DNA of 41,039 nt, taken from the NCBI GenBank assembly GCA_001823165.1, contig MHTT01000010.1:1-41039 (forward strand). The letters are read 5' to 3'. The stretch's first letter is position 1. Every line of letters starts with the position of its first letter. Positions 1-41,039 of this stretch are shown one piece after another. Both the position numbers and the translations under genes were made by a program. This stretch comes from Candidatus Wildermuthbacteria bacterium RIFCSPHIGHO2_01_FULL_49_22b. Lineage in GTDB: Bacteria; Patescibacteriota; Minisyncoccia; Minisyncoccales; UBA10102. Under the pieces are notes generated by a model. The model saw only the letters and a list, made by a program, of their open reading frames with translations. It did not search any database and was not told where the DNA came from.

Positions 1-1923
1 CTCTATTTTCCCCCTCCGTGCCGACAAATCCCCAATAACATCTCCCAGAAAGTCGGGAGGTATTACCACTTCAAGCTTCATTACGGGTTCCAGCAGCACT
101 GCATGGGCCTTCTTTGCGGCTGTCTGAAAAGCCATGGATGCGGCTATCTTAAAAGCAAACTCGGAAGAGTCCACCTCGTGAAAGGAACCGTCAAATAAGG
201 TGGCTTTCAGGTCAATGACGGGGTATCCGGCCACCACCCCTTTGTCCATGGCTTCCTTCACTCCTTTTTCCACTGCCGGAATATATTCCTGGGGAATGGC
301 GCCGCCCCTAATCTCGTTGACAAACTCAAAGCCCTCGCCCCGCTCCTTTGCGGCCACGCGGAGCAACACGTGCCCGTACTGCCCCCTTCCGCCGGACTGG
401 CGCACGTATTTTTCTTCCGCTTCAGCTTGGCCTTTAATAGTCTCCTTGTAGGCAACCTGGGGACGCCCCACATTGGCTGTCACGCTAAACTCCCGCTTCA
501 TCCGGTCTACAATAATCTCTAAATGCAATTCTCCCATGCCAGAGATAATGGTTTCCCCGGTCTCCTGGTCCGAACTCACCTTAAAGGTGGGGTCCTCTTC
601 TGACAAGCGTTTCAGGGCCATGCCCATTTTTTCCTGGTCTTGCTTTGTCGCAGGTTCAATGCGGACCGAGATAACGGGTTCAGGAAAGGTGATTTGCTCC
701 AATAGAATGGGGGCGGCTTCGTCAGCTAACGTGTGTCCGGTGGAGGTGTTTTTCAGGCCCACGGTGGCAGCAATGTCCCCGGCGTACAATTCCTTCACCT
801 CTTCCCGGTTGTTGGCGTGCATTCTAAGTATGCGGGAAATCCTTTCTTTTTCTCCCGTGCTCACATTCAAAACATACGAGCCCTTTTTTAAGGTCCCTGA
901 ATACACGCGAAAATAGGTCAAGGAGCCCACGAAAGGATCAGTTGCAACCTTAAAGGCCAAGGCAGAAAAGGGCTCTGTGTCTGCCGCATGCCGCTCAATC
1001 TCTTGACCGCTCTTTGGGTCAACTCCCTTAATGGAAGGAACGTCCGCCGGGGAGGGCAAATAGTCCACCACGCCGTCCAGCATCAATTGAACCCCCTTGT
1101 TCTTTAGGGAAGAGCCCACAAACACGGGCACCAGCTTGTTTTGCAACGTTGCTCGGCGCAGCACCTTCTTTACCTCTGAAACATCCAGCTCTTCTCCTGC
1201 CACATACCGATTCATCAAGGCCTCGTCCTCCCCTGCCACCTTCTCTAAGAGTTTTTCGCGCCACTCTTTTGCCTTTTCTCGCATGTCCTCGGGGATTTCC
1301 TCTTCTGTAACGTTCTCTCCAAAATCACCATGGAATGAATACGCTTTCATGCCCAGAAGGTCTATGACCTTGGTGAACCGGTCTTCCTCTCCCACAGGAA
1401 GCTGCACTGCTAGCGCATGGGGAGTAAGTTTCTCTCCGATAGACCCAAAGCTCTTTTCAAAGGAAGCCCCCATTCTGTCTAACTTGTTGATAAAACACAC
1501 GCGGGGAACCAGGAACTTGTCTGCCTGGCGCCATACTGTTTCTGACTGGGGTTCAACTCCCGCCACTCCGTCAAATACGACCACGGCGCCGTCCAGCACG
1601 CGCAGGGAACGCTGAACTTCCACGGTAAAGTCAATGTGGCCGGGTGTGTCAATGATATTGATGCGCACCTCCTTTTCTTTGTCCTTGTCTTTTACATAGG
1701 TTGGAGTCCAAAAACATGTGGTGGCAGCGGACGTTATGGTAATGCCCCGCTCCCTCTCTTGCTCCATCCAGTCCATGATGGTTGTCCCCTCGTGCACCTC
1801 TCCTATCTTATGAGAAATTCCAGTGTAAAACAAAATACGCTCGGTCGTGGTGGTCTTGCCGGCATCTATATGTGCAATGATACCTATATCTCGGACTCGC
1901 TCTATTGGATATTTTCTCGGCAT
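1..1923 (-). CDS. fusA: Elongation factor G (partial; C-terminus runs off the left edge)
   Basis: My own minus-strand translation from the ATG at 1923-1921 gives [72 protein letters not shown], with the EF-G G1 motif AHIDAGKT. The frame stays open to position 1, so it is absent from the complete-ORF track. It follows rpsL-rpsG in str-operon order. Confidence 0.95.
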
Positions 1924-1973
1924 GCTCCTGCAAATTACGAATGTGTACGAATATACAAATAAGTTGAAAGCGA

Positions 1974-2104
1974 GGAATGCCGCTCTCCGGGAAGCTCTCG
2001 GAGGCGTTTTGGCATGGTTCTGCCAAAGGCGGACAAAACGCCGAGAGCGCAGACCCCAAAATCTCGCTGGGATTTTGAGGGTCGGTTCCCGGGAGCGGCA
2101 TTCC
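1974..2104 (-). promoter_or_regulatory. Nested inverted-repeat (multi-stem) element in the rpsG-fusA spacer
   Basis: The outer arms ggaatgccgctctccgggaa (1974-1993) and ttcccgggagcggcattcc (2086-2104) pair with one bulge. They enclose an inner stem (1994-2011 with 2034-2048) and a hairpin ccccaaaatc...gattttgagg (2054-2080). Confidence 0.5.
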
Positions 2105-2110
2105 GAGTGG

Positions 2111-2578
2111 TCACCACGCAAAATGAGCGAACGCCCTGTTGGCTTCCGCCATTCTGTGCGTGTCTTCTTTTTTCTTGAAGGCGGCTCCTTCCCGATTATA
2201 GGCGGCTAGTAACTCTTCGGCCAATTTCTCTGCCATGGGCTTTCCCTTCTTGTTTCTCGCAGCTCCAATAATCCAGCGCGCGGCCAAAGATTCTTTGCGA
2301 TGCTCTTTAACCTGAATCGGGACCTGGTAGGTTGCTCCTCCCACGCGCTTTGAGCGTACCTCTACCATGGGAGCTACATTTTCCAAAGCGCGCTCAAACA
2401 CCTCCAACGGCTCTTTTTTGGTCTTCTCTTTGATGGTCTCCAGCGCCTTGTACACGATCTTCCTTGCGGCCGCCTTTTTCCCCTTAACCATGAGGTGGTT
2501 CACAAACTTTGCAACCTGAACGTTGCCGTACCTCATGTCGGGATTAAGAACTCTTTTTTGAAACTTGTATCGCGGCAT
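2111..2578 (-). CDS. rpsG: 30S ribosomal protein S7
   Basis: The internal ATG at 2578 of ORF 2111..2743 gives [43 protein letters not shown]...[14 protein letters not shown], a typical S7 at 155 aa. It starts 1 nt after the rpsL stop. Confidence 0.95.
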
Positions 2579-2579
2579 A

Positions 2580-2990
2580 CTATGTTGCTCGCTTGGTTCC
2601 GTACTTGCTTCTCTTCTGCTTTCTTCCTTCAACCCCTCCAGCGTCAAGAACCCCCCTGACGATATGATAGCGCACTCCGGGAAGGTCCTTGACCCTCCCC
2701 CCTCGCAGCAGAACCACGGAGTGCTCCTGGAGGTTGTGTCCAACGCCGGGAATGTAGGCGGTCACTTCCATGCCGTTGGAAAGGCGCACCCGGGCAACCT
2801 TTCTCAATGCGGAATTTGGCTTTTTGGGGGTAGTGGTAAAAACCCTCAAGCACACCCCGCGCTTGTGCGGGGCTGCATATTCCACTGGCTGGTTCTTCTT
2901 TGTATTAAAACCGAACGTCAGGGCAGGCGTCTTGTCCTTTTTCTTTCCCTTCTTTCTTGGGTTTTTCAACAGTTGGCGAATCGTTGGCAT
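2580..2990 (-). CDS. rpsL: 30S ribosomal protein S12
   Basis: [13 protein letters not shown]...[59 protein letters not shown] carries the canonical S12 core. Confidence 0.97.
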
Positions 2991-3031
2991 ATCAAGAAAA
3001 GATGTAGCAAAAAATCCTCAAGGTGTCAACC

Positions 3032-3655
3032 TCAAAAAAATGGGGAGCCCACGATGAGGCGGAAAAGGAAGTCCACGATGGACGACACAAAGGAGAAGAA
3101 AAAGAAAATGATGAACAGCAAGACGAAGATGCCATACTGGGAAAGAAAAATCTTGAGGGAATCAAGCGAGCGAGGCAGGAAAGTAAACAGGGTGTGCGAG
3201 CCGTCCAAAGGAGGAATGGGTAGCAGGTTGAACACGGCAAGAAGGATATTCAAAAAAACAATGTAAGAGAAGATGGGGGCCAGGGCGTCATTCAGCTCAG
3301 CTACGGGGAGAAACCGCAGAGCCAAGCCAAAGGTAAAAGCCAAAGCAAGGTTGGAAAGGGGGCCGGCCAAACTCACCAGGGCCGAGGCGTGCCTGCCCCG
3401 CAGGTTCATGGGATTGACGGGAACCGGCTTTGCCCAACCAAAGATAATTCCCCCGCCTGTAAGCTGGGACATGAAAATCAAGAAGCCAGGCAGCAAGATG
3501 GAGCCAATGGGGTCCAAATGAGGAATGGGGTTAAGCGTGAGTCGCCCTGCGTTTTTTGCCGTGGGGTCTCCTAAAGCATTGGCGACAATGCCGTGAAATA
3601 CTTCGTGCAAAACTACGGAGAAGATAAGGATTACAATCAAAAATAAAAATTCCAT
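3032..3655 (-). CDS. Site-2 protease (peptidase M50) family membrane metalloprotease
   Basis: It has an HExxH motif (LHEVFHGIVA), then GRLTLNPIPHLDPIGS, and several hydrophobic segments. I prefer the ATG at 3655 (MEFLFLIV...) over the TTG at 3691 used by the ORF track. Confidence 0.8.
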   Translation of the reverse strand: MEFLFLIVILIFSVVLHEVFHGIVANALGDPTAKNAGRLTLNPIPHLDPIGSILLPGFLIFMSQLTGGGIIFGWAKPVPVNPMNLRGRHASALVSLAGPLSNLALAFTFGLALRFLPVAELNDALAPIFSYIVFLNILLAVFNLLPIPPLDGSHTLFTFLPRSLDSLKIFLSQYGIFVLLFIIFFFFSFVSSIVDFLFRLIVGSPFF

Positions 3656-3710
3656 ACATGTTAGCTTACCATAAATAATGCCAAATGACAAAGCTCAAAT
3701 GCAAAAACGT

Positions 3711-3758
3711 TTTGACATTAAGTTATTTGACATTAGTTTGACATTTGGATTTTGACAT
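3711..3758 (+). repeat. Four tandem TTTGACAT boxes in a divergent promoter region
   Basis: tttgacat occurs at 3711, 3726, 3737 and 3751, between the M50 protease gene (-) and rpmB (+). Confidence 0.85.
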
Positions 3759-3780
3759 TTGAAATTCAAAATGGTACATT
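3752..3780 (+). promoter_or_regulatory. Putative sigma70-type promoter of rpmB (near-leaderless transcript)
   Basis: TTGACA (3752-3757), a 17-nt spacer, then TACATT (3775-3780). The rpmB ATG at 3789 lies only 8 nt past the -10 box, and no SD is present. Confidence 0.45.
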
Positions 3781-3788
3781 TTAACCAT

Positions 3789-3974
3789 ATGGCACAGATA
3801 TGCGAGAAATGCGGCAAAGGCAGGAATGTGGCCTGGCGCTTGGTAAAGCTCCGCGGAAAATACAACCCTACGGTAAAAAGAATCCAGAAACCCAACCTTC
3901 AGTGGGCCAAGCTGGCTTCAGGAGAACGCGTGAAACTCTGCGCCAAATGCAAGAAGGCATTGGCTAAAAGCTAG
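3789..3974 (+). CDS. rpmB: 50S ribosomal protein L28
   Basis: MAQICEKCGKGRNVAWRLVKLRGKYNPTVKRIQKPNLQW... is an L28-like N-terminus and length (61 aa). The ORF-track start at 3759 is a TTG that adds 10 atypical residues. Confidence 0.8.
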   Translation: MAQICEKCGKGRNVAWRLVKLRGKYNPTVKRIQKPNLQWAKLASGERVKLCAKCKKALAKS

Positions 3975-4000
3975 TTTTCCTTGACCGAGTCAAGGACGAA

Positions 4001-4074
4001 CGGGCCATCGTATAACGGCAGTACGCATCCTTGGGGTGGATGCAACGGAGGTTCAATTCCTCCTGGCCCGACCA
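4001..4074 (+). tRNA. tRNA-Pro (anticodon GGG), CCA encoded
   Basis: Hand-folded cloverleaf. Acceptor CGGGCCA/TGGCCCG, D arm GTAT-AACGGCA-GTAC, anticodon stem CATCC/GGATG with loop TTGGGGT (GGG, G37), T arm GGAGG-TTCAATT-CCTCC, discriminator A plus CCA. Length 74 nt. Confidence 0.9.
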
Positions 4075-4223
4075 GAAGAAATGTAACGGATTTTGCTTTG
4101 AATAAATCCATTCTTACAATGGTAATTGCTCAACACTTACTGGTTTTTGCTTTGGGACGACCTTTCCTCAAAGATTCGTTCCGGAATTAAAATACCCAGA
4201 CTTTCATTGCAGAAATATAAAAA

Positions 4224-6431
4224 ATGACGATGCGGAAAAAAACCATAAAAGATTCCGATTATTGGCTGAAGACCATAAACGCTATTTCAACTTCTTTCAA
4301 TCTCGCCTCGCGTGATATTGATATCATTCTTAGGGCCTTGGCAAAAAAACTGGTCAAGGAATTAGGCGCTTCCGCACTGGCAATCTGGACCGTAGAAGAA
4401 AAAACTCATTTCATGAGAATAGAAGAGTCGGTGAATCTAAGCAAAGAATATATCAGGTACTTTAATCAAACCGACCGCATAAAAGTAGGGCAGAGCTTGG
4501 TAGGAAAAGTCATGTCCGGCAGAAAAACGCTTTACGCTCTAGATGTAAAAAGCGAGAAGGTCATTACCATTGCCCGCTGGCGCGATATGATTATGAACGA
4601 AGGATTTAAATCAACTATTTCCGTGCCTATGTTTGTGGGTAAAAAAATCGTTGGAGCGTTCAGCGTTTATTACAAAACCAAGGTAGATTCTATTGATACC
4701 TATCAAGTCCAATTCATAGAAATCATTGCAAACCAAATTGCTATAACTATTGAAAACATAAAGGCGTACGGAACTATTGAACAATACGGCAGCAACCTGC
4801 TTGGCCAGGTAGAGAAACTGCTGTATCTTCAGAAAGTTACGGAGTCATTCAGCCTGGATTTTTATAAATCAATGGGGAAATCATTAGAATCCTACGCTGA
4901 TTATATTATAAAACGATTTAATGCCAGCGGGATAAGCGTCTTCCGCTTGGAAAAAGATAGCAACATACTAAAATTAATCGCTTCCTACGGATTATCAAAA
5001 AAGCACAAAACCTACCTTGAAAAACATTCTGCGTCTTTAGAATCAGGCACGCTGGTAGGATTGGCTTTCAAGCAGAAAAAGATAGAAACGTCATCTAAGG
5101 TATTTGTTGATGAACGCATTGATAAACCATGGAGAACGCTTCTGTCTATTGAGGGAAAATCAGCTATGGCCGCCTTTCCCTTGGTTGTACAAGACGAAAA
5201 AATCGGCGCTATTATTGTATATTATAAAAAACCGCATATTTTTTCCAAAGAAGAAATCGGAACTCTTTCCCTGCTTGCTCAATATATGGGGATATCCCTC
5301 TTGAATATAAGGGTTTTTGACTCTTTAAGGTTAGAACAGCAAAAAATGGTTTCCATGATCAATAGTTTACATGAAGGACTTATCTTCTACGACCTCAAAG
5401 GAAAAATAACTGCTTTTAATCTTCGTTCCGAAGAACTCCTGTGGCTTAACGGCAAAGAAATAATCGGAAAATACATCAGCCAAAAGACAAGAAAAGAAAG
5501 TGTGTATTGGGAGAACCTTTATAACATAAAAAACCTGGTTCAACGGGAGTTTGGAATCAAAGAATATACGACCAAAGGACCGCATAAGGTAATCCTGGAA
5601 ATCACGTACGTGCCGGTACGCGATGGGTATAAAAAAATTGGAGCAATGCATGTTTTGCGCGATATCACAAGAGAAAAAGAAATAGAGCTGTTAAAATCCA
5701 AATTTATTTCAACTGCGTCGCACCAGATGAGAACGCCTCTCTCTGGCATGAAATGGGCTATTGATATATTACGGAAAGGAGATGCGGGGGATTTGAATAC
5801 AGAACAAAAAGAATTAACTGATAAGTTATTCTTGACCACCGACAACCTGATCCGGTTAATAAATGATATGCTTGATGTTACCAGAATTGAAGAAGGGAAA
5901 ACTGGATATAATTTTGTTTTAGGCGATTTGGAGAAATTAGTGGAAAAGGTGATTGATGATTTGAATATGAACATCAGGAAAAAAGAAATCGCGCTGACAT
6001 TTAAAAAACAAAAGCAACCTCTTCCTAAAATTGCGTTTGATTCCGATAAATTAGATATTGCCGTTAAAAATGTGATTGATAATGCTATCAAATACACAAG
6101 GCCAAATGGAAATGTTGCTATTGAACTTCAAGCTGGAAAGAATTCATTGCTTCTGACAATAAAAGACGATGGTATAGGAATACCAAAAAAGGACCAGAAG
6201 TTTATTTTCGTAAAATTCTTCAGGGCGGAAAATGCTATTAAATTCCAAACAGAGGGATCTGGACTGGGTTTATACATTGCCAAAAGTATCATGGACAAGC
6301 ATAATAGCATCATTACTTTTGAATCAGAAGAAAATAAGGGAGCAATCTTTACTTTGCAATTTCCCATAGATCCGAAAAAAATGCTGAAATTCGCCAAAAA
6401 CACAGAGGATTCCGTCAATGAGGCAACATGA
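4224..6431 (+). CDS. Soluble sensor histidine kinase (GAF-GAF-PAS-HisKA-HATPase_c), no TM segment
   Basis: H-box FISTASHQMRTPLSGMKWAIDIL, N-box DNAIKYT, G1 DDGIGIP, F-box FVKFFRA and G2 GSGLGLYIAKS. The N-terminal two-thirds looks like two GAF modules plus a PAS (MINSLHEGLIFYDLKGKITAFN). There is no hydrophobic N-terminus. Confidence 0.9.
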   Translation: MTMRKKTIKDSDYWLKTINAISTSFNLASRDIDIILRALAKKLVKELGASALAIWTVEEKTHFMRIEESVNLSKEYIRYFNQTDRIKVGQSLVGKVMSGRKTLYALDVKSEKVITIARWRDMIMNEGFKSTISVPMFVGKKIVGAFSVYYKTKVDSIDTYQVQFIEIIANQIAITIENIKAYGTIEQYGSNLLGQVEKLLYLQKVTESFSLDFYKSMGKSLESYADYIIKRFNASGISVFRLEKDSNILKLIASYGLSKKHKTYLEKHSASLESGTLVGLAFKQKKIETSSKVFVDERIDKPWRTLLSIEGKSAMAAFPLVVQDEKIGAIIVYYKKPHIFSKEEIGTLSLLAQYMGISLLNIRVFDSLRLEQQKMVSMINSLHEGLIFYDLKGKITAFNLRSEELLWLNGKEIIGKYISQKTRKESVYWENLYNIKNLVQREFGIKEYTTKGPHKVILEITYVPVRDGYKKIGAMHVLRDITREKEIELLKSKFISTASHQMRTPLSGMKWAIDILRKGDAGDLNTEQKELTDKLFLTTDNLIRLINDMLDVTRIEEGKTGYNFVLGDLEKLVEKVIDDLNMNIRKKEIALTFKKQKQPLPKIAFDSDKLDIAVKNVIDNAIKYTRPNGNVAIELQAGKNSLLLTIKDDGIGIPKKDQKFIFVKFFRAENAIKFQTEGSGLGLYIAKSIMDKHNSIITFESEENKGAIFTLQFPIDPKKMLKFAKNTEDSVNEAT

Positions 6432-7618
6432 TGACTGATAAGACAAAAAAAATAATAAAATTAGGATTTGTTTCTGGATTATCAGGAGTTCTTGAACGGC
6501 TGGCAAACAATCAATTAAAAGGATTGAAACTGGCGGTTGATGAAATGAATCAACGGGACGGCATCCTTGGAAGGCAGATAAAAATTATCGTCAAAGACGA
6601 TAAAAGCGATCCTCGACTCACGACAAAATTGTATCAAGAATCAATCTACCAAGATAAAGTGGATTTCTTTGTCGGGCAATTATCCGCGGGAACGCAGTTA
6701 GCGGCAAACAAAGAAACAAAAAAGGCAAAGAAAATTCTGATAAGTCTTGGCAACACAAACGAATTGACAATGGCTCGGTATTTTAGCCCGTATACGTTTC
6801 ATCAGGCAATTACCTTATATATGATAGCCCAGTCAATAAGCAAATGGACGTACCAGAATTTAGGCAGGAAATGGTTCATTGTAGCGGCTGATTATGAGTG
6901 GGGTTGGCACATCATAGAGGGTTATAAGGCATTTGCGAAAAGAATGAACGCAAAAATTGTCGGCATTGCAAAAGTGCCGTTTCCAGCCAGTAAGGACGAT
7001 GACTATACAAAACACTTTCCAGAAATTCTCAAGAAAAAACCAGAGGTGCTGATTGGCGGTATGAACGGAAGTGACCAGCTTAAATTTATCAGAGAAGTAA
7101 GCAAAGCTGGCTTGAAAAGAAAGATGAGCATTATGAATTCACTTTCCGAGCTGGGCATCATTGAACAACTTGATCCGGAAGATGCTGTTGGCATGTATTG
7201 GGGAGCCAGTTTCTACTGGAAATTACAGGATATACTGCCAATTGCAAAAAAGTTCGTTTCTCGCTATAGCGAGAAATTTAAAGAAGTGCCTTCTGCGTAT
7301 TCTGCTTATGGTTACAGCGGAGCCATGGAGGCACTCAACGTAATAGATAAAGTCGGAAAATATCCAGTTGATTCAAACAAAGTAGCTCAAGGGCTTGAGG
7401 GCCGGATATTCGCCCACTATAAACATCCTGAATGGTGGCGCCCGTGCGACCATCAGGCATTTCAGGATTTTTATATCCTCAAATTAAAAGGGCCTGAAGA
7501 ACGCAAATACAAAGATGACAGTTCAGAAATTATTGGAACAGCGTCATGGGATCTTGACATTGAAAGAACATGCAAAAATCTTGGCCATGCAAGGAATATG
7601 TGGGGGCATTTTGCCTGA
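6428..7618 (+). CDS. Type-1 periplasmic-binding-protein fold (LivJ/AmiC-like) ligand-binding protein without a signal peptide
   Basis: KIIKLGFVSGLSGVLERLANNQLKGLKLAVDEMNQRDGILGRQIKIIVKDDKSDP...VDFFVGQLSAGT follows the Leu/Ile/Val-binding/AmiC pattern. There is no N-terminal hydrophobic or lipobox segment. Its ATG overlaps the kinase stop (ATGA). Confidence 0.8.
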   Translation: MMTDKTKKIIKLGFVSGLSGVLERLANNQLKGLKLAVDEMNQRDGILGRQIKIIVKDDKSDPRLTTKLYQESIYQDKVDFFVGQLSAGTQLAANKETKKAKKILISLGNTNELTMARYFSPYTFHQAITLYMIAQSISKWTYQNLGRKWFIVAADYEWGWHIIEGYKAFAKRMNAKIVGIAKVPFPASKDDDYTKHFPEILKKKPEVLIGGMNGSDQLKFIREVSKAGLKRKMSIMNSLSELGIIEQLDPEDAVGMYWGASFYWKLQDILPIAKKFVSRYSEKFKEVPSAYSAYGYSGAMEALNVIDKVGKYPVDSNKVAQGLEGRIFAHYKHPEWWRPCDHQAFQDFYILKLKGPEERKYKDDSSEIIGTASWDLDIERTCKNLGHARNMWGHFA

Positions 7619-7643
7619 CTTTTTGCTTATCTTCAATTGCGGC

Positions 7644-7940
7644 ATGAAACTCATTATTTCCCTGGGCAACGACACCCTTTCCTCCAAAATGAGGTGTCTT
7701 GGATATGCTCCGGAAGGCCGGGGTGAGAGAACCGGCGAATTCAAGTTCTGGAGGTCTGTGAGCGGAAGGCGTTTCCCCCGCTTTCATGTGTACGCGAGCC
7801 AGCAAGAAAAAGACAGGGCGCTCCTCAACCTTCACCTTGATCAAAAAGCGCCCGTGTATCGGGGCGTCTCTGCTCACAGCGGAGAATACGAAGGGCAGCT
7901 TGTAGAACGGGAGGTTCAACGCATCCTAGGTTCGCTCTAG
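7644..7940 (+). CDS. Hypothetical small protein
   Basis: This is the internal ATG of ORF 7515..7940. The C-terminal part (FPRFHVYASQQEKDRALLNLHLDQKAPVYRGVSAHSGEYEGQLVEREVQRI) has protein-like composition. It is followed by a strong terminator. The start codon is uncertain. Confidence 0.4.
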   Translation: MKLIISLGNDTLSSKMRCLGYAPEGRGERTGEFKFWRSVSGRRFPRFHVYASQQEKDRALLNLHLDQKAPVYRGVSAHSGEYEGQLVEREVQRILGSL

Positions 7941-7970
7941 CCATCTCTGCACGTTTACCAAACAAATGCT

Positions 7971-8012
7971 CAGGGCGCAAAAAACACCCTAAAGGGTGCC
8001 TTTTGCGCCCTG
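7971..8012. terminator. Bidirectional stem-loop between convergent genes
   Basis: cagggcgcaaaa (7971-7982) and ttttgcgccctg (8001-8012) form a perfect 12-bp stem, extended internally by caccct/agggtg, with A/T runs on both sides. Confidence 0.8.
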
Positions 8013-8183
8013 TCCTCTCATAAATATTTCCGACAAGAATTCAGGTGGGTGCCCAAGGCCGGGCCCGAGGGCCTAGCTCATTTCAGGCTCCCTAAAAAAG
8101 ATATAGCGGAAAATTTACAGAAAGAACGGGGCTTTCTCTATCATACCACAAGGTCAAGAGGCCTCGTCAAATTGTGCCGCGGC

Positions 8184-8747
8184 TCATCTCATCGGCACAT
8201 CCATTCTGCGCTCCTTGTCAAAGATGGTCTTTTGCTGCTCTGCGGGGACCTTCAAGGTGTTTAAGATGAAACTCCGTATCAACCCGGTTGCTATTCCAAA
8301 ACCGGTTCCTATGACCAAAAGAATCCAAAAATTAACAATCATGGGTACGGTCATCTCTGTTCCCGCAAATCCTCCAAAGAGATATGCAAAAAACCCGGCA
8401 AAGCTGTAAAAGTACGCGGGAGCCAATTCAAACCAATCGGTAAGCTCAAGCATCACAATGAGGAAAGCGGCGCAGAACACAAGCAAAGGCAAGGCCCAGG
8501 TTCCTCCCACCGCCGAGGTGACAGCCGGCAGTAAGGCGACAAGAACCGCTGCAACCACCGTTCCTCCGGTAAGGCCAATAATTTCCTTGGGCACCCTGCT
8601 AAACTTTCCAGCACCAGCCCCAAAGAATAATGCCCAGCTGAGAAACGGCACCCAAAGAACCAATCCGTATGCAGAACCAACCACAACCCAGATTGCCGCC
8701 AAAACTCCCACGGCAGCCGCTACTGGCAAAAACTTAGAAACAGACAT
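8184..8747 (-). CDS. Integral membrane protein (about 5-6 TM; possibly DUF1097-like)
   Basis: Highly hydrophobic and Gly/Ala-rich helices (VAAAVGVLAAIWVVVGSAYGLVLWVPFLSWALFFGAGAG...). The family assignment is tentative. Confidence 0.6.
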   Translation of the reverse strand: MSVSKFLPVAAAVGVLAAIWVVVGSAYGLVLWVPFLSWALFFGAGAGKFSRVPKEIIGLTGGTVVAAVLVALLPAVTSAVGGTWALPLLVFCAAFLIVMLELTDWFELAPAYFYSFAGFFAYLFGGFAGTEMTVPMIVNFWILLVIGTGFGIATGLIRSFILNTLKVPAEQQKTIFDKERRMDVPMR

Positions 8748-8843
8748 ATAATGAATGAGTGAAAAAAATTATATACGACCTTTCTCTTGTATTAAGATAG
8801 TATACCGCATCCCTAGAGTTCCGAGAAACCATTTATCCACAGC

Positions 8844-10571
8844 ATGGCAAAAACATCCCCGCAACAAAAGCGCAAATTTTCCAAAGCCGGGGAAACCACA
8901 TCGCTCACCTTAAGACCAAAAGGAGCACCTTTTATTGAGGCAGAACAAAAACATCAAAAACAGCAGGAATTGCTCTTGGCTTTAGAGCAGGTGTCTCGCG
9001 TCCTTACCGTTGAGGTGGAGCTGGAAAAAATCCTGCAGGACATGGCAACCATTGTAGCGAAAGCCCTTGGGGCAAAATGGGTGAACTTCTGGCAGCTCAC
9101 TCCCGACAAAAAGTCCGTATATATTACAGCTTCCTACGGCATGAAGCCCGCCTACAAAGAGCATTCTCAACGCTATCCCATTCGCCTGGGCACAGCGTGG
9201 ATTGGAAGAGCGGTGCAGACGGGAAAGGCGTGGGGAACCAGCGACATCTTGACTGACCCCAAGCTTCTCCAAGAACTTGGTCCTGCCTGGGAAAAGGCAA
9301 TCAAGAAGCAGGACTACCGGGCCCTGCTCTGTGTTCCTACCATCAGCAGGAAAGGACCCGTAGGAGGGGTGTGTGTATATTACCCAGACGCCCACGAGTT
9401 CACCGACTTTGAAATGCGCCTGGTGACCGTGGCCGCAAACCAGGCCGCAACTTCCATCACCAACGCCCAAATCTTTGCGGAGCTCACGGCCGAACGCAAT
9501 AAGACCCTTGCAATGATCAATAGTCTTTCTGACGGCATCATTATGTACGACCTGGAAGGAACAATTATTCTTTTTAATCCCAAGGCGGAAGAAATTTTCT
9601 GGGTTAAGAGAAGCGAGGTCATGGGAAAAAAAGCATCCGAGTTCAAGGTTAGACGCAACCCTCTTTTCGCGAACATCAAAAACATTGCCTCCCTCGCCCT
9701 CTCGGACTTTGAATCAAAAGAGATAAAGATTGCCGATCCCCAACGCATGACCCTGCAGATTATCAATTTGCCCGTGCGGGACCCTGAAGACCGGAAGATC
9801 GGCTCCATGCGGGTCATTCACGATATCACCAAAGAAAAAGAGGCCGAAGAGATAAAATCAAGCTTTATCTCAATTGCCTCCCATCAGCTGCGCACTCCCC
9901 TCTCCGGAATCAAGTGGGCTCTCGCCATGCTCTTGGGCAAAGATCTGGGAAACCTTAACAAAGAGCAGTATGAATTGATGTCCAAGGTCACAGTCCAGAA
10001 TGACCGGCTTATCGATCTTGTAGAGGACCTTCTTGACGCTTCCCGCATTGAAGAAGGCAGATTCGGCTATGTCTTCAAGAAAGCTCAGCTTGAGTCCCTG
10101 GTTCAGGACGCGCTCAAGGCCCTGCAGCCGTTCCTGGACAAAAAACGCTCTATCGCACTTTCTGTAAAAAGCCCCAAGAAAAAAACTCCTTTGGTGAACG
10201 CAGATCCAAAGAAACTCGGCATCGCAATTTTCAACATTATAGACAACGCAATCAAGTACACCACAAAGGGGACTATCGCCATATCATTTCTGCAGGCACC
10301 CTCCTCTTTGTTCCTGCAGGTTGCGGACCAGGGCATCGGCATACCAAAAGAAGAACAGAAATTCCTGTTTACCAAGTTCTTTCGAGCCAGCAACGCCGTG
10401 CGGATACAGACGGAGGGTTCTGGGCTTGGTTTGTGGATTGCCCAGGAAATTATGAAAAGGCACAACGGGAGAATACTCTTTGAAAGCGAAGAAAGAAAGG
10501 GAAGCACATTCTCTCTGCAGTTCCCATTGAAGGCGGATGATATGCCGAGGGGCAGGGTTGCGGGCCGATAG
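8844..10571 (+). CDS. Soluble sensor histidine kinase (GAF-PAS-HisKA-HATPase_c), paralog of 4224..6431
   Basis: H-box FISIASHQLRTPLSGIKWALAML, DNAIKYT, DQGIGIP, GSGLGLWIAQ. The PAS segment MINSLSDGIIMYDLEGTIILFN aligns colinearly with the first kinase. Confidence 0.9.
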   Translation: MAKTSPQQKRKFSKAGETTSLTLRPKGAPFIEAEQKHQKQQELLLALEQVSRVLTVEVELEKILQDMATIVAKALGAKWVNFWQLTPDKKSVYITASYGMKPAYKEHSQRYPIRLGTAWIGRAVQTGKAWGTSDILTDPKLLQELGPAWEKAIKKQDYRALLCVPTISRKGPVGGVCVYYPDAHEFTDFEMRLVTVAANQAATSITNAQIFAELTAERNKTLAMINSLSDGIIMYDLEGTIILFNPKAEEIFWVKRSEVMGKKASEFKVRRNPLFANIKNIASLALSDFESKEIKIADPQRMTLQIINLPVRDPEDRKIGSMRVIHDITKEKEAEEIKSSFISIASHQLRTPLSGIKWALAMLLGKDLGNLNKEQYELMSKVTVQNDRLIDLVEDLLDASRIEEGRFGYVFKKAQLESLVQDALKALQPFLDKKRSIALSVKSPKKKTPLVNADPKKLGIAIFNIIDNAIKYTTKGTIAISFLQAPSSLFLQVADQGIGIPKEEQKFLFTKFFRASNAVRIQTEGSGLGLWIAQEIMKRHNGRILFESEERKGSTFSLQFPLKADDMPRGRVAGR

Positions 10572-10630
10572 CCGCCCCGTGCGGCAAGAGAAAATGAGGA
10601 TATGAGGATATAAAAAAACACAAAAACGCC

Positions 10631-11809
10631 ATGAGATGGTTGTGGAACTCCAGCCTGCTTTTTTGGACGGGCCTCTATTTCAGCGTCGCAACCGTCTCGG
10701 TGCAGGCGGAAACCGTCGCTCAGCTGTCCCTGTTCTGGGTTGGAATCATGAACGGGCTTTTCGGAGCTTCTTTGCTGCTGGTGCGCATTCCCATTGGGAT
10801 TGCGGCCGGCAAGATACCTCAAAAAAAGCTCTTGTTTCTCGGACTCCTCCTGGTGGCCGCAGGAAACCTTGTGGTGCCCTTGGTCCCCCATGCGGGAGCG
10901 CTTCTCGTCTCCCGCTTCCTGCTTGGGGCGGGAGCTGGGTTTTGGGTGGTCTTCAGTATCTTTTACGTCAACCACCACCCCCGAAGCGAGATTCCCAAGG
11001 CCATGGCGCGCATCACCTTAACCTATGGTTTGGGCATCACCATAGGAGGACTAGGGGGAGGCATGGCAGCAGAGCAGTGGGGCTGGCACGCTCCTTTCTG
11101 GCTGGGCCTGGGAGCAGCAGTGCTTTCAATGCTTCTGCTATTGCCGGTCAAAGAAGAGACGCGCATTGCCTATTCCTTTCAAAAGAGGCGGCTGTTCTCG
11201 CAATTCAAGAACGCCCGCCTCATGGTGGTATCTCTCCTTGCCGCCCTGCTCTTTTACCTGGGCACTTCCACGGTGTGGGGGTTCACGCCCAACTTTGCCT
11301 TTCAGGAATTCGGGGCTTCCCGTTTTGAGCTTGGCGTCATTGCCTTTGCCATGCTGGGACCGTATGCGGCGAGCATTCGCTTTGCGTATCTGCCGCGCGG
11401 CCTCCTGGGGGCAAAAGGCGCCGTACTCTCGGGTCTTGCGCTGGCCGGTCTTGCAACCTTTCTCATCCCTTTCACCGGCAACATTACGCAGGTCTTGTTC
11501 CTCCATGCTTTTGTGGGAGCGGGCTTGGGGGTTGTCTTTTCCACTACCATGTCCTTGAGTATTGAGGACCTGCCCCTTGAACAAAGGGGGGAGGCCATGG
11601 GCATTTTCCAGAGCGTGTACGCCACGGGGTTTCTTCTGGGGCCTTTCCTGGGCGGAATCATTTCAGACGCGTTCTCCCTGCAGTTCATCTTTTTTATCAA
11701 CGGCGCCGTCACTCTTCTTGCGGTCCTTTTGCTTCTTTATTCTTCTGTTCTCACGGTTTCAAGAACAGCTGACCCCGGCGAAATGGCAGCATATCAAAAG
11801 GAGCCCTGA
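10631..11809 (+). CDS. MFS transporter
   Basis: About 10-12 hydrophobic helices, with MFS-like loops (GKIPQKKLLFLGLLLVAAG, LSRFLLGAGAG). Confidence 0.8.
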   Translation: MRWLWNSSLLFWTGLYFSVATVSVQAETVAQLSLFWVGIMNGLFGASLLLVRIPIGIAAGKIPQKKLLFLGLLLVAAGNLVVPLVPHAGALLVSRFLLGAGAGFWVVFSIFYVNHHPRSEIPKAMARITLTYGLGITIGGLGGGMAAEQWGWHAPFWLGLGAAVLSMLLLLPVKEETRIAYSFQKRRLFSQFKNARLMVVSLLAALLFYLGTSTVWGFTPNFAFQEFGASRFELGVIAFAMLGPYAASIRFAYLPRGLLGAKGAVLSGLALAGLATFLIPFTGNITQVLFLHAFVGAGLGVVFSTTMSLSIEDLPLEQRGEAMGIFQSVYATGFLLGPFLGGIISDAFSLQFIFFINGAVTLLAVLLLLYSSVLTVSRTADPGEMAAYQKEP

Positions 11810-11841
11810 CGAATCATGTCCGGGCTCTTCCCTCCTCTGCA

Positions 11842-11867
11842 GACATTATGTTTTAGAACATAATGTC
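11842..11867. terminator. Hairpin between convergent MFS and ndk genes
   Basis: gacattatgtt (11842-11852) and aacataatgtc (11857-11867) form a perfect 11-bp stem with loop ttag. The right arm overlaps the last ndk codons. Confidence 0.55.
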
Positions 11868-12440
11868 GTCTTCTGCTCTTTTGTAGTCGTGGACTTCCTC
11901 TGGGGCAAACCAGAATTGTATCTCGTGCTCTGCTTCCTGGGGGGTTTCGGAAGCATGCACAATGTTGTGAATGGCCCGTTTGTCCCGGTTGGCAGCCGAA
12001 GCGTCATCTACGGAAAAGTCCCCCCGGATGGTTCCCATTTCAGCTGCAGCCGGCATGGTGGGGCCTGAAATCTTTCTCACCATGTCCACTGCATGAATCC
12101 CCTTCACAATCATTTTTACCAAGGGAGCTGAAGTCATGTAGTCAAGGAGCCAGCCCCGCACCATCAATCCAATCTCCTTTTTATCGTCCGTGCCCAGTTC
12201 CGCTTTGGCGTCAATACCATACTGTGTGTAGTTCGCAAGCGTTTTCTCCCCAAGGCGCAAAATCCACTTCTCATCTTTGGGATAGTGGTCGTCAATCTGC
12301 TGTTTGGTTGCAGAAAACAGCTCCAGGGCAATAATCTTCAGCCCCCGCCTCTCAAAGCGGTTCACAATCTCCCCAATCAAACCCCGCCTCACGCCGTCGG
12401 GCTTCACAATAACCACTGTCCTCTCTTCTTTTGGATGCAT
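11853..12440 (-). CDS. ndk: Nucleoside-diphosphate kinase (long form with internal insertion)
   Basis: ERTVVIVKPDGVRRGLIGEIVNRFERRGLKIIALEL ... IRGDFSVD ... NIVHASETPQEAEHEIQFWF, including the active-site His context. At 195 aa it is longer than the usual roughly 140-150 aa. Confidence 0.9.
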   Translation of the reverse strand: MHPKEERTVVIVKPDGVRRGLIGEIVNRFERRGLKIIALELFSATKQQIDDHYPKDEKWILRLGEKTLANYTQYGIDAKAELGTDDKKEIGLMVRGWLLDYMTSAPLVKMIVKGIHAVDMVRKISGPTMPAAAEMGTIRGDFSVDDASAANRDKRAIHNIVHASETPQEAEHEIQFWFAPEEVHDYKRAEDDIMF

Positions 12441-12441
12441 G

Positions 12442-13266
12442 CTATTTCAAATAAAAGAATATAGTTCCTTCTCGGTCTGTCCTGCGTATCTTTATACCAT
12501 ATTCCGCCAAATTCACAAGAACGTCCTGGGTGGGATGCCCAAACTTGTTGTCCCTGCCAACGGAAATGACGGCAACCTTGGAGGCCACCGCCTCCAGAAA
12601 CTCTCTTGAACTTGAGGTGTCAGAACCGTGGTGGGCAATCTTGAGAATGTCGGCTTTCATGTCTTTTTCCGCTTCCAGCAGCAGCTCCTCAATCTTTTTC
12701 GTGGTGTCTCCGGGCAGCAGCACCTTGCGGTCTCCGTACGCCAAACGCGCAACGATAGAGGTTTCATTGCTCTTTCCTTGCTGCACATCACTGCTCTCTT
12801 GCGGATACAGAATCTCAAGAACGGCCCCAGACTCGCCGAGCACAACCTGCTGCCCTGCTTGAGCTAAGAACACGTTTGCTCCTTCTTTTTTGAGCACCGC
12901 CTCAAAAGCAGCAAAAACACGCGTGTCTTTCCTTCTTCCAGTCCAAAGAACATTCTCAACCTCATAGCGCTCAAAGACCGCAACCAATCCTGTAATATGG
13001 TCTGCGTCAGGATGAGTCAAAACAACAAGGTCCAGGGTCTTGTCCCAAAAAGGCATGACCTCTCCCAGGCGCGAGAGCACCTTGGTGTCGGGCCCTCCGT
13101 CTATGAGCACCTGATGGCCGTGGGGCGTCTCAAAAAACACGGCATCTCCCTGCCCTACGTCAAAGAAGGCAAGCTCTAAGGCAGGGCTGGAAGCCGTCTC
13201 GCTCCAGAGAACCGCAGCAAGGAGGCCTGCTCCCAGAAGGAGCGCGACAAGGAAGCTGCTTTTCAT
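12442..13266 (-). CDS. Secreted MBL-fold hydrolase (stand-alone ComEC/Rec2 C-terminal lactamase-like domain)
   Basis: Signal-like N-terminus MKSSFLVALLLGAGLLAAVL, then FFDVGQGDAV, LTHPDADHITG and KIAHHGSDTSSS motifs. Confidence 0.8.
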   Translation of the reverse strand: MKSSFLVALLLGAGLLAAVLWSETASSPALELAFFDVGQGDAVFFETPHGHQVLIDGGPDTKVLSRLGEVMPFWDKTLDLVVLTHPDADHITGLVAVFERYEVENVLWTGRRKDTRVFAAFEAVLKKEGANVFLAQAGQQVVLGESGAVLEILYPQESSDVQQGKSNETSIVARLAYGDRKVLLPGDTTKKIEELLLEAEKDMKADILKIAHHGSDTSSSREFLEAVASKVAVISVGRDNKFGHPTQDVLVNLAEYGIKIRRTDREGTIFFYLK

Positions 13267-13356
13267 GAAAGCACAAATCCCGCCCTCTCATTCCTCATGG
13301 CTGCGTGAAAACCATACGAAATGCGAAGACGGGATTGCAAGATAAAAAATGTCTTA

Positions 13357-13518
13357 TTATTTAGAGCCGAGTATCCGGAACATCTTGGTGCCGCACTTCG
13401 GGCAGGTCCCGGTAAGGGCCCTTCTGCTCTTTCCGCCCTTTCCCTTCATTGCGACTTCCTTTTCTCCCTGGATGTCCCTCTTTGCCTTGCACTTTACGCA
13501 ATATCCTTGAGTAGCCAT
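13357..13518 (-). CDS. DUF5679-type zinc-ribbon protein (53 aa; below the ORF-track cutoff)
   Basis: My own translation gives MATQGYCVKCKAKRDIQGEKEVAMKGKGGKSRRALTGTCPKCGTKMFRILGSK, with two CxxC pairs and a CGTKMFRI C-terminus. Confidence 0.75.
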   Translation of the reverse strand: MATQGYCVKCKAKRDIQGEKEVAMKGKGGKSRRALTGTCPKCGTKMFRILGSK

Positions 13519-13525
13519 GTATTTC

Positions 13526-13642
13526 TATGACCTATGACCTATGACCATTGACCTTTGACTTATGACTAATAAGTCCGTGCGCTTATCATTGGTCAGTAAT
13601 CAGAAAGGGTCAATTGTCACTTATCATTAGTCATTGGTTAAG
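13526..13642. repeat. Phased TATGACC heptamer array plus opposing GGTCA/GTCA half-sites
   Basis: Six phased 7-mers run from 13526 to 13567 (tatgacc x3, attgacc, tttgact, tatgact). A gcgc-containing centre is followed by inverted-orientation ggtca/gtca sites at 13591, 13608, 13616 and 13630. Confidence 0.85.
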
Positions 13643-13812
13643 TTGTGCGACCTTTTCCGCCTGTAATCTTCGCTTATTCTACCCTAAAGAAACCAAAAAA
13701 GCTAGTCAAGCCTCTTTATTCCATTCCTTGGCGATGCTTTGTATCTTTAATCGGATTAAGGACTGACTGCTCCTCCTGCTCAAGAACGTTAGAACCGAAT
13801 TGGTGCAAAGAT

Positions 13813-13849
13813 AAAGGCCCCGCATGGTAAGTGCTACCAGGGGCCTTTT
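13813..13849. terminator. Bidirectional intrinsic terminator
   Basis: aaaggcccc (13813-13821) pairs with ggggccttt (13840-13848). There is a T-run on the plus strand (tttt) and tttatcttt on the minus strand. It lies 20 nt past the stop of 13870..14445. Confidence 0.7.
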
Positions 13850-13869
13850 GACAAGCATCGGCGACTACT

Positions 13870-14445
13870 CTATTGGCTGGCACGCCATAAGCTATAGGCA
13901 CACCATTCTTGCAGGGTAGCAACATCTCCTTCTCCTTGGTACCGGGATATTTTTTCCATCTCCTCATCCCACTCTTTGCTTCCAGAAACCGCCGGACCTT
14001 CAGGATGCCAGGTCGGCAATATGGAGATGACTCTTTTTGTCCCGGACACGAGCATTGCCCGCACCAAGGTAAGGACGCAGCGGGGCACATGATAGGCCGC
14101 AGTGCATATGGCGATGTGATTTACCTCTGAGCTTTTCTTAAGTAGTTCAACCGCCCACCTCATTTGATCTGGGGTATGGTTCGCCCACCCGCCGTTCTCA
14201 AGATAAGCGTCTCCCTCTTTTGCTGTTATCCTCCCAATTATCTCGAGAATTTCTCTTCTGGTGTAGAAGGGATCTCCTCTGGTACCAGCAACCCAGAGCC
14301 GTTGCGCCTTCTCTGGCCAATACTTTACCCCCTCGGCAATTCGATACTCTTGAATCCCAGGGAGAATAAGCAGGACGCTCCGTTTTGGCTCTGTCTTTGG
14401 CCAAAAAGGCAGGGCCAGGACCGCCAGAGCTAATCGCTCGCTCAA
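13870..14445 (-). CDS. YdcF/DUF218-like protein
   Basis: VLLILPG ... ICTAAYHVPRCVLTL resembles the DUF218 core. It has a TTG start preceded by GAGGAGAGGAGGTAAAAG. Confidence 0.55.
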   Translation of the reverse strand: MSERLALAVLALPFWPKTEPKRSVLLILPGIQEYRIAEGVKYWPEKAQRLWVAGTRGDPFYTRREILEIIGRITAKEGDAYLENGGWANHTPDQMRWAVELLKKSSEVNHIAICTAAYHVPRCVLTLVRAMLVSGTKRVISILPTWHPEGPAVSGSKEWDEEMEKISRYQGEGDVATLQEWCAYSLWRASQ

Positions 14446-14608
14446 CTTTTACCTCCTCTCCTCTGCTCGGCATGCTAGTCGAGAATGATGACGGACGAGA
14501 ACTGTTCTCGGCCGATTTGGTCGCCGAGCGAAGCGCCGACTGGAAAAGTTTAATTTCCTCTCAAGAGAAGCAGTTCGTATCTAGTTTTATGGCTCCGCGG
14601 GCGGGATT

Positions 14609-14648
14609 CGCCCCGTCATTCGACGGGGCGCCCAGTCGCATGACTGGG
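14609..14648. other. Two abutting GC-rich hairpins in a 230-nt spacer
   Basis: cgccccgtc-attc-gacggggcg (14609-14630) is followed directly by cccagtc-gcat-gactggg (14631-14648). They lie downstream of doxX and upstream of the YdcF-like gene. Confidence 0.7.
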
Positions 14649-14675
14649 CGAACCTCTGAAAAAAATCTATCGAAT

Positions 14676-15116
14676 CTATCGTAGAAAGCGACCGAGAAGA
14701 GGAACTTTGCCTTCCAGTCCCCAGATTCTCCCTGCCTTACTAAAGGCCAGCACAAGAAGGGAGAACGCATACACAATATGTTCGTCAACGATATATGAAT
14801 GCTCGCCAACGTACGGAAACTCCAAGACCGGGAAATAATACAGAAACATAAGCAGGGCTCCAAGAATGCCGCTTAAGCGAACACCCACGCCCACAAGAAG
14901 GGAAAGCCCTATGAGGGTTAAGCCCCATTCGTTAAGAAGGTCAGTAAGGGGCAGTATCTCAAGAGAAGCAAACCACTGGTATAATCCAGAAAAGGTTTTT
15001 GCTCCTTTCAGGTATCCTGCCGCTGACCATTCCGGGTTCAGCACCTTGGTGATGCCAGCGTAAAGAAACAGCCATCCTAAAGAGATACGTAGGAAAAACA
15101 GGGAAAAATATTTCAT
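14676..15116 (-). CDS. DoxX family membrane protein
   Basis: MKYFSLFFLRISLGWLFLYAGITKVLNPEWSAAGYL... is a typical DoxX N-terminus, and there are 4 hydrophobic helices. Confidence 0.8.
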   Translation of the reverse strand: MKYFSLFFLRISLGWLFLYAGITKVLNPEWSAAGYLKGAKTFSGLYQWFASLEILPLTDLLNEWGLTLIGLSLLVGVGVRLSGILGALLMFLYYFPVLEFPYVGEHSYIVDEHIVYAFSLLVLAFSKAGRIWGLEGKVPLLGRFLR

Positions 15117-15141
15117 ATTTATGCGAAAACCATTATATTAT

Positions 15142-15903
15142 TTATGTGGCAAGCCATCCTCCGTCAACATAGAAGGTAGCTCCCGTGACATAGCTGGATT
15201 CCTCTGAAGCCAGGAACACGACCATTGCAGAAACCTCTTCTGGCTTTCCGATACGCTGTAAGGGAACTGCGGCAAGCATGGCTTCCATTGCGGCTTTTGG
15301 TATCTGCGAGGCGGCAACCATGGGAGTGTCAATCGCTCCCGGAGCAACCGCATTCACCGTAATGCCAAAAGGCGCCCATTCCACAGCCAGGGTCTCGGTC
15401 ATGCCAATGACCCCTCCCTTGGAAGCAGTATAGTGGGCGCCGCCCGCAATCCCTATTCCGGTTTGCCCTGAAGCAACAGAGGAGATGTTGATGATTCTTC
15501 CCCACTTTTGTTTTTGCATTTCTTTGGCTGCGCGCTGTGCGCACAGGAACTGCCCTTTGAGGTTAATGTGAATGGTTTTTTCCCATTCCTCCTCGCTCAT
15601 TTCAAGGGCCGGCTTTGGAGAAAAGATCCCAGCATTGTTCACTAAGATGTCTACCTTCCCCCATTGGGAAACCGCCGCATCAAAGACGGCATTAATTTCT
15701 TTTTGGTTGGTGACATCCATGGCAAATGCCAGGGCCTCACCCCCGTTCTTTCGTATTTCCTCTGCCACGTTCTCGCATTCCTCTTGGTTTATATCCGTTA
15801 CAACAACCTTTGCTCCTTGGGAAGCTAGAACTACTGCATGGGATTTCCCCATGCCCTGTTTTGCCCCGGTGACCAGGGCAACCCTGCTTTGTAAGTTAAA
15901 CAT
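15142..15903 (-). CDS. SDR family oxidoreductase (FabG/glucose-1-dehydrogenase-like)
   Basis: TGAKQGMGKS (TGxxxGxG), NNAG, and the S...YxxxK triad (ISSVAS...YTASKGG). Confidence 0.9.
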   Translation of the reverse strand: MFNLQSRVALVTGAKQGMGKSHAVVLASQGAKVVVTDINQEECENVAEEIRKNGGEALAFAMDVTNQKEINAVFDAAVSQWGKVDILVNNAGIFSPKPALEMSEEEWEKTIHINLKGQFLCAQRAAKEMQKQKWGRIINISSVASGQTGIGIAGGAHYTASKGGVIGMTETLAVEWAPFGITVNAVAPGAIDTPMVAASQIPKAAMEAMLAAVPLQRIGKPEEVSAMVVFLASEESSYVTGATFYVDGGWLAT

Positions 15904-15904
15904 A

Positions 15905-16534
15905 TTATTCGTAGGTTTTACCCGTGCTCTGCGGCACGTACTCTGGACCTTTATTTAGATAACGGGAGATAAAGTTAGAGATGCGTTTTGTGTCAAGCGT
16001 TCCATCCTTTGGCAAGTCAAAGGCATCCAAGCGCGTCCAGGCAGCCAGCGCAATATCGGTTTCGTTGGCAGAGCGCGGGGTGAGGATGACGCCAAACCGG
16101 CCTGCCAGGAGTTTCTCAAGGGCCTGCACTATCTCGCTGTTCAGGTCAGACCGGTAGGAAACCCATACTCTGCCATGCTCCAAACTGTGCACAATCGCCT
16201 CGTCTGGCTTTTCTTCGTCATAGATGCCGTCTCGCAAAGGGTCTGGCCAGTGGTTCCCGGAGGTCGGAGGATTGGATTGGTATTCCACCCGCGTTCCTTG
16301 TGCAACATGGGTAGCTCCCGCATAGGGTATTTCCATAGAATAGTCCTGTCCCAAGGGCTTTGGGGTTAAGGCCTGCATGCCGAGCCACCCGGCTCCTGCA
16401 ACCGCTGCAATGCCAATCGCCCAGCCCACCAGCTTCTTGGTTGCGCGGAGCCTTCGCGTTCTTCCTATCCCCTCGCGCTTTTCCTGTCGCCGCAACTCCT
16501 TTCTTTCTTTTTTGGAAAGTTCCTGCCCTTCCAT
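15905..16534 (-). CDS. DUF3105 domain protein, N-terminal membrane anchor
   Basis: Lys/Arg-rich N-terminus, a TM helix (LVGWAIGIAAVAGAGWLGM), then NPPTSGNHW and VHSLEHGRVWVSY motifs. The start overlaps the dsbA-like stop (TAATG). Confidence 0.7.
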   Translation of the reverse strand: MEGQELSKKERKELRRQEKREGIGRTRRLRATKKLVGWAIGIAAVAGAGWLGMQALTPKPLGQDYSMEIPYAGATHVAQGTRVEYQSNPPTSGNHWPDPLRDGIYDEEKPDEAIVHSLEHGRVWVSYRSDLNSEIVQALEKLLAGRFGVILTPRSANETDIALAAWTRLDAFDLPKDGTLDTKRISNFISRYLNKGPEYVPQSTGKTYE

Positions 16535-17223
16535 TAGAGTTGAGAGTCAATAATGGATTTCAGCTGGGAATACGGTACCGCTCCCCGTACAAGCACGCCG
16601 TTCACGTAGCTTCCCGGGGTTCCGCTGACCCCGGCCTGAATGCCCTGCTGGTAGTCCTGTTCAACTTTGTTTTGGTACTTTCTGGTGGAGACGCAGTCGT
16701 CAAATTGGGCAAGGTTTACCTCAATCTGCTCGGCCGCTTCACGGTAGAAAGCAGAACCCAAACGCTCCTGTTCTTCAAACATGGCGTCTACAAACTGCCA
16801 AAAGCCATCATTGCCTTTTTGCTCCCACACACATTCAGACGCTTCAGCGGCAGGGCGCGCCTGCGGGTGAAGACCGTCTAAGGGAAAGTGCTTGTACACC
16901 CATCGGACGTCATCGCCATACTCTTGCAACGCCTGCAGAATCGTTGGATGGAACTGCCTGCAAAAAGGGCACTCCAGGTCAGAAAACTCAACCAGCGTCA
17001 TTGCGGCTTCCGGATTCCCCCGAATGTGGTCGTCTTTTGTGATGGTGAAGTCCACGGTGGAACCGTTGCTTTGCACCGCGTCCCTCGCGGTTCCCGCCGG
17101 CAGGGCGGCCGCTGTACGCTCTGGCGTGATATCAAAGCCGCCCGTATACAGAATCGTTCCTCCAATGAAGATTCCTGCCAATAGAATAGCGGCTGGAATG
17201 TAGAAATCTTTATATGTTTCCAT
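16534..17223 (-). CDS. DsbA/BdbD-like thiol:disulfide oxidoreductase, membrane-anchored
   Basis: N-terminal TM helix (IPAAILLAGIFIGGTILY) and a thioredoxin fold with active site CPFC (FSDLECPFCRQFHP). Confidence 0.85.
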   Translation of the reverse strand: METYKDFYIPAAILLAGIFIGGTILYTGGFDITPERTAAALPAGTARDAVQSNGSTVDFTITKDDHIRGNPEAAMTLVEFSDLECPFCRQFHPTILQALQEYGDDVRWVYKHFPLDGLHPQARPAAEASECVWEQKGNDGFWQFVDAMFEEQERLGSAFYREAAEQIEVNLAQFDDCVSTRKYQNKVEQDYQQGIQAGVSGTPGSYVNGVLVRGAVPYSQLKSIIDSQL

Positions 17224-17235
17224 ATCGTTCTCTTG

Positions 17236-18174
17236 TTATCCGTTATCTGCAACCCTACCTTGGCTCTGAAGGTATTCATAAGCAGAGGTTGCGGCCACCG
17301 ACCCTAAAGCGGCGGCGGTAATGTCTTGCTTGAACCTGCCAAAGTACGAGGTAGCGTCCCCCGCGGCAAACACCCCAGGAATATTCGTCTTCATCATGCT
17401 GTCCACTTTAATATAGTTCTTCTCATCTAATGCAAGCCCCAGCTGATTTGCAAGCTTTGTGTCGGGGTCAAACCCTATTTCAACAAACACTCCGTCCACC
17501 GCAAGGTCTTTTGACCCTTGGTACTCTTTGGAAAGAACCAGCTTCCCCAGAAACTTTTCGCCTACAATCTCGGCAACTTCCGTCTCGGTTAAAACCTCAA
17601 CCTTGTCTCCAAGTGCCTTCATGCGCTCTAGATTCACGGGTTCAGCTTGCACCTCCTTTCCTCTCACGATAAGATAGATTTTCTTTGCATACTCGGCCAG
17701 AAAGTTCACTCCTTTTACCGAGGAATCCCCTCCTCCAACTATGGCAACAGTTTTCTTTCCATACAGAGGACCGTCGCACGTCCAGCAGTAGTGCACACCT
17801 TTTCCGGTAAGTTCTTTCTCGTTGGGGAGATTCAGGTGGCGGCGCTGGGAGCCAGTGGCAAGGATAAGCGTGCTGCCTTGAAACTCTTTGTTTGCCGCCT
17901 TTACCACAAAACATCCTCTATCAGAAGAAATCTTCTCTGCCTTTCCCTTCTCAAACACTACTCCTAAGTTCTGTCCCTGTTCTTTCATTGCTTTCATCAA
18001 ATCGTATCCGTCAATGGACAAAATGCCAGGATAGTTCTCAATGATTCCTGCCGTTGCCGTCTCGCCCCCAAACTCCCCTTCCATAACCAGGGTCTCCATT
18101 TTATAGCGCTTGGCGTAGATTGCGGCTGACAGGCCAGCGGCCCCCGAACCTATAATGATGAGGTCATACTTCAT
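17236..18174 (-). CDS. trxB: Thioredoxin-disulfide reductase
   Basis: YDLIIIGSGAAGLSAAIYA (FAD GxGxxG), redox-active CWTCDG, and VAIVGGGDSS (NADPH site). I prefer the ATG at 18174 (MKYDLIIIG); the ORF track extends to a TTG at 18213. Confidence 0.9.
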   Translation of the reverse strand: MKYDLIIIGSGAAGLSAAIYAKRYKMETLVMEGEFGGETATAGIIENYPGILSIDGYDLMKAMKEQGQNLGVVFEKGKAEKISSDRGCFVVKAANKEFQGSTLILATGSQRRHLNLPNEKELTGKGVHYCWTCDGPLYGKKTVAIVGGGDSSVKGVNFLAEYAKKIYLIVRGKEVQAEPVNLERMKALGDKVEVLTETEVAEIVGEKFLGKLVLSKEYQGSKDLAVDGVFVEIGFDPDTKLANQLGLALDEKNYIKVDSMMKTNIPGVFAAGDATSYFGRFKQDITAAALGSVAATSAYEYLQSQGRVADNG

Positions 18175-18410
18175 ATCTGTTCCATTATACATCGCCTCTT
18201 TTACCGTTTGCAAGATAAAAGGCGCTGTTGATCAACCCGATGGGATACCCCTGTCCCGCACCCCGCACTGCCTCTCTCAACCCGACGAGCGCGGTATCGT
18301 TCTCCACGCGCACGGGAGCCCGGAACACGTACTCCAGCTCGCGCTTGAGGGGCTTTCCCACCCAGCTCGTAATGTGCAAGGAGGCGACCAGCATAAAGAA
18401 GATACATGCA

Positions 18411-19247
18411 TTACTCCAAAAGATTATTCCAATCGGTAGAAAACTTCTCCATTCCCTTGTCGGTCAGCTCGTGGAAGATGTCAAAACTCTTCCAGTCCTG
18501 TTCAAGGTTGATTTCTTTGTAGGGAATCTCATGCAAGCCGCTCTTTCCCTCTCCAGACAAAGGCATGCCCTTTTCCGCCCATTCTTTCAGAACCTTTGCG
18601 GGGGAAGTGATGATATCAGAACCCAGCTGAATCGCATAAAGGAAATGGTCCAGGTGGCGCACGGAAGCCGTCAGCACCTGAACGTGGCCGTCCCCTCTCT
18701 TGTACATTTTAATAATATTCGCAATCAAATCCATGCCATTCTCTCCCCTGTCATCGAGACGGCCGACAAAAGGAGAAACAAACACATCACCCTTCCTCAC
18801 CCCTTTAGTGGCAGCATACACGGCAGCTGCCTGCTCTTGCGTAAAGCACAGGGTCATGTTCACCCGCATGCCTTCCCGAACCGCCCTTGCTGCCGCCTGC
18901 AATCCTCCCCTGGTTAGAGGAAACTTAATGTGGGCGTTTGGAATCCAAGAAAACATCATTCTCCCTTGCTCAAGCATTTCTTCTGCCGCGGTATCCTTGT
19001 CTGCGTATACCTCAATGGAGACCGATCCTTGGGGAATCAGGCCTGAAATCTCACGGACCACGTTGTGATAAAACGAGAGAAGTTCCACCTTGGTAAATTT
19101 CCTTCCTGCGGTTTCGGGATTCTTGGAAATCAATGAGGGGTTTGTGGTTTGGCCGTCTAAAAACCCAAGAAGGTTTATTGCTTCTCTTGTTTCCTGTGGG
19201 TCTCCGCTGTCCAAAAAGATTTTGGTGTTGATGTTTTCGGGTTTCAT
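18411..19247 (-). CDS. tal: Transaldolase (short/fructose-6-phosphate-aldolase-type)
   Basis: MKPENINTKIFLDSGDPQETREAINLLGFLDGQTTNPSLISK and the catalytic-Lys context IKFPLT. Its ATG overlaps the pgl stop (ATGA). Confidence 0.85.
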   Translation of the reverse strand: MKPENINTKIFLDSGDPQETREAINLLGFLDGQTTNPSLISKNPETAGRKFTKVELLSFYHNVVREISGLIPQGSVSIEVYADKDTAAEEMLEQGRMMFSWIPNAHIKFPLTRGGLQAAARAVREGMRVNMTLCFTQEQAAAVYAATKGVRKGDVFVSPFVGRLDDRGENGMDLIANIIKMYKRGDGHVQVLTASVRHLDHFLYAIQLGSDIITSPAKVLKEWAEKGMPLSGEGKSGLHEIPYKEINLEQDWKSFDIFHELTDKGMEKFSTDWNNLLE

Positions 19248-19948
19248 GTTGGAATGTCGGTAAAAACATGGACTTCTTTCATTTCCCGCACAATGCGAGC
19301 GGGCGTCTCCCATAACGTTCCTTCCTTTACCAACATACGAGAGAGCGCCTGCCCTTTCTCTTTTCCTGCCATATACACCACAGAAAAGTCAACCTCCTGT
19401 AAAAACGGTATCGTTATGGTCGCCCGCAAGGGATGCTCGTTCCTGGAACCCGCATCATACCCCACTACCCAGTTCTTTCCCTCAAAAAGCTCAGAGAAGG
19501 CCTGCCTATCTTTGGGATAAGGCATGATGCCAAAGGTATGGCCGTCTACCCCCACACCCTGCGTAATCACAACCGTTCCTCCCGGGTGTTCTTCTTTCCA
19601 GGCGCGAATCGCATCTTCAAAGCGCTTGCTAAAAACCTGGATATCTTCTCCTGGTTGCACCCTGGTGTCAATGAAGTATGCCCCGCTTTCCTGCGCTTTC
19701 TGAAAAAAGGATGTTTCAGCTAACTGCGCAAAGTTGTTCGCCTTAGGGTTTTCAGAAAACCGCTCGTCGGTGACACCAACGGTGAGCTTTGGCGGGAAAA
19801 TCGTAATTCGTTCAAGCAATGCCAAGGAAGAGCCGCCGGACAACAAAAACAGCGTCGGCATGCGGGAATGCGCGTCTAATAATTGATTGAGTTTTTGCGC
19901 AGCTGCCTCCCCTGCTTTCTGCTTTGTTGAATATCGTTTCACCTCCAT
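19244..19948 (-). CDS. pgl: 6-phosphogluconolactonase (NagB/Pgl family)
   Basis: TLFLLSGGSSLALLERI, DERF and GVGVDGHT motifs, in a zwf/gnd/tal context. Confidence 0.75.
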   Translation of the reverse strand: MEVKRYSTKQKAGEAAAQKLNQLLDAHSRMPTLFLLSGGSSLALLERITIFPPKLTVGVTDERFSENPKANNFAQLAETSFFQKAQESGAYFIDTRVQPGEDIQVFSKRFEDAIRAWKEEHPGGTVVITQGVGVDGHTFGIMPYPKDRQAFSELFEGKNWVVGYDAGSRNEHPLRATITIPFLQEVDFSVVYMAGKEKGQALSRMLVKEGTLWETPARIVREMKEVHVFTDIPT

Positions 19949-19960
19949 ATGTATACCCTA

Positions 19961-19980
19961 ATTTTCACGATCGTAAAAAT
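19961..19980. promoter_or_regulatory. Palindrome copy A (ATTTTCACGATCGTAAAAAT)
   Basis: 20-bp dyad with one mismatched pair and core ACGATCGT. It lies 13 nt upstream of the pgl start and is flanked by gtataccctaa. Confidence 0.7.
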
Positions 19981-19984
19981 CACG

Positions 19985-20533
19985 TTATACCGGAATTTCT
20001 TTGATGATAAATAAACGGGCATATTCCCACAAATTGTACTCGCGAATCGCTTCTTCCGTTTCACGCTCTACCTTCTTTTTGCAAACCCATATACTCTTTT
20101 GAAACTCCTGGTATCCAAGAGATGCGAGAACGCTGCGAAAAATATCTCTCATCTGCCGCTGTTTTTCCGGCAAATCATACATTACCATCACCATTTTTCC
20201 ATCGTTCCGTTTTTGGCTTTCCGCAAGCTTCCAGCGAATACGGAGCGCCTCTTCCCTGCCCTTTGAAGTAAGCATAACGCCCTCTCCTTGGACTTTTATC
20301 ACTCCTCTTCGCTTCAAATCGTACACCAGCTTGCTGAATTGTTGAGCTGATCGGCGCTTCTCATATTCGCGGCGGAACTGCCGCAACTCCGGATTTACTG
20401 CCTCTTGCATTCCTCTAGGCGCAAGAACCCGATGGAAATCGTTTAATCCTTCCACCGCGCGATATACGTCCCACAAAAATTGTTCAGTAAAAGGAATCCT
20501 CATTTTAGACACGTTTATACGCAACCTTCCCAT
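19985..20533 (-). CDS. PaaX-like transcriptional regulator (winged-helix + Cas2-like ferredoxin-fold domain)
   Basis: The centre, FSKLVYDLKRRGVIKVQGEGVMLTSKGREEAL, looks like a wHTH. The C-terminus, KMVMVMYDLPEKQRQMRDIFRSVLASLGYQEFQKSIWVC, matches the Cas2/PaaX-central beta-alpha-beta pattern. Confidence 0.6.
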   Translation of the reverse strand: MGRLRINVSKMRIPFTEQFLWDVYRAVEGLNDFHRVLAPRGMQEAVNPELRQFRREYEKRRSAQQFSKLVYDLKRRGVIKVQGEGVMLTSKGREEALRIRWKLAESQKRNDGKMVMVMYDLPEKQRQMRDIFRSVLASLGYQEFQKSIWVCKKKVERETEEAIREYNLWEYARLFIIKEIPV

Positions 20534-20570
20534 CTATTCTAATTTCTACGATCGTAAGAATTAGGGTATA
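20534..20570. promoter_or_regulatory. Palindrome copy B
   Basis: ctattctaatttctacgatcgtaagaattagggtata abuts the regulator start codon. The stretch 20533-20564 is identical to copy C over 32 nt. Confidence 0.7.
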
Positions 20571-20610
20571 TCACAATCCTCCTTCGCTTCCCGTGGAACT
20601 TTTTATTCTT

Positions 20611-21150
20611 TTATTTCCTAGTCCGCAGGAATTCTTTTAGCCTGGTTACTGCGATCTTTCTCATGCTTATTTTATTCTTCTTTCTCTGATTCATCTCGGC
20701 GAATGTTTCTGAGTGTCCGTCGGGCAAAAAGATGGCATCCCACCCAAAACCCGAAGTACCTTTTTGTTGAACAATTTTCCCTGCTATTGCTCCCTCAAAA
20801 AAGTAGATTTCTTCGTGGCTTTTCGCATAACCGATAAAAGTTTTAGCCACAACTTTATCATTTCCCAACTTTTCAGCTATCCTGGTCAACCCCTCATTGC
20901 CAATTGACTTCAAAAACCATTTGATAAGGGGTCCCGGCAACCCATTAAGGCATTCTAGATAGAGCGAAGTATCTTCAACTATGAATTCTCCTTTTTGATG
21001 GTTCAATGCTTCTTGAAGTTTCGTTTTAATAATTGCCTTAGCATCAATCTCTTGAATTTCAGGCAAATCAATATCCAACTGCTCAACTTCTGGCAGAATC
21101 GCCTTCACTTCCGCAAGCTTATTTTTATTTCCCGTAATGAAGTAAATCAT
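20611..21150 (-). CDS. rdgB: Non-canonical purine NTP pyrophosphatase (RdgB/HAM1/ITPase)
   Basis: MIYFITGNKNKLAEV, FIVEDTSLYLECLNGLPGPLIKWF and GFGWDAIF motifs. Confidence 0.9.
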   Translation of the reverse strand: MIYFITGNKNKLAEVKAILPEVEQLDIDLPEIQEIDAKAIIKTKLQEALNHQKGEFIVEDTSLYLECLNGLPGPLIKWFLKSIGNEGLTRIAEKLGNDKVVAKTFIGYAKSHEEIYFFEGAIAGKIVQQKGTSGFGWDAIFLPDGHSETFAEMNQRKKNKISMRKIAVTRLKEFLRTRK

Positions 21151-21194
21151 ACTATCCCCTACTGCCTTCCTATATTATCCCAGATTGGAACACT

Positions 21195-21230
21195 CTATTC
21201 TAATTTCTACGATCGTAAGAATTAGAATAG
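21195..21230. promoter_or_regulatory. Palindrome copy C (36-bp near-perfect dyad)
   Basis: ctattctaatttctacgatcgtaagaattagaatag. The arms match except for a ga/ag swap. It lies upstream of rdgB. Confidence 0.75.
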
Positions 21231-21268
21231 AAACTTTCTAGCAGGAGCATGCGCTTATTATATCGTAT

Positions 21269-21286
21269 TTTCTACGATCGTAGAAA
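21269..21286. promoter_or_regulatory. Palindrome copy D (perfect 18-bp TTTCTACGATCGTAGAAA)
   Basis: Verified as self-complementary. It sits between the gnd stop (21300) and copy C. Confidence 0.75.
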
Positions 21287-21299
21287 TCAAGGTATAGAA

Positions 21300-22184
21300 C
21301 TACCTTTTTTCGTTTGGGTTGACGGAATGACCGCCAAACACTGCCCTCAACGTAGAAAGAATCTTGCCCGTAAAGCTGGGGCTTTTCTTTGACTTTATCC
21401 TGAAATCAAGCGCTTCCTTGATGACAGGGGTCGCAATTCCAAGCTCCCGCGCCGTCTTGAGGGTCCATTCCCCTTCTCCGGTATGGGCTACCGTTCCTGA
21501 AACCCTTGCAAGGTCTTCTCCGTATCGCTCGAATCCCTCCTGGAGCCAGTTGGTCAAACGGGAAGTGATGATGCTATTTTGGTTGTACGCCTTAGCAACA
21601 TCTTTCAAAGAAAACCGGAAGGGAGCTTTTTTCAAGAGTGCAAATCCCTCTGCGAGCGATTGGAGCATGCCGTATTCAATGCCGTTGTGCACCATCTTGG
21701 CAAAGTGCCCGGCTCCCGATTTGCCCATGTATCCAGAACGCGTGTCTGAAAGCGCCCGGAACAAAGGTCTTGTTTTCTCATATATCCTCTTTTCACCTCC
21801 CACCATGACAGCAAAGCGCCCCTGCTTTATAGAAATGGGGCCGCCTGAAATCCCGACATCCAGATAGAAGATGCCTTTCCTTTTGAGTACTGCCGCACGC
21901 TTCGCGGAATCCTTGAAAAAGGAATTTCCTCCGTCAATCACCACATCTCCTTTGTTAAGAAGCGGCGTGAGTGAGCGCAGAACCTGATCCACAAGCTTGC
22001 CTGCTGGAATCATGAGCCAGATAATGCGAGGAGGGACCGTCTTTTTGACAAGCTCCGGGAGGGAACCTGCGTTGCCTCGCACCTTTGTGTCAAACGTAAA
22101 CACGTTCCATCGCTTACGTCTGAGTCGCCAAACCATTGGTTTCCCCATCTTCCCCAAACCTATGAATCCAATCTCTTTTTTCAT
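21300..22184 (-). CDS. gnd: 6-phosphogluconate dehydrogenase, short (YqeC/Gnd-like) form
   Basis: IGFIGLGKMGKPM (Rossmann fold), DGGNS, GISGGP, GAGHFAKMVHNGIEYG. 294 aa. Confidence 0.85.
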   Translation of the reverse strand: MKKEIGFIGLGKMGKPMVWRLRRKRWNVFTFDTKVRGNAGSLPELVKKTVPPRIIWLMIPAGKLVDQVLRSLTPLLNKGDVVIDGGNSFFKDSAKRAAVLKRKGIFYLDVGISGGPISIKQGRFAVMVGGEKRIYEKTRPLFRALSDTRSGYMGKSGAGHFAKMVHNGIEYGMLQSLAEGFALLKKAPFRFSLKDVAKAYNQNSIITSRLTNWLQEGFERYGEDLARVSGTVAHTGEGEWTLKTARELGIATPVIKEALDFRIKSKKSPSFTGKILSTLRAVFGGHSVNPNEKR

Positions 22185-22224
22185 ACTTTTCTCTTTCTAA
22201 TCTTGATTCTGCCCTTTAGCCGGG

Positions 22225-23643
22225 CTAAGTTTCTATCACCGACGCTCCCCTAGGATATTGTACCAAAGGAACTCCTGTCTTGTCCCATCCGCGCAAGACG
22301 GCATCAACGAACTTCCAGCTTGCCATGATTTCTTCCGTGCTCACAAACAGGGTCTGGTCGCCCTGGATAATATTTAACAACAGCCGTTCATAGGGATCTG
22401 CAAATTCCTCTCCTTGAAAGGCCTGCTTGTAGTCAAACAAGAAGGCCCGCTCCTCAATAATCATCTCTGGACCAGGTTTTTTTACCCACAAACTCATCTC
22501 AATTCCTTCTTGCGGTTGAATATAGTAGTGCAGAATGTTACGGTAGTGCTTGTTTTCACCAGAGGGACACAGACAGGGGGTTGGATGCCGAAACACCACC
22601 TCAACTTCTACCAAATTTTCTTTCATGCCTTTTCCGCTTTCTAAAATAATAGGGACTCCTTTCCAGGCATCGTTGTCAAGAGAAGTTTGCAAGCGAAAAT
22701 AGGTTTCTGTTTGTGAATGAGGGTCCACATTTTTTTCTCTGGTGTATCCTTGGTACTGGGCTCTTCTCGTGAACTTGCTTATTTCCTTTGACTTCATGGC
22801 AGGGAGGGCTTTGAAAACTTTTACGCGTTCTCTTCTCAAGGAGTCCCCATCGAACGCTCCAGGGACTTCCATGCAAAAGAGGGCAAGCAGTTGAAGGACA
22901 TGATTTTGCCCCACATCCCGCAGCGCGCCTATCCCGTCATAGAAAGCGCCTCGCTCCCCTACTCCTTCTTTTTCAAAAAGACGAATGCTCATACCCTCAA
23001 TTCCTCTTGCATTCCAAGAGTCCTGCAAAAATGAGTTGGAAAACCGAAACGCCAAAATATTCTGCACCGTTTCCTTGCCCAAGTAGTGGTCAACCCGGTA
23101 AATCTGCTCTTCCCGAAACAGTTTTCCTAGCAATTGGTCTAATTCCTGCGCGGTTTTAAGATCCTTGCCAAATGGTTTTTCCACAATGATTCTTGTCCAC
23201 CCTTCTTGTGGACTGCAAGGTTTTGTTAAACCAGAAACAGCAAGGTTTCTCAAAATGATGTGATAGCGCTGAGGGGAAGCTGCGATGTAAAAAAGTTTGT
23301 TGGAACAGATTTTCCATTCATTATCCTTCATGCCCAAAAACTCAGCCAGGTTTCGATACCCTTCTTTTTCTTCAAACACTCCTTGCTGATACACAAAAAA
23401 CCTTGAAAAGGATTGGATGTTCTCAAGGGAATTGCGAACCTTTACCTCTGCCATCTCTCGGACCAGCTGCTGGAACTGTTCCGTGCTCAAGCTGTCTTTG
23501 GAGAAACCGACCACCTGAAACAACGAAGAGAGGTTTCCCTCTTCATAGAGATGAAAGAGCGCGGGAACGAGCTTCCTGCGCATCAAGTCCCCCGTGGCCC
23601 CCAGGATGACAAATACGGTTGGAAGGGTATCCTTGGTGTTCAT
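22225..23643 (-). CDS. zwf: Glucose-6-phosphate 1-dehydrogenase
   Basis: VILGATGDLMRRKLVPALFHL, EKPFGKDL and RVDHYLGKE are signature motifs. Confidence 0.95.
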   Translation of the reverse strand: MNTKDTLPTVFVILGATGDLMRRKLVPALFHLYEEGNLSSLFQVVGFSKDSLSTEQFQQLVREMAEVKVRNSLENIQSFSRFFVYQQGVFEEKEGYRNLAEFLGMKDNEWKICSNKLFYIAASPQRYHIILRNLAVSGLTKPCSPQEGWTRIIVEKPFGKDLKTAQELDQLLGKLFREEQIYRVDHYLGKETVQNILAFRFSNSFLQDSWNARGIEGMSIRLFEKEGVGERGAFYDGIGALRDVGQNHVLQLLALFCMEVPGAFDGDSLRRERVKVFKALPAMKSKEISKFTRRAQYQGYTREKNVDPHSQTETYFRLQTSLDNDAWKGVPIILESGKGMKENLVEVEVVFRHPTPCLCPSGENKHYRNILHYYIQPQEGIEMSLWVKKPGPEMIIEERAFLFDYKQAFQGEEFADPYERLLLNIIQGDQTLFVSTEEIMASWKFVDAVLRGWDKTGVPLVQYPRGASVIET

Positions 23644-23652
23644 TCTGCCATT

Positions 23653-24828
23653 CTATGATGATCTTCGCGCCGCATCAATCCGTGCTGCCGCCAACCGCAG
23701 GGCAACCGCTCTCGGATTTTCCCCTTTCTTCATGCTTTCTTCAAGCACCTTTCGCGTACTGTCTTGTATCCTTCGCTCCACCGTACGGAACATATCTCTT
23801 GGGTTATACCCGCGGTATTCGGCATACGAGCTGATGACCCCTCCCGCGTTCGCCACGAAGTCCGGAACGATAAGGATGCCCCGCTTGTGAAGCTCGTCTT
23901 CCACGGATTCTGGCATGGGGATATTGGCCCCCTCCACGATGACCTTCGCTTTGATGTTGTCTTTGTTCTTCTCGTGAATGACATCTGTGACCGAGGCCGG
24001 GATAAGGATGTCCACATCAAGGCCCCAGAAGTCCTCTGGAGAAATTTTCCTGCCCCCCTTGTATTCGGTGATGGGGGCCTTTTTACTCATTAACTGGCGC
24101 ATCTGCTTTTTCTCAAAGCCGTTAGGCGAATATACCGCGCCCTTGGCGTCCGCTATGGCAACCACCCTGGCCCCCATGTCGGACAGCACACTCCAGGTAA
24201 AACTTCCCACGTTTCCGAACCCATGAATGGCAACCGTGCTTTCTCGAAGATCCAGTCCTTTTAACTCAGCGGCAATTCTGGTTGCGTGCGCCACTCCAAA
24301 CCCGGTGCTCCCGAACTCATGGGGAATGCCGCACTGCTCAACCGACCCTCCTTTACCGAACATGAGCATGCAGAGCTTTGCGGGTTTTCCCGTAGCTGAC
24401 CTCCAGTTTCCCGTAGCCTCCACGAACCACTGCATCTCCCGGTCTCCCGTGTTGACGTCCGGGCCCGCGATGTATTTTTTCGGGGTAAGCTCCGCAATTG
24501 CCTTGGCGTACGCTTGCACGTACTGCTTTTTTAAAAAATCGGGGCCTCCCTTTTTACCCGCCGAAGCCTCGGCGGAGGCGGGCCACACAATGCCTCCTTT
24601 TGCTCCCCCGAACGGGAGCCCGGCCAGGGAATTCTTAAACGTCATGGCCCGCGCCAGGCGCCGGACCTCTTGCTCCGTCACGTCGGGGGTCATCCTGATG
24701 CCTCCCTTCCCCGGCCCCAGAACCATGCTGTCAATCACTAAAAATCCGGTCATCCCCAAAGCCGGGTCATACACCCTTATTACAAGCTCGGGTCCCCACT
24801 TGTCATATGCTTTTTCTTCCATAATCAC
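23653..24828 (-). CDS. Glu/Leu/Phe/Val dehydrogenase family (glutamate dehydrogenase-like)
   Basis: GPGKGGIRMTPDVT...FKNSLAGLPFGGAKGGI and HGFGNVG (Rossmann fold). Confidence 0.9.
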   Translation of the reverse strand: MIMEEKAYDKWGPELVIRVYDPALGMTGFLVIDSMVLGPGKGGIRMTPDVTEQEVRRLARAMTFKNSLAGLPFGGAKGGIVWPASAEASAGKKGGPDFLKKQYVQAYAKAIAELTPKKYIAGPDVNTGDREMQWFVEATGNWRSATGKPAKLCMLMFGKGGSVEQCGIPHEFGSTGFGVAHATRIAAELKGLDLRESTVAIHGFGNVGSFTWSVLSDMGARVVAIADAKGAVYSPNGFEKKQMRQLMSKKAPITEYKGGRKISPEDFWGLDVDILIPASVTDVIHEKNKDNIKAKVIVEGANIPMPESVEDELHKRGILIVPDFVANAGGVISSYAEYRGYNPRDMFRTVERRIQDSTRKVLEESMKKGENPRAVALRLAAARIDAARRSS

Positions 24829-25628
24829 AGATAATTGAGCAACGCCTCGTAATTAATGAAATCAAACAGCCGATAGGCGGCTCCCAGCCACCAGGCAAAC
24901 TTGTTCGTGAACATGACGATACCAAGGAATATCAGGAACGCGCCGCCTGCGACCCCGACCCAGTTCAAATACTTTCCCAGTTTGGTGAGATGTGCGGAAG
25001 CCCACCCGATTCCCAGGGCAACCGCCAAGAAAGGAACGGCTAATCCCAAAGAAAACACCATGAGCAAGAGGGCCCCTTGCCCCACTGTGGCAGAGGAAGC
25101 CGCCAGGGTAAGAACGGAGCCCAAGATGGGCCCCACGCACGGGCTCCAGCCCAAGGCAAAAGTACCCCCAAACAAAAAGGAGGTGCCGGGAGTCCCCGGC
25201 TTTAATCCCCGTGCAAGAGACACCTGTCGCTCATTTAACAGCAAGCTGAATGGAAAAATTCTATAGAGATTCAGCCTCCCTTGCGTAAGGGAGGATATTG
25301 CTGGAACCAGAAGAAACAACCCGAATAAAATAACAAAAACGCCGCCGATTTGCGCAATCACTCCCCGGTACTGGAAGAATAATCCTCCTCCCAATCCAAA
25401 TAAACTCCCCAGGATAATGAATATGGCGCTAAATCCAAGAACATAGAACAGGCCGTTTAAAAAAATCCTAAGCCGAGCTCCTTTCGCCCTCGCAGGGTCT
25501 TGTAAATCCCTGGCTGAAGTTCCAGAAATAAAGCTCAAGTATCCCGGCACCAGGGGCAGGATGCAGGGAGCCAAAAAAGTAAGGATGCCAGCAATAAATG
25601 CGGGGATAATAAGACCAAGAGGGTCCAT
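24825..25628 (-). CDS. ccdA: Cytochrome c biogenesis/thiol-disulfide transporter CcdA (DsbD TM domain family)
   Basis: FIAGILTFLAPCILPLVPGYLSFISG and a second GWSPCVGPILGSVL motif, with 6-7 TM helices. Its stop overlaps the gdh ATG (ATGA). Confidence 0.9.
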   Translation of the reverse strand: MDPLGLIIPAFIAGILTFLAPCILPLVPGYLSFISGTSARDLQDPARAKGARLRIFLNGLFYVLGFSAIFIILGSLFGLGGGLFFQYRGVIAQIGGVFVILFGLFLLVPAISSLTQGRLNLYRIFPFSLLLNERQVSLARGLKPGTPGTSFLFGGTFALGWSPCVGPILGSVLTLAASSATVGQGALLLMVFSLGLAVPFLAVALGIGWASAHLTKLGKYLNWVGVAGGAFLIFLGIVMFTNKFAWWLGAAYRLFDFINYEALLNYL

Positions 25629-25668
25629 AGATTACACTATAACGTCTACGGTAAAGCCAAAACAGCAT

Positions 25669-25836
25669 TCATATGTTTTCTGGGGCTTGCCCGTGTGAGG
25701 TAATCTCCAGGTTGCAGCTGTGGTGCGCCACGCACCATGCCTCGCACTTCTCGGCCAGTTCTCTTGTCTCGTATCGGTACCCGCACGCCTCGCATATATA
25801 CTCTTTTTTACCCTCTTTTTCGGCCTCTTTGACCAT
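25669..25836 (-). CDS. Cys-rich 55-aa protein (zinc-ribbon-like; not in the ORF track)
   Basis: My own translation gives MVKEAEKEGKKEYICEACGYRYETRELAEKCEAWCVAHHSCNLEITSHGQAPENI, with the pattern CxxC...CxxxC..HH.C. It starts 10 nt after the grx stop. Confidence 0.55.
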   Translation of the reverse strand: MVKEAEKEGKKEYICEACGYRYETRELAEKCEAWCVAHHSCNLEITSHGQAPENI

Positions 25837-25846
25837 AGTAATCGTG

Positions 25847-26083
25847 CTACTTTATCCTCAAAAGCTCTAAAAGCTTCTTTTCGTCAAAGCCAACCACGAT
25901 GCTGCCTCTCACATCAATGACGGGAACACCGAGCTGTCCAGACTTTTCCACCATAGCGTCTCTGGCCTGCTCGTCTTTCGCAACGTCCTTTTCTTCGTAC
26001 TCAATGTTGTTTTCCCTGAAGAACTCCTTTGCTGCCTTGCAGTACACGCACGTTGGCGTGGTATAGATGGTTACGTCTGCCAT
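25847..26083 (-). CDS. Glutaredoxin-family protein (NrdH/YruB-like)
   Basis: VTIYTTPTCVYCKAAKEFF (CxxC) and GVPVI. 78 aa. Confidence 0.9.
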   Translation of the reverse strand: MADVTIYTTPTCVYCKAAKEFFRENNIEYEEKDVAKDEQARDAMVEKSGQLGVPVIDVRGSIVVGFDEKKLLELLRIK

Positions 26084-26094
26084 ATGTTTTTTGC

Positions 26095-26406
26095 TTATTG
26101 AATAATACTCATGACCTTTTTCACCAAGGGATCATCTTTACGCAGCTCATAGCAAATCATCTTTCCCATGCGTTCCCTGTGCGCCAGCTCCACGAACTCC
26201 AGCAGGCGCAGCTGGTGGGAGGCGGCTGCAACCGACATGCCGCATACTTTTGCTACGTCGGTCACGCACAGGTCCTTTTTTTCGGAAAGCAGGCGGAAAA
26301 TCTTGAGCCGGGTTGGGTCTCCCAGCGCGGCAAACACCAAAGGTAGGCGGTCTTTGTCTCCCCGAAACGATTTTTGTATTCTCACGAGCTCTTTTTGCGC
26401 CAGCAT
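26095..26406 (-). CDS. ArsR/SmtB family transcriptional regulator
   Basis: LFAALGDPTRLKIFRLLSEKKDLCVTDVAKVCGMSVAAASHQLRLL is a classic ArsR wHTH, with Cys in the alpha3 region. Confidence 0.9.
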   Translation of the reverse strand: MLAQKELVRIQKSFRGDKDRLPLVFAALGDPTRLKIFRLLSEKKDLCVTDVAKVCGMSVAAASHQLRLLEFVELAHRERMGKMICYELRKDDPLVKKVMSIIQ

Positions 26407-26410
26407 CCCA

Positions 26411-26980
26411 TTATTTGCTCACTATGTTATCTCTCCCCCATCGAAGGGTTTGGGCCATCCATTCTAACTCATCAAGGAATCCATTGATCCCTTCCAGATA
26501 TGCTTCATCTTTCAATTCCCCCTTTGGGCCAAACGTGTTTTGCACGCTTGGGAAATTGAGATCGGCGGAAATAACCACAAGCCCCAGCTCTCGCATCACG
26601 GGAATCATATTTTCAATGACTCTGGCGCCGCCCCAGGGACCCGCTGAAACCCCTACCAGACCAACTGCCTTGTGTCTGTACTCTGGCAAGAGAAGGTCAA
26701 GCGCCGCTTTCAAAGGACCGGGATAGCCGTGATTGTATTCCGGGGTCACAATCACAAGTCCATCTGCCTTGCTCATGGCATCCCGCCACTCCGGGAACAG
26801 ACCTTTTACTGCCTGTCCGTAGTCATCTTGGGGAAACTTGAAATCCCCAACATTAAAAAGCTGTATTTCCAAGTCCTTTCGACTCTTCATTTTCTTCACC
26901 AAGAGCTTGGCAACATTCTCTGATTGTCTTCCTTCTCGGTTTGTTCCCAGAATAATGGGTATAAAAAGCTTTCTCTGCAT
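26411..26980 (-). CDS. NAD(P)H-dependent FMN reductase family oxidoreductase
   Basis: IILGTNREGRQS and LVIVTPEYNHGYPGPLKAALD are flavodoxin-like reductase motifs. Confidence 0.85.
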   Translation of the reverse strand: MQRKLFIPIILGTNREGRQSENVAKLLVKKMKSRKDLEIQLFNVGDFKFPQDDYGQAVKGLFPEWRDAMSKADGLVIVTPEYNHGYPGPLKAALDLLLPEYRHKAVGLVGVSAGPWGGARVIENMIPVMRELGLVVISADLNFPSVQNTFGPKGELKDEAYLEGINGFLDELEWMAQTLRWGRDNIVSK

Positions 26981-27046
26981 ACTTATTGATTAAACGTTTT
27001 TATAACTATCTAAACCATATCACGGACCAAAGAACCTTGTCAAATC

Positions 27047-27082
27047 CCTAAAACAAAACTGCCCCGTCATCTGACATGGCAG
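27047..27082 (-). terminator. Intrinsic terminator at the end of the atp transcription unit
   Basis: The minus strand reads CTGCC...GGCAG followed by TTTTGTTTT (stem 27059-27063 with 27078-27082). Confidence 0.5.
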
Positions 27083-27104
27083 CTTTGCGTTAAGTTTGTG
27101 TGGA

Positions 27105-27155
27105 CTAAGAGCAAGCGCACGGGTCCTGGCCACACTTGGGGCATTTGTCTTTCAT
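27105..27155 (-). CDS. Possible 16-aa Cys-rich micropeptide (speculative)
   Basis: My own translation gives MKDKCPKCGQDPCACS. It lies between the CA-like stop and the terminator. There is no convincing RBS. Confidence 0.2.
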   Translation of the reverse strand: MKDKCPKCGQDPCACS

Positions 27156-27207
27156 GAATGTTATTGTATGCCTCTCAAATCTTCTTGTCAACAAGGGTCG
27201 CCTCGGG

Positions 27208-27624
27208 CTACATGGAGACAAGTTCTCCGGAGAGACCGATAAAATAGGTCTCAATCTGATGTTGGGAAAAATGTTCCTTGAGAAGAACAGATGCTTTCTG
27301 GAGTTCCTGCCCCTGGTGTTCAAGTTCTTCCTCGGGCGTTCTAAAGGCCCCGCTCCCTCCGTATGCGCCGCAGTCCTCATGTTGGACCAGGGCAATGGTT
27401 TTGGGATGGTGAAGACGACTGGAGATCTGAAACTGCTCTAACAAAAGCTTCCTATGATCTTCATCGCTCAAGAGCCCCATGCAGCTTCCAGCCAAAGAAA
27501 TGAGGTCGTATCCCTTGGGGAAACGCTGATTAAGGTAGGTATCAAGTTCTTTCTTGAAGCGAAAATCAATGCAATGGAGCACCACTGCCTGGCAGGAATG
27601 CGACGATGGTTCCTCTGGCGCCAT
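27208..27624 (-). CDS. Beta-carbonic-anhydrase-like superfamily protein (short, 138 aa)
   Basis: It contains CxDxR (HCIDFRF) and HxxC (HEDCGAYG), the two zinc-ligand motifs of beta-class carbonic anhydrases. It starts 4 nt after the atpC stop. Confidence 0.5.
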   Translation of the reverse strand: MAPEEPSSHSCQAVVLHCIDFRFKKELDTYLNQRFPKGYDLISLAGSCMGLLSDEDHRKLLLEQFQISSRLHHPKTIALVQHEDCGAYGGSGAFRTPEEELEHQGQELQKASVLLKEHFSQHQIETYFIGLSGELVSM

Positions 27625-27628
27625 AGGG

Positions 27629-27874
27629 TTAAAAGTTTACCAATACCACGACTTCCTTGTCTTTCACCTCAACCACTCCTCCCGCAATGGGGAGCTTTGT
27701 TTCTTTTCCGTCTTCTCCCCGAATAATCACATCTCCCTCTCTGAGTTGGGAAATTAAAGGGGTGTGGCCAGCTAAAATCTGAAGCTCCCCGTCTTTTCCT
27801 GGCACGGTTAAAGACTTTGCATTCCCTGCAAATATTTCCCTGTCTATTGCAAATACCAAAAGCGGGAATGTCAT
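27629..27874 (-). CDS. atpC: F1 ATP synthase epsilon subunit, beta-sandwich domain only
   Basis: IFAGNAKSLTVPGKDGELQILAGHTPLISQLREGDVII. At 81 aa it lacks the C-terminal helical hairpin. Confidence 0.85.
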   Translation of the reverse strand: MTFPLLVFAIDREIFAGNAKSLTVPGKDGELQILAGHTPLISQLREGDVIIRGEDGKETKLPIAGGVVEVKDKEVVVLVNF

Positions 27875-27877
27875 ATT

Positions 27878-28318
27878 CTATGTATTACCATCTAAGAATG
27901 ACTTCTTCTCCAAAAATGTTCTGATCAGTCCTCTGTGACCGATAAAAATATGGTCTGGCAATTTATCTAAAGAGAACCATCTCCATTCTTTGCATCGGTC
28001 AGGCTCTTTTACTTGAGGGTCGCCCTCAATGCCATGACCGAGAAATCCTATATGGATATAATGAACATAATTTCGGTCATTATTATTATTATGGAAAGCA
28101 ATAAACTCTAGATCGTTTACATGCAACCCTGTTTCTTCTTCTAGTTCTGTTCTTGCTCTGTCTTTCATTAACTCCCCTTTTTCAAGATGTCCTCCCGGAA
28201 GCCCCCAGCCGTTGCCATCAGGCCATGTGTCTCCAATCCTTTCTCCAAGCAAAAGCTTCCCGTCTCTCACGCAGAATATATTAACCCCTATCCGAAATGA
28301 ATCTCGTTCTTGTTCCAT
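27878..28318 (-). CDS. NUDIX hydrolase
   Basis: Nudix box GGHLEKGELMKDRARTELEEETGL. It is packed 2 nt after the atpD stop and 3 nt before the atpC start. Confidence 0.9.
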   Translation of the reverse strand: MEQERDSFRIGVNIFCVRDGKLLLGERIGDTWPDGNGWGLPGGHLEKGELMKDRARTELEEETGLHVNDLEFIAFHNNNNDRNYVHYIHIGFLGHGIEGDPQVKEPDRCKEWRWFSLDKLPDHIFIGHRGLIRTFLEKKSFLDGNT

Positions 28319-28320
28319 AC

Positions 28321-29712
<1,392 letters not shown>

Positions 29713-29729
29713 TTACATCGCTGCGCTTT

Positions 29730-29757
29730 GTTAGAATGTACATTCCAACATTCTAAC
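29730..29757 (-). other. Hairpin in the atpG-atpD spacer
   Basis: gttagaatgt (29730-29739) and acattctaac (29748-29757) form a perfect 10-bp stem. ccaacatt is also repeated at 29745 and 29761. Confidence 0.7.
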
Positions 29758-29767
29758 AATCCAACAT

Positions 29768-30703
29768 TTATTCAGCAGTTAACGCTTCCTTTGCTGTTGA
29801 AATCTCAGTCAATTCTTGGGTGATGCTTGCCTGCCTTGCTTTGTTTAACGCAAGCTGCAGCTTCTCTTCAATGGCGAGCGCATTCTCGGTTGCGTTTTTC
29901 ATGGCAACCATCCTAGAAGAATGTTCAGACGCATTTGCCTCAAGGATAAAGTGCAGGATTTCCACTTGGAGCAAGTCCCTCACCAAGGTTTCAAAAATGG
30001 CTTCAGCGGTCGGCTCTAAAAGATACGGCAAGGCCTTTTCTTTTTTACCCGCTAAAGCCTCGGCGAAGGCGGGCCACTCAGAATATTTCCCGGTCTTTGG
30101 CACAATGTGCTTTATCATTTCTTCCAACTCATCCAGCTCCAAGGGCAGAATCTGATGGATTCCCGGCTTCTGGTTCAAAGCAGAGAGAAAATGGGTGGAA
30201 GCTATCATTATTTCGCTGTACCGTTCCTGCTCAAATGCCTGCAGAATCCATTCAGACAAGGGAGCTACATCATACAAGGTAACAATGTCTGAAAACTGCA
30301 GAAATTCTGAAACCGGAGTCACTCCCCTTCTCTTGAAAAAATCCCTTCCCTTTCTGCCCACCGCGACAATGTCTGCGCCGGGATTCTCCTGACACCATTG
30401 CAACGCTAAGCGCAGAACCTGGCTGTTGTAGCTGGCGCACAGCCCTTTGTCTGATGTCACAACGACCACGCACGCTTTCCCTTCTTTGTGCTGAAAGAAC
30501 ATGTTCTGCTCTTTGTCCTCCTCTTGATATGCAGAAACTGCGTACAGAAGTTCCAGGGCTTTCTTTGCAAAAGGACGCGCCCGGAGGGCCACCTCTTGGG
30601 ACTTTCTCATCTTGGTGGCAGACACCATTTCCATTGCCTTGGTTATCTGTTTGATGTTCTCCACCGTGCGGAGCTTTGATTTTAATTGCCTATGTGAAGC
30701 CAT
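29768..30703 (-). CDS. atpG: F1 ATP synthase gamma subunit
   Basis: [36 protein letters not shown] and the C-terminal [15 protein letters not shown]. Confidence 0.95.
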
Positions 30704-32213
30704 GGAAAAGCTGTTGTAGCTGTTCTTGCGTTTCCTCAGACAAATCTTTGCTTTCGCGGATGGTTTTTAAAACCTTCTTGCCGTTGTTTCTTAGGTACTC
30801 CAGCAGTCTCTTTTCAAAATCCCGCACTTTCTCTACCGGGGTCTCATCTAAAACCCCCTGATTTGCCGCGAACAGCACACAGACCTGTTCCTCCATGGGA
30901 AGCACTCCAAACTGCCCTTGCTTTAAGAGTTCGGTAATCCTGGATCCTCTCTCAATCCTTTTCTTGGTTGCGGGGTCTAAATCCTGGGCAAACTGCACAA
31001 AGGCAGCAAGTTCCTGGTATTGCGCCAGGTCAAGCTTTAGCTGAGAGGCAACCTTTTTCATTGCTTTACTCTGGGCGGCGCTTCCCACCCGAGATACTGA
31101 CAAACCAATGTTTACCGCCGGCCGTTGCCCTTTGGAGAACAAATCGCTCTCCAGGTAGATCTGCCCGTCGGTAATGGAGATAACGTTGGTAGGAATATAC
31201 GATGAAACGTCTCCCAGCTGGGTTTCCACGATAGGCAGGGCCGTGAGGGAGCCGCCTCCCTTCTCGCGAGAAAGCTTTGCTGCCCGTTCCAGCAGACGGG
31301 AGTGCAGATAGAATACATCTCCCGGGTAGGCCTCTCTTCCAGGGGGCCTCCTTAGCAGAAGGGCGAGCTGGCGCCACGCCCAAGCATGCTTTGAAAGGTC
31401 GTCATAGACAATAAGAACGTCTTTGCCCTTGTCCCTAAAATACTCTGCCATGCTGCACCCCGCAAAGGGGGCGACAAACCACAAGGAGGCAGGGTCAGAA
31501 GCCGAAGCCATAACCACAATGGTGTATGTCATAGCTCCCCGTTCCTCAAGTTCCCCCACCAGCTGGGCAACCTTGGAGGCCCTTTGCCCAATGGCAACAT
31601 ACACACAGATGGGCCTCGTTTCCGCAGGTTCATTCAATTGATTGAGAATGATATCTTCCACCAAAGCGGTCTTCCCAATCTGGCGGTCTCCAATAATAAG
31701 CTCGCGCTGTCCTCTTCCAATGGGAATGGCGGCGTCAATAACCTTTATGCCTGTTGCCAATGAGGTGTTCACCGACTGGCGGTCCAACACCCCGGGGGCA
31801 GGTCTCTCAATGGGAAGGGTTTCTTTGCCAGCAATGCTTCCTTTTCCATCTAAAGGAACGCCCAAAGGGTTCACCGCCCTCCCCAGCAAACTCTCTCCCA
31901 CTGGAACCGAAAGCACTTTACCTGTTCTCCTTACCAAATCTCCCTCCTGAATCTTGCTGTCCTCTCCCAGCACAACCGCCCCCACCGTGTATTCTTCCAG
32001 GTTCAAGACCAAAGCTCTGGTGGCAGAGGTATTGAGATCTCCTGGCCAGCGCGTTATTTCCACCATTTCAGAAAATACCGCATTGGGCAGACCCTCAATC
32101 TGAACCACGCCGTCTCCCACCGAGATTATTCTTCCTACCTCTTCTCCCTTCGGGCTCAGTTCCTTTCCTTCCAGTTCTTTTTGCAATATGTCAAAAATAT
32201 GATCTTGCGCCAT
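30690..32213 (-). CDS. atpA: F1 ATP synthase alpha subunit
   Basis: [15 protein letters not shown] (P-loop), [11 protein letters not shown] and [21 protein letters not shown]. Confidence 0.97.
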
Positions 32214-32218
32214 ATATA

Positions 32219-32605
32219 TTACAAGGACTGCACAAGTTTCTGAATTCTTTGCAGTTTCCCCCGAATGCTGTTATCCACAAGGTAGCTCTTTCCTAAAAAC
32301 ACCGCTGTCCCCCCAATCAGCTCCTTATCATACTCTTTCCTTGGCCGATATCCTCTTCTTTTGAGTTCTTGCTCCAAGGCGCTTCCCAAGGGCAGTTCTT
32401 TTGCGCTCACCACACTCGCAACTTTCCCCTTCCTTTCTTCCCACAGCCTCTGGAATTCCCGCACCACAGCGCTCAAAATCCTGACATCTCCTCTTTTTTG
32501 CAGCAGGAACTTGAATCTCCTTGCGATACCCGCCGCTTCTTTCTCTGAAGCATGAGAAAGCGCTCCCAGGAGAACCCGCGCATATGTTCTTGTTTTCTTA
32601 GACAT
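32219..32605 (-). CDS. atpH: F1 ATP synthase delta (OSCP) subunit, short form
   Basis: Assigned by its position between atpF and atpA, and by the C-terminal [26 protein letters not shown] (OSCP-like). I prefer the ATG at 32605 ([13 protein letters not shown]), which overlaps the atpF stop by 8 nt. About 128 aa. Confidence 0.75.
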
Positions 32606-33104
32606 TCTCCCTAAGATAGTTTGTGAGTTCTTTCGCCATGCGTTTTTCATCAGCTTCACTCAGTGTTCGCTCCAGAATCTTTTCTGCAACCAAAAGAGCC
32701 CTCCTTTGTATTTCCTCTTTTGCCTTGTCCACGGCATCTTCCTTTGCTCTCTCTGCTTCAATCTGGGCTTTCTCCAAGAGATCCTGGGCATTTTCTCTTG
32801 CGCCTGCCAACACTTCGCGCTCTTTTACTGAAGCTTCCGTGCGAGCCACAGCAGTTATCTCTTCTGCCTTTTTCCTTGCGTTCTCCAGCTCGCGTTTTCG
32901 CGCCTCCCCGATTCGCTCCATCTCCATCTGTGCCTTATGGGTCAGCTCCACCCCTTTTTCAATGCCCTGCTTTCTCTCGTCTAAAAACTTCAGGATTTTC
33001 TTGAACACAAAGCGATTGAGAAGCCACAACACCAGCAAAAAGTTCACTGCCTGAGCCAACAGAAGCTTTGGGTCAATCCCTAAATTGCTGAATAATTCTG
33101 ACAT
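32598..33104 (-). CDS. atpF: F0 ATP synthase b subunit
   Basis: N-terminal TM helix (LLLAQAVNFLLVLWLLNRFVFKKI), then a long charged helix. Confidence 0.9.
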   Translation of the reverse strand: MSELFSNLGIDPKLLLAQAVNFLLVLWLLNRFVFKKILKFLDERKQGIEKGVELTHKAQMEMERIGEARKRELENARKKAEEITAVARTEASVKEREVLAGARENAQDLLEKAQIEAERAKEDAVDKAKEEIQRRALLVAEKILERTLSEADEKRMAKELTNYLRENV

Positions 33105-33150
33105 CTCCTACAAATGACAAATGAATACAAATATACGAATAAAGCTACAC
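33105..33150 (-). repeat. ACAAATG/ATACGAAT-type short tandem repeats in the atpE-atpF spacer (fusA-leader look-alike)
   Basis: The minus strand reads GCTTTATTCGTATATTTGTATTCATTTGTCATTTGTAGGAG-ATG. It closely resembles the 40 nt upstream of fusA (1924-1965). Confidence 0.8.
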
Positions 33151-33160
33151 TTGCCACGCC

Positions 33161-33391
<231 letters not shown>

Positions 33392-33392
33392 C

Positions 33393-33424
33393 TAGCTTAT
33401 TAGCTTATTAGCTTTTTAGCTTAC
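33393..33424. repeat. Four phased 8-mers (TAGCTTAT)x4 in the atpB-atpE spacer
   Basis: tagcttat, tagcttat, tagctttt and tagcttac sit at an exact 8-nt period. Confidence 0.9.
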
Positions 33425-33432
33425 TAGACCTT

Positions 33433-34176
33433 TTAGTGCTCAATTTCGCTTGTTGCTATCTTCAGAAAAATCATGGTCAGCATAGCAAATACCAGGGCTT
33501 GGATAAAGCCCACAAAGAATTCCAGCAAAAGAAAAGGGAAGGGGGCAAACAAAGGAACCAAACCCATGACGATGACCAGCAGAACCTCTCCCGCAAAGAC
33601 GTTGCCAAAGAGACGAAAGGAGAAGGAAAGCACCCTGGCAAATTCCCCCACCGCCTCCAGCAGCCCCACAAAAAAATGAATGGGGCCCCTGTTGAACACC
33701 AAAAACCTTTTCGCGTGGCCCCAGAGTCCGAGTTTCTTTACGGCAAAAGAATGAATTGCAACCATGGCAACCAAGGCCAAAGCAAGGGTGGTATTCAGGT
33801 CGCTGTTGGCGGAGCGAAAGAGGGGCACGAACACTTTTTCTCCGTGGTCTGTCTCATAAAATCCAATGGAGCCGGTGCCCGGCAGCACCCCAATCCAGTT
33901 ATTGAACAGGATAAAGAGAAAAATGGTCGCAATCAAAGGGAAAAACTTCTTGGCCTGTTCCATGCTTCCCAGGGTTTGCGTCATGAAACCCAGAATGCCG
34001 TCTAACACCACTTCAACGGTTCCCTGGGCCCGATTTGGGATCACTTTCAAGGAAAAAGCGACGAAAACACCGCTTCCCACCAAGAGGAGGCCCGTCAGCA
34101 AAGAGAGTATCAAACTATTGGTAACGGGGATGCCAAATAATGTGCCTAGGGTTTCAGCTTGTAAAGATATATGCAT
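33433..34176 (-). CDS. atpB: F0 ATP synthase a subunit
   Basis: MHISLQAETLGTLFGIPVTNSLI ... RLFGNVFAGEVLL (essential Arg context). I prefer the ATG at 34176 over the TTG at 34197. Confidence 0.9.
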   Translation of the reverse strand: MHISLQAETLGTLFGIPVTNSLILSLLTGLLLVGSGVFVAFSLKVIPNRAQGTVEVVLDGILGFMTQTLGSMEQAKKFFPLIATIFLFILFNNWIGVLPGTGSIGFYETDHGEKVFVPLFRSANSDLNTTLALALVAMVAIHSFAVKKLGLWGHAKRFLVFNRGPIHFFVGLLEAVGEFARVLSFSFRLFGNVFAGEVLLVIVMGLVPLFAPFPFLLLEFFVGFIQALVFAMLTMIFLKIATSEIEH

Positions 34177-34234
34177 AAAGCAAAAAAGGCCAATCAAAAT
34201 AGAATACCATCAAGGGACGCTTTTGTAAATACGC

Positions 34235-34645
34235 TCAAAATCTTATCCTCGCTGATGAATTATGATGGGTTTCTGGCTTAAAGGGTTGGAGACGCAAAAG
34301 AGTTATGTCTTTCCCTTTTTGAGACATCCACGTGCGAAGATCGCGCTCTAAAGCATTCTGGTCGTACCCAAGGCAGATGACGTCCGGGTTCAACTCCTCG
34401 AGTACGAGGTATGCTGACTGCTGCTCGTCTCCCAACACCGCATGGTCCACCTGCTTCTCTTTTGAAACGAGGTCTTGCCTCATTTCTTCAGAATGTTTGG
34501 GTTTCTTTCCTTTCCATTTTTTCGAGGCGGAATCCCGGCCCACAATGACTATCAATTCGTCTCCGTGTTTCCTTGCCTGGGCAAATAAACTTCGGTGTCC
34601 CTCATGCACACCGTCAAAAATTCCAAATACCACCACCCGCTTCAT
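34235..34645 (-). CDS. Archaeal-type FAD synthase (RibL-like cytidylyltransferase-fold nucleotidyltransferase)
   Basis: MKRVVVFGIFDGVHEGHRSLF (HxGH) and GDELIVIVGRDSASKKWKGKKPKHSEEMRQDLV parallel my recollection of the Methanocaldococcus RibL pattern. I prefer the ATG at 34645. Confidence 0.65.
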   Translation of the reverse strand: MKRVVVFGIFDGVHEGHRSLFAQARKHGDELIVIVGRDSASKKWKGKKPKHSEEMRQDLVSKEKQVDHAVLGDEQQSAYLVLEELNPDVICLGYDQNALERDLRTWMSQKGKDITLLRLQPFKPETHHNSSARIRF

Positions 34646-34716
34646 AAGAGAATTTACAATTTTCAATTCTCAATTTTCATTGAATTTTCGGTTTTCAATA
34701 ATTCAATGATTGAAAA
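34646..34716. repeat. TTTTCAAT/ATTGAAAA repeat-rich spacer
   Basis: caattttcaattctcaattttcattgaattttcggttttcaataattcaatgattgaaaat contains direct and inverted copies of one motif. Confidence 0.8.
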
Positions 34717-35484
34717 TTATGTACCGCCGCCTTTGCGCCACTTCACGGCCTTGAGCAACGGGGCGTAGAGGTCGTCTTTCAAAGGCATCTTGAGTTTCTC
34801 CAGTTCTTTCTTGGTCGGGTTTCTCTGCTGGAAACGCACAAAAGGAATATCTTCAATGACCGCCAAAGGTGTTTGCTCGACCCCTTCTCCCATTACCAGC
34901 ACGGCAGCGGTGCCCAGGGCGTCAGCTACCGCAGCAGACGTCATCTTGAAAGGCCTGCCGAACAGATCGGGCTTTCCAATGTAAGAGTTCAAAGCAGAGA
35001 ACCCGCTGTGCGCCAAGACAAACACGCCCCGTTGGCCCCATCTCAAGGGAACGGATGTGGTGTCGGTAATAATAACGCCGATGTTCCTTTTCCTGTGCTT
35101 TTTTACTAAGTGTTCCCTGATTTTGTTTGCAGATTTTTGGGGATCTTTGGGCCACAAGACAAAATATCCCCCAGCGTTGGACTCATCCACTCCAGAAGAA
35201 AAGTTGATGGCGTTTCCCTTTACGGTGAGCAACACATTATATTTGCTGCTGGAACGGGGCAAGTACAATTCCGCTTCCCTGACAATCAGCTGGTCCTTGA
35301 GTTTGTTCTTTTCCTTCTCGTCCTTGGGGATGAGAATCGCCCTTCCTTGACACAAAGCTACTATCTTTGAGGTTACTGCCACCACGCTCCTGTCTTGGAG
35401 CCGGGGAAGATACCGGTCCACAATCTCCAGGATGCTGGCATATTGGGGAGTTATCTTTCTTGTCTTCACGCCCGTAACCTTCAT
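34717..35484 (-). CDS. CofE-like (F420-0:gamma-glutamyl ligase family) protein
   Basis: VVAVTSKIVALCQGR, GVDESNAGG, IGVIITDT and AAVADALGTAAVLVMGEG follow the CofE/FbiB N-domain pattern. Confidence 0.75.
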   Translation of the reverse strand: MKVTGVKTRKITPQYASILEIVDRYLPRLQDRSVVAVTSKIVALCQGRAILIPKDEKEKNKLKDQLIVREAELYLPRSSSKYNVLLTVKGNAINFSSGVDESNAGGYFVLWPKDPQKSANKIREHLVKKHRKRNIGVIITDTTSVPLRWGQRGVFVLAHSGFSALNSYIGKPDLFGRPFKMTSAAVADALGTAAVLVMGEGVEQTPLAVIEDIPFVRFQQRNPTKKELEKLKMPLKDDLYAPLLKAVKWRKGGGT

Positions 35485-35554
35485 ACGAAAGGATTATAGC
35501 AGAGAAACAAAGAATATAGTAGAATAACGGCATAATTCCAGAACCCGTAAACCA

Positions 35555-36436
35555 ATGGCTGTTTTTCTTATTCCTTTTCTCATTATTCTTGGAATCTTTG
35601 CCTTTGAAGCTAGAGACGAGCTCGTAGGCCGGCTTGATTTTCTGTTGCCAGATTTTCGCTTGCCTGTGCGGGAAAGCGAGCCCTCTGCGGCCGCGCCTCC
35701 CCAGCAAAGCATCCTGCGGCAGGGGCCTCCGGAGGCCCCTTCTCCCCCTTTGCAGGAACAAGGAGCGAACGTGTATGCTGACTGGATTGAGATTTCCAGC
35801 GTGCGCAGGCAAGACCCCTACCTTATCACCCTGCGCACCGACATCCCAAAAGGAAGCGAGCTCATCCTCACGGGCTGGTCGTTGGAAAGCAGGGTGCAAA
35901 CCTTCAAGGTCCCCCAGGGAGTAAAGCTGGTCCCAGCTGGCCTGGATGGGGCGGTTTTTGCCCCCATAGTCCTGGAATGGGGCGACAGCGTAAAGATTTC
36001 AGGGGCGCAAAACCCTTTCAAGCCAAAGTTCAGCTTCAGACCCAATGCGTGCTTCGGCTATCTCAAAGAAACCACGGAGTTTCCGGTTTCGGTTCCCTCT
36101 TCCTGCCCCAGTGACATTCCGAAAATAGAAGGCGTAAGCCACCTGTCCCCTGCCTGCCAGGACTTCATTCTGGATTTTGACCGGTGCAAAGAGCCGCCCC
36201 CGTATCCTGCAACCTCGTCTTTCGCGAATGACTTGCAGTGCAAGAACTTCTATGAAAATCTGAAGTTCCAGCTTTCCTACGCAGGGTGCGTCAAAACCCA
36301 CAAAACAGAGGATGACTTCTTTGACAACGAATGGCACATCTACGTTAACGAGGAAGAGCGCCTCATTCGCTCCACGCACGACCGCATCCTGCTCAAAGAC
36401 CCAGATGGGGTGATTATTGACGAGTACGTTTATTAG
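35555..36436 (+). CDS. Membrane-anchored, Cys-rich extracytoplasmic protein with lamin-tail-domain-like ends
   Basis: N-terminal TM helix (MAVFLIPFLIILGIFAF), a Pro-rich linker, then VYADWIEISS...ELILTGWSLES and the C-terminal DRILLKDPDGVIIDEYVY (LTD-like). It has 8 Cys. Confidence 0.55.
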   Translation: MAVFLIPFLIILGIFAFEARDELVGRLDFLLPDFRLPVRESEPSAAAPPQQSILRQGPPEAPSPPLQEQGANVYADWIEISSVRRQDPYLITLRTDIPKGSELILTGWSLESRVQTFKVPQGVKLVPAGLDGAVFAPIVLEWGDSVKISGAQNPFKPKFSFRPNACFGYLKETTEFPVSVPSSCPSDIPKIEGVSHLSPACQDFILDFDRCKEPPPYPATSSFANDLQCKNFYENLKFQLSYAGCVKTHKTEDDFFDNEWHIYVNEEERLIRSTHDRILLKDPDGVIIDEYVY

Positions 36437-36463
36437 ATAAAAAGAAGGGGGTGACCGCAAAGG

Positions 36464-36775
36464 TCATCCCCTGTATCTCTTCTTGCCGAGTCCAAAGGCA
36501 GTAGGAATAGAGGCCGGGCGCTCCAGGGAAAGCTTCATGTACTGTTTTGAACGGGGGAGTTTAGCCAATAATGCGTCTACATCCTCCTCCCGAGCCAAGA
36601 TGTGAAGCCCTCCCCTGTTTATCCGAAAACAAACAGGGAAGCCAAATCGAAATATCGCATCCCGCACATTTCTGCGAGTAAGTCTTCCTTCCACAACGGC
36701 TTTCGGAAGTTTTCCGTTGTTGAAGAGCTCTTCTGGCACGATCCCCTTGCGGAGATCTTCTAAGGGCCATTTCAT
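36464..36775 (-). CDS. Hypothetical protein (103 aa)
   Basis: Clean ORF with balanced composition, convergent with 35555..36436. I recognised no motif. Confidence 0.45.
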   Translation of the reverse strand: MKWPLEDLRKGIVPEELFNNGKLPKAVVEGRLTRRNVRDAIFRFGFPVCFRINRGGLHILAREEDVDALLAKLPRSKQYMKLSLERPASIPTAFGLGKKRYRG

Positions 36776-36840
36776 GGTCTGATCTCCTTCAAGAAGATTA
36801 GGGTACTAGTTTTTAGTATAGGGCAAAGTGAACATAATGA

Positions 36841-36870
36841 AAAGCGGCGTATCCACAGCTACGCCGCTTT
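36841..36870 (-). terminator. Intrinsic terminator
   Basis: aaagcggcgt (36841-36850) and acgccgcttt (36861-36870) form a perfect 10-bp stem. The minus strand continues TTTTCATTATGTT. Confidence 0.75.
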
Positions 36871-37081
36871 GTTGAGGGATGAACTTCCCGCACCCGACAT
36901 GGAAGCGCCTTCCAGCTCTTCCTGTCGCGATGATTCCCCTCCATTTACAATTGCAAACGGAGTTCTCGGGAGTGATGGGGCTCCCACAGGTTATCTTCCC
37001 CTCTCCCTCTAGCATTTCTACACTTCTCACCTCTCTTAAAACTATCTTTGCTTATACTGCCAAACCAAGAATAAGTCAAGT

Positions 37082-38005
37082 TCACCCATGTTTTATCTCA
37101 ATCACGTCGCCATCCTGCGCCGCGTACTCTTTTCCTTCCGTGCGCACCCAGCCCTCTGCTGCGGCTTGAGTGTATCCTCCGGCCTCCAACAGTTTGTCCC
37201 AGGAAATGACTTGGGCTTTTATGAAGCGCTCTTGAAAGTCGCTATGGATGACACCTCCAGCTTGAGGAGCAAGGGCTCCTCTTTTCACGGTCCAAGCCCT
37301 GGTTTCTTTCTCTCCTGCGGTAAAAAAGGTAATAAGGTCAAGGAGCTCGTAGCACTTCCTGATGAATTCTGGGAGGTTGGATACAAAACCAACTTCTTTT
37401 TTTTCTTCTTCTGAAAGCTGCTGCATTTCCAGTTCGTCTTTGAGATTTGCAATGACGTAAGGGCTGCCTAACTTCTTGAGCTGTTCTTGGAGCTCTTTTG
37501 AAACATCTTTCGGGTCGCAGTTCAAAAGATAGAGCGTGGGCTTTCTGCTTAACAGCTGGGACTCTGGAATGGAACTCCTTTTTTCATCTGCTTCCATATC
37601 CTTCAGCTCCAGTTCTATGTTAATGGTGTCAATATCCCGCATAGGGTCCACGGTTTTCTCAACATGGACAATATCGGCATTGGAAAAACAACGGGCAACC
37701 TGGCATATGGCGTCAACCTCCCTGATGCGGGCTAAAAACTGATTTCCCAGCCCTTCTCCTTTGTTTGCTCCCTTTACCAGCCCTGCAATGTCCACAAACT
37801 CTATAACCGTCGGAATGGTCTTTGCAGAATGAAAAAGCTGCGAGAGCCTCTCCAGGCGTTCGTCTGGAACCTGAACCACCCCTACGTTGGGGTCAATGGT
37901 AGCAAAGGGGTAGTTTGAAATATTTACTTCTTTTTTGGTCAGGGCCTGAAACAAGGTGGACTTCCCCACGTTGGGCAGCCCCACAATCCCAATGGATAAA
38001 CTCAT
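37082..38005 (-). CDS. ychF: Ribosome-binding ATPase YchF (short form)
   Basis: IGIVGLPNVGKSTLFQALT (G1), NYPFATIDPNVG, and FVDIAGLVKGANKGEGLGNQFL. The C-terminal TGS-like end is RTEGKEYAAQDGDVIEIKHG. Confidence 0.95.
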   Translation of the reverse strand: MSLSIGIVGLPNVGKSTLFQALTKKEVNISNYPFATIDPNVGVVQVPDERLERLSQLFHSAKTIPTVIEFVDIAGLVKGANKGEGLGNQFLARIREVDAICQVARCFSNADIVHVEKTVDPMRDIDTINIELELKDMEADEKRSSIPESQLLSRKPTLYLLNCDPKDVSKELQEQLKKLGSPYVIANLKDELEMQQLSEEEKKEVGFVSNLPEFIRKCYELLDLITFFTAGEKETRAWTVKRGALAPQAGGVIHSDFQERFIKAQVISWDKLLEAGGYTQAAAEGWVRTEGKEYAAQDGDVIEIKHG

Positions 38006-38081
38006 GCCCCAACTCTACCACTTCAACAGGCTTAGTGTAAACAAAAAATCGCTTTTCTGGCGATTCCTTGGGCTTTTGAGT

Positions 38082-38369
38082 TTATGCTTTGTAGGTAGAG
38101 TTGGATCGATCGCGCACTATGCCCTCTGCGATATACTCTTTCATGAGAGACTGATAAGGCACGTTGATTTCGTTGGCGCGCTCCTTTAATCGAGTGAGAA
38201 TGTGGTCTGGAATGCGAAGGGAGATGGCGCGGGAAGTGGGTTTGAGGTTTGGGAAAGACGCCTTCTCAAAATCAGAGGATTCAAAGTAGTCGGCAAGATT
38301 TACTTTTGCCCAAAAATCTCTTTCCCGATCTTCGCTCTTGACTTTTGGAACTTTAAGATTCTTTTTCAT
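38082..38369 (-). CDS. brnA: BrnA-type antitoxin (CopG/RHH)
   Basis: The internal ATG at 38369 gives MKKNLKVPKVKSEDRERDFWAKV...ISLRIPDHILTRLKERANEINVPYQSLMKEYI. It overlaps brnT by 17 nt. Confidence 0.8.
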   Translation of the reverse strand: MKKNLKVPKVKSEDRERDFWAKVNLADYFESSDFEKASFPNLKPTSRAISLRIPDHILTRLKERANEINVPYQSLMKEYIAEGIVRDRSNSTYKA

Positions 38370-38652
38370 GGTATAAGTGTAATTCTTTTTTGTTGAGGTC
38401 TCGGGCTGATATAACCCGTATCTTCTTTCTTCTTGTTGTAAAAGCGATAAATAATATCCGCTGCTTCTTTGTCTTTCCGAGAACGATATGCCGTTTCTCT
38501 TTGCCTGAATGTAGGGGGTCACGCAGTACGCGCTTTTGAGGGTCAAAGAATACTTCCTCGCATTCTTCGTTTCGTACTCTGTGCCTTGTAAAGTTCTTAT
38601 CTAAGTTCCCTTTATCCCAGTCAAACTCAATCGGCTCTCGAAAAACTCTCAT
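38353..38652 (-). CDS. brnT: BrnT-type ribonuclease toxin (DUF497)
   Basis: FDWDKGNLDKNFTRHRVRNEECEEVFFDP...RILFIAFTTRRKKIRVISARDLNKKE. Confidence 0.85.
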   Translation of the reverse strand: MRVFREPIEFDWDKGNLDKNFTRHRVRNEECEEVFFDPQKRVLRDPLHSGKEKRHIVLGKTKKQRILFIAFTTRRKKIRVISARDLNKKELHLYHEKES

Positions 38653-38655
38653 ACT

Positions 38656-38892
38656 CTATTGTATAACCTGGTATATACACTTGTCAAGAGGTTTAGAAAG
38701 CTGGAGCTTAAACTCAAAAGGTATCAACCCCCCATTCTCATTATGTCGAATTGTGTTCGTGCCGTGCCGACTAATAAGGCCATCCTCAAACTCTACCAAA
38801 AAATCACCTGTTTGGCGATTCCTTGATTCTTTAGAAGTTTTTGTATGTACCCTCGGATCTTCGTTCAACCGCAAGGATGCTAACCGCTCCAT
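38656..38892 (-). CDS. Doubtful small ORF
   Basis: A 78-aa ATG ORF that overlaps the relE 3' end by 62 nt and stops 3 nt before brnT. A shorter TTG start at 38799 is possible. No recognisable motif. Confidence 0.25.
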   Translation of the reverse strand: MERLASLRLNEDPRVHTKTSKESRNRQTGDFLVEFEDGLISRHGTNTIRHNENGGLIPFEFKLQLSKPLDKCIYQVIQ

Positions 38893-39073
38893 TCTTTCGT
38901 TGAAAGATTACTCTCAAATCTCCCCTGCGAACTCGAAAGATATCTCCTCTGCCTTTGAGTTTTTTTACGTCGAGTCCTGCAAGTTCCCCGCTCTCAATCT
39001 TCAAAAGAAGTTCTTTTACCTGACCGCGCTCTTTAGGACTCAATCTCTTGAGGGCTTTTGAGATTTTGTCCAT
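38831..39073 (-). CDS. RelE/ParE-family type II toxin
   Basis: KALKRLSPKERGQVKELLLKI ... KLKGRGDIFRVRRGDLRVIFQR follows the RelE/StbE pattern. It starts 6 nt after the antitoxin stop. Confidence 0.8.
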   Translation of the reverse strand: MDKISKALKRLSPKERGQVKELLLKIESGELAGLDVKKLKGRGDIFRVRRGDLRVIFQRKNGAVSILAVERRSEGTYKNF

Positions 39074-39079
39074 GAATCT

Positions 39080-39295
39080 CTAAAGGCGCGACAGAAGATC
39101 TTTGATATTCACTCCCCCTTTCTTGATCTTTGTGAAGTCAACAAGGGTTTCCCAGTTCTCGTCTTCCAAGGGAGCGACCATGCGAAACAAGGGCTTTGAG
39201 CGCCGCACCACGACATAATCGGTTCCCCTCCCAACATCGCGCACATATTTATCCATATTCTCGCGCAGGTCTTTCAAACCAACAATCTTTGCCAT
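39080..39295 (-). CDS. Phd/YefM-like type II antitoxin
   Basis: MAKIVGLKDLRENMDKYVRDVGRGTDYVVVRRSKPLFRMV. It sits upstream of the RelE-like toxin. Confidence 0.75.
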   Translation of the reverse strand: MAKIVGLKDLRENMDKYVRDVGRGTDYVVVRRSKPLFRMVAPLEDENWETLVDFTKIKKGGVNIKDLLSRL

Positions 39296-39336
39296 ATATG
39301 CTAAGTTTATCTAAAGATAATCTTTTGTCAAGGGCT
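39296..39336 (-). promoter_or_regulatory. Promoter with embedded operator palindrome for the Phd/RelE module
   Basis: The minus strand reads CTTGACA-AAAGATTATCTTTAGA-TAAACT-TAGCATAT-ATG. The 14-bp palindrome ttatctaaagataa (39307-39320) lies in the -35/-10 spacer, and the ATG is about 8 nt past the -10 box (leaderless-like). Confidence 0.5.
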
Positions 39337-39370
39337 CCTCGTTTCGGTTGGATGTGCAGTGAGAACTTAT

Positions 39371-39592
39371 TTACTTTAATAAATCCGTAAACTCACTCGC
39401 GGAAACCTCGGCATCTCGCAGTATTTTCCTCAGTAATCCTCTGCTAATCGTCCTGTAGTTCGGAATTGTTATAGGGCGTCTCTCTGGATGGTGTAAACGA
39501 AAATGACTACCTCGTTGTCGAACAACTTGGTAGCCGATCTTTTCAAACGTTTTTATAGCCACTCTGCAAGAAACTACTGGCAACTCTGCCAT
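39371..39592 (-). CDS. hicA: HicA-family mRNA interferase toxin
   Basis: VAIKTFEKIGYQVVRQRGSHFRLHHPERRPITIPNYRTISRGLLRKILRDA is a YcfA/HicA signature. Confidence 0.9.
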   Translation of the reverse strand: MAELPVVSCRVAIKTFEKIGYQVVRQRGSHFRLHHPERRPITIPNYRTISRGLLRKILRDAEVSASEFTDLLK

Positions 39593-39601
39593 AAGAAAAA
39601 A

Positions 39602-39850
39602 TTAGAGGGTAATGGTATGAAAACCCACCTCCCTTGGCCTATAGCTCTTGAGGGTCTGCTGGTTCTCTTTCTCCTCGAGTATAAGTTCAATAACTTCCCG
39701 AATGTTGCGTAGTGCTTCGTCAAGAGTTTTTCCTTGTGTATAACAACCACGAAACACTGGACATTCTACTACATAGAATCCATCCTCATCTTGCTCCACC
39801 ACAATAGGAAGTTGCGTGTTTTTTACTTTAGCCGAGTATGCTTTCTTCAT
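39602..39850 (-). CDS. hicB: HicB-family antitoxin
   Basis: PIVVEQDEDGFYVVECPVFRGCYTQGKTLDEALRNIREVIEL matches the UPF0150/HicB fold pattern. I prefer the ATG at 39850. Confidence 0.85.
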   Translation of the reverse strand: MKKAYSAKVKNTQLPIVVEQDEDGFYVVECPVFRGCYTQGKTLDEALRNIREVIELILEEKENQQTLKSYRPREVGFHTITL

Positions 39851-39949
39851 GTCTTCAAGTTTACCTCTTGCAGGAAAAGGAGTCAAACTGCTCCAATGGT
39901 TTATGTATCATACCGCATTTGCGCATATTTGTGCATATCCGAAATGAAT

Positions 39950-39983
39950 TACGGGTGCCGAACTTGAAAGAACAGCACCCGTA
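39950..39983 (-). terminator. Stem-loop directly after the DedA-like gene stop
   Basis: tacgggtgc (39950-39958) and gcacccgta (39975-39983) form a 9-bp stem. The minus-strand tail is ATTCATTT. Confidence 0.55.
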
Positions 39984-40613
39984 CTAAAAGACATTCCACG
40001 CTAAGCCGCCCACCGTGAGCAAAAACAGGTACTTACCTGTCCTTCCCACAAAACAAGCGAGAAGGAATTTCCACACGGGGTAGCGCATACCCCCTGCGAT
40101 GATACCCGTCATGTCAAACGGAGGGATGGGGGTAATGGCGAGAAACACGATCCAGAGCCCGCTTTGTACAAGCAGGCGCTCGATCTTTCCCGGGGGTCTG
40201 GATTTCTGTTGTTTTCGGCGCCTTTGGATACCGAAAAAACCGAGTATGCGCAGAAGCTTTGAACTCTCCATGCCCACTGCGTACCCGCTCAGTTCCCCAA
40301 TTGTCCCACCACAAGCATAGGCGCTTGCGACCAGAACAAGATTGAGCTGGTTCGTAAGCTCCAGAAGAGGCGGGAACGTGGCGCCAAAAAAGACAGGGGG
40401 CAAGAAGAGTGTGACATTCACCGAGAATCCCAACAAGAACGCCCCGGTGTAACCGTATTGGCCTAGCCCCTCCAGATTTAAGGCTCTAAAGATCATCATA
40501 CTCCCTATCGCAATAGCAACCAGGAGCACAGCAAGAAAAGTAATCCGCCAGAAGTTCTTCTTTGCATCCTGGCAAACACCTCCAAGATAGGTTCCTGATG
40601 CAGCATTCAGCAC
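39984..40613 (-). CDS. DedA/VTT-domain (YqaA-like) membrane protein
   Basis: Multi-TM protein with GYTGAFLLGFSVNVTLFLPPV ... GELSGYAVG ... PPFDMTGIIAGGMRYPVWKFL. Confidence 0.65.
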   Translation of the reverse strand: MLNAASGTYLGGVCQDAKKNFWRITFLAVLLVAIAIGSMMIFRALNLEGLGQYGYTGAFLLGFSVNVTLFLPPVFFGATFPPLLELTNQLNLVLVASAYACGGTIGELSGYAVGMESSKLLRILGFFGIQRRRKQQKSRPPGKIERLLVQSGLWIVFLAITPIPPFDMTGIIAGGMRYPVWKFLLACFVGRTGKYLFLLTVGGLAWNVF

Positions 40614-40672
40614 GTCATGCTCCTTTCTTGAGTACGTTTTTTGAGTATAGCACGAATATCTCCAGGGAGAAA

Positions 40673-41039
40673 CTATGGACGGATAAGGGTGCCGCGGAAT
40701 TGTTTTCCTTCCACGGCGGCCCTCAAGCTCGCAAGGTCTTTGCCAGAAAGAATCTTTGCCTCAAGGCCCAGCTTTTCAGCAAGCTTGGTTGCCACAGGGT
40801 CAACGGGAACAGAAAGCCCGGGAGTCCATTTCTGCGGAATAATGTGCTTGTATGCTTCCCAGGATATCTTCTTAATCGGTTTTGCCTTTCCGTTCTTTTT
40901 TGGGTCTGAATTATAGACAAAAGGCATGTCCTTGGCAATGATTACCTCTTTTGAACCAAACTTTCGCGCAAGTTCCACTGCGATATAGTCCGTGGACCAG
41001 CCGGGCCTCCAGCCCGAAGCGAAAAAAAGACGCCTCTTT
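40673..41039 (-). CDS. pyrH: UMP kinase (partial; N-terminus beyond the right edge)
   Basis: My own translation of the edge gives ...KRRLFFASGWRPGWSTDYIAVELARKFGSKEVIIAKD..., then VPVDPVATKLAEKLGLEAKILSGKD. The frame is open to the window end. Confidence 0.75.
   Translation of the reverse strand, partial: KRRLFFASGWRPGWSTDYIAVELARKFGSKEVIIAKDMPFVYNSDPKKNGKAKPIKKISWEAYKHIIPQKWTPGLSVPVDPVATKLAEKLGLEAKILSGKDLASLRAAVEGKQFRGTLIRP

Follow-up and report, generated by a model that had tools for sequence, protein, structure and literature searches.

Palindromes beside a small winged-helix/Cas2-like protein of Patescibacteria are its predicted, paralog-specific binding sites

The window, by which we mean the whole stretch of 41,039 nucleotides analysed, carries on its minus strand, in this order, zwf, gnd, the palindromic sites D and C, rdgB/Ham1, site B, the gene of a putative DNA-binding regulator, site A, pgl and tal; this gene order agrees with the original prediction made for the locus. 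rdgB/Ham1 (20611-21150, minus strand) encodes a non-canonical NTP pyrophosphatase and lies between sites C and B; in the close relative L001, this position is taken by an ORF that is unrelated to it and matches no family. Downstream of site A follow pgl, tal, an ORF of 69 codons and the genes for a thioredoxin reductase-like protein, a DsbA-like protein, a DUF3105 protein, an SDR and DoxX (14676-19948, minus strand), which are tightly packed and co-directional and, judged by their spacing, probably form one operon. Sites thus precede pgl-tal(-trxB...), the regulator gene and rdgB, and no palindrome copy is found upstream of zwf or gnd. The regulator had been proposed to be the only DNA-binding protein in the cluster, but an ArsR-type gene at 26095-26406 encodes a further HTH protein nearby. 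Within ±10 kb of the regulator there is no cas1, no other cas Pfam family and no CRISPR array, there are no paa genes among the Pfam-annotated genes, and neither an HUH transposase nor an integrase is present near it.

The sequence ACGATCGT occurs four times in the window, always in sites A-D and, as originally claimed, nowhere else. The shuffle expectation is 0.19, four copies were reached in 0 of 100 shuffles, and the 16-mer with up to three mismatches also gives four matches, compared to 0.05 expected. Site A has a core dyad at 19961-19980 (ATTTTCACGATCGTAAAAAT, centre 19970|19971) and extends as an imperfect dyad to 19951-19990; its left arm overlaps the stop codon of the regulator gene (19985-19987), its right arm is 2 nt from the ATG of pgl (19948), and L001 carries it at the equivalent place. 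A −10-like TAnnnT hexamer, TAGGGT (19955-19960, minus strand), at +11 to +16 of the site lies 6 nt upstream of the pgl ATG, which is a leaderless geometry, and the family-wide geometry suggests a promoter role for it. Site B (20534-20570, centre 20551|20552) is conserved in L001, L002 and L003, has 31 bp in common with site C and is presumed to be the autoregulatory operator of the regulator. A candidate promoter of the regulator gene (20514-20542, minus strand) consists of a −35-like TTAGAA (20537-20542), which sits within the right arm of site B, a 17-nt spacer and a −10-like TATAAA (20514-20519), followed by the ATG 10 nt further on; the pair was not called by the consensus scan, and its assignment is conjectural. 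Site C (21194-21231, centre 21212|21213) is a near-perfect dyad of 36-38 bp with only two mismatched pairs in the 36 bp from 21195 to 21230; the ATG of rdgB (21150) follows 62 nt downstream of it, and it has TAGAAT at +11 to +16 (21197-21202). Site D (21269-21286, centre 21277|21278) is a perfect 18-bp dyad that begins 13 nt past the gnd stop codon, with TATAAT at +16 to +21 (21257-21262); L001 has the variant TTTTCCGATCGTAGAAAA at this position. In all four sites a TAnnnT hexamer is found at +11 to +16 in gene direction.

The regulator gene had been read as an ORF of 182 codons, of which the first 10 do not belong to it. M11 is where all homologs begin, and L001, whose B-regulator-A block has 87% nucleotide identity to that of the window, has an in-frame stop after the upstream ATG; the gene therefore starts at 20503 and not at 20533 and encodes 172 amino acids (19985-20503, minus strand; the numbering used here). 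As a consequence, the statement that site B abuts the start codon no longer holds: its centre lies 48 nt upstream of the true ATG. The predicted architecture, a winged helix-turn-helix (wHTH) followed by a Cas2-like domain, was confirmed, although not by every profile suggested at the time. PaaX_M (PF20803) matches with E = 2.6e-16 (59.9 bits, cutoff 24) over amino acids 108-177 of the 182-codon ORF, whereas PaaX_N (PF07848) gave no Pfam match at E ≤ 0.01 and Pfam CRISPR_Cas2 remained just below its cutoff (22.9 vs 23.8); TIGR01573 reached 27.9 (cutoff 24.5), over 46 residues only. The wHTH is present at the level of the fold: an AF2 model (pLDDT 82) matched Cas2, PaaX (8a39, 180 columns) and the wHTH of DtxR/IdeR in Foldseek. 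The effector domain PaaX_C (PF08223) is absent, and the protein ends directly past the Cas2-like domain. Searching the PDB by sequence with this one protein gave nothing meaningful, and a sequence-profile search with the family gave no match to PaaX; in the PDB, Cas2 and VapD come closest in both sequence and fold, and the closest sequence matches, which are Cas2 proteins, include the RNase SSO8090. The Cas2-type aspartate (D110) is invariant in the family.

The regulator of the window belongs to a large family of Patescibacteria, which forms 2,329 clusters when grouped at 50% identity and has 3-5 paralogs in each reduced genome, with paralog-specific palindromes, each beside a different housekeeping gene. 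In the relatives, palindromes (median length 38 bp) are found both upstream and downstream of the gene. Across 77 genome loci, the density of palindromes with a score ≥12 is 3.44/kb near the gene (up to 150 bp on its upstream and 130 bp on its downstream side) and 0.075/kb elsewhere, a 46-fold enrichment, and at 22 loci the upstream and downstream sites have an identical 8-mer core. A homolog with 45% identity, encoded between a Mur ligase gene and FemAB, has ACGATCGT dyads closely upstream and downstream of its gene, and paralogs within one genome have different palindromes. Nearest-neighbour proteins have the same central 6-mer in 30 of 55 cases; this frequent switching does not argue against recognition but allows a test by independent contrasts. 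That the palindromes are the cognate sites of the regulator, as originally predicted, is strongly supported by these comparisons: the sites accompany the gene when its genomic context is an unrelated one, and they covary with residues of the protein.

The covariation is spatially ordered. Residue 136, in the Q-x-S motif, tracks the central base pair: among 99 unique proteins, Q goes with G|C in 40, K or R with A|T in 41 and H with C|G in 6. The rule holds for 38 of 39 cases in an independent set, and the switch between K/R and Q/H is seen in 18 of the 20 closest non-overlapping pairs that differ in their centre. Residue 113 tracks positions ±2-3, with E at xCGx|xCGx (34/34), Q at AAG|CTT (8/8) and K at AAC|GTT or CAA|TTG (10/10). 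More generally, positions +1 to +3 covary with residues 136, 113 and 115, positions +4 to +6 with residues 116, 120 and 123, and positions +13 to +16 with K58, L59, Y61 and D62 of the predicted recognition helix. The protein of the window, with E113 and K136, predicts xCGA|TCGx, which is the site observed. Comparative evidence thus shows the pairing and the tracking of base pairs by residues and, from about 100 relatives, it points by covariation to a Cas2-like domain that would read DNA sequence in addition to the helix-turn-helix. If this code is true, the exchange K136Q would move the preference from ACGATCGT to ACGGCCGT.

The order in which residues 136, 113 and then 58-62 follow the site from the centre outwards makes it probable that a single dimer covers all of the ~38-bp palindrome, its paired Cas2-like domains seated at the dyad and its wHTHs contacting the arms. 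The protein would form a homodimer through its Cas2-like domain, whose dyad-proximal face, made up of the D-x-P-E113 turn after β1, the helix residues 115-123 and the Q135-K136-S137 hairpin, would read the central ~12 bp; the two winged-helix domains would read the outer arms at about ±12-18. The arms contain −10-like hexamers that point, as putative promoter elements, towards the genes downstream, and the bound protein would then occlude RNA polymerase and repress its own promoter (B), the promoter of pgl-tal-trxB... (A) and those of rdgB (C and D). Dimerisation, the promoter assignments and repression rather than activation are what we infer from the arrangement of these elements. Family-wide, the arm has the consensus T-G-n-T-A-T-A-w-T at +13 to +21, and the regulator ATG lies at +26 to +31, a leaderless spacing, in 12 of 47 loci; others have a second TGTATAAT farther downstream. 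A scan for sigma-70 and terminator consensus sequences called neither a promoter nor a terminator at the four sites of the window, so that statements on promoters rest on this positional conservation in the family. The −10-like arm is symmetric and could also reflect protein contacts instead of promoters. Given the −10-like elements in the arms, autorepression together with gating of pgl-tal and rdgB would be the likely function. Taken as a whole, with binding mode and repression included, the explanation that the ACGATCGT dyads are predicted sites of a minimal, 172-residue PaaX-like sequence-specific DNA-binding protein is in our view probable.

What do the copies outside the locus say about this explanation? 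A scan with a strict 20-mer gave at least 1-6 copies per MAG among the matches listed, the MAGs being fragmented; the contigs of the window organism were not among the matches of the metagenome scan, whose outcome therefore bears on other organisms only. The possibility of a dispersed repeat, raised in the original prediction, is borne out in so far as some genomes have the dyad at 3-6 intergenic places on different contigs (among the matches listed), but the dyad is tightly associated with orthologs of the regulator. A REP/RAYT-like or cassette system is one alternative. The flanked protein would then maintain or spread the palindromes as dispersed repeats, with its Cas2-like domain as a nuclease or recombination factor at the dyad; the palindromes would be the points of exchange for the pal-gene-pal unit and for genes beside it, and the overlap with promoters would be secondary. 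The gene does lie between its own, paralog-specific repeats, D110 is invariant, and the copies are near-identical over 36-54 bp within a genome while differing between genomes. Such near-identity is more uniformity than is usual for operators. Among 93 remote extended palindromes of the ACGATCGT type, 12 have convergent genes on either side (at least 7 of them robustly) and 9 fall within ORFs, places where no promoter is expected, and this counts against the promoter reading; the proportions of tandem, convergent and divergent placement are about those of intergenic regions in general. The B-regulator-A block common to the window and L001 has a four-fold-site identity of 0.74 in the regulator gene, compared to 0.28-0.42 in gnd, pgl and trxB, which suggests a cassette exchanged recently, and the gene between C and B differs between the two. 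General mobility of the cassette was rejected by the comparison of synonymous sites: window/L001 and perhaps L016/L017 are the exceptions to about 30 further syntenic pairs, in which regulator and neighbours diverge at equal rates, a sign of vertical inheritance. This is a weak argument against a REP-like system, since RAYTs, too, are vertically inherited. Against it also stand the low copy number (not the tens to hundreds of REPs), the missing HUH transposase or integrase, the occurrence of D-x-P-E and Q-x-S in non-catalytic PaaX_M domains as well, and the promoter and leaderless geometry, which argues for a transcriptional role, and we regard such a system as unlikely. Its more specific form, a self-maintaining system of palindrome-protein pairs in which the Cas2-like domain keeps nuclease activity, nicks the dyad centre and drives gene conversion, dispersal and gene exchange, would account for the near-identical copies, those between convergent genes, the pal-regulator-pal block that was shared recently and the different genes found between C and B; it is quite unlikely but, if true, would mean that Patescibacteria have built a system of REP/RAYT or integron type on a Cas2 fold.

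The original prediction saw in the regulator a dedicated control of NADPH-generating sugar oxidation, responding to sugar phosphates, NADP(H) or acyl-CoAs. In this lineage and its 87% relative, the sites do precede pgl-tal within a zwf-gnd-pgl-tal-trxB redox neighbourhood, and PaaX is under effector control (PMC9493321). However, zwf and gnd have no site upstream, the regulator lacks the C-terminal effector domain of PaaX, rdgB is replaced in L001, and the pentose-phosphate location is found in the lineage of the window and its 87% relative only. A scan for relatives of the zwf of the window, aimed at other pentose-phosphate clusters with such a regulator, gave one distant match. When the genes downstream were tabulated in related MAGs, as had been suggested, no common function emerged: 67 homologs and 57 ACGATCGT-type sites lie beside housekeeping genes that are unrelated in function, among them FemAB, tRNA synthetases, FtsW, SecA, FtsK and UvrA/C, and the idea of a conserved regulon was dropped for this reason. 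The pentose-phosphate connection appears to be incidental, and a dedicated metabolic regulator is very unlikely. Still less probable are hairpins in RNA or DNA that, as bidirectional terminators, would end or insulate transcription where genes are closely packed, the protein being unrelated to them or binding or cleaving the RNA as a Cas2/VapD-like ribonuclease. Many copies do start directly past (0-15 nt) a stop codon, as do D after gnd and A, which overlaps that of the regulator, some remote copies have A-run/T-run flanks or lie between convergent genes, and the closest PDB sequence matches include an RNase. The terminator scan was negative at all four sites, though, and the stems are AT-rich, loop-less and mostly without a T-run. 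Hairpin stability explains neither the conserved A-tract and G-n-TAT nor the residue-to-base code with its A|T or G|C centre, and residues of the wHTH covary with arm positions. Mismatches are G:T in 42 and A:C in 36 cases, and thus have no sense-strand RNA bias; the lack of a G:U excess also speaks against hairpins, though none would be expected from bidirectional ones.

The preferred reading, a sequence-specific regulator with its operators, finds its closest parallel in PaaX of E. coli and Pseudomonas (PDB 8A39, 3L09), which likewise begins with a wHTH and continues with a Cas2-like PF20803 domain. The operator of E. coli PaaX, TGATTC(N27)GAATCA, spans 39 bp, and the repressor excludes RNA polymerase and autoregulates; no structure of a PaaX-operator complex exists, according to a review (PMC9493321). 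The span, with outer half-sites, is similar to the 38-bp median of the putative sites described here, and so are autoregulation and promoter occlusion to the role inferred for the regulator, which has a site upstream of its own gene; covariation of wHTH residues with the arms would fit outer half-sites as well. In contrast, PaaX has about 305-316 residues with PaaX_C, the sequences of the operators are unrelated, and the regulator is not linked to paa genes and has several paralogs per genome. Moreover, its palindrome has a dyad through the centre, and this centre covaries with residues of the Cas2-like domain.

With Cas2/VapD the regulator has in common the ferredoxin-like fold, a β1 that ends in a conserved Asp, and the Q-x-S-V-W/F motif, but it is fused to a wHTH, and the ±10 kb around it contain neither cas1 nor a CRISPR array. 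In Cas1-Cas2 complexes, duplex DNA is touched by the Cas2 dimers; the contact made by the regulator appears to be sequence-specific, unlike that of Cas2. NCBI records that name proteins of this family CRISPR-associated endonuclease Cas2 are probably misannotated. REP/RAYT systems resemble the locus in a single-copy gene between its own palindromes, paralog-specific repeat families, intergenic dispersal and vertical inheritance. Yet RAYT is an HUH/Y1 transposase whereas Pfam, NCBIfam and Foldseek assign wHTH and Cas2-like domains to the regulator, its palindromes number 2-6 among the matches listed, and, unlike REPs, they are loop-less dyads that overlap promoter-like elements. Proteins of the Lrp/AsnC (FFRP) family are likewise small and combine a wHTH with a ferredoxin-like domain (β-α-β-β-α-β) that drives oligomerisation; the two-domain architecture is similar and there is a weak Foldseek match (2ia0), but no sequence relationship. 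The RAM domain of Lrp/AsnC binds amino acids and, to our knowledge, is not known to read DNA.

Literature searches found no description of a Cas2-like domain reading base sequence, of this family or of its palindromes. If a Cas2-type fold serves to read DNA in a sequence-specific way, this role is new for the fold, and it suggests a way in which repressors of the PaaX type may bridge operators of such unusual length. The findings also flag a probable, systematic misannotation as Cas2 in public records, and the orthogonal pairs of paralogs and sites offer a possible toolkit of compact programmable repressors. For the Patescibacteria themselves, the family may be one of the main families of transcription factors, and since its sites are predictable from sequence, regulons could be predicted in organisms that are beyond culture.

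The 41,039-bp window contains four copies of the motif ACGATCGT, at 19967, 20548, 21209 and 21274 (sites A to D), against an expected mean of 0.19; none of 100 dinucleotide-preserving shuffles got to four. A window scan with the 16-mer TTCTACGATCGTAGAA, allowing at most three mismatches, returned the same four sites (0.05 expected). The palindromes lie where the original prediction had placed them, and its statement that the motif is found nowhere else in the 41 kb was borne out. The surrounding genes are on the minus strand, in the order zwf (22225-23643), gnd (21300-22184), rdgB/Ham1 (20611-21150), the regulator (19985-20503, 172 aa), pgl (19244-19948) and tal (18411-19247), followed by a tightly packed series on the same strand: a 69-aa ORF, thioredoxin-reductase-like, DsbA-like, DUF3105, SDR and DoxX. 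Site D begins 13 nt past the gnd stop codon. Site C precedes rdgB by 62 nt, site B precedes the regulator, and site A occupies the stretch between the regulator stop codon and the pgl ATG. The wider region 14676-26980 is redox-themed and has its genes on one strand. It also contains glutaredoxin, DsbD, glutamate dehydrogenase, FMN reductase and an ArsR-type regulator (26095-26406); genes for NADPH supply and for thiol redox seem to be grouped here. Palindromes or hairpins outside the ACGATCGT family, for example CAGGGCGCAAAAAACACCCTAAAGGGTGCCTTTTGCGCCCTG, are found at 7257-7276, 7971-8012, 11842-11867, 14607-14652 and 35721-35740; these could serve as terminators or as sites for other regulators.

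The regulator matches the Pfam model PaaX_M ('PaaX central Cas2-like domain') with E = 2.6e-16 and Cas2 models weakly; the Pfam search gave no match to PaaX_N, and the PaaX C-terminal domain is absent. An AlphaFold2 model based on 48 homologs (pLDDT 82) has an N-terminal helical/winged-helix half and a C-terminal beta-alpha-beta-beta-alpha-beta half. In Foldseek the former matched the winged helix of DtxR/IdeR, the latter Cas2 structures, and the whole protein E. coli PaaX (8a39; 180 aligned columns). A sequence profile searched against the PDB found Cas2 proteins and did not find PaaX. The wHTH plus Cas2-like architecture proposed originally is therefore upheld, and we would call the protein a minimal PaaX-like protein rather than a PaaX. 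Its length had been overestimated at 182 aa. All homologs have 172-190 aa, and their alignments to the 182-aa ORF begin at its residue 11; in an 87%-identical relative an in-frame stop follows the upstream ATG. Because of this we assign the CDS to 19985-20503; site B therefore does not abut the start codon, as had been assumed from the over-long ORF. The regulator comes from a member of the Patescibacteria, and its large family comprises 2,329 representative clusters (E ≤ 1e-3), named 'PaaX' or 'CRISPR-associated endonuclease Cas2' in public records. Two homologs that carry the latter label in NCBI records (P0004 and P0005) are wHTH-fused and have no cas1 or CRISPR array nearby; the Cas2 naming of such proteins in Patescibacteria MAGs is likely a systematic misannotation.

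The palindromes travel with the gene. In the 87% relative (L001, L002, L003) all four sites are kept at the corresponding positions. A 45%-identical homolog, with a Mur ligase gene on one side and FemAB on the other, has kept ACGATCGT dyads directly upstream and downstream; at L004, a third such dyad (AATTCTTACGATCGTAAAGAAATT, 7330-7360) is intragenic: it lies some 650 bp upstream of the regulator, within the Mur ligase gene. Across another 77 genome loci, the density of loop-less palindromes scoring at least 12 was 3.44 per kb close to the homolog (up to 150 bp upstream or 130 bp downstream) versus 0.075 per kb in the rest of these loci, and in 22 of them the upstream and downstream copies have an identical 8-mer core. 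Their median length is 38 bp; at L023, L046 and L038 perfect symmetry extends over 48-56 bp in some of the flanking palindromes, more than the ~38 bp expected per dimer. A single genome can contain three to five paralogs that each have a palindrome of their own, and the centres vary among paralogs (ACGATCGT, ACGGCCGT, GCGATCGC, GCGGCCGC, AAAGCTTT, AAACGTTT, GCAATTGC and others). The genes beside the homologs have unrelated housekeeping roles (FemAB, tRNA synthetases, FtsW, SecA, topoisomerase and ligase, among others). Judged from these sequences, the palindromes belong to the protein and not to a pathway.

Comparison of protein alignment columns with palindrome positions, counted from the dyad centre (marked by a bar), revealed the strongest covariation in the Cas2-like domain, not in the winged helix. 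Residue 113, next after the invariant D110-x-P112, is E with the centre xCGx|xCGx (34/34), Q with AAG|CTT (8/8) and K with AAC|GTT or CAA|TTG (10/10). Residue 136, flanked by the invariant Q135 and S137, corresponds to the central pair: K or R to A|T, Q to G|C and H to C|G. Among 99 unique proteins, Q went with G|C in 40, K with A|T in 39, R with A|T in two and H with C|G in six, with a handful of exceptions. A further set of loci, retrieved independently, confirms this rule (K136 with A|T or T|A, 19/20; Q136 with G|C, 19/19); in that set E113 went with CG in 27 of 30. As a control for ancestry, closest non-overlapping protein pairs of at least 50% identity that differ at the palindrome centre were compared: 18 of 20 had K/R in the A|T member and Q or H in the G|C member, and the switch at residue 136 must therefore have happened many times. 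The map is ordered in space along the half-site, from K136/E113 at +1 over E113/Q115/K136 at +2 and +3, R116/R123 at +4 and D120 at +5 and +6 to K58, L59, Y61 and D62 of the predicted recognition helix (residues 53-65) at +13, +15 and +16. For the window protein (E113, K136) the code predicts xCGA|TCGx, and the site found is ACGATCGT.

In Cas2 dimers, Asp residues of beta1 are near the two-fold axis, and a reading of the dyad centre by residues 113 and 136 would fit this placement. In the simplest model, one dimer would span the whole ~38-bp palindrome, its Cas2-like domains paired over the centre and a winged helix placed on each arm. The E. coli PaaX site, TGATTC(N27)GAATCA, spans 39 bp; PaaX represses through exclusion of RNA polymerase and autoregulates, and a structure of PaaX bound to its operator has yet to be reported (PMC9493321).

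The half-site consensus, averaged over 98 flanking sites, consists of the core (+1..+4), an A-tract (+8..+10) and T-G-n-T-A-T-A-w-T (+13..+21). The last element corresponds to the extended −10 promoter consensus and is mirrored in the opposite arm. In 12 of 47 loci the regulator ATG is at +26..+31, the spacing expected of a leaderless mRNA begun at that −10; most of the remaining loci have a second TGTATAAT shortly downstream of the palindrome. All four window sites have a TAnnnT hexamer at +11..+16 in gene direction: TAGGGT at site A, followed by 6 nt and the pgl ATG, TAGAAT at sites B and C, and TACGAT at site D, which also has a perfect TATAAT at +16..+21 (21257-21262). Upstream of the regulator, TTAGAA-17 nt-TATAAA ends 10 nt short of the ATG. 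Since the arms contain −10-like elements, bound protein would occlude promoters, leading to autorepression at site B and to gating of pgl-tal(-trxB...) via site A and of rdgB via sites C and D. A simple consensus scan called none of these candidate promoters, and the symmetry of the arms may stem from protein contacts instead of promoter function. Six nt beyond the TATAAT of site D, an ATG at 21250 (minus) opens, in leaderless geometry, a 16-codon ORF (MLLLESFYSNSYDRRN*, 21200-21250) that passes straight through site C; it could be a leader peptide or chance.

Palindromes around a gene could also be dispersed repeats that are kept or spread by the flanked protein, as in REP/RAYT-like systems. 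Scans of species-representative genomes (20-mer) and metagenomes (22-mer) hit, among the matches listed, almost exclusively Patescibacteria-like DNA, where the motif forms the core of palindromes 36-44 bp long and several MAGs have three to six copies on different contigs. Copies within one genome are nearly identical and the arms differ from genome to genome. From the matches listed, 93 unique remote copies were classified: 43 between tandem, 8 between divergent and 12 between convergent genes (at least 7 with long ORFs on either side), 9 inside ORFs and 21, unclassifiable, at contig or block edges. The convergent and intragenic copies do not fit a plain operator, and neither do the many copies starting directly after a stop codon or the lack of a common function among the genes facing them. 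On GC-rich contigs labelled Puniceicoccaceae (CAYVUQ01; L143, L165, L118), an extended ACGATCGT-type palindrome, GCGACAATTATTTTCACGATCGTGAAAATAATTGTCGC, is within long ORFs, a setting unlike the usual intergenic one in Patescibacteria. Mismatches in the palindromes (42 G:T versus 36 A:C) have no G:U bias, which counts against a sense-strand RNA hairpin; bidirectional hairpins stay compatible.

The block from site B to site A also speaks for mobility. It is 87% identical in nucleotides between the window (19953-20562) and L001 (1700-2309), and identity at four-fold-degenerate sites is 74% in the regulator but 28-42% in gnd, pgl and trxB; the proteins encoded by these three genes are only 50-59% identical. 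Between sites C and B, L001 has an unrelated ORF (1067-1648, no Pfam match) in place of rdgB and has retained the flanking palindromes. This looks like cassette replacement and suggests that the cassette was recently exchanged or converted at the palindromes. The regulator diverged at the pace of its neighbours in about 30 other syntenic pairs, and the family is therefore mostly vertically inherited. Altogether, we regard a REP/RAYT-like reading as unlikely; the pairing of regulator and operator is supported more strongly than could originally be known, by sites that accompany the gene and covary with its residues.

Control of NADPH-generating sugar oxidation, the role first proposed, is not supported as a property of the family, whose members adjoin unrelated genes. 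In the window it is supported only in part: sites precede pgl-tal and rdgB but are absent upstream of zwf and gnd. The pentose-phosphate setting appears to be incidental. A full-text literature search returned no description of the family or its palindromes, nor of a Cas2-like domain that reads DNA. The family is predicted to represent a PaaX-type repressor cut down to two domains, with operators that are palindromic throughout and a specificity code that can be read from the Cas2-like domain.
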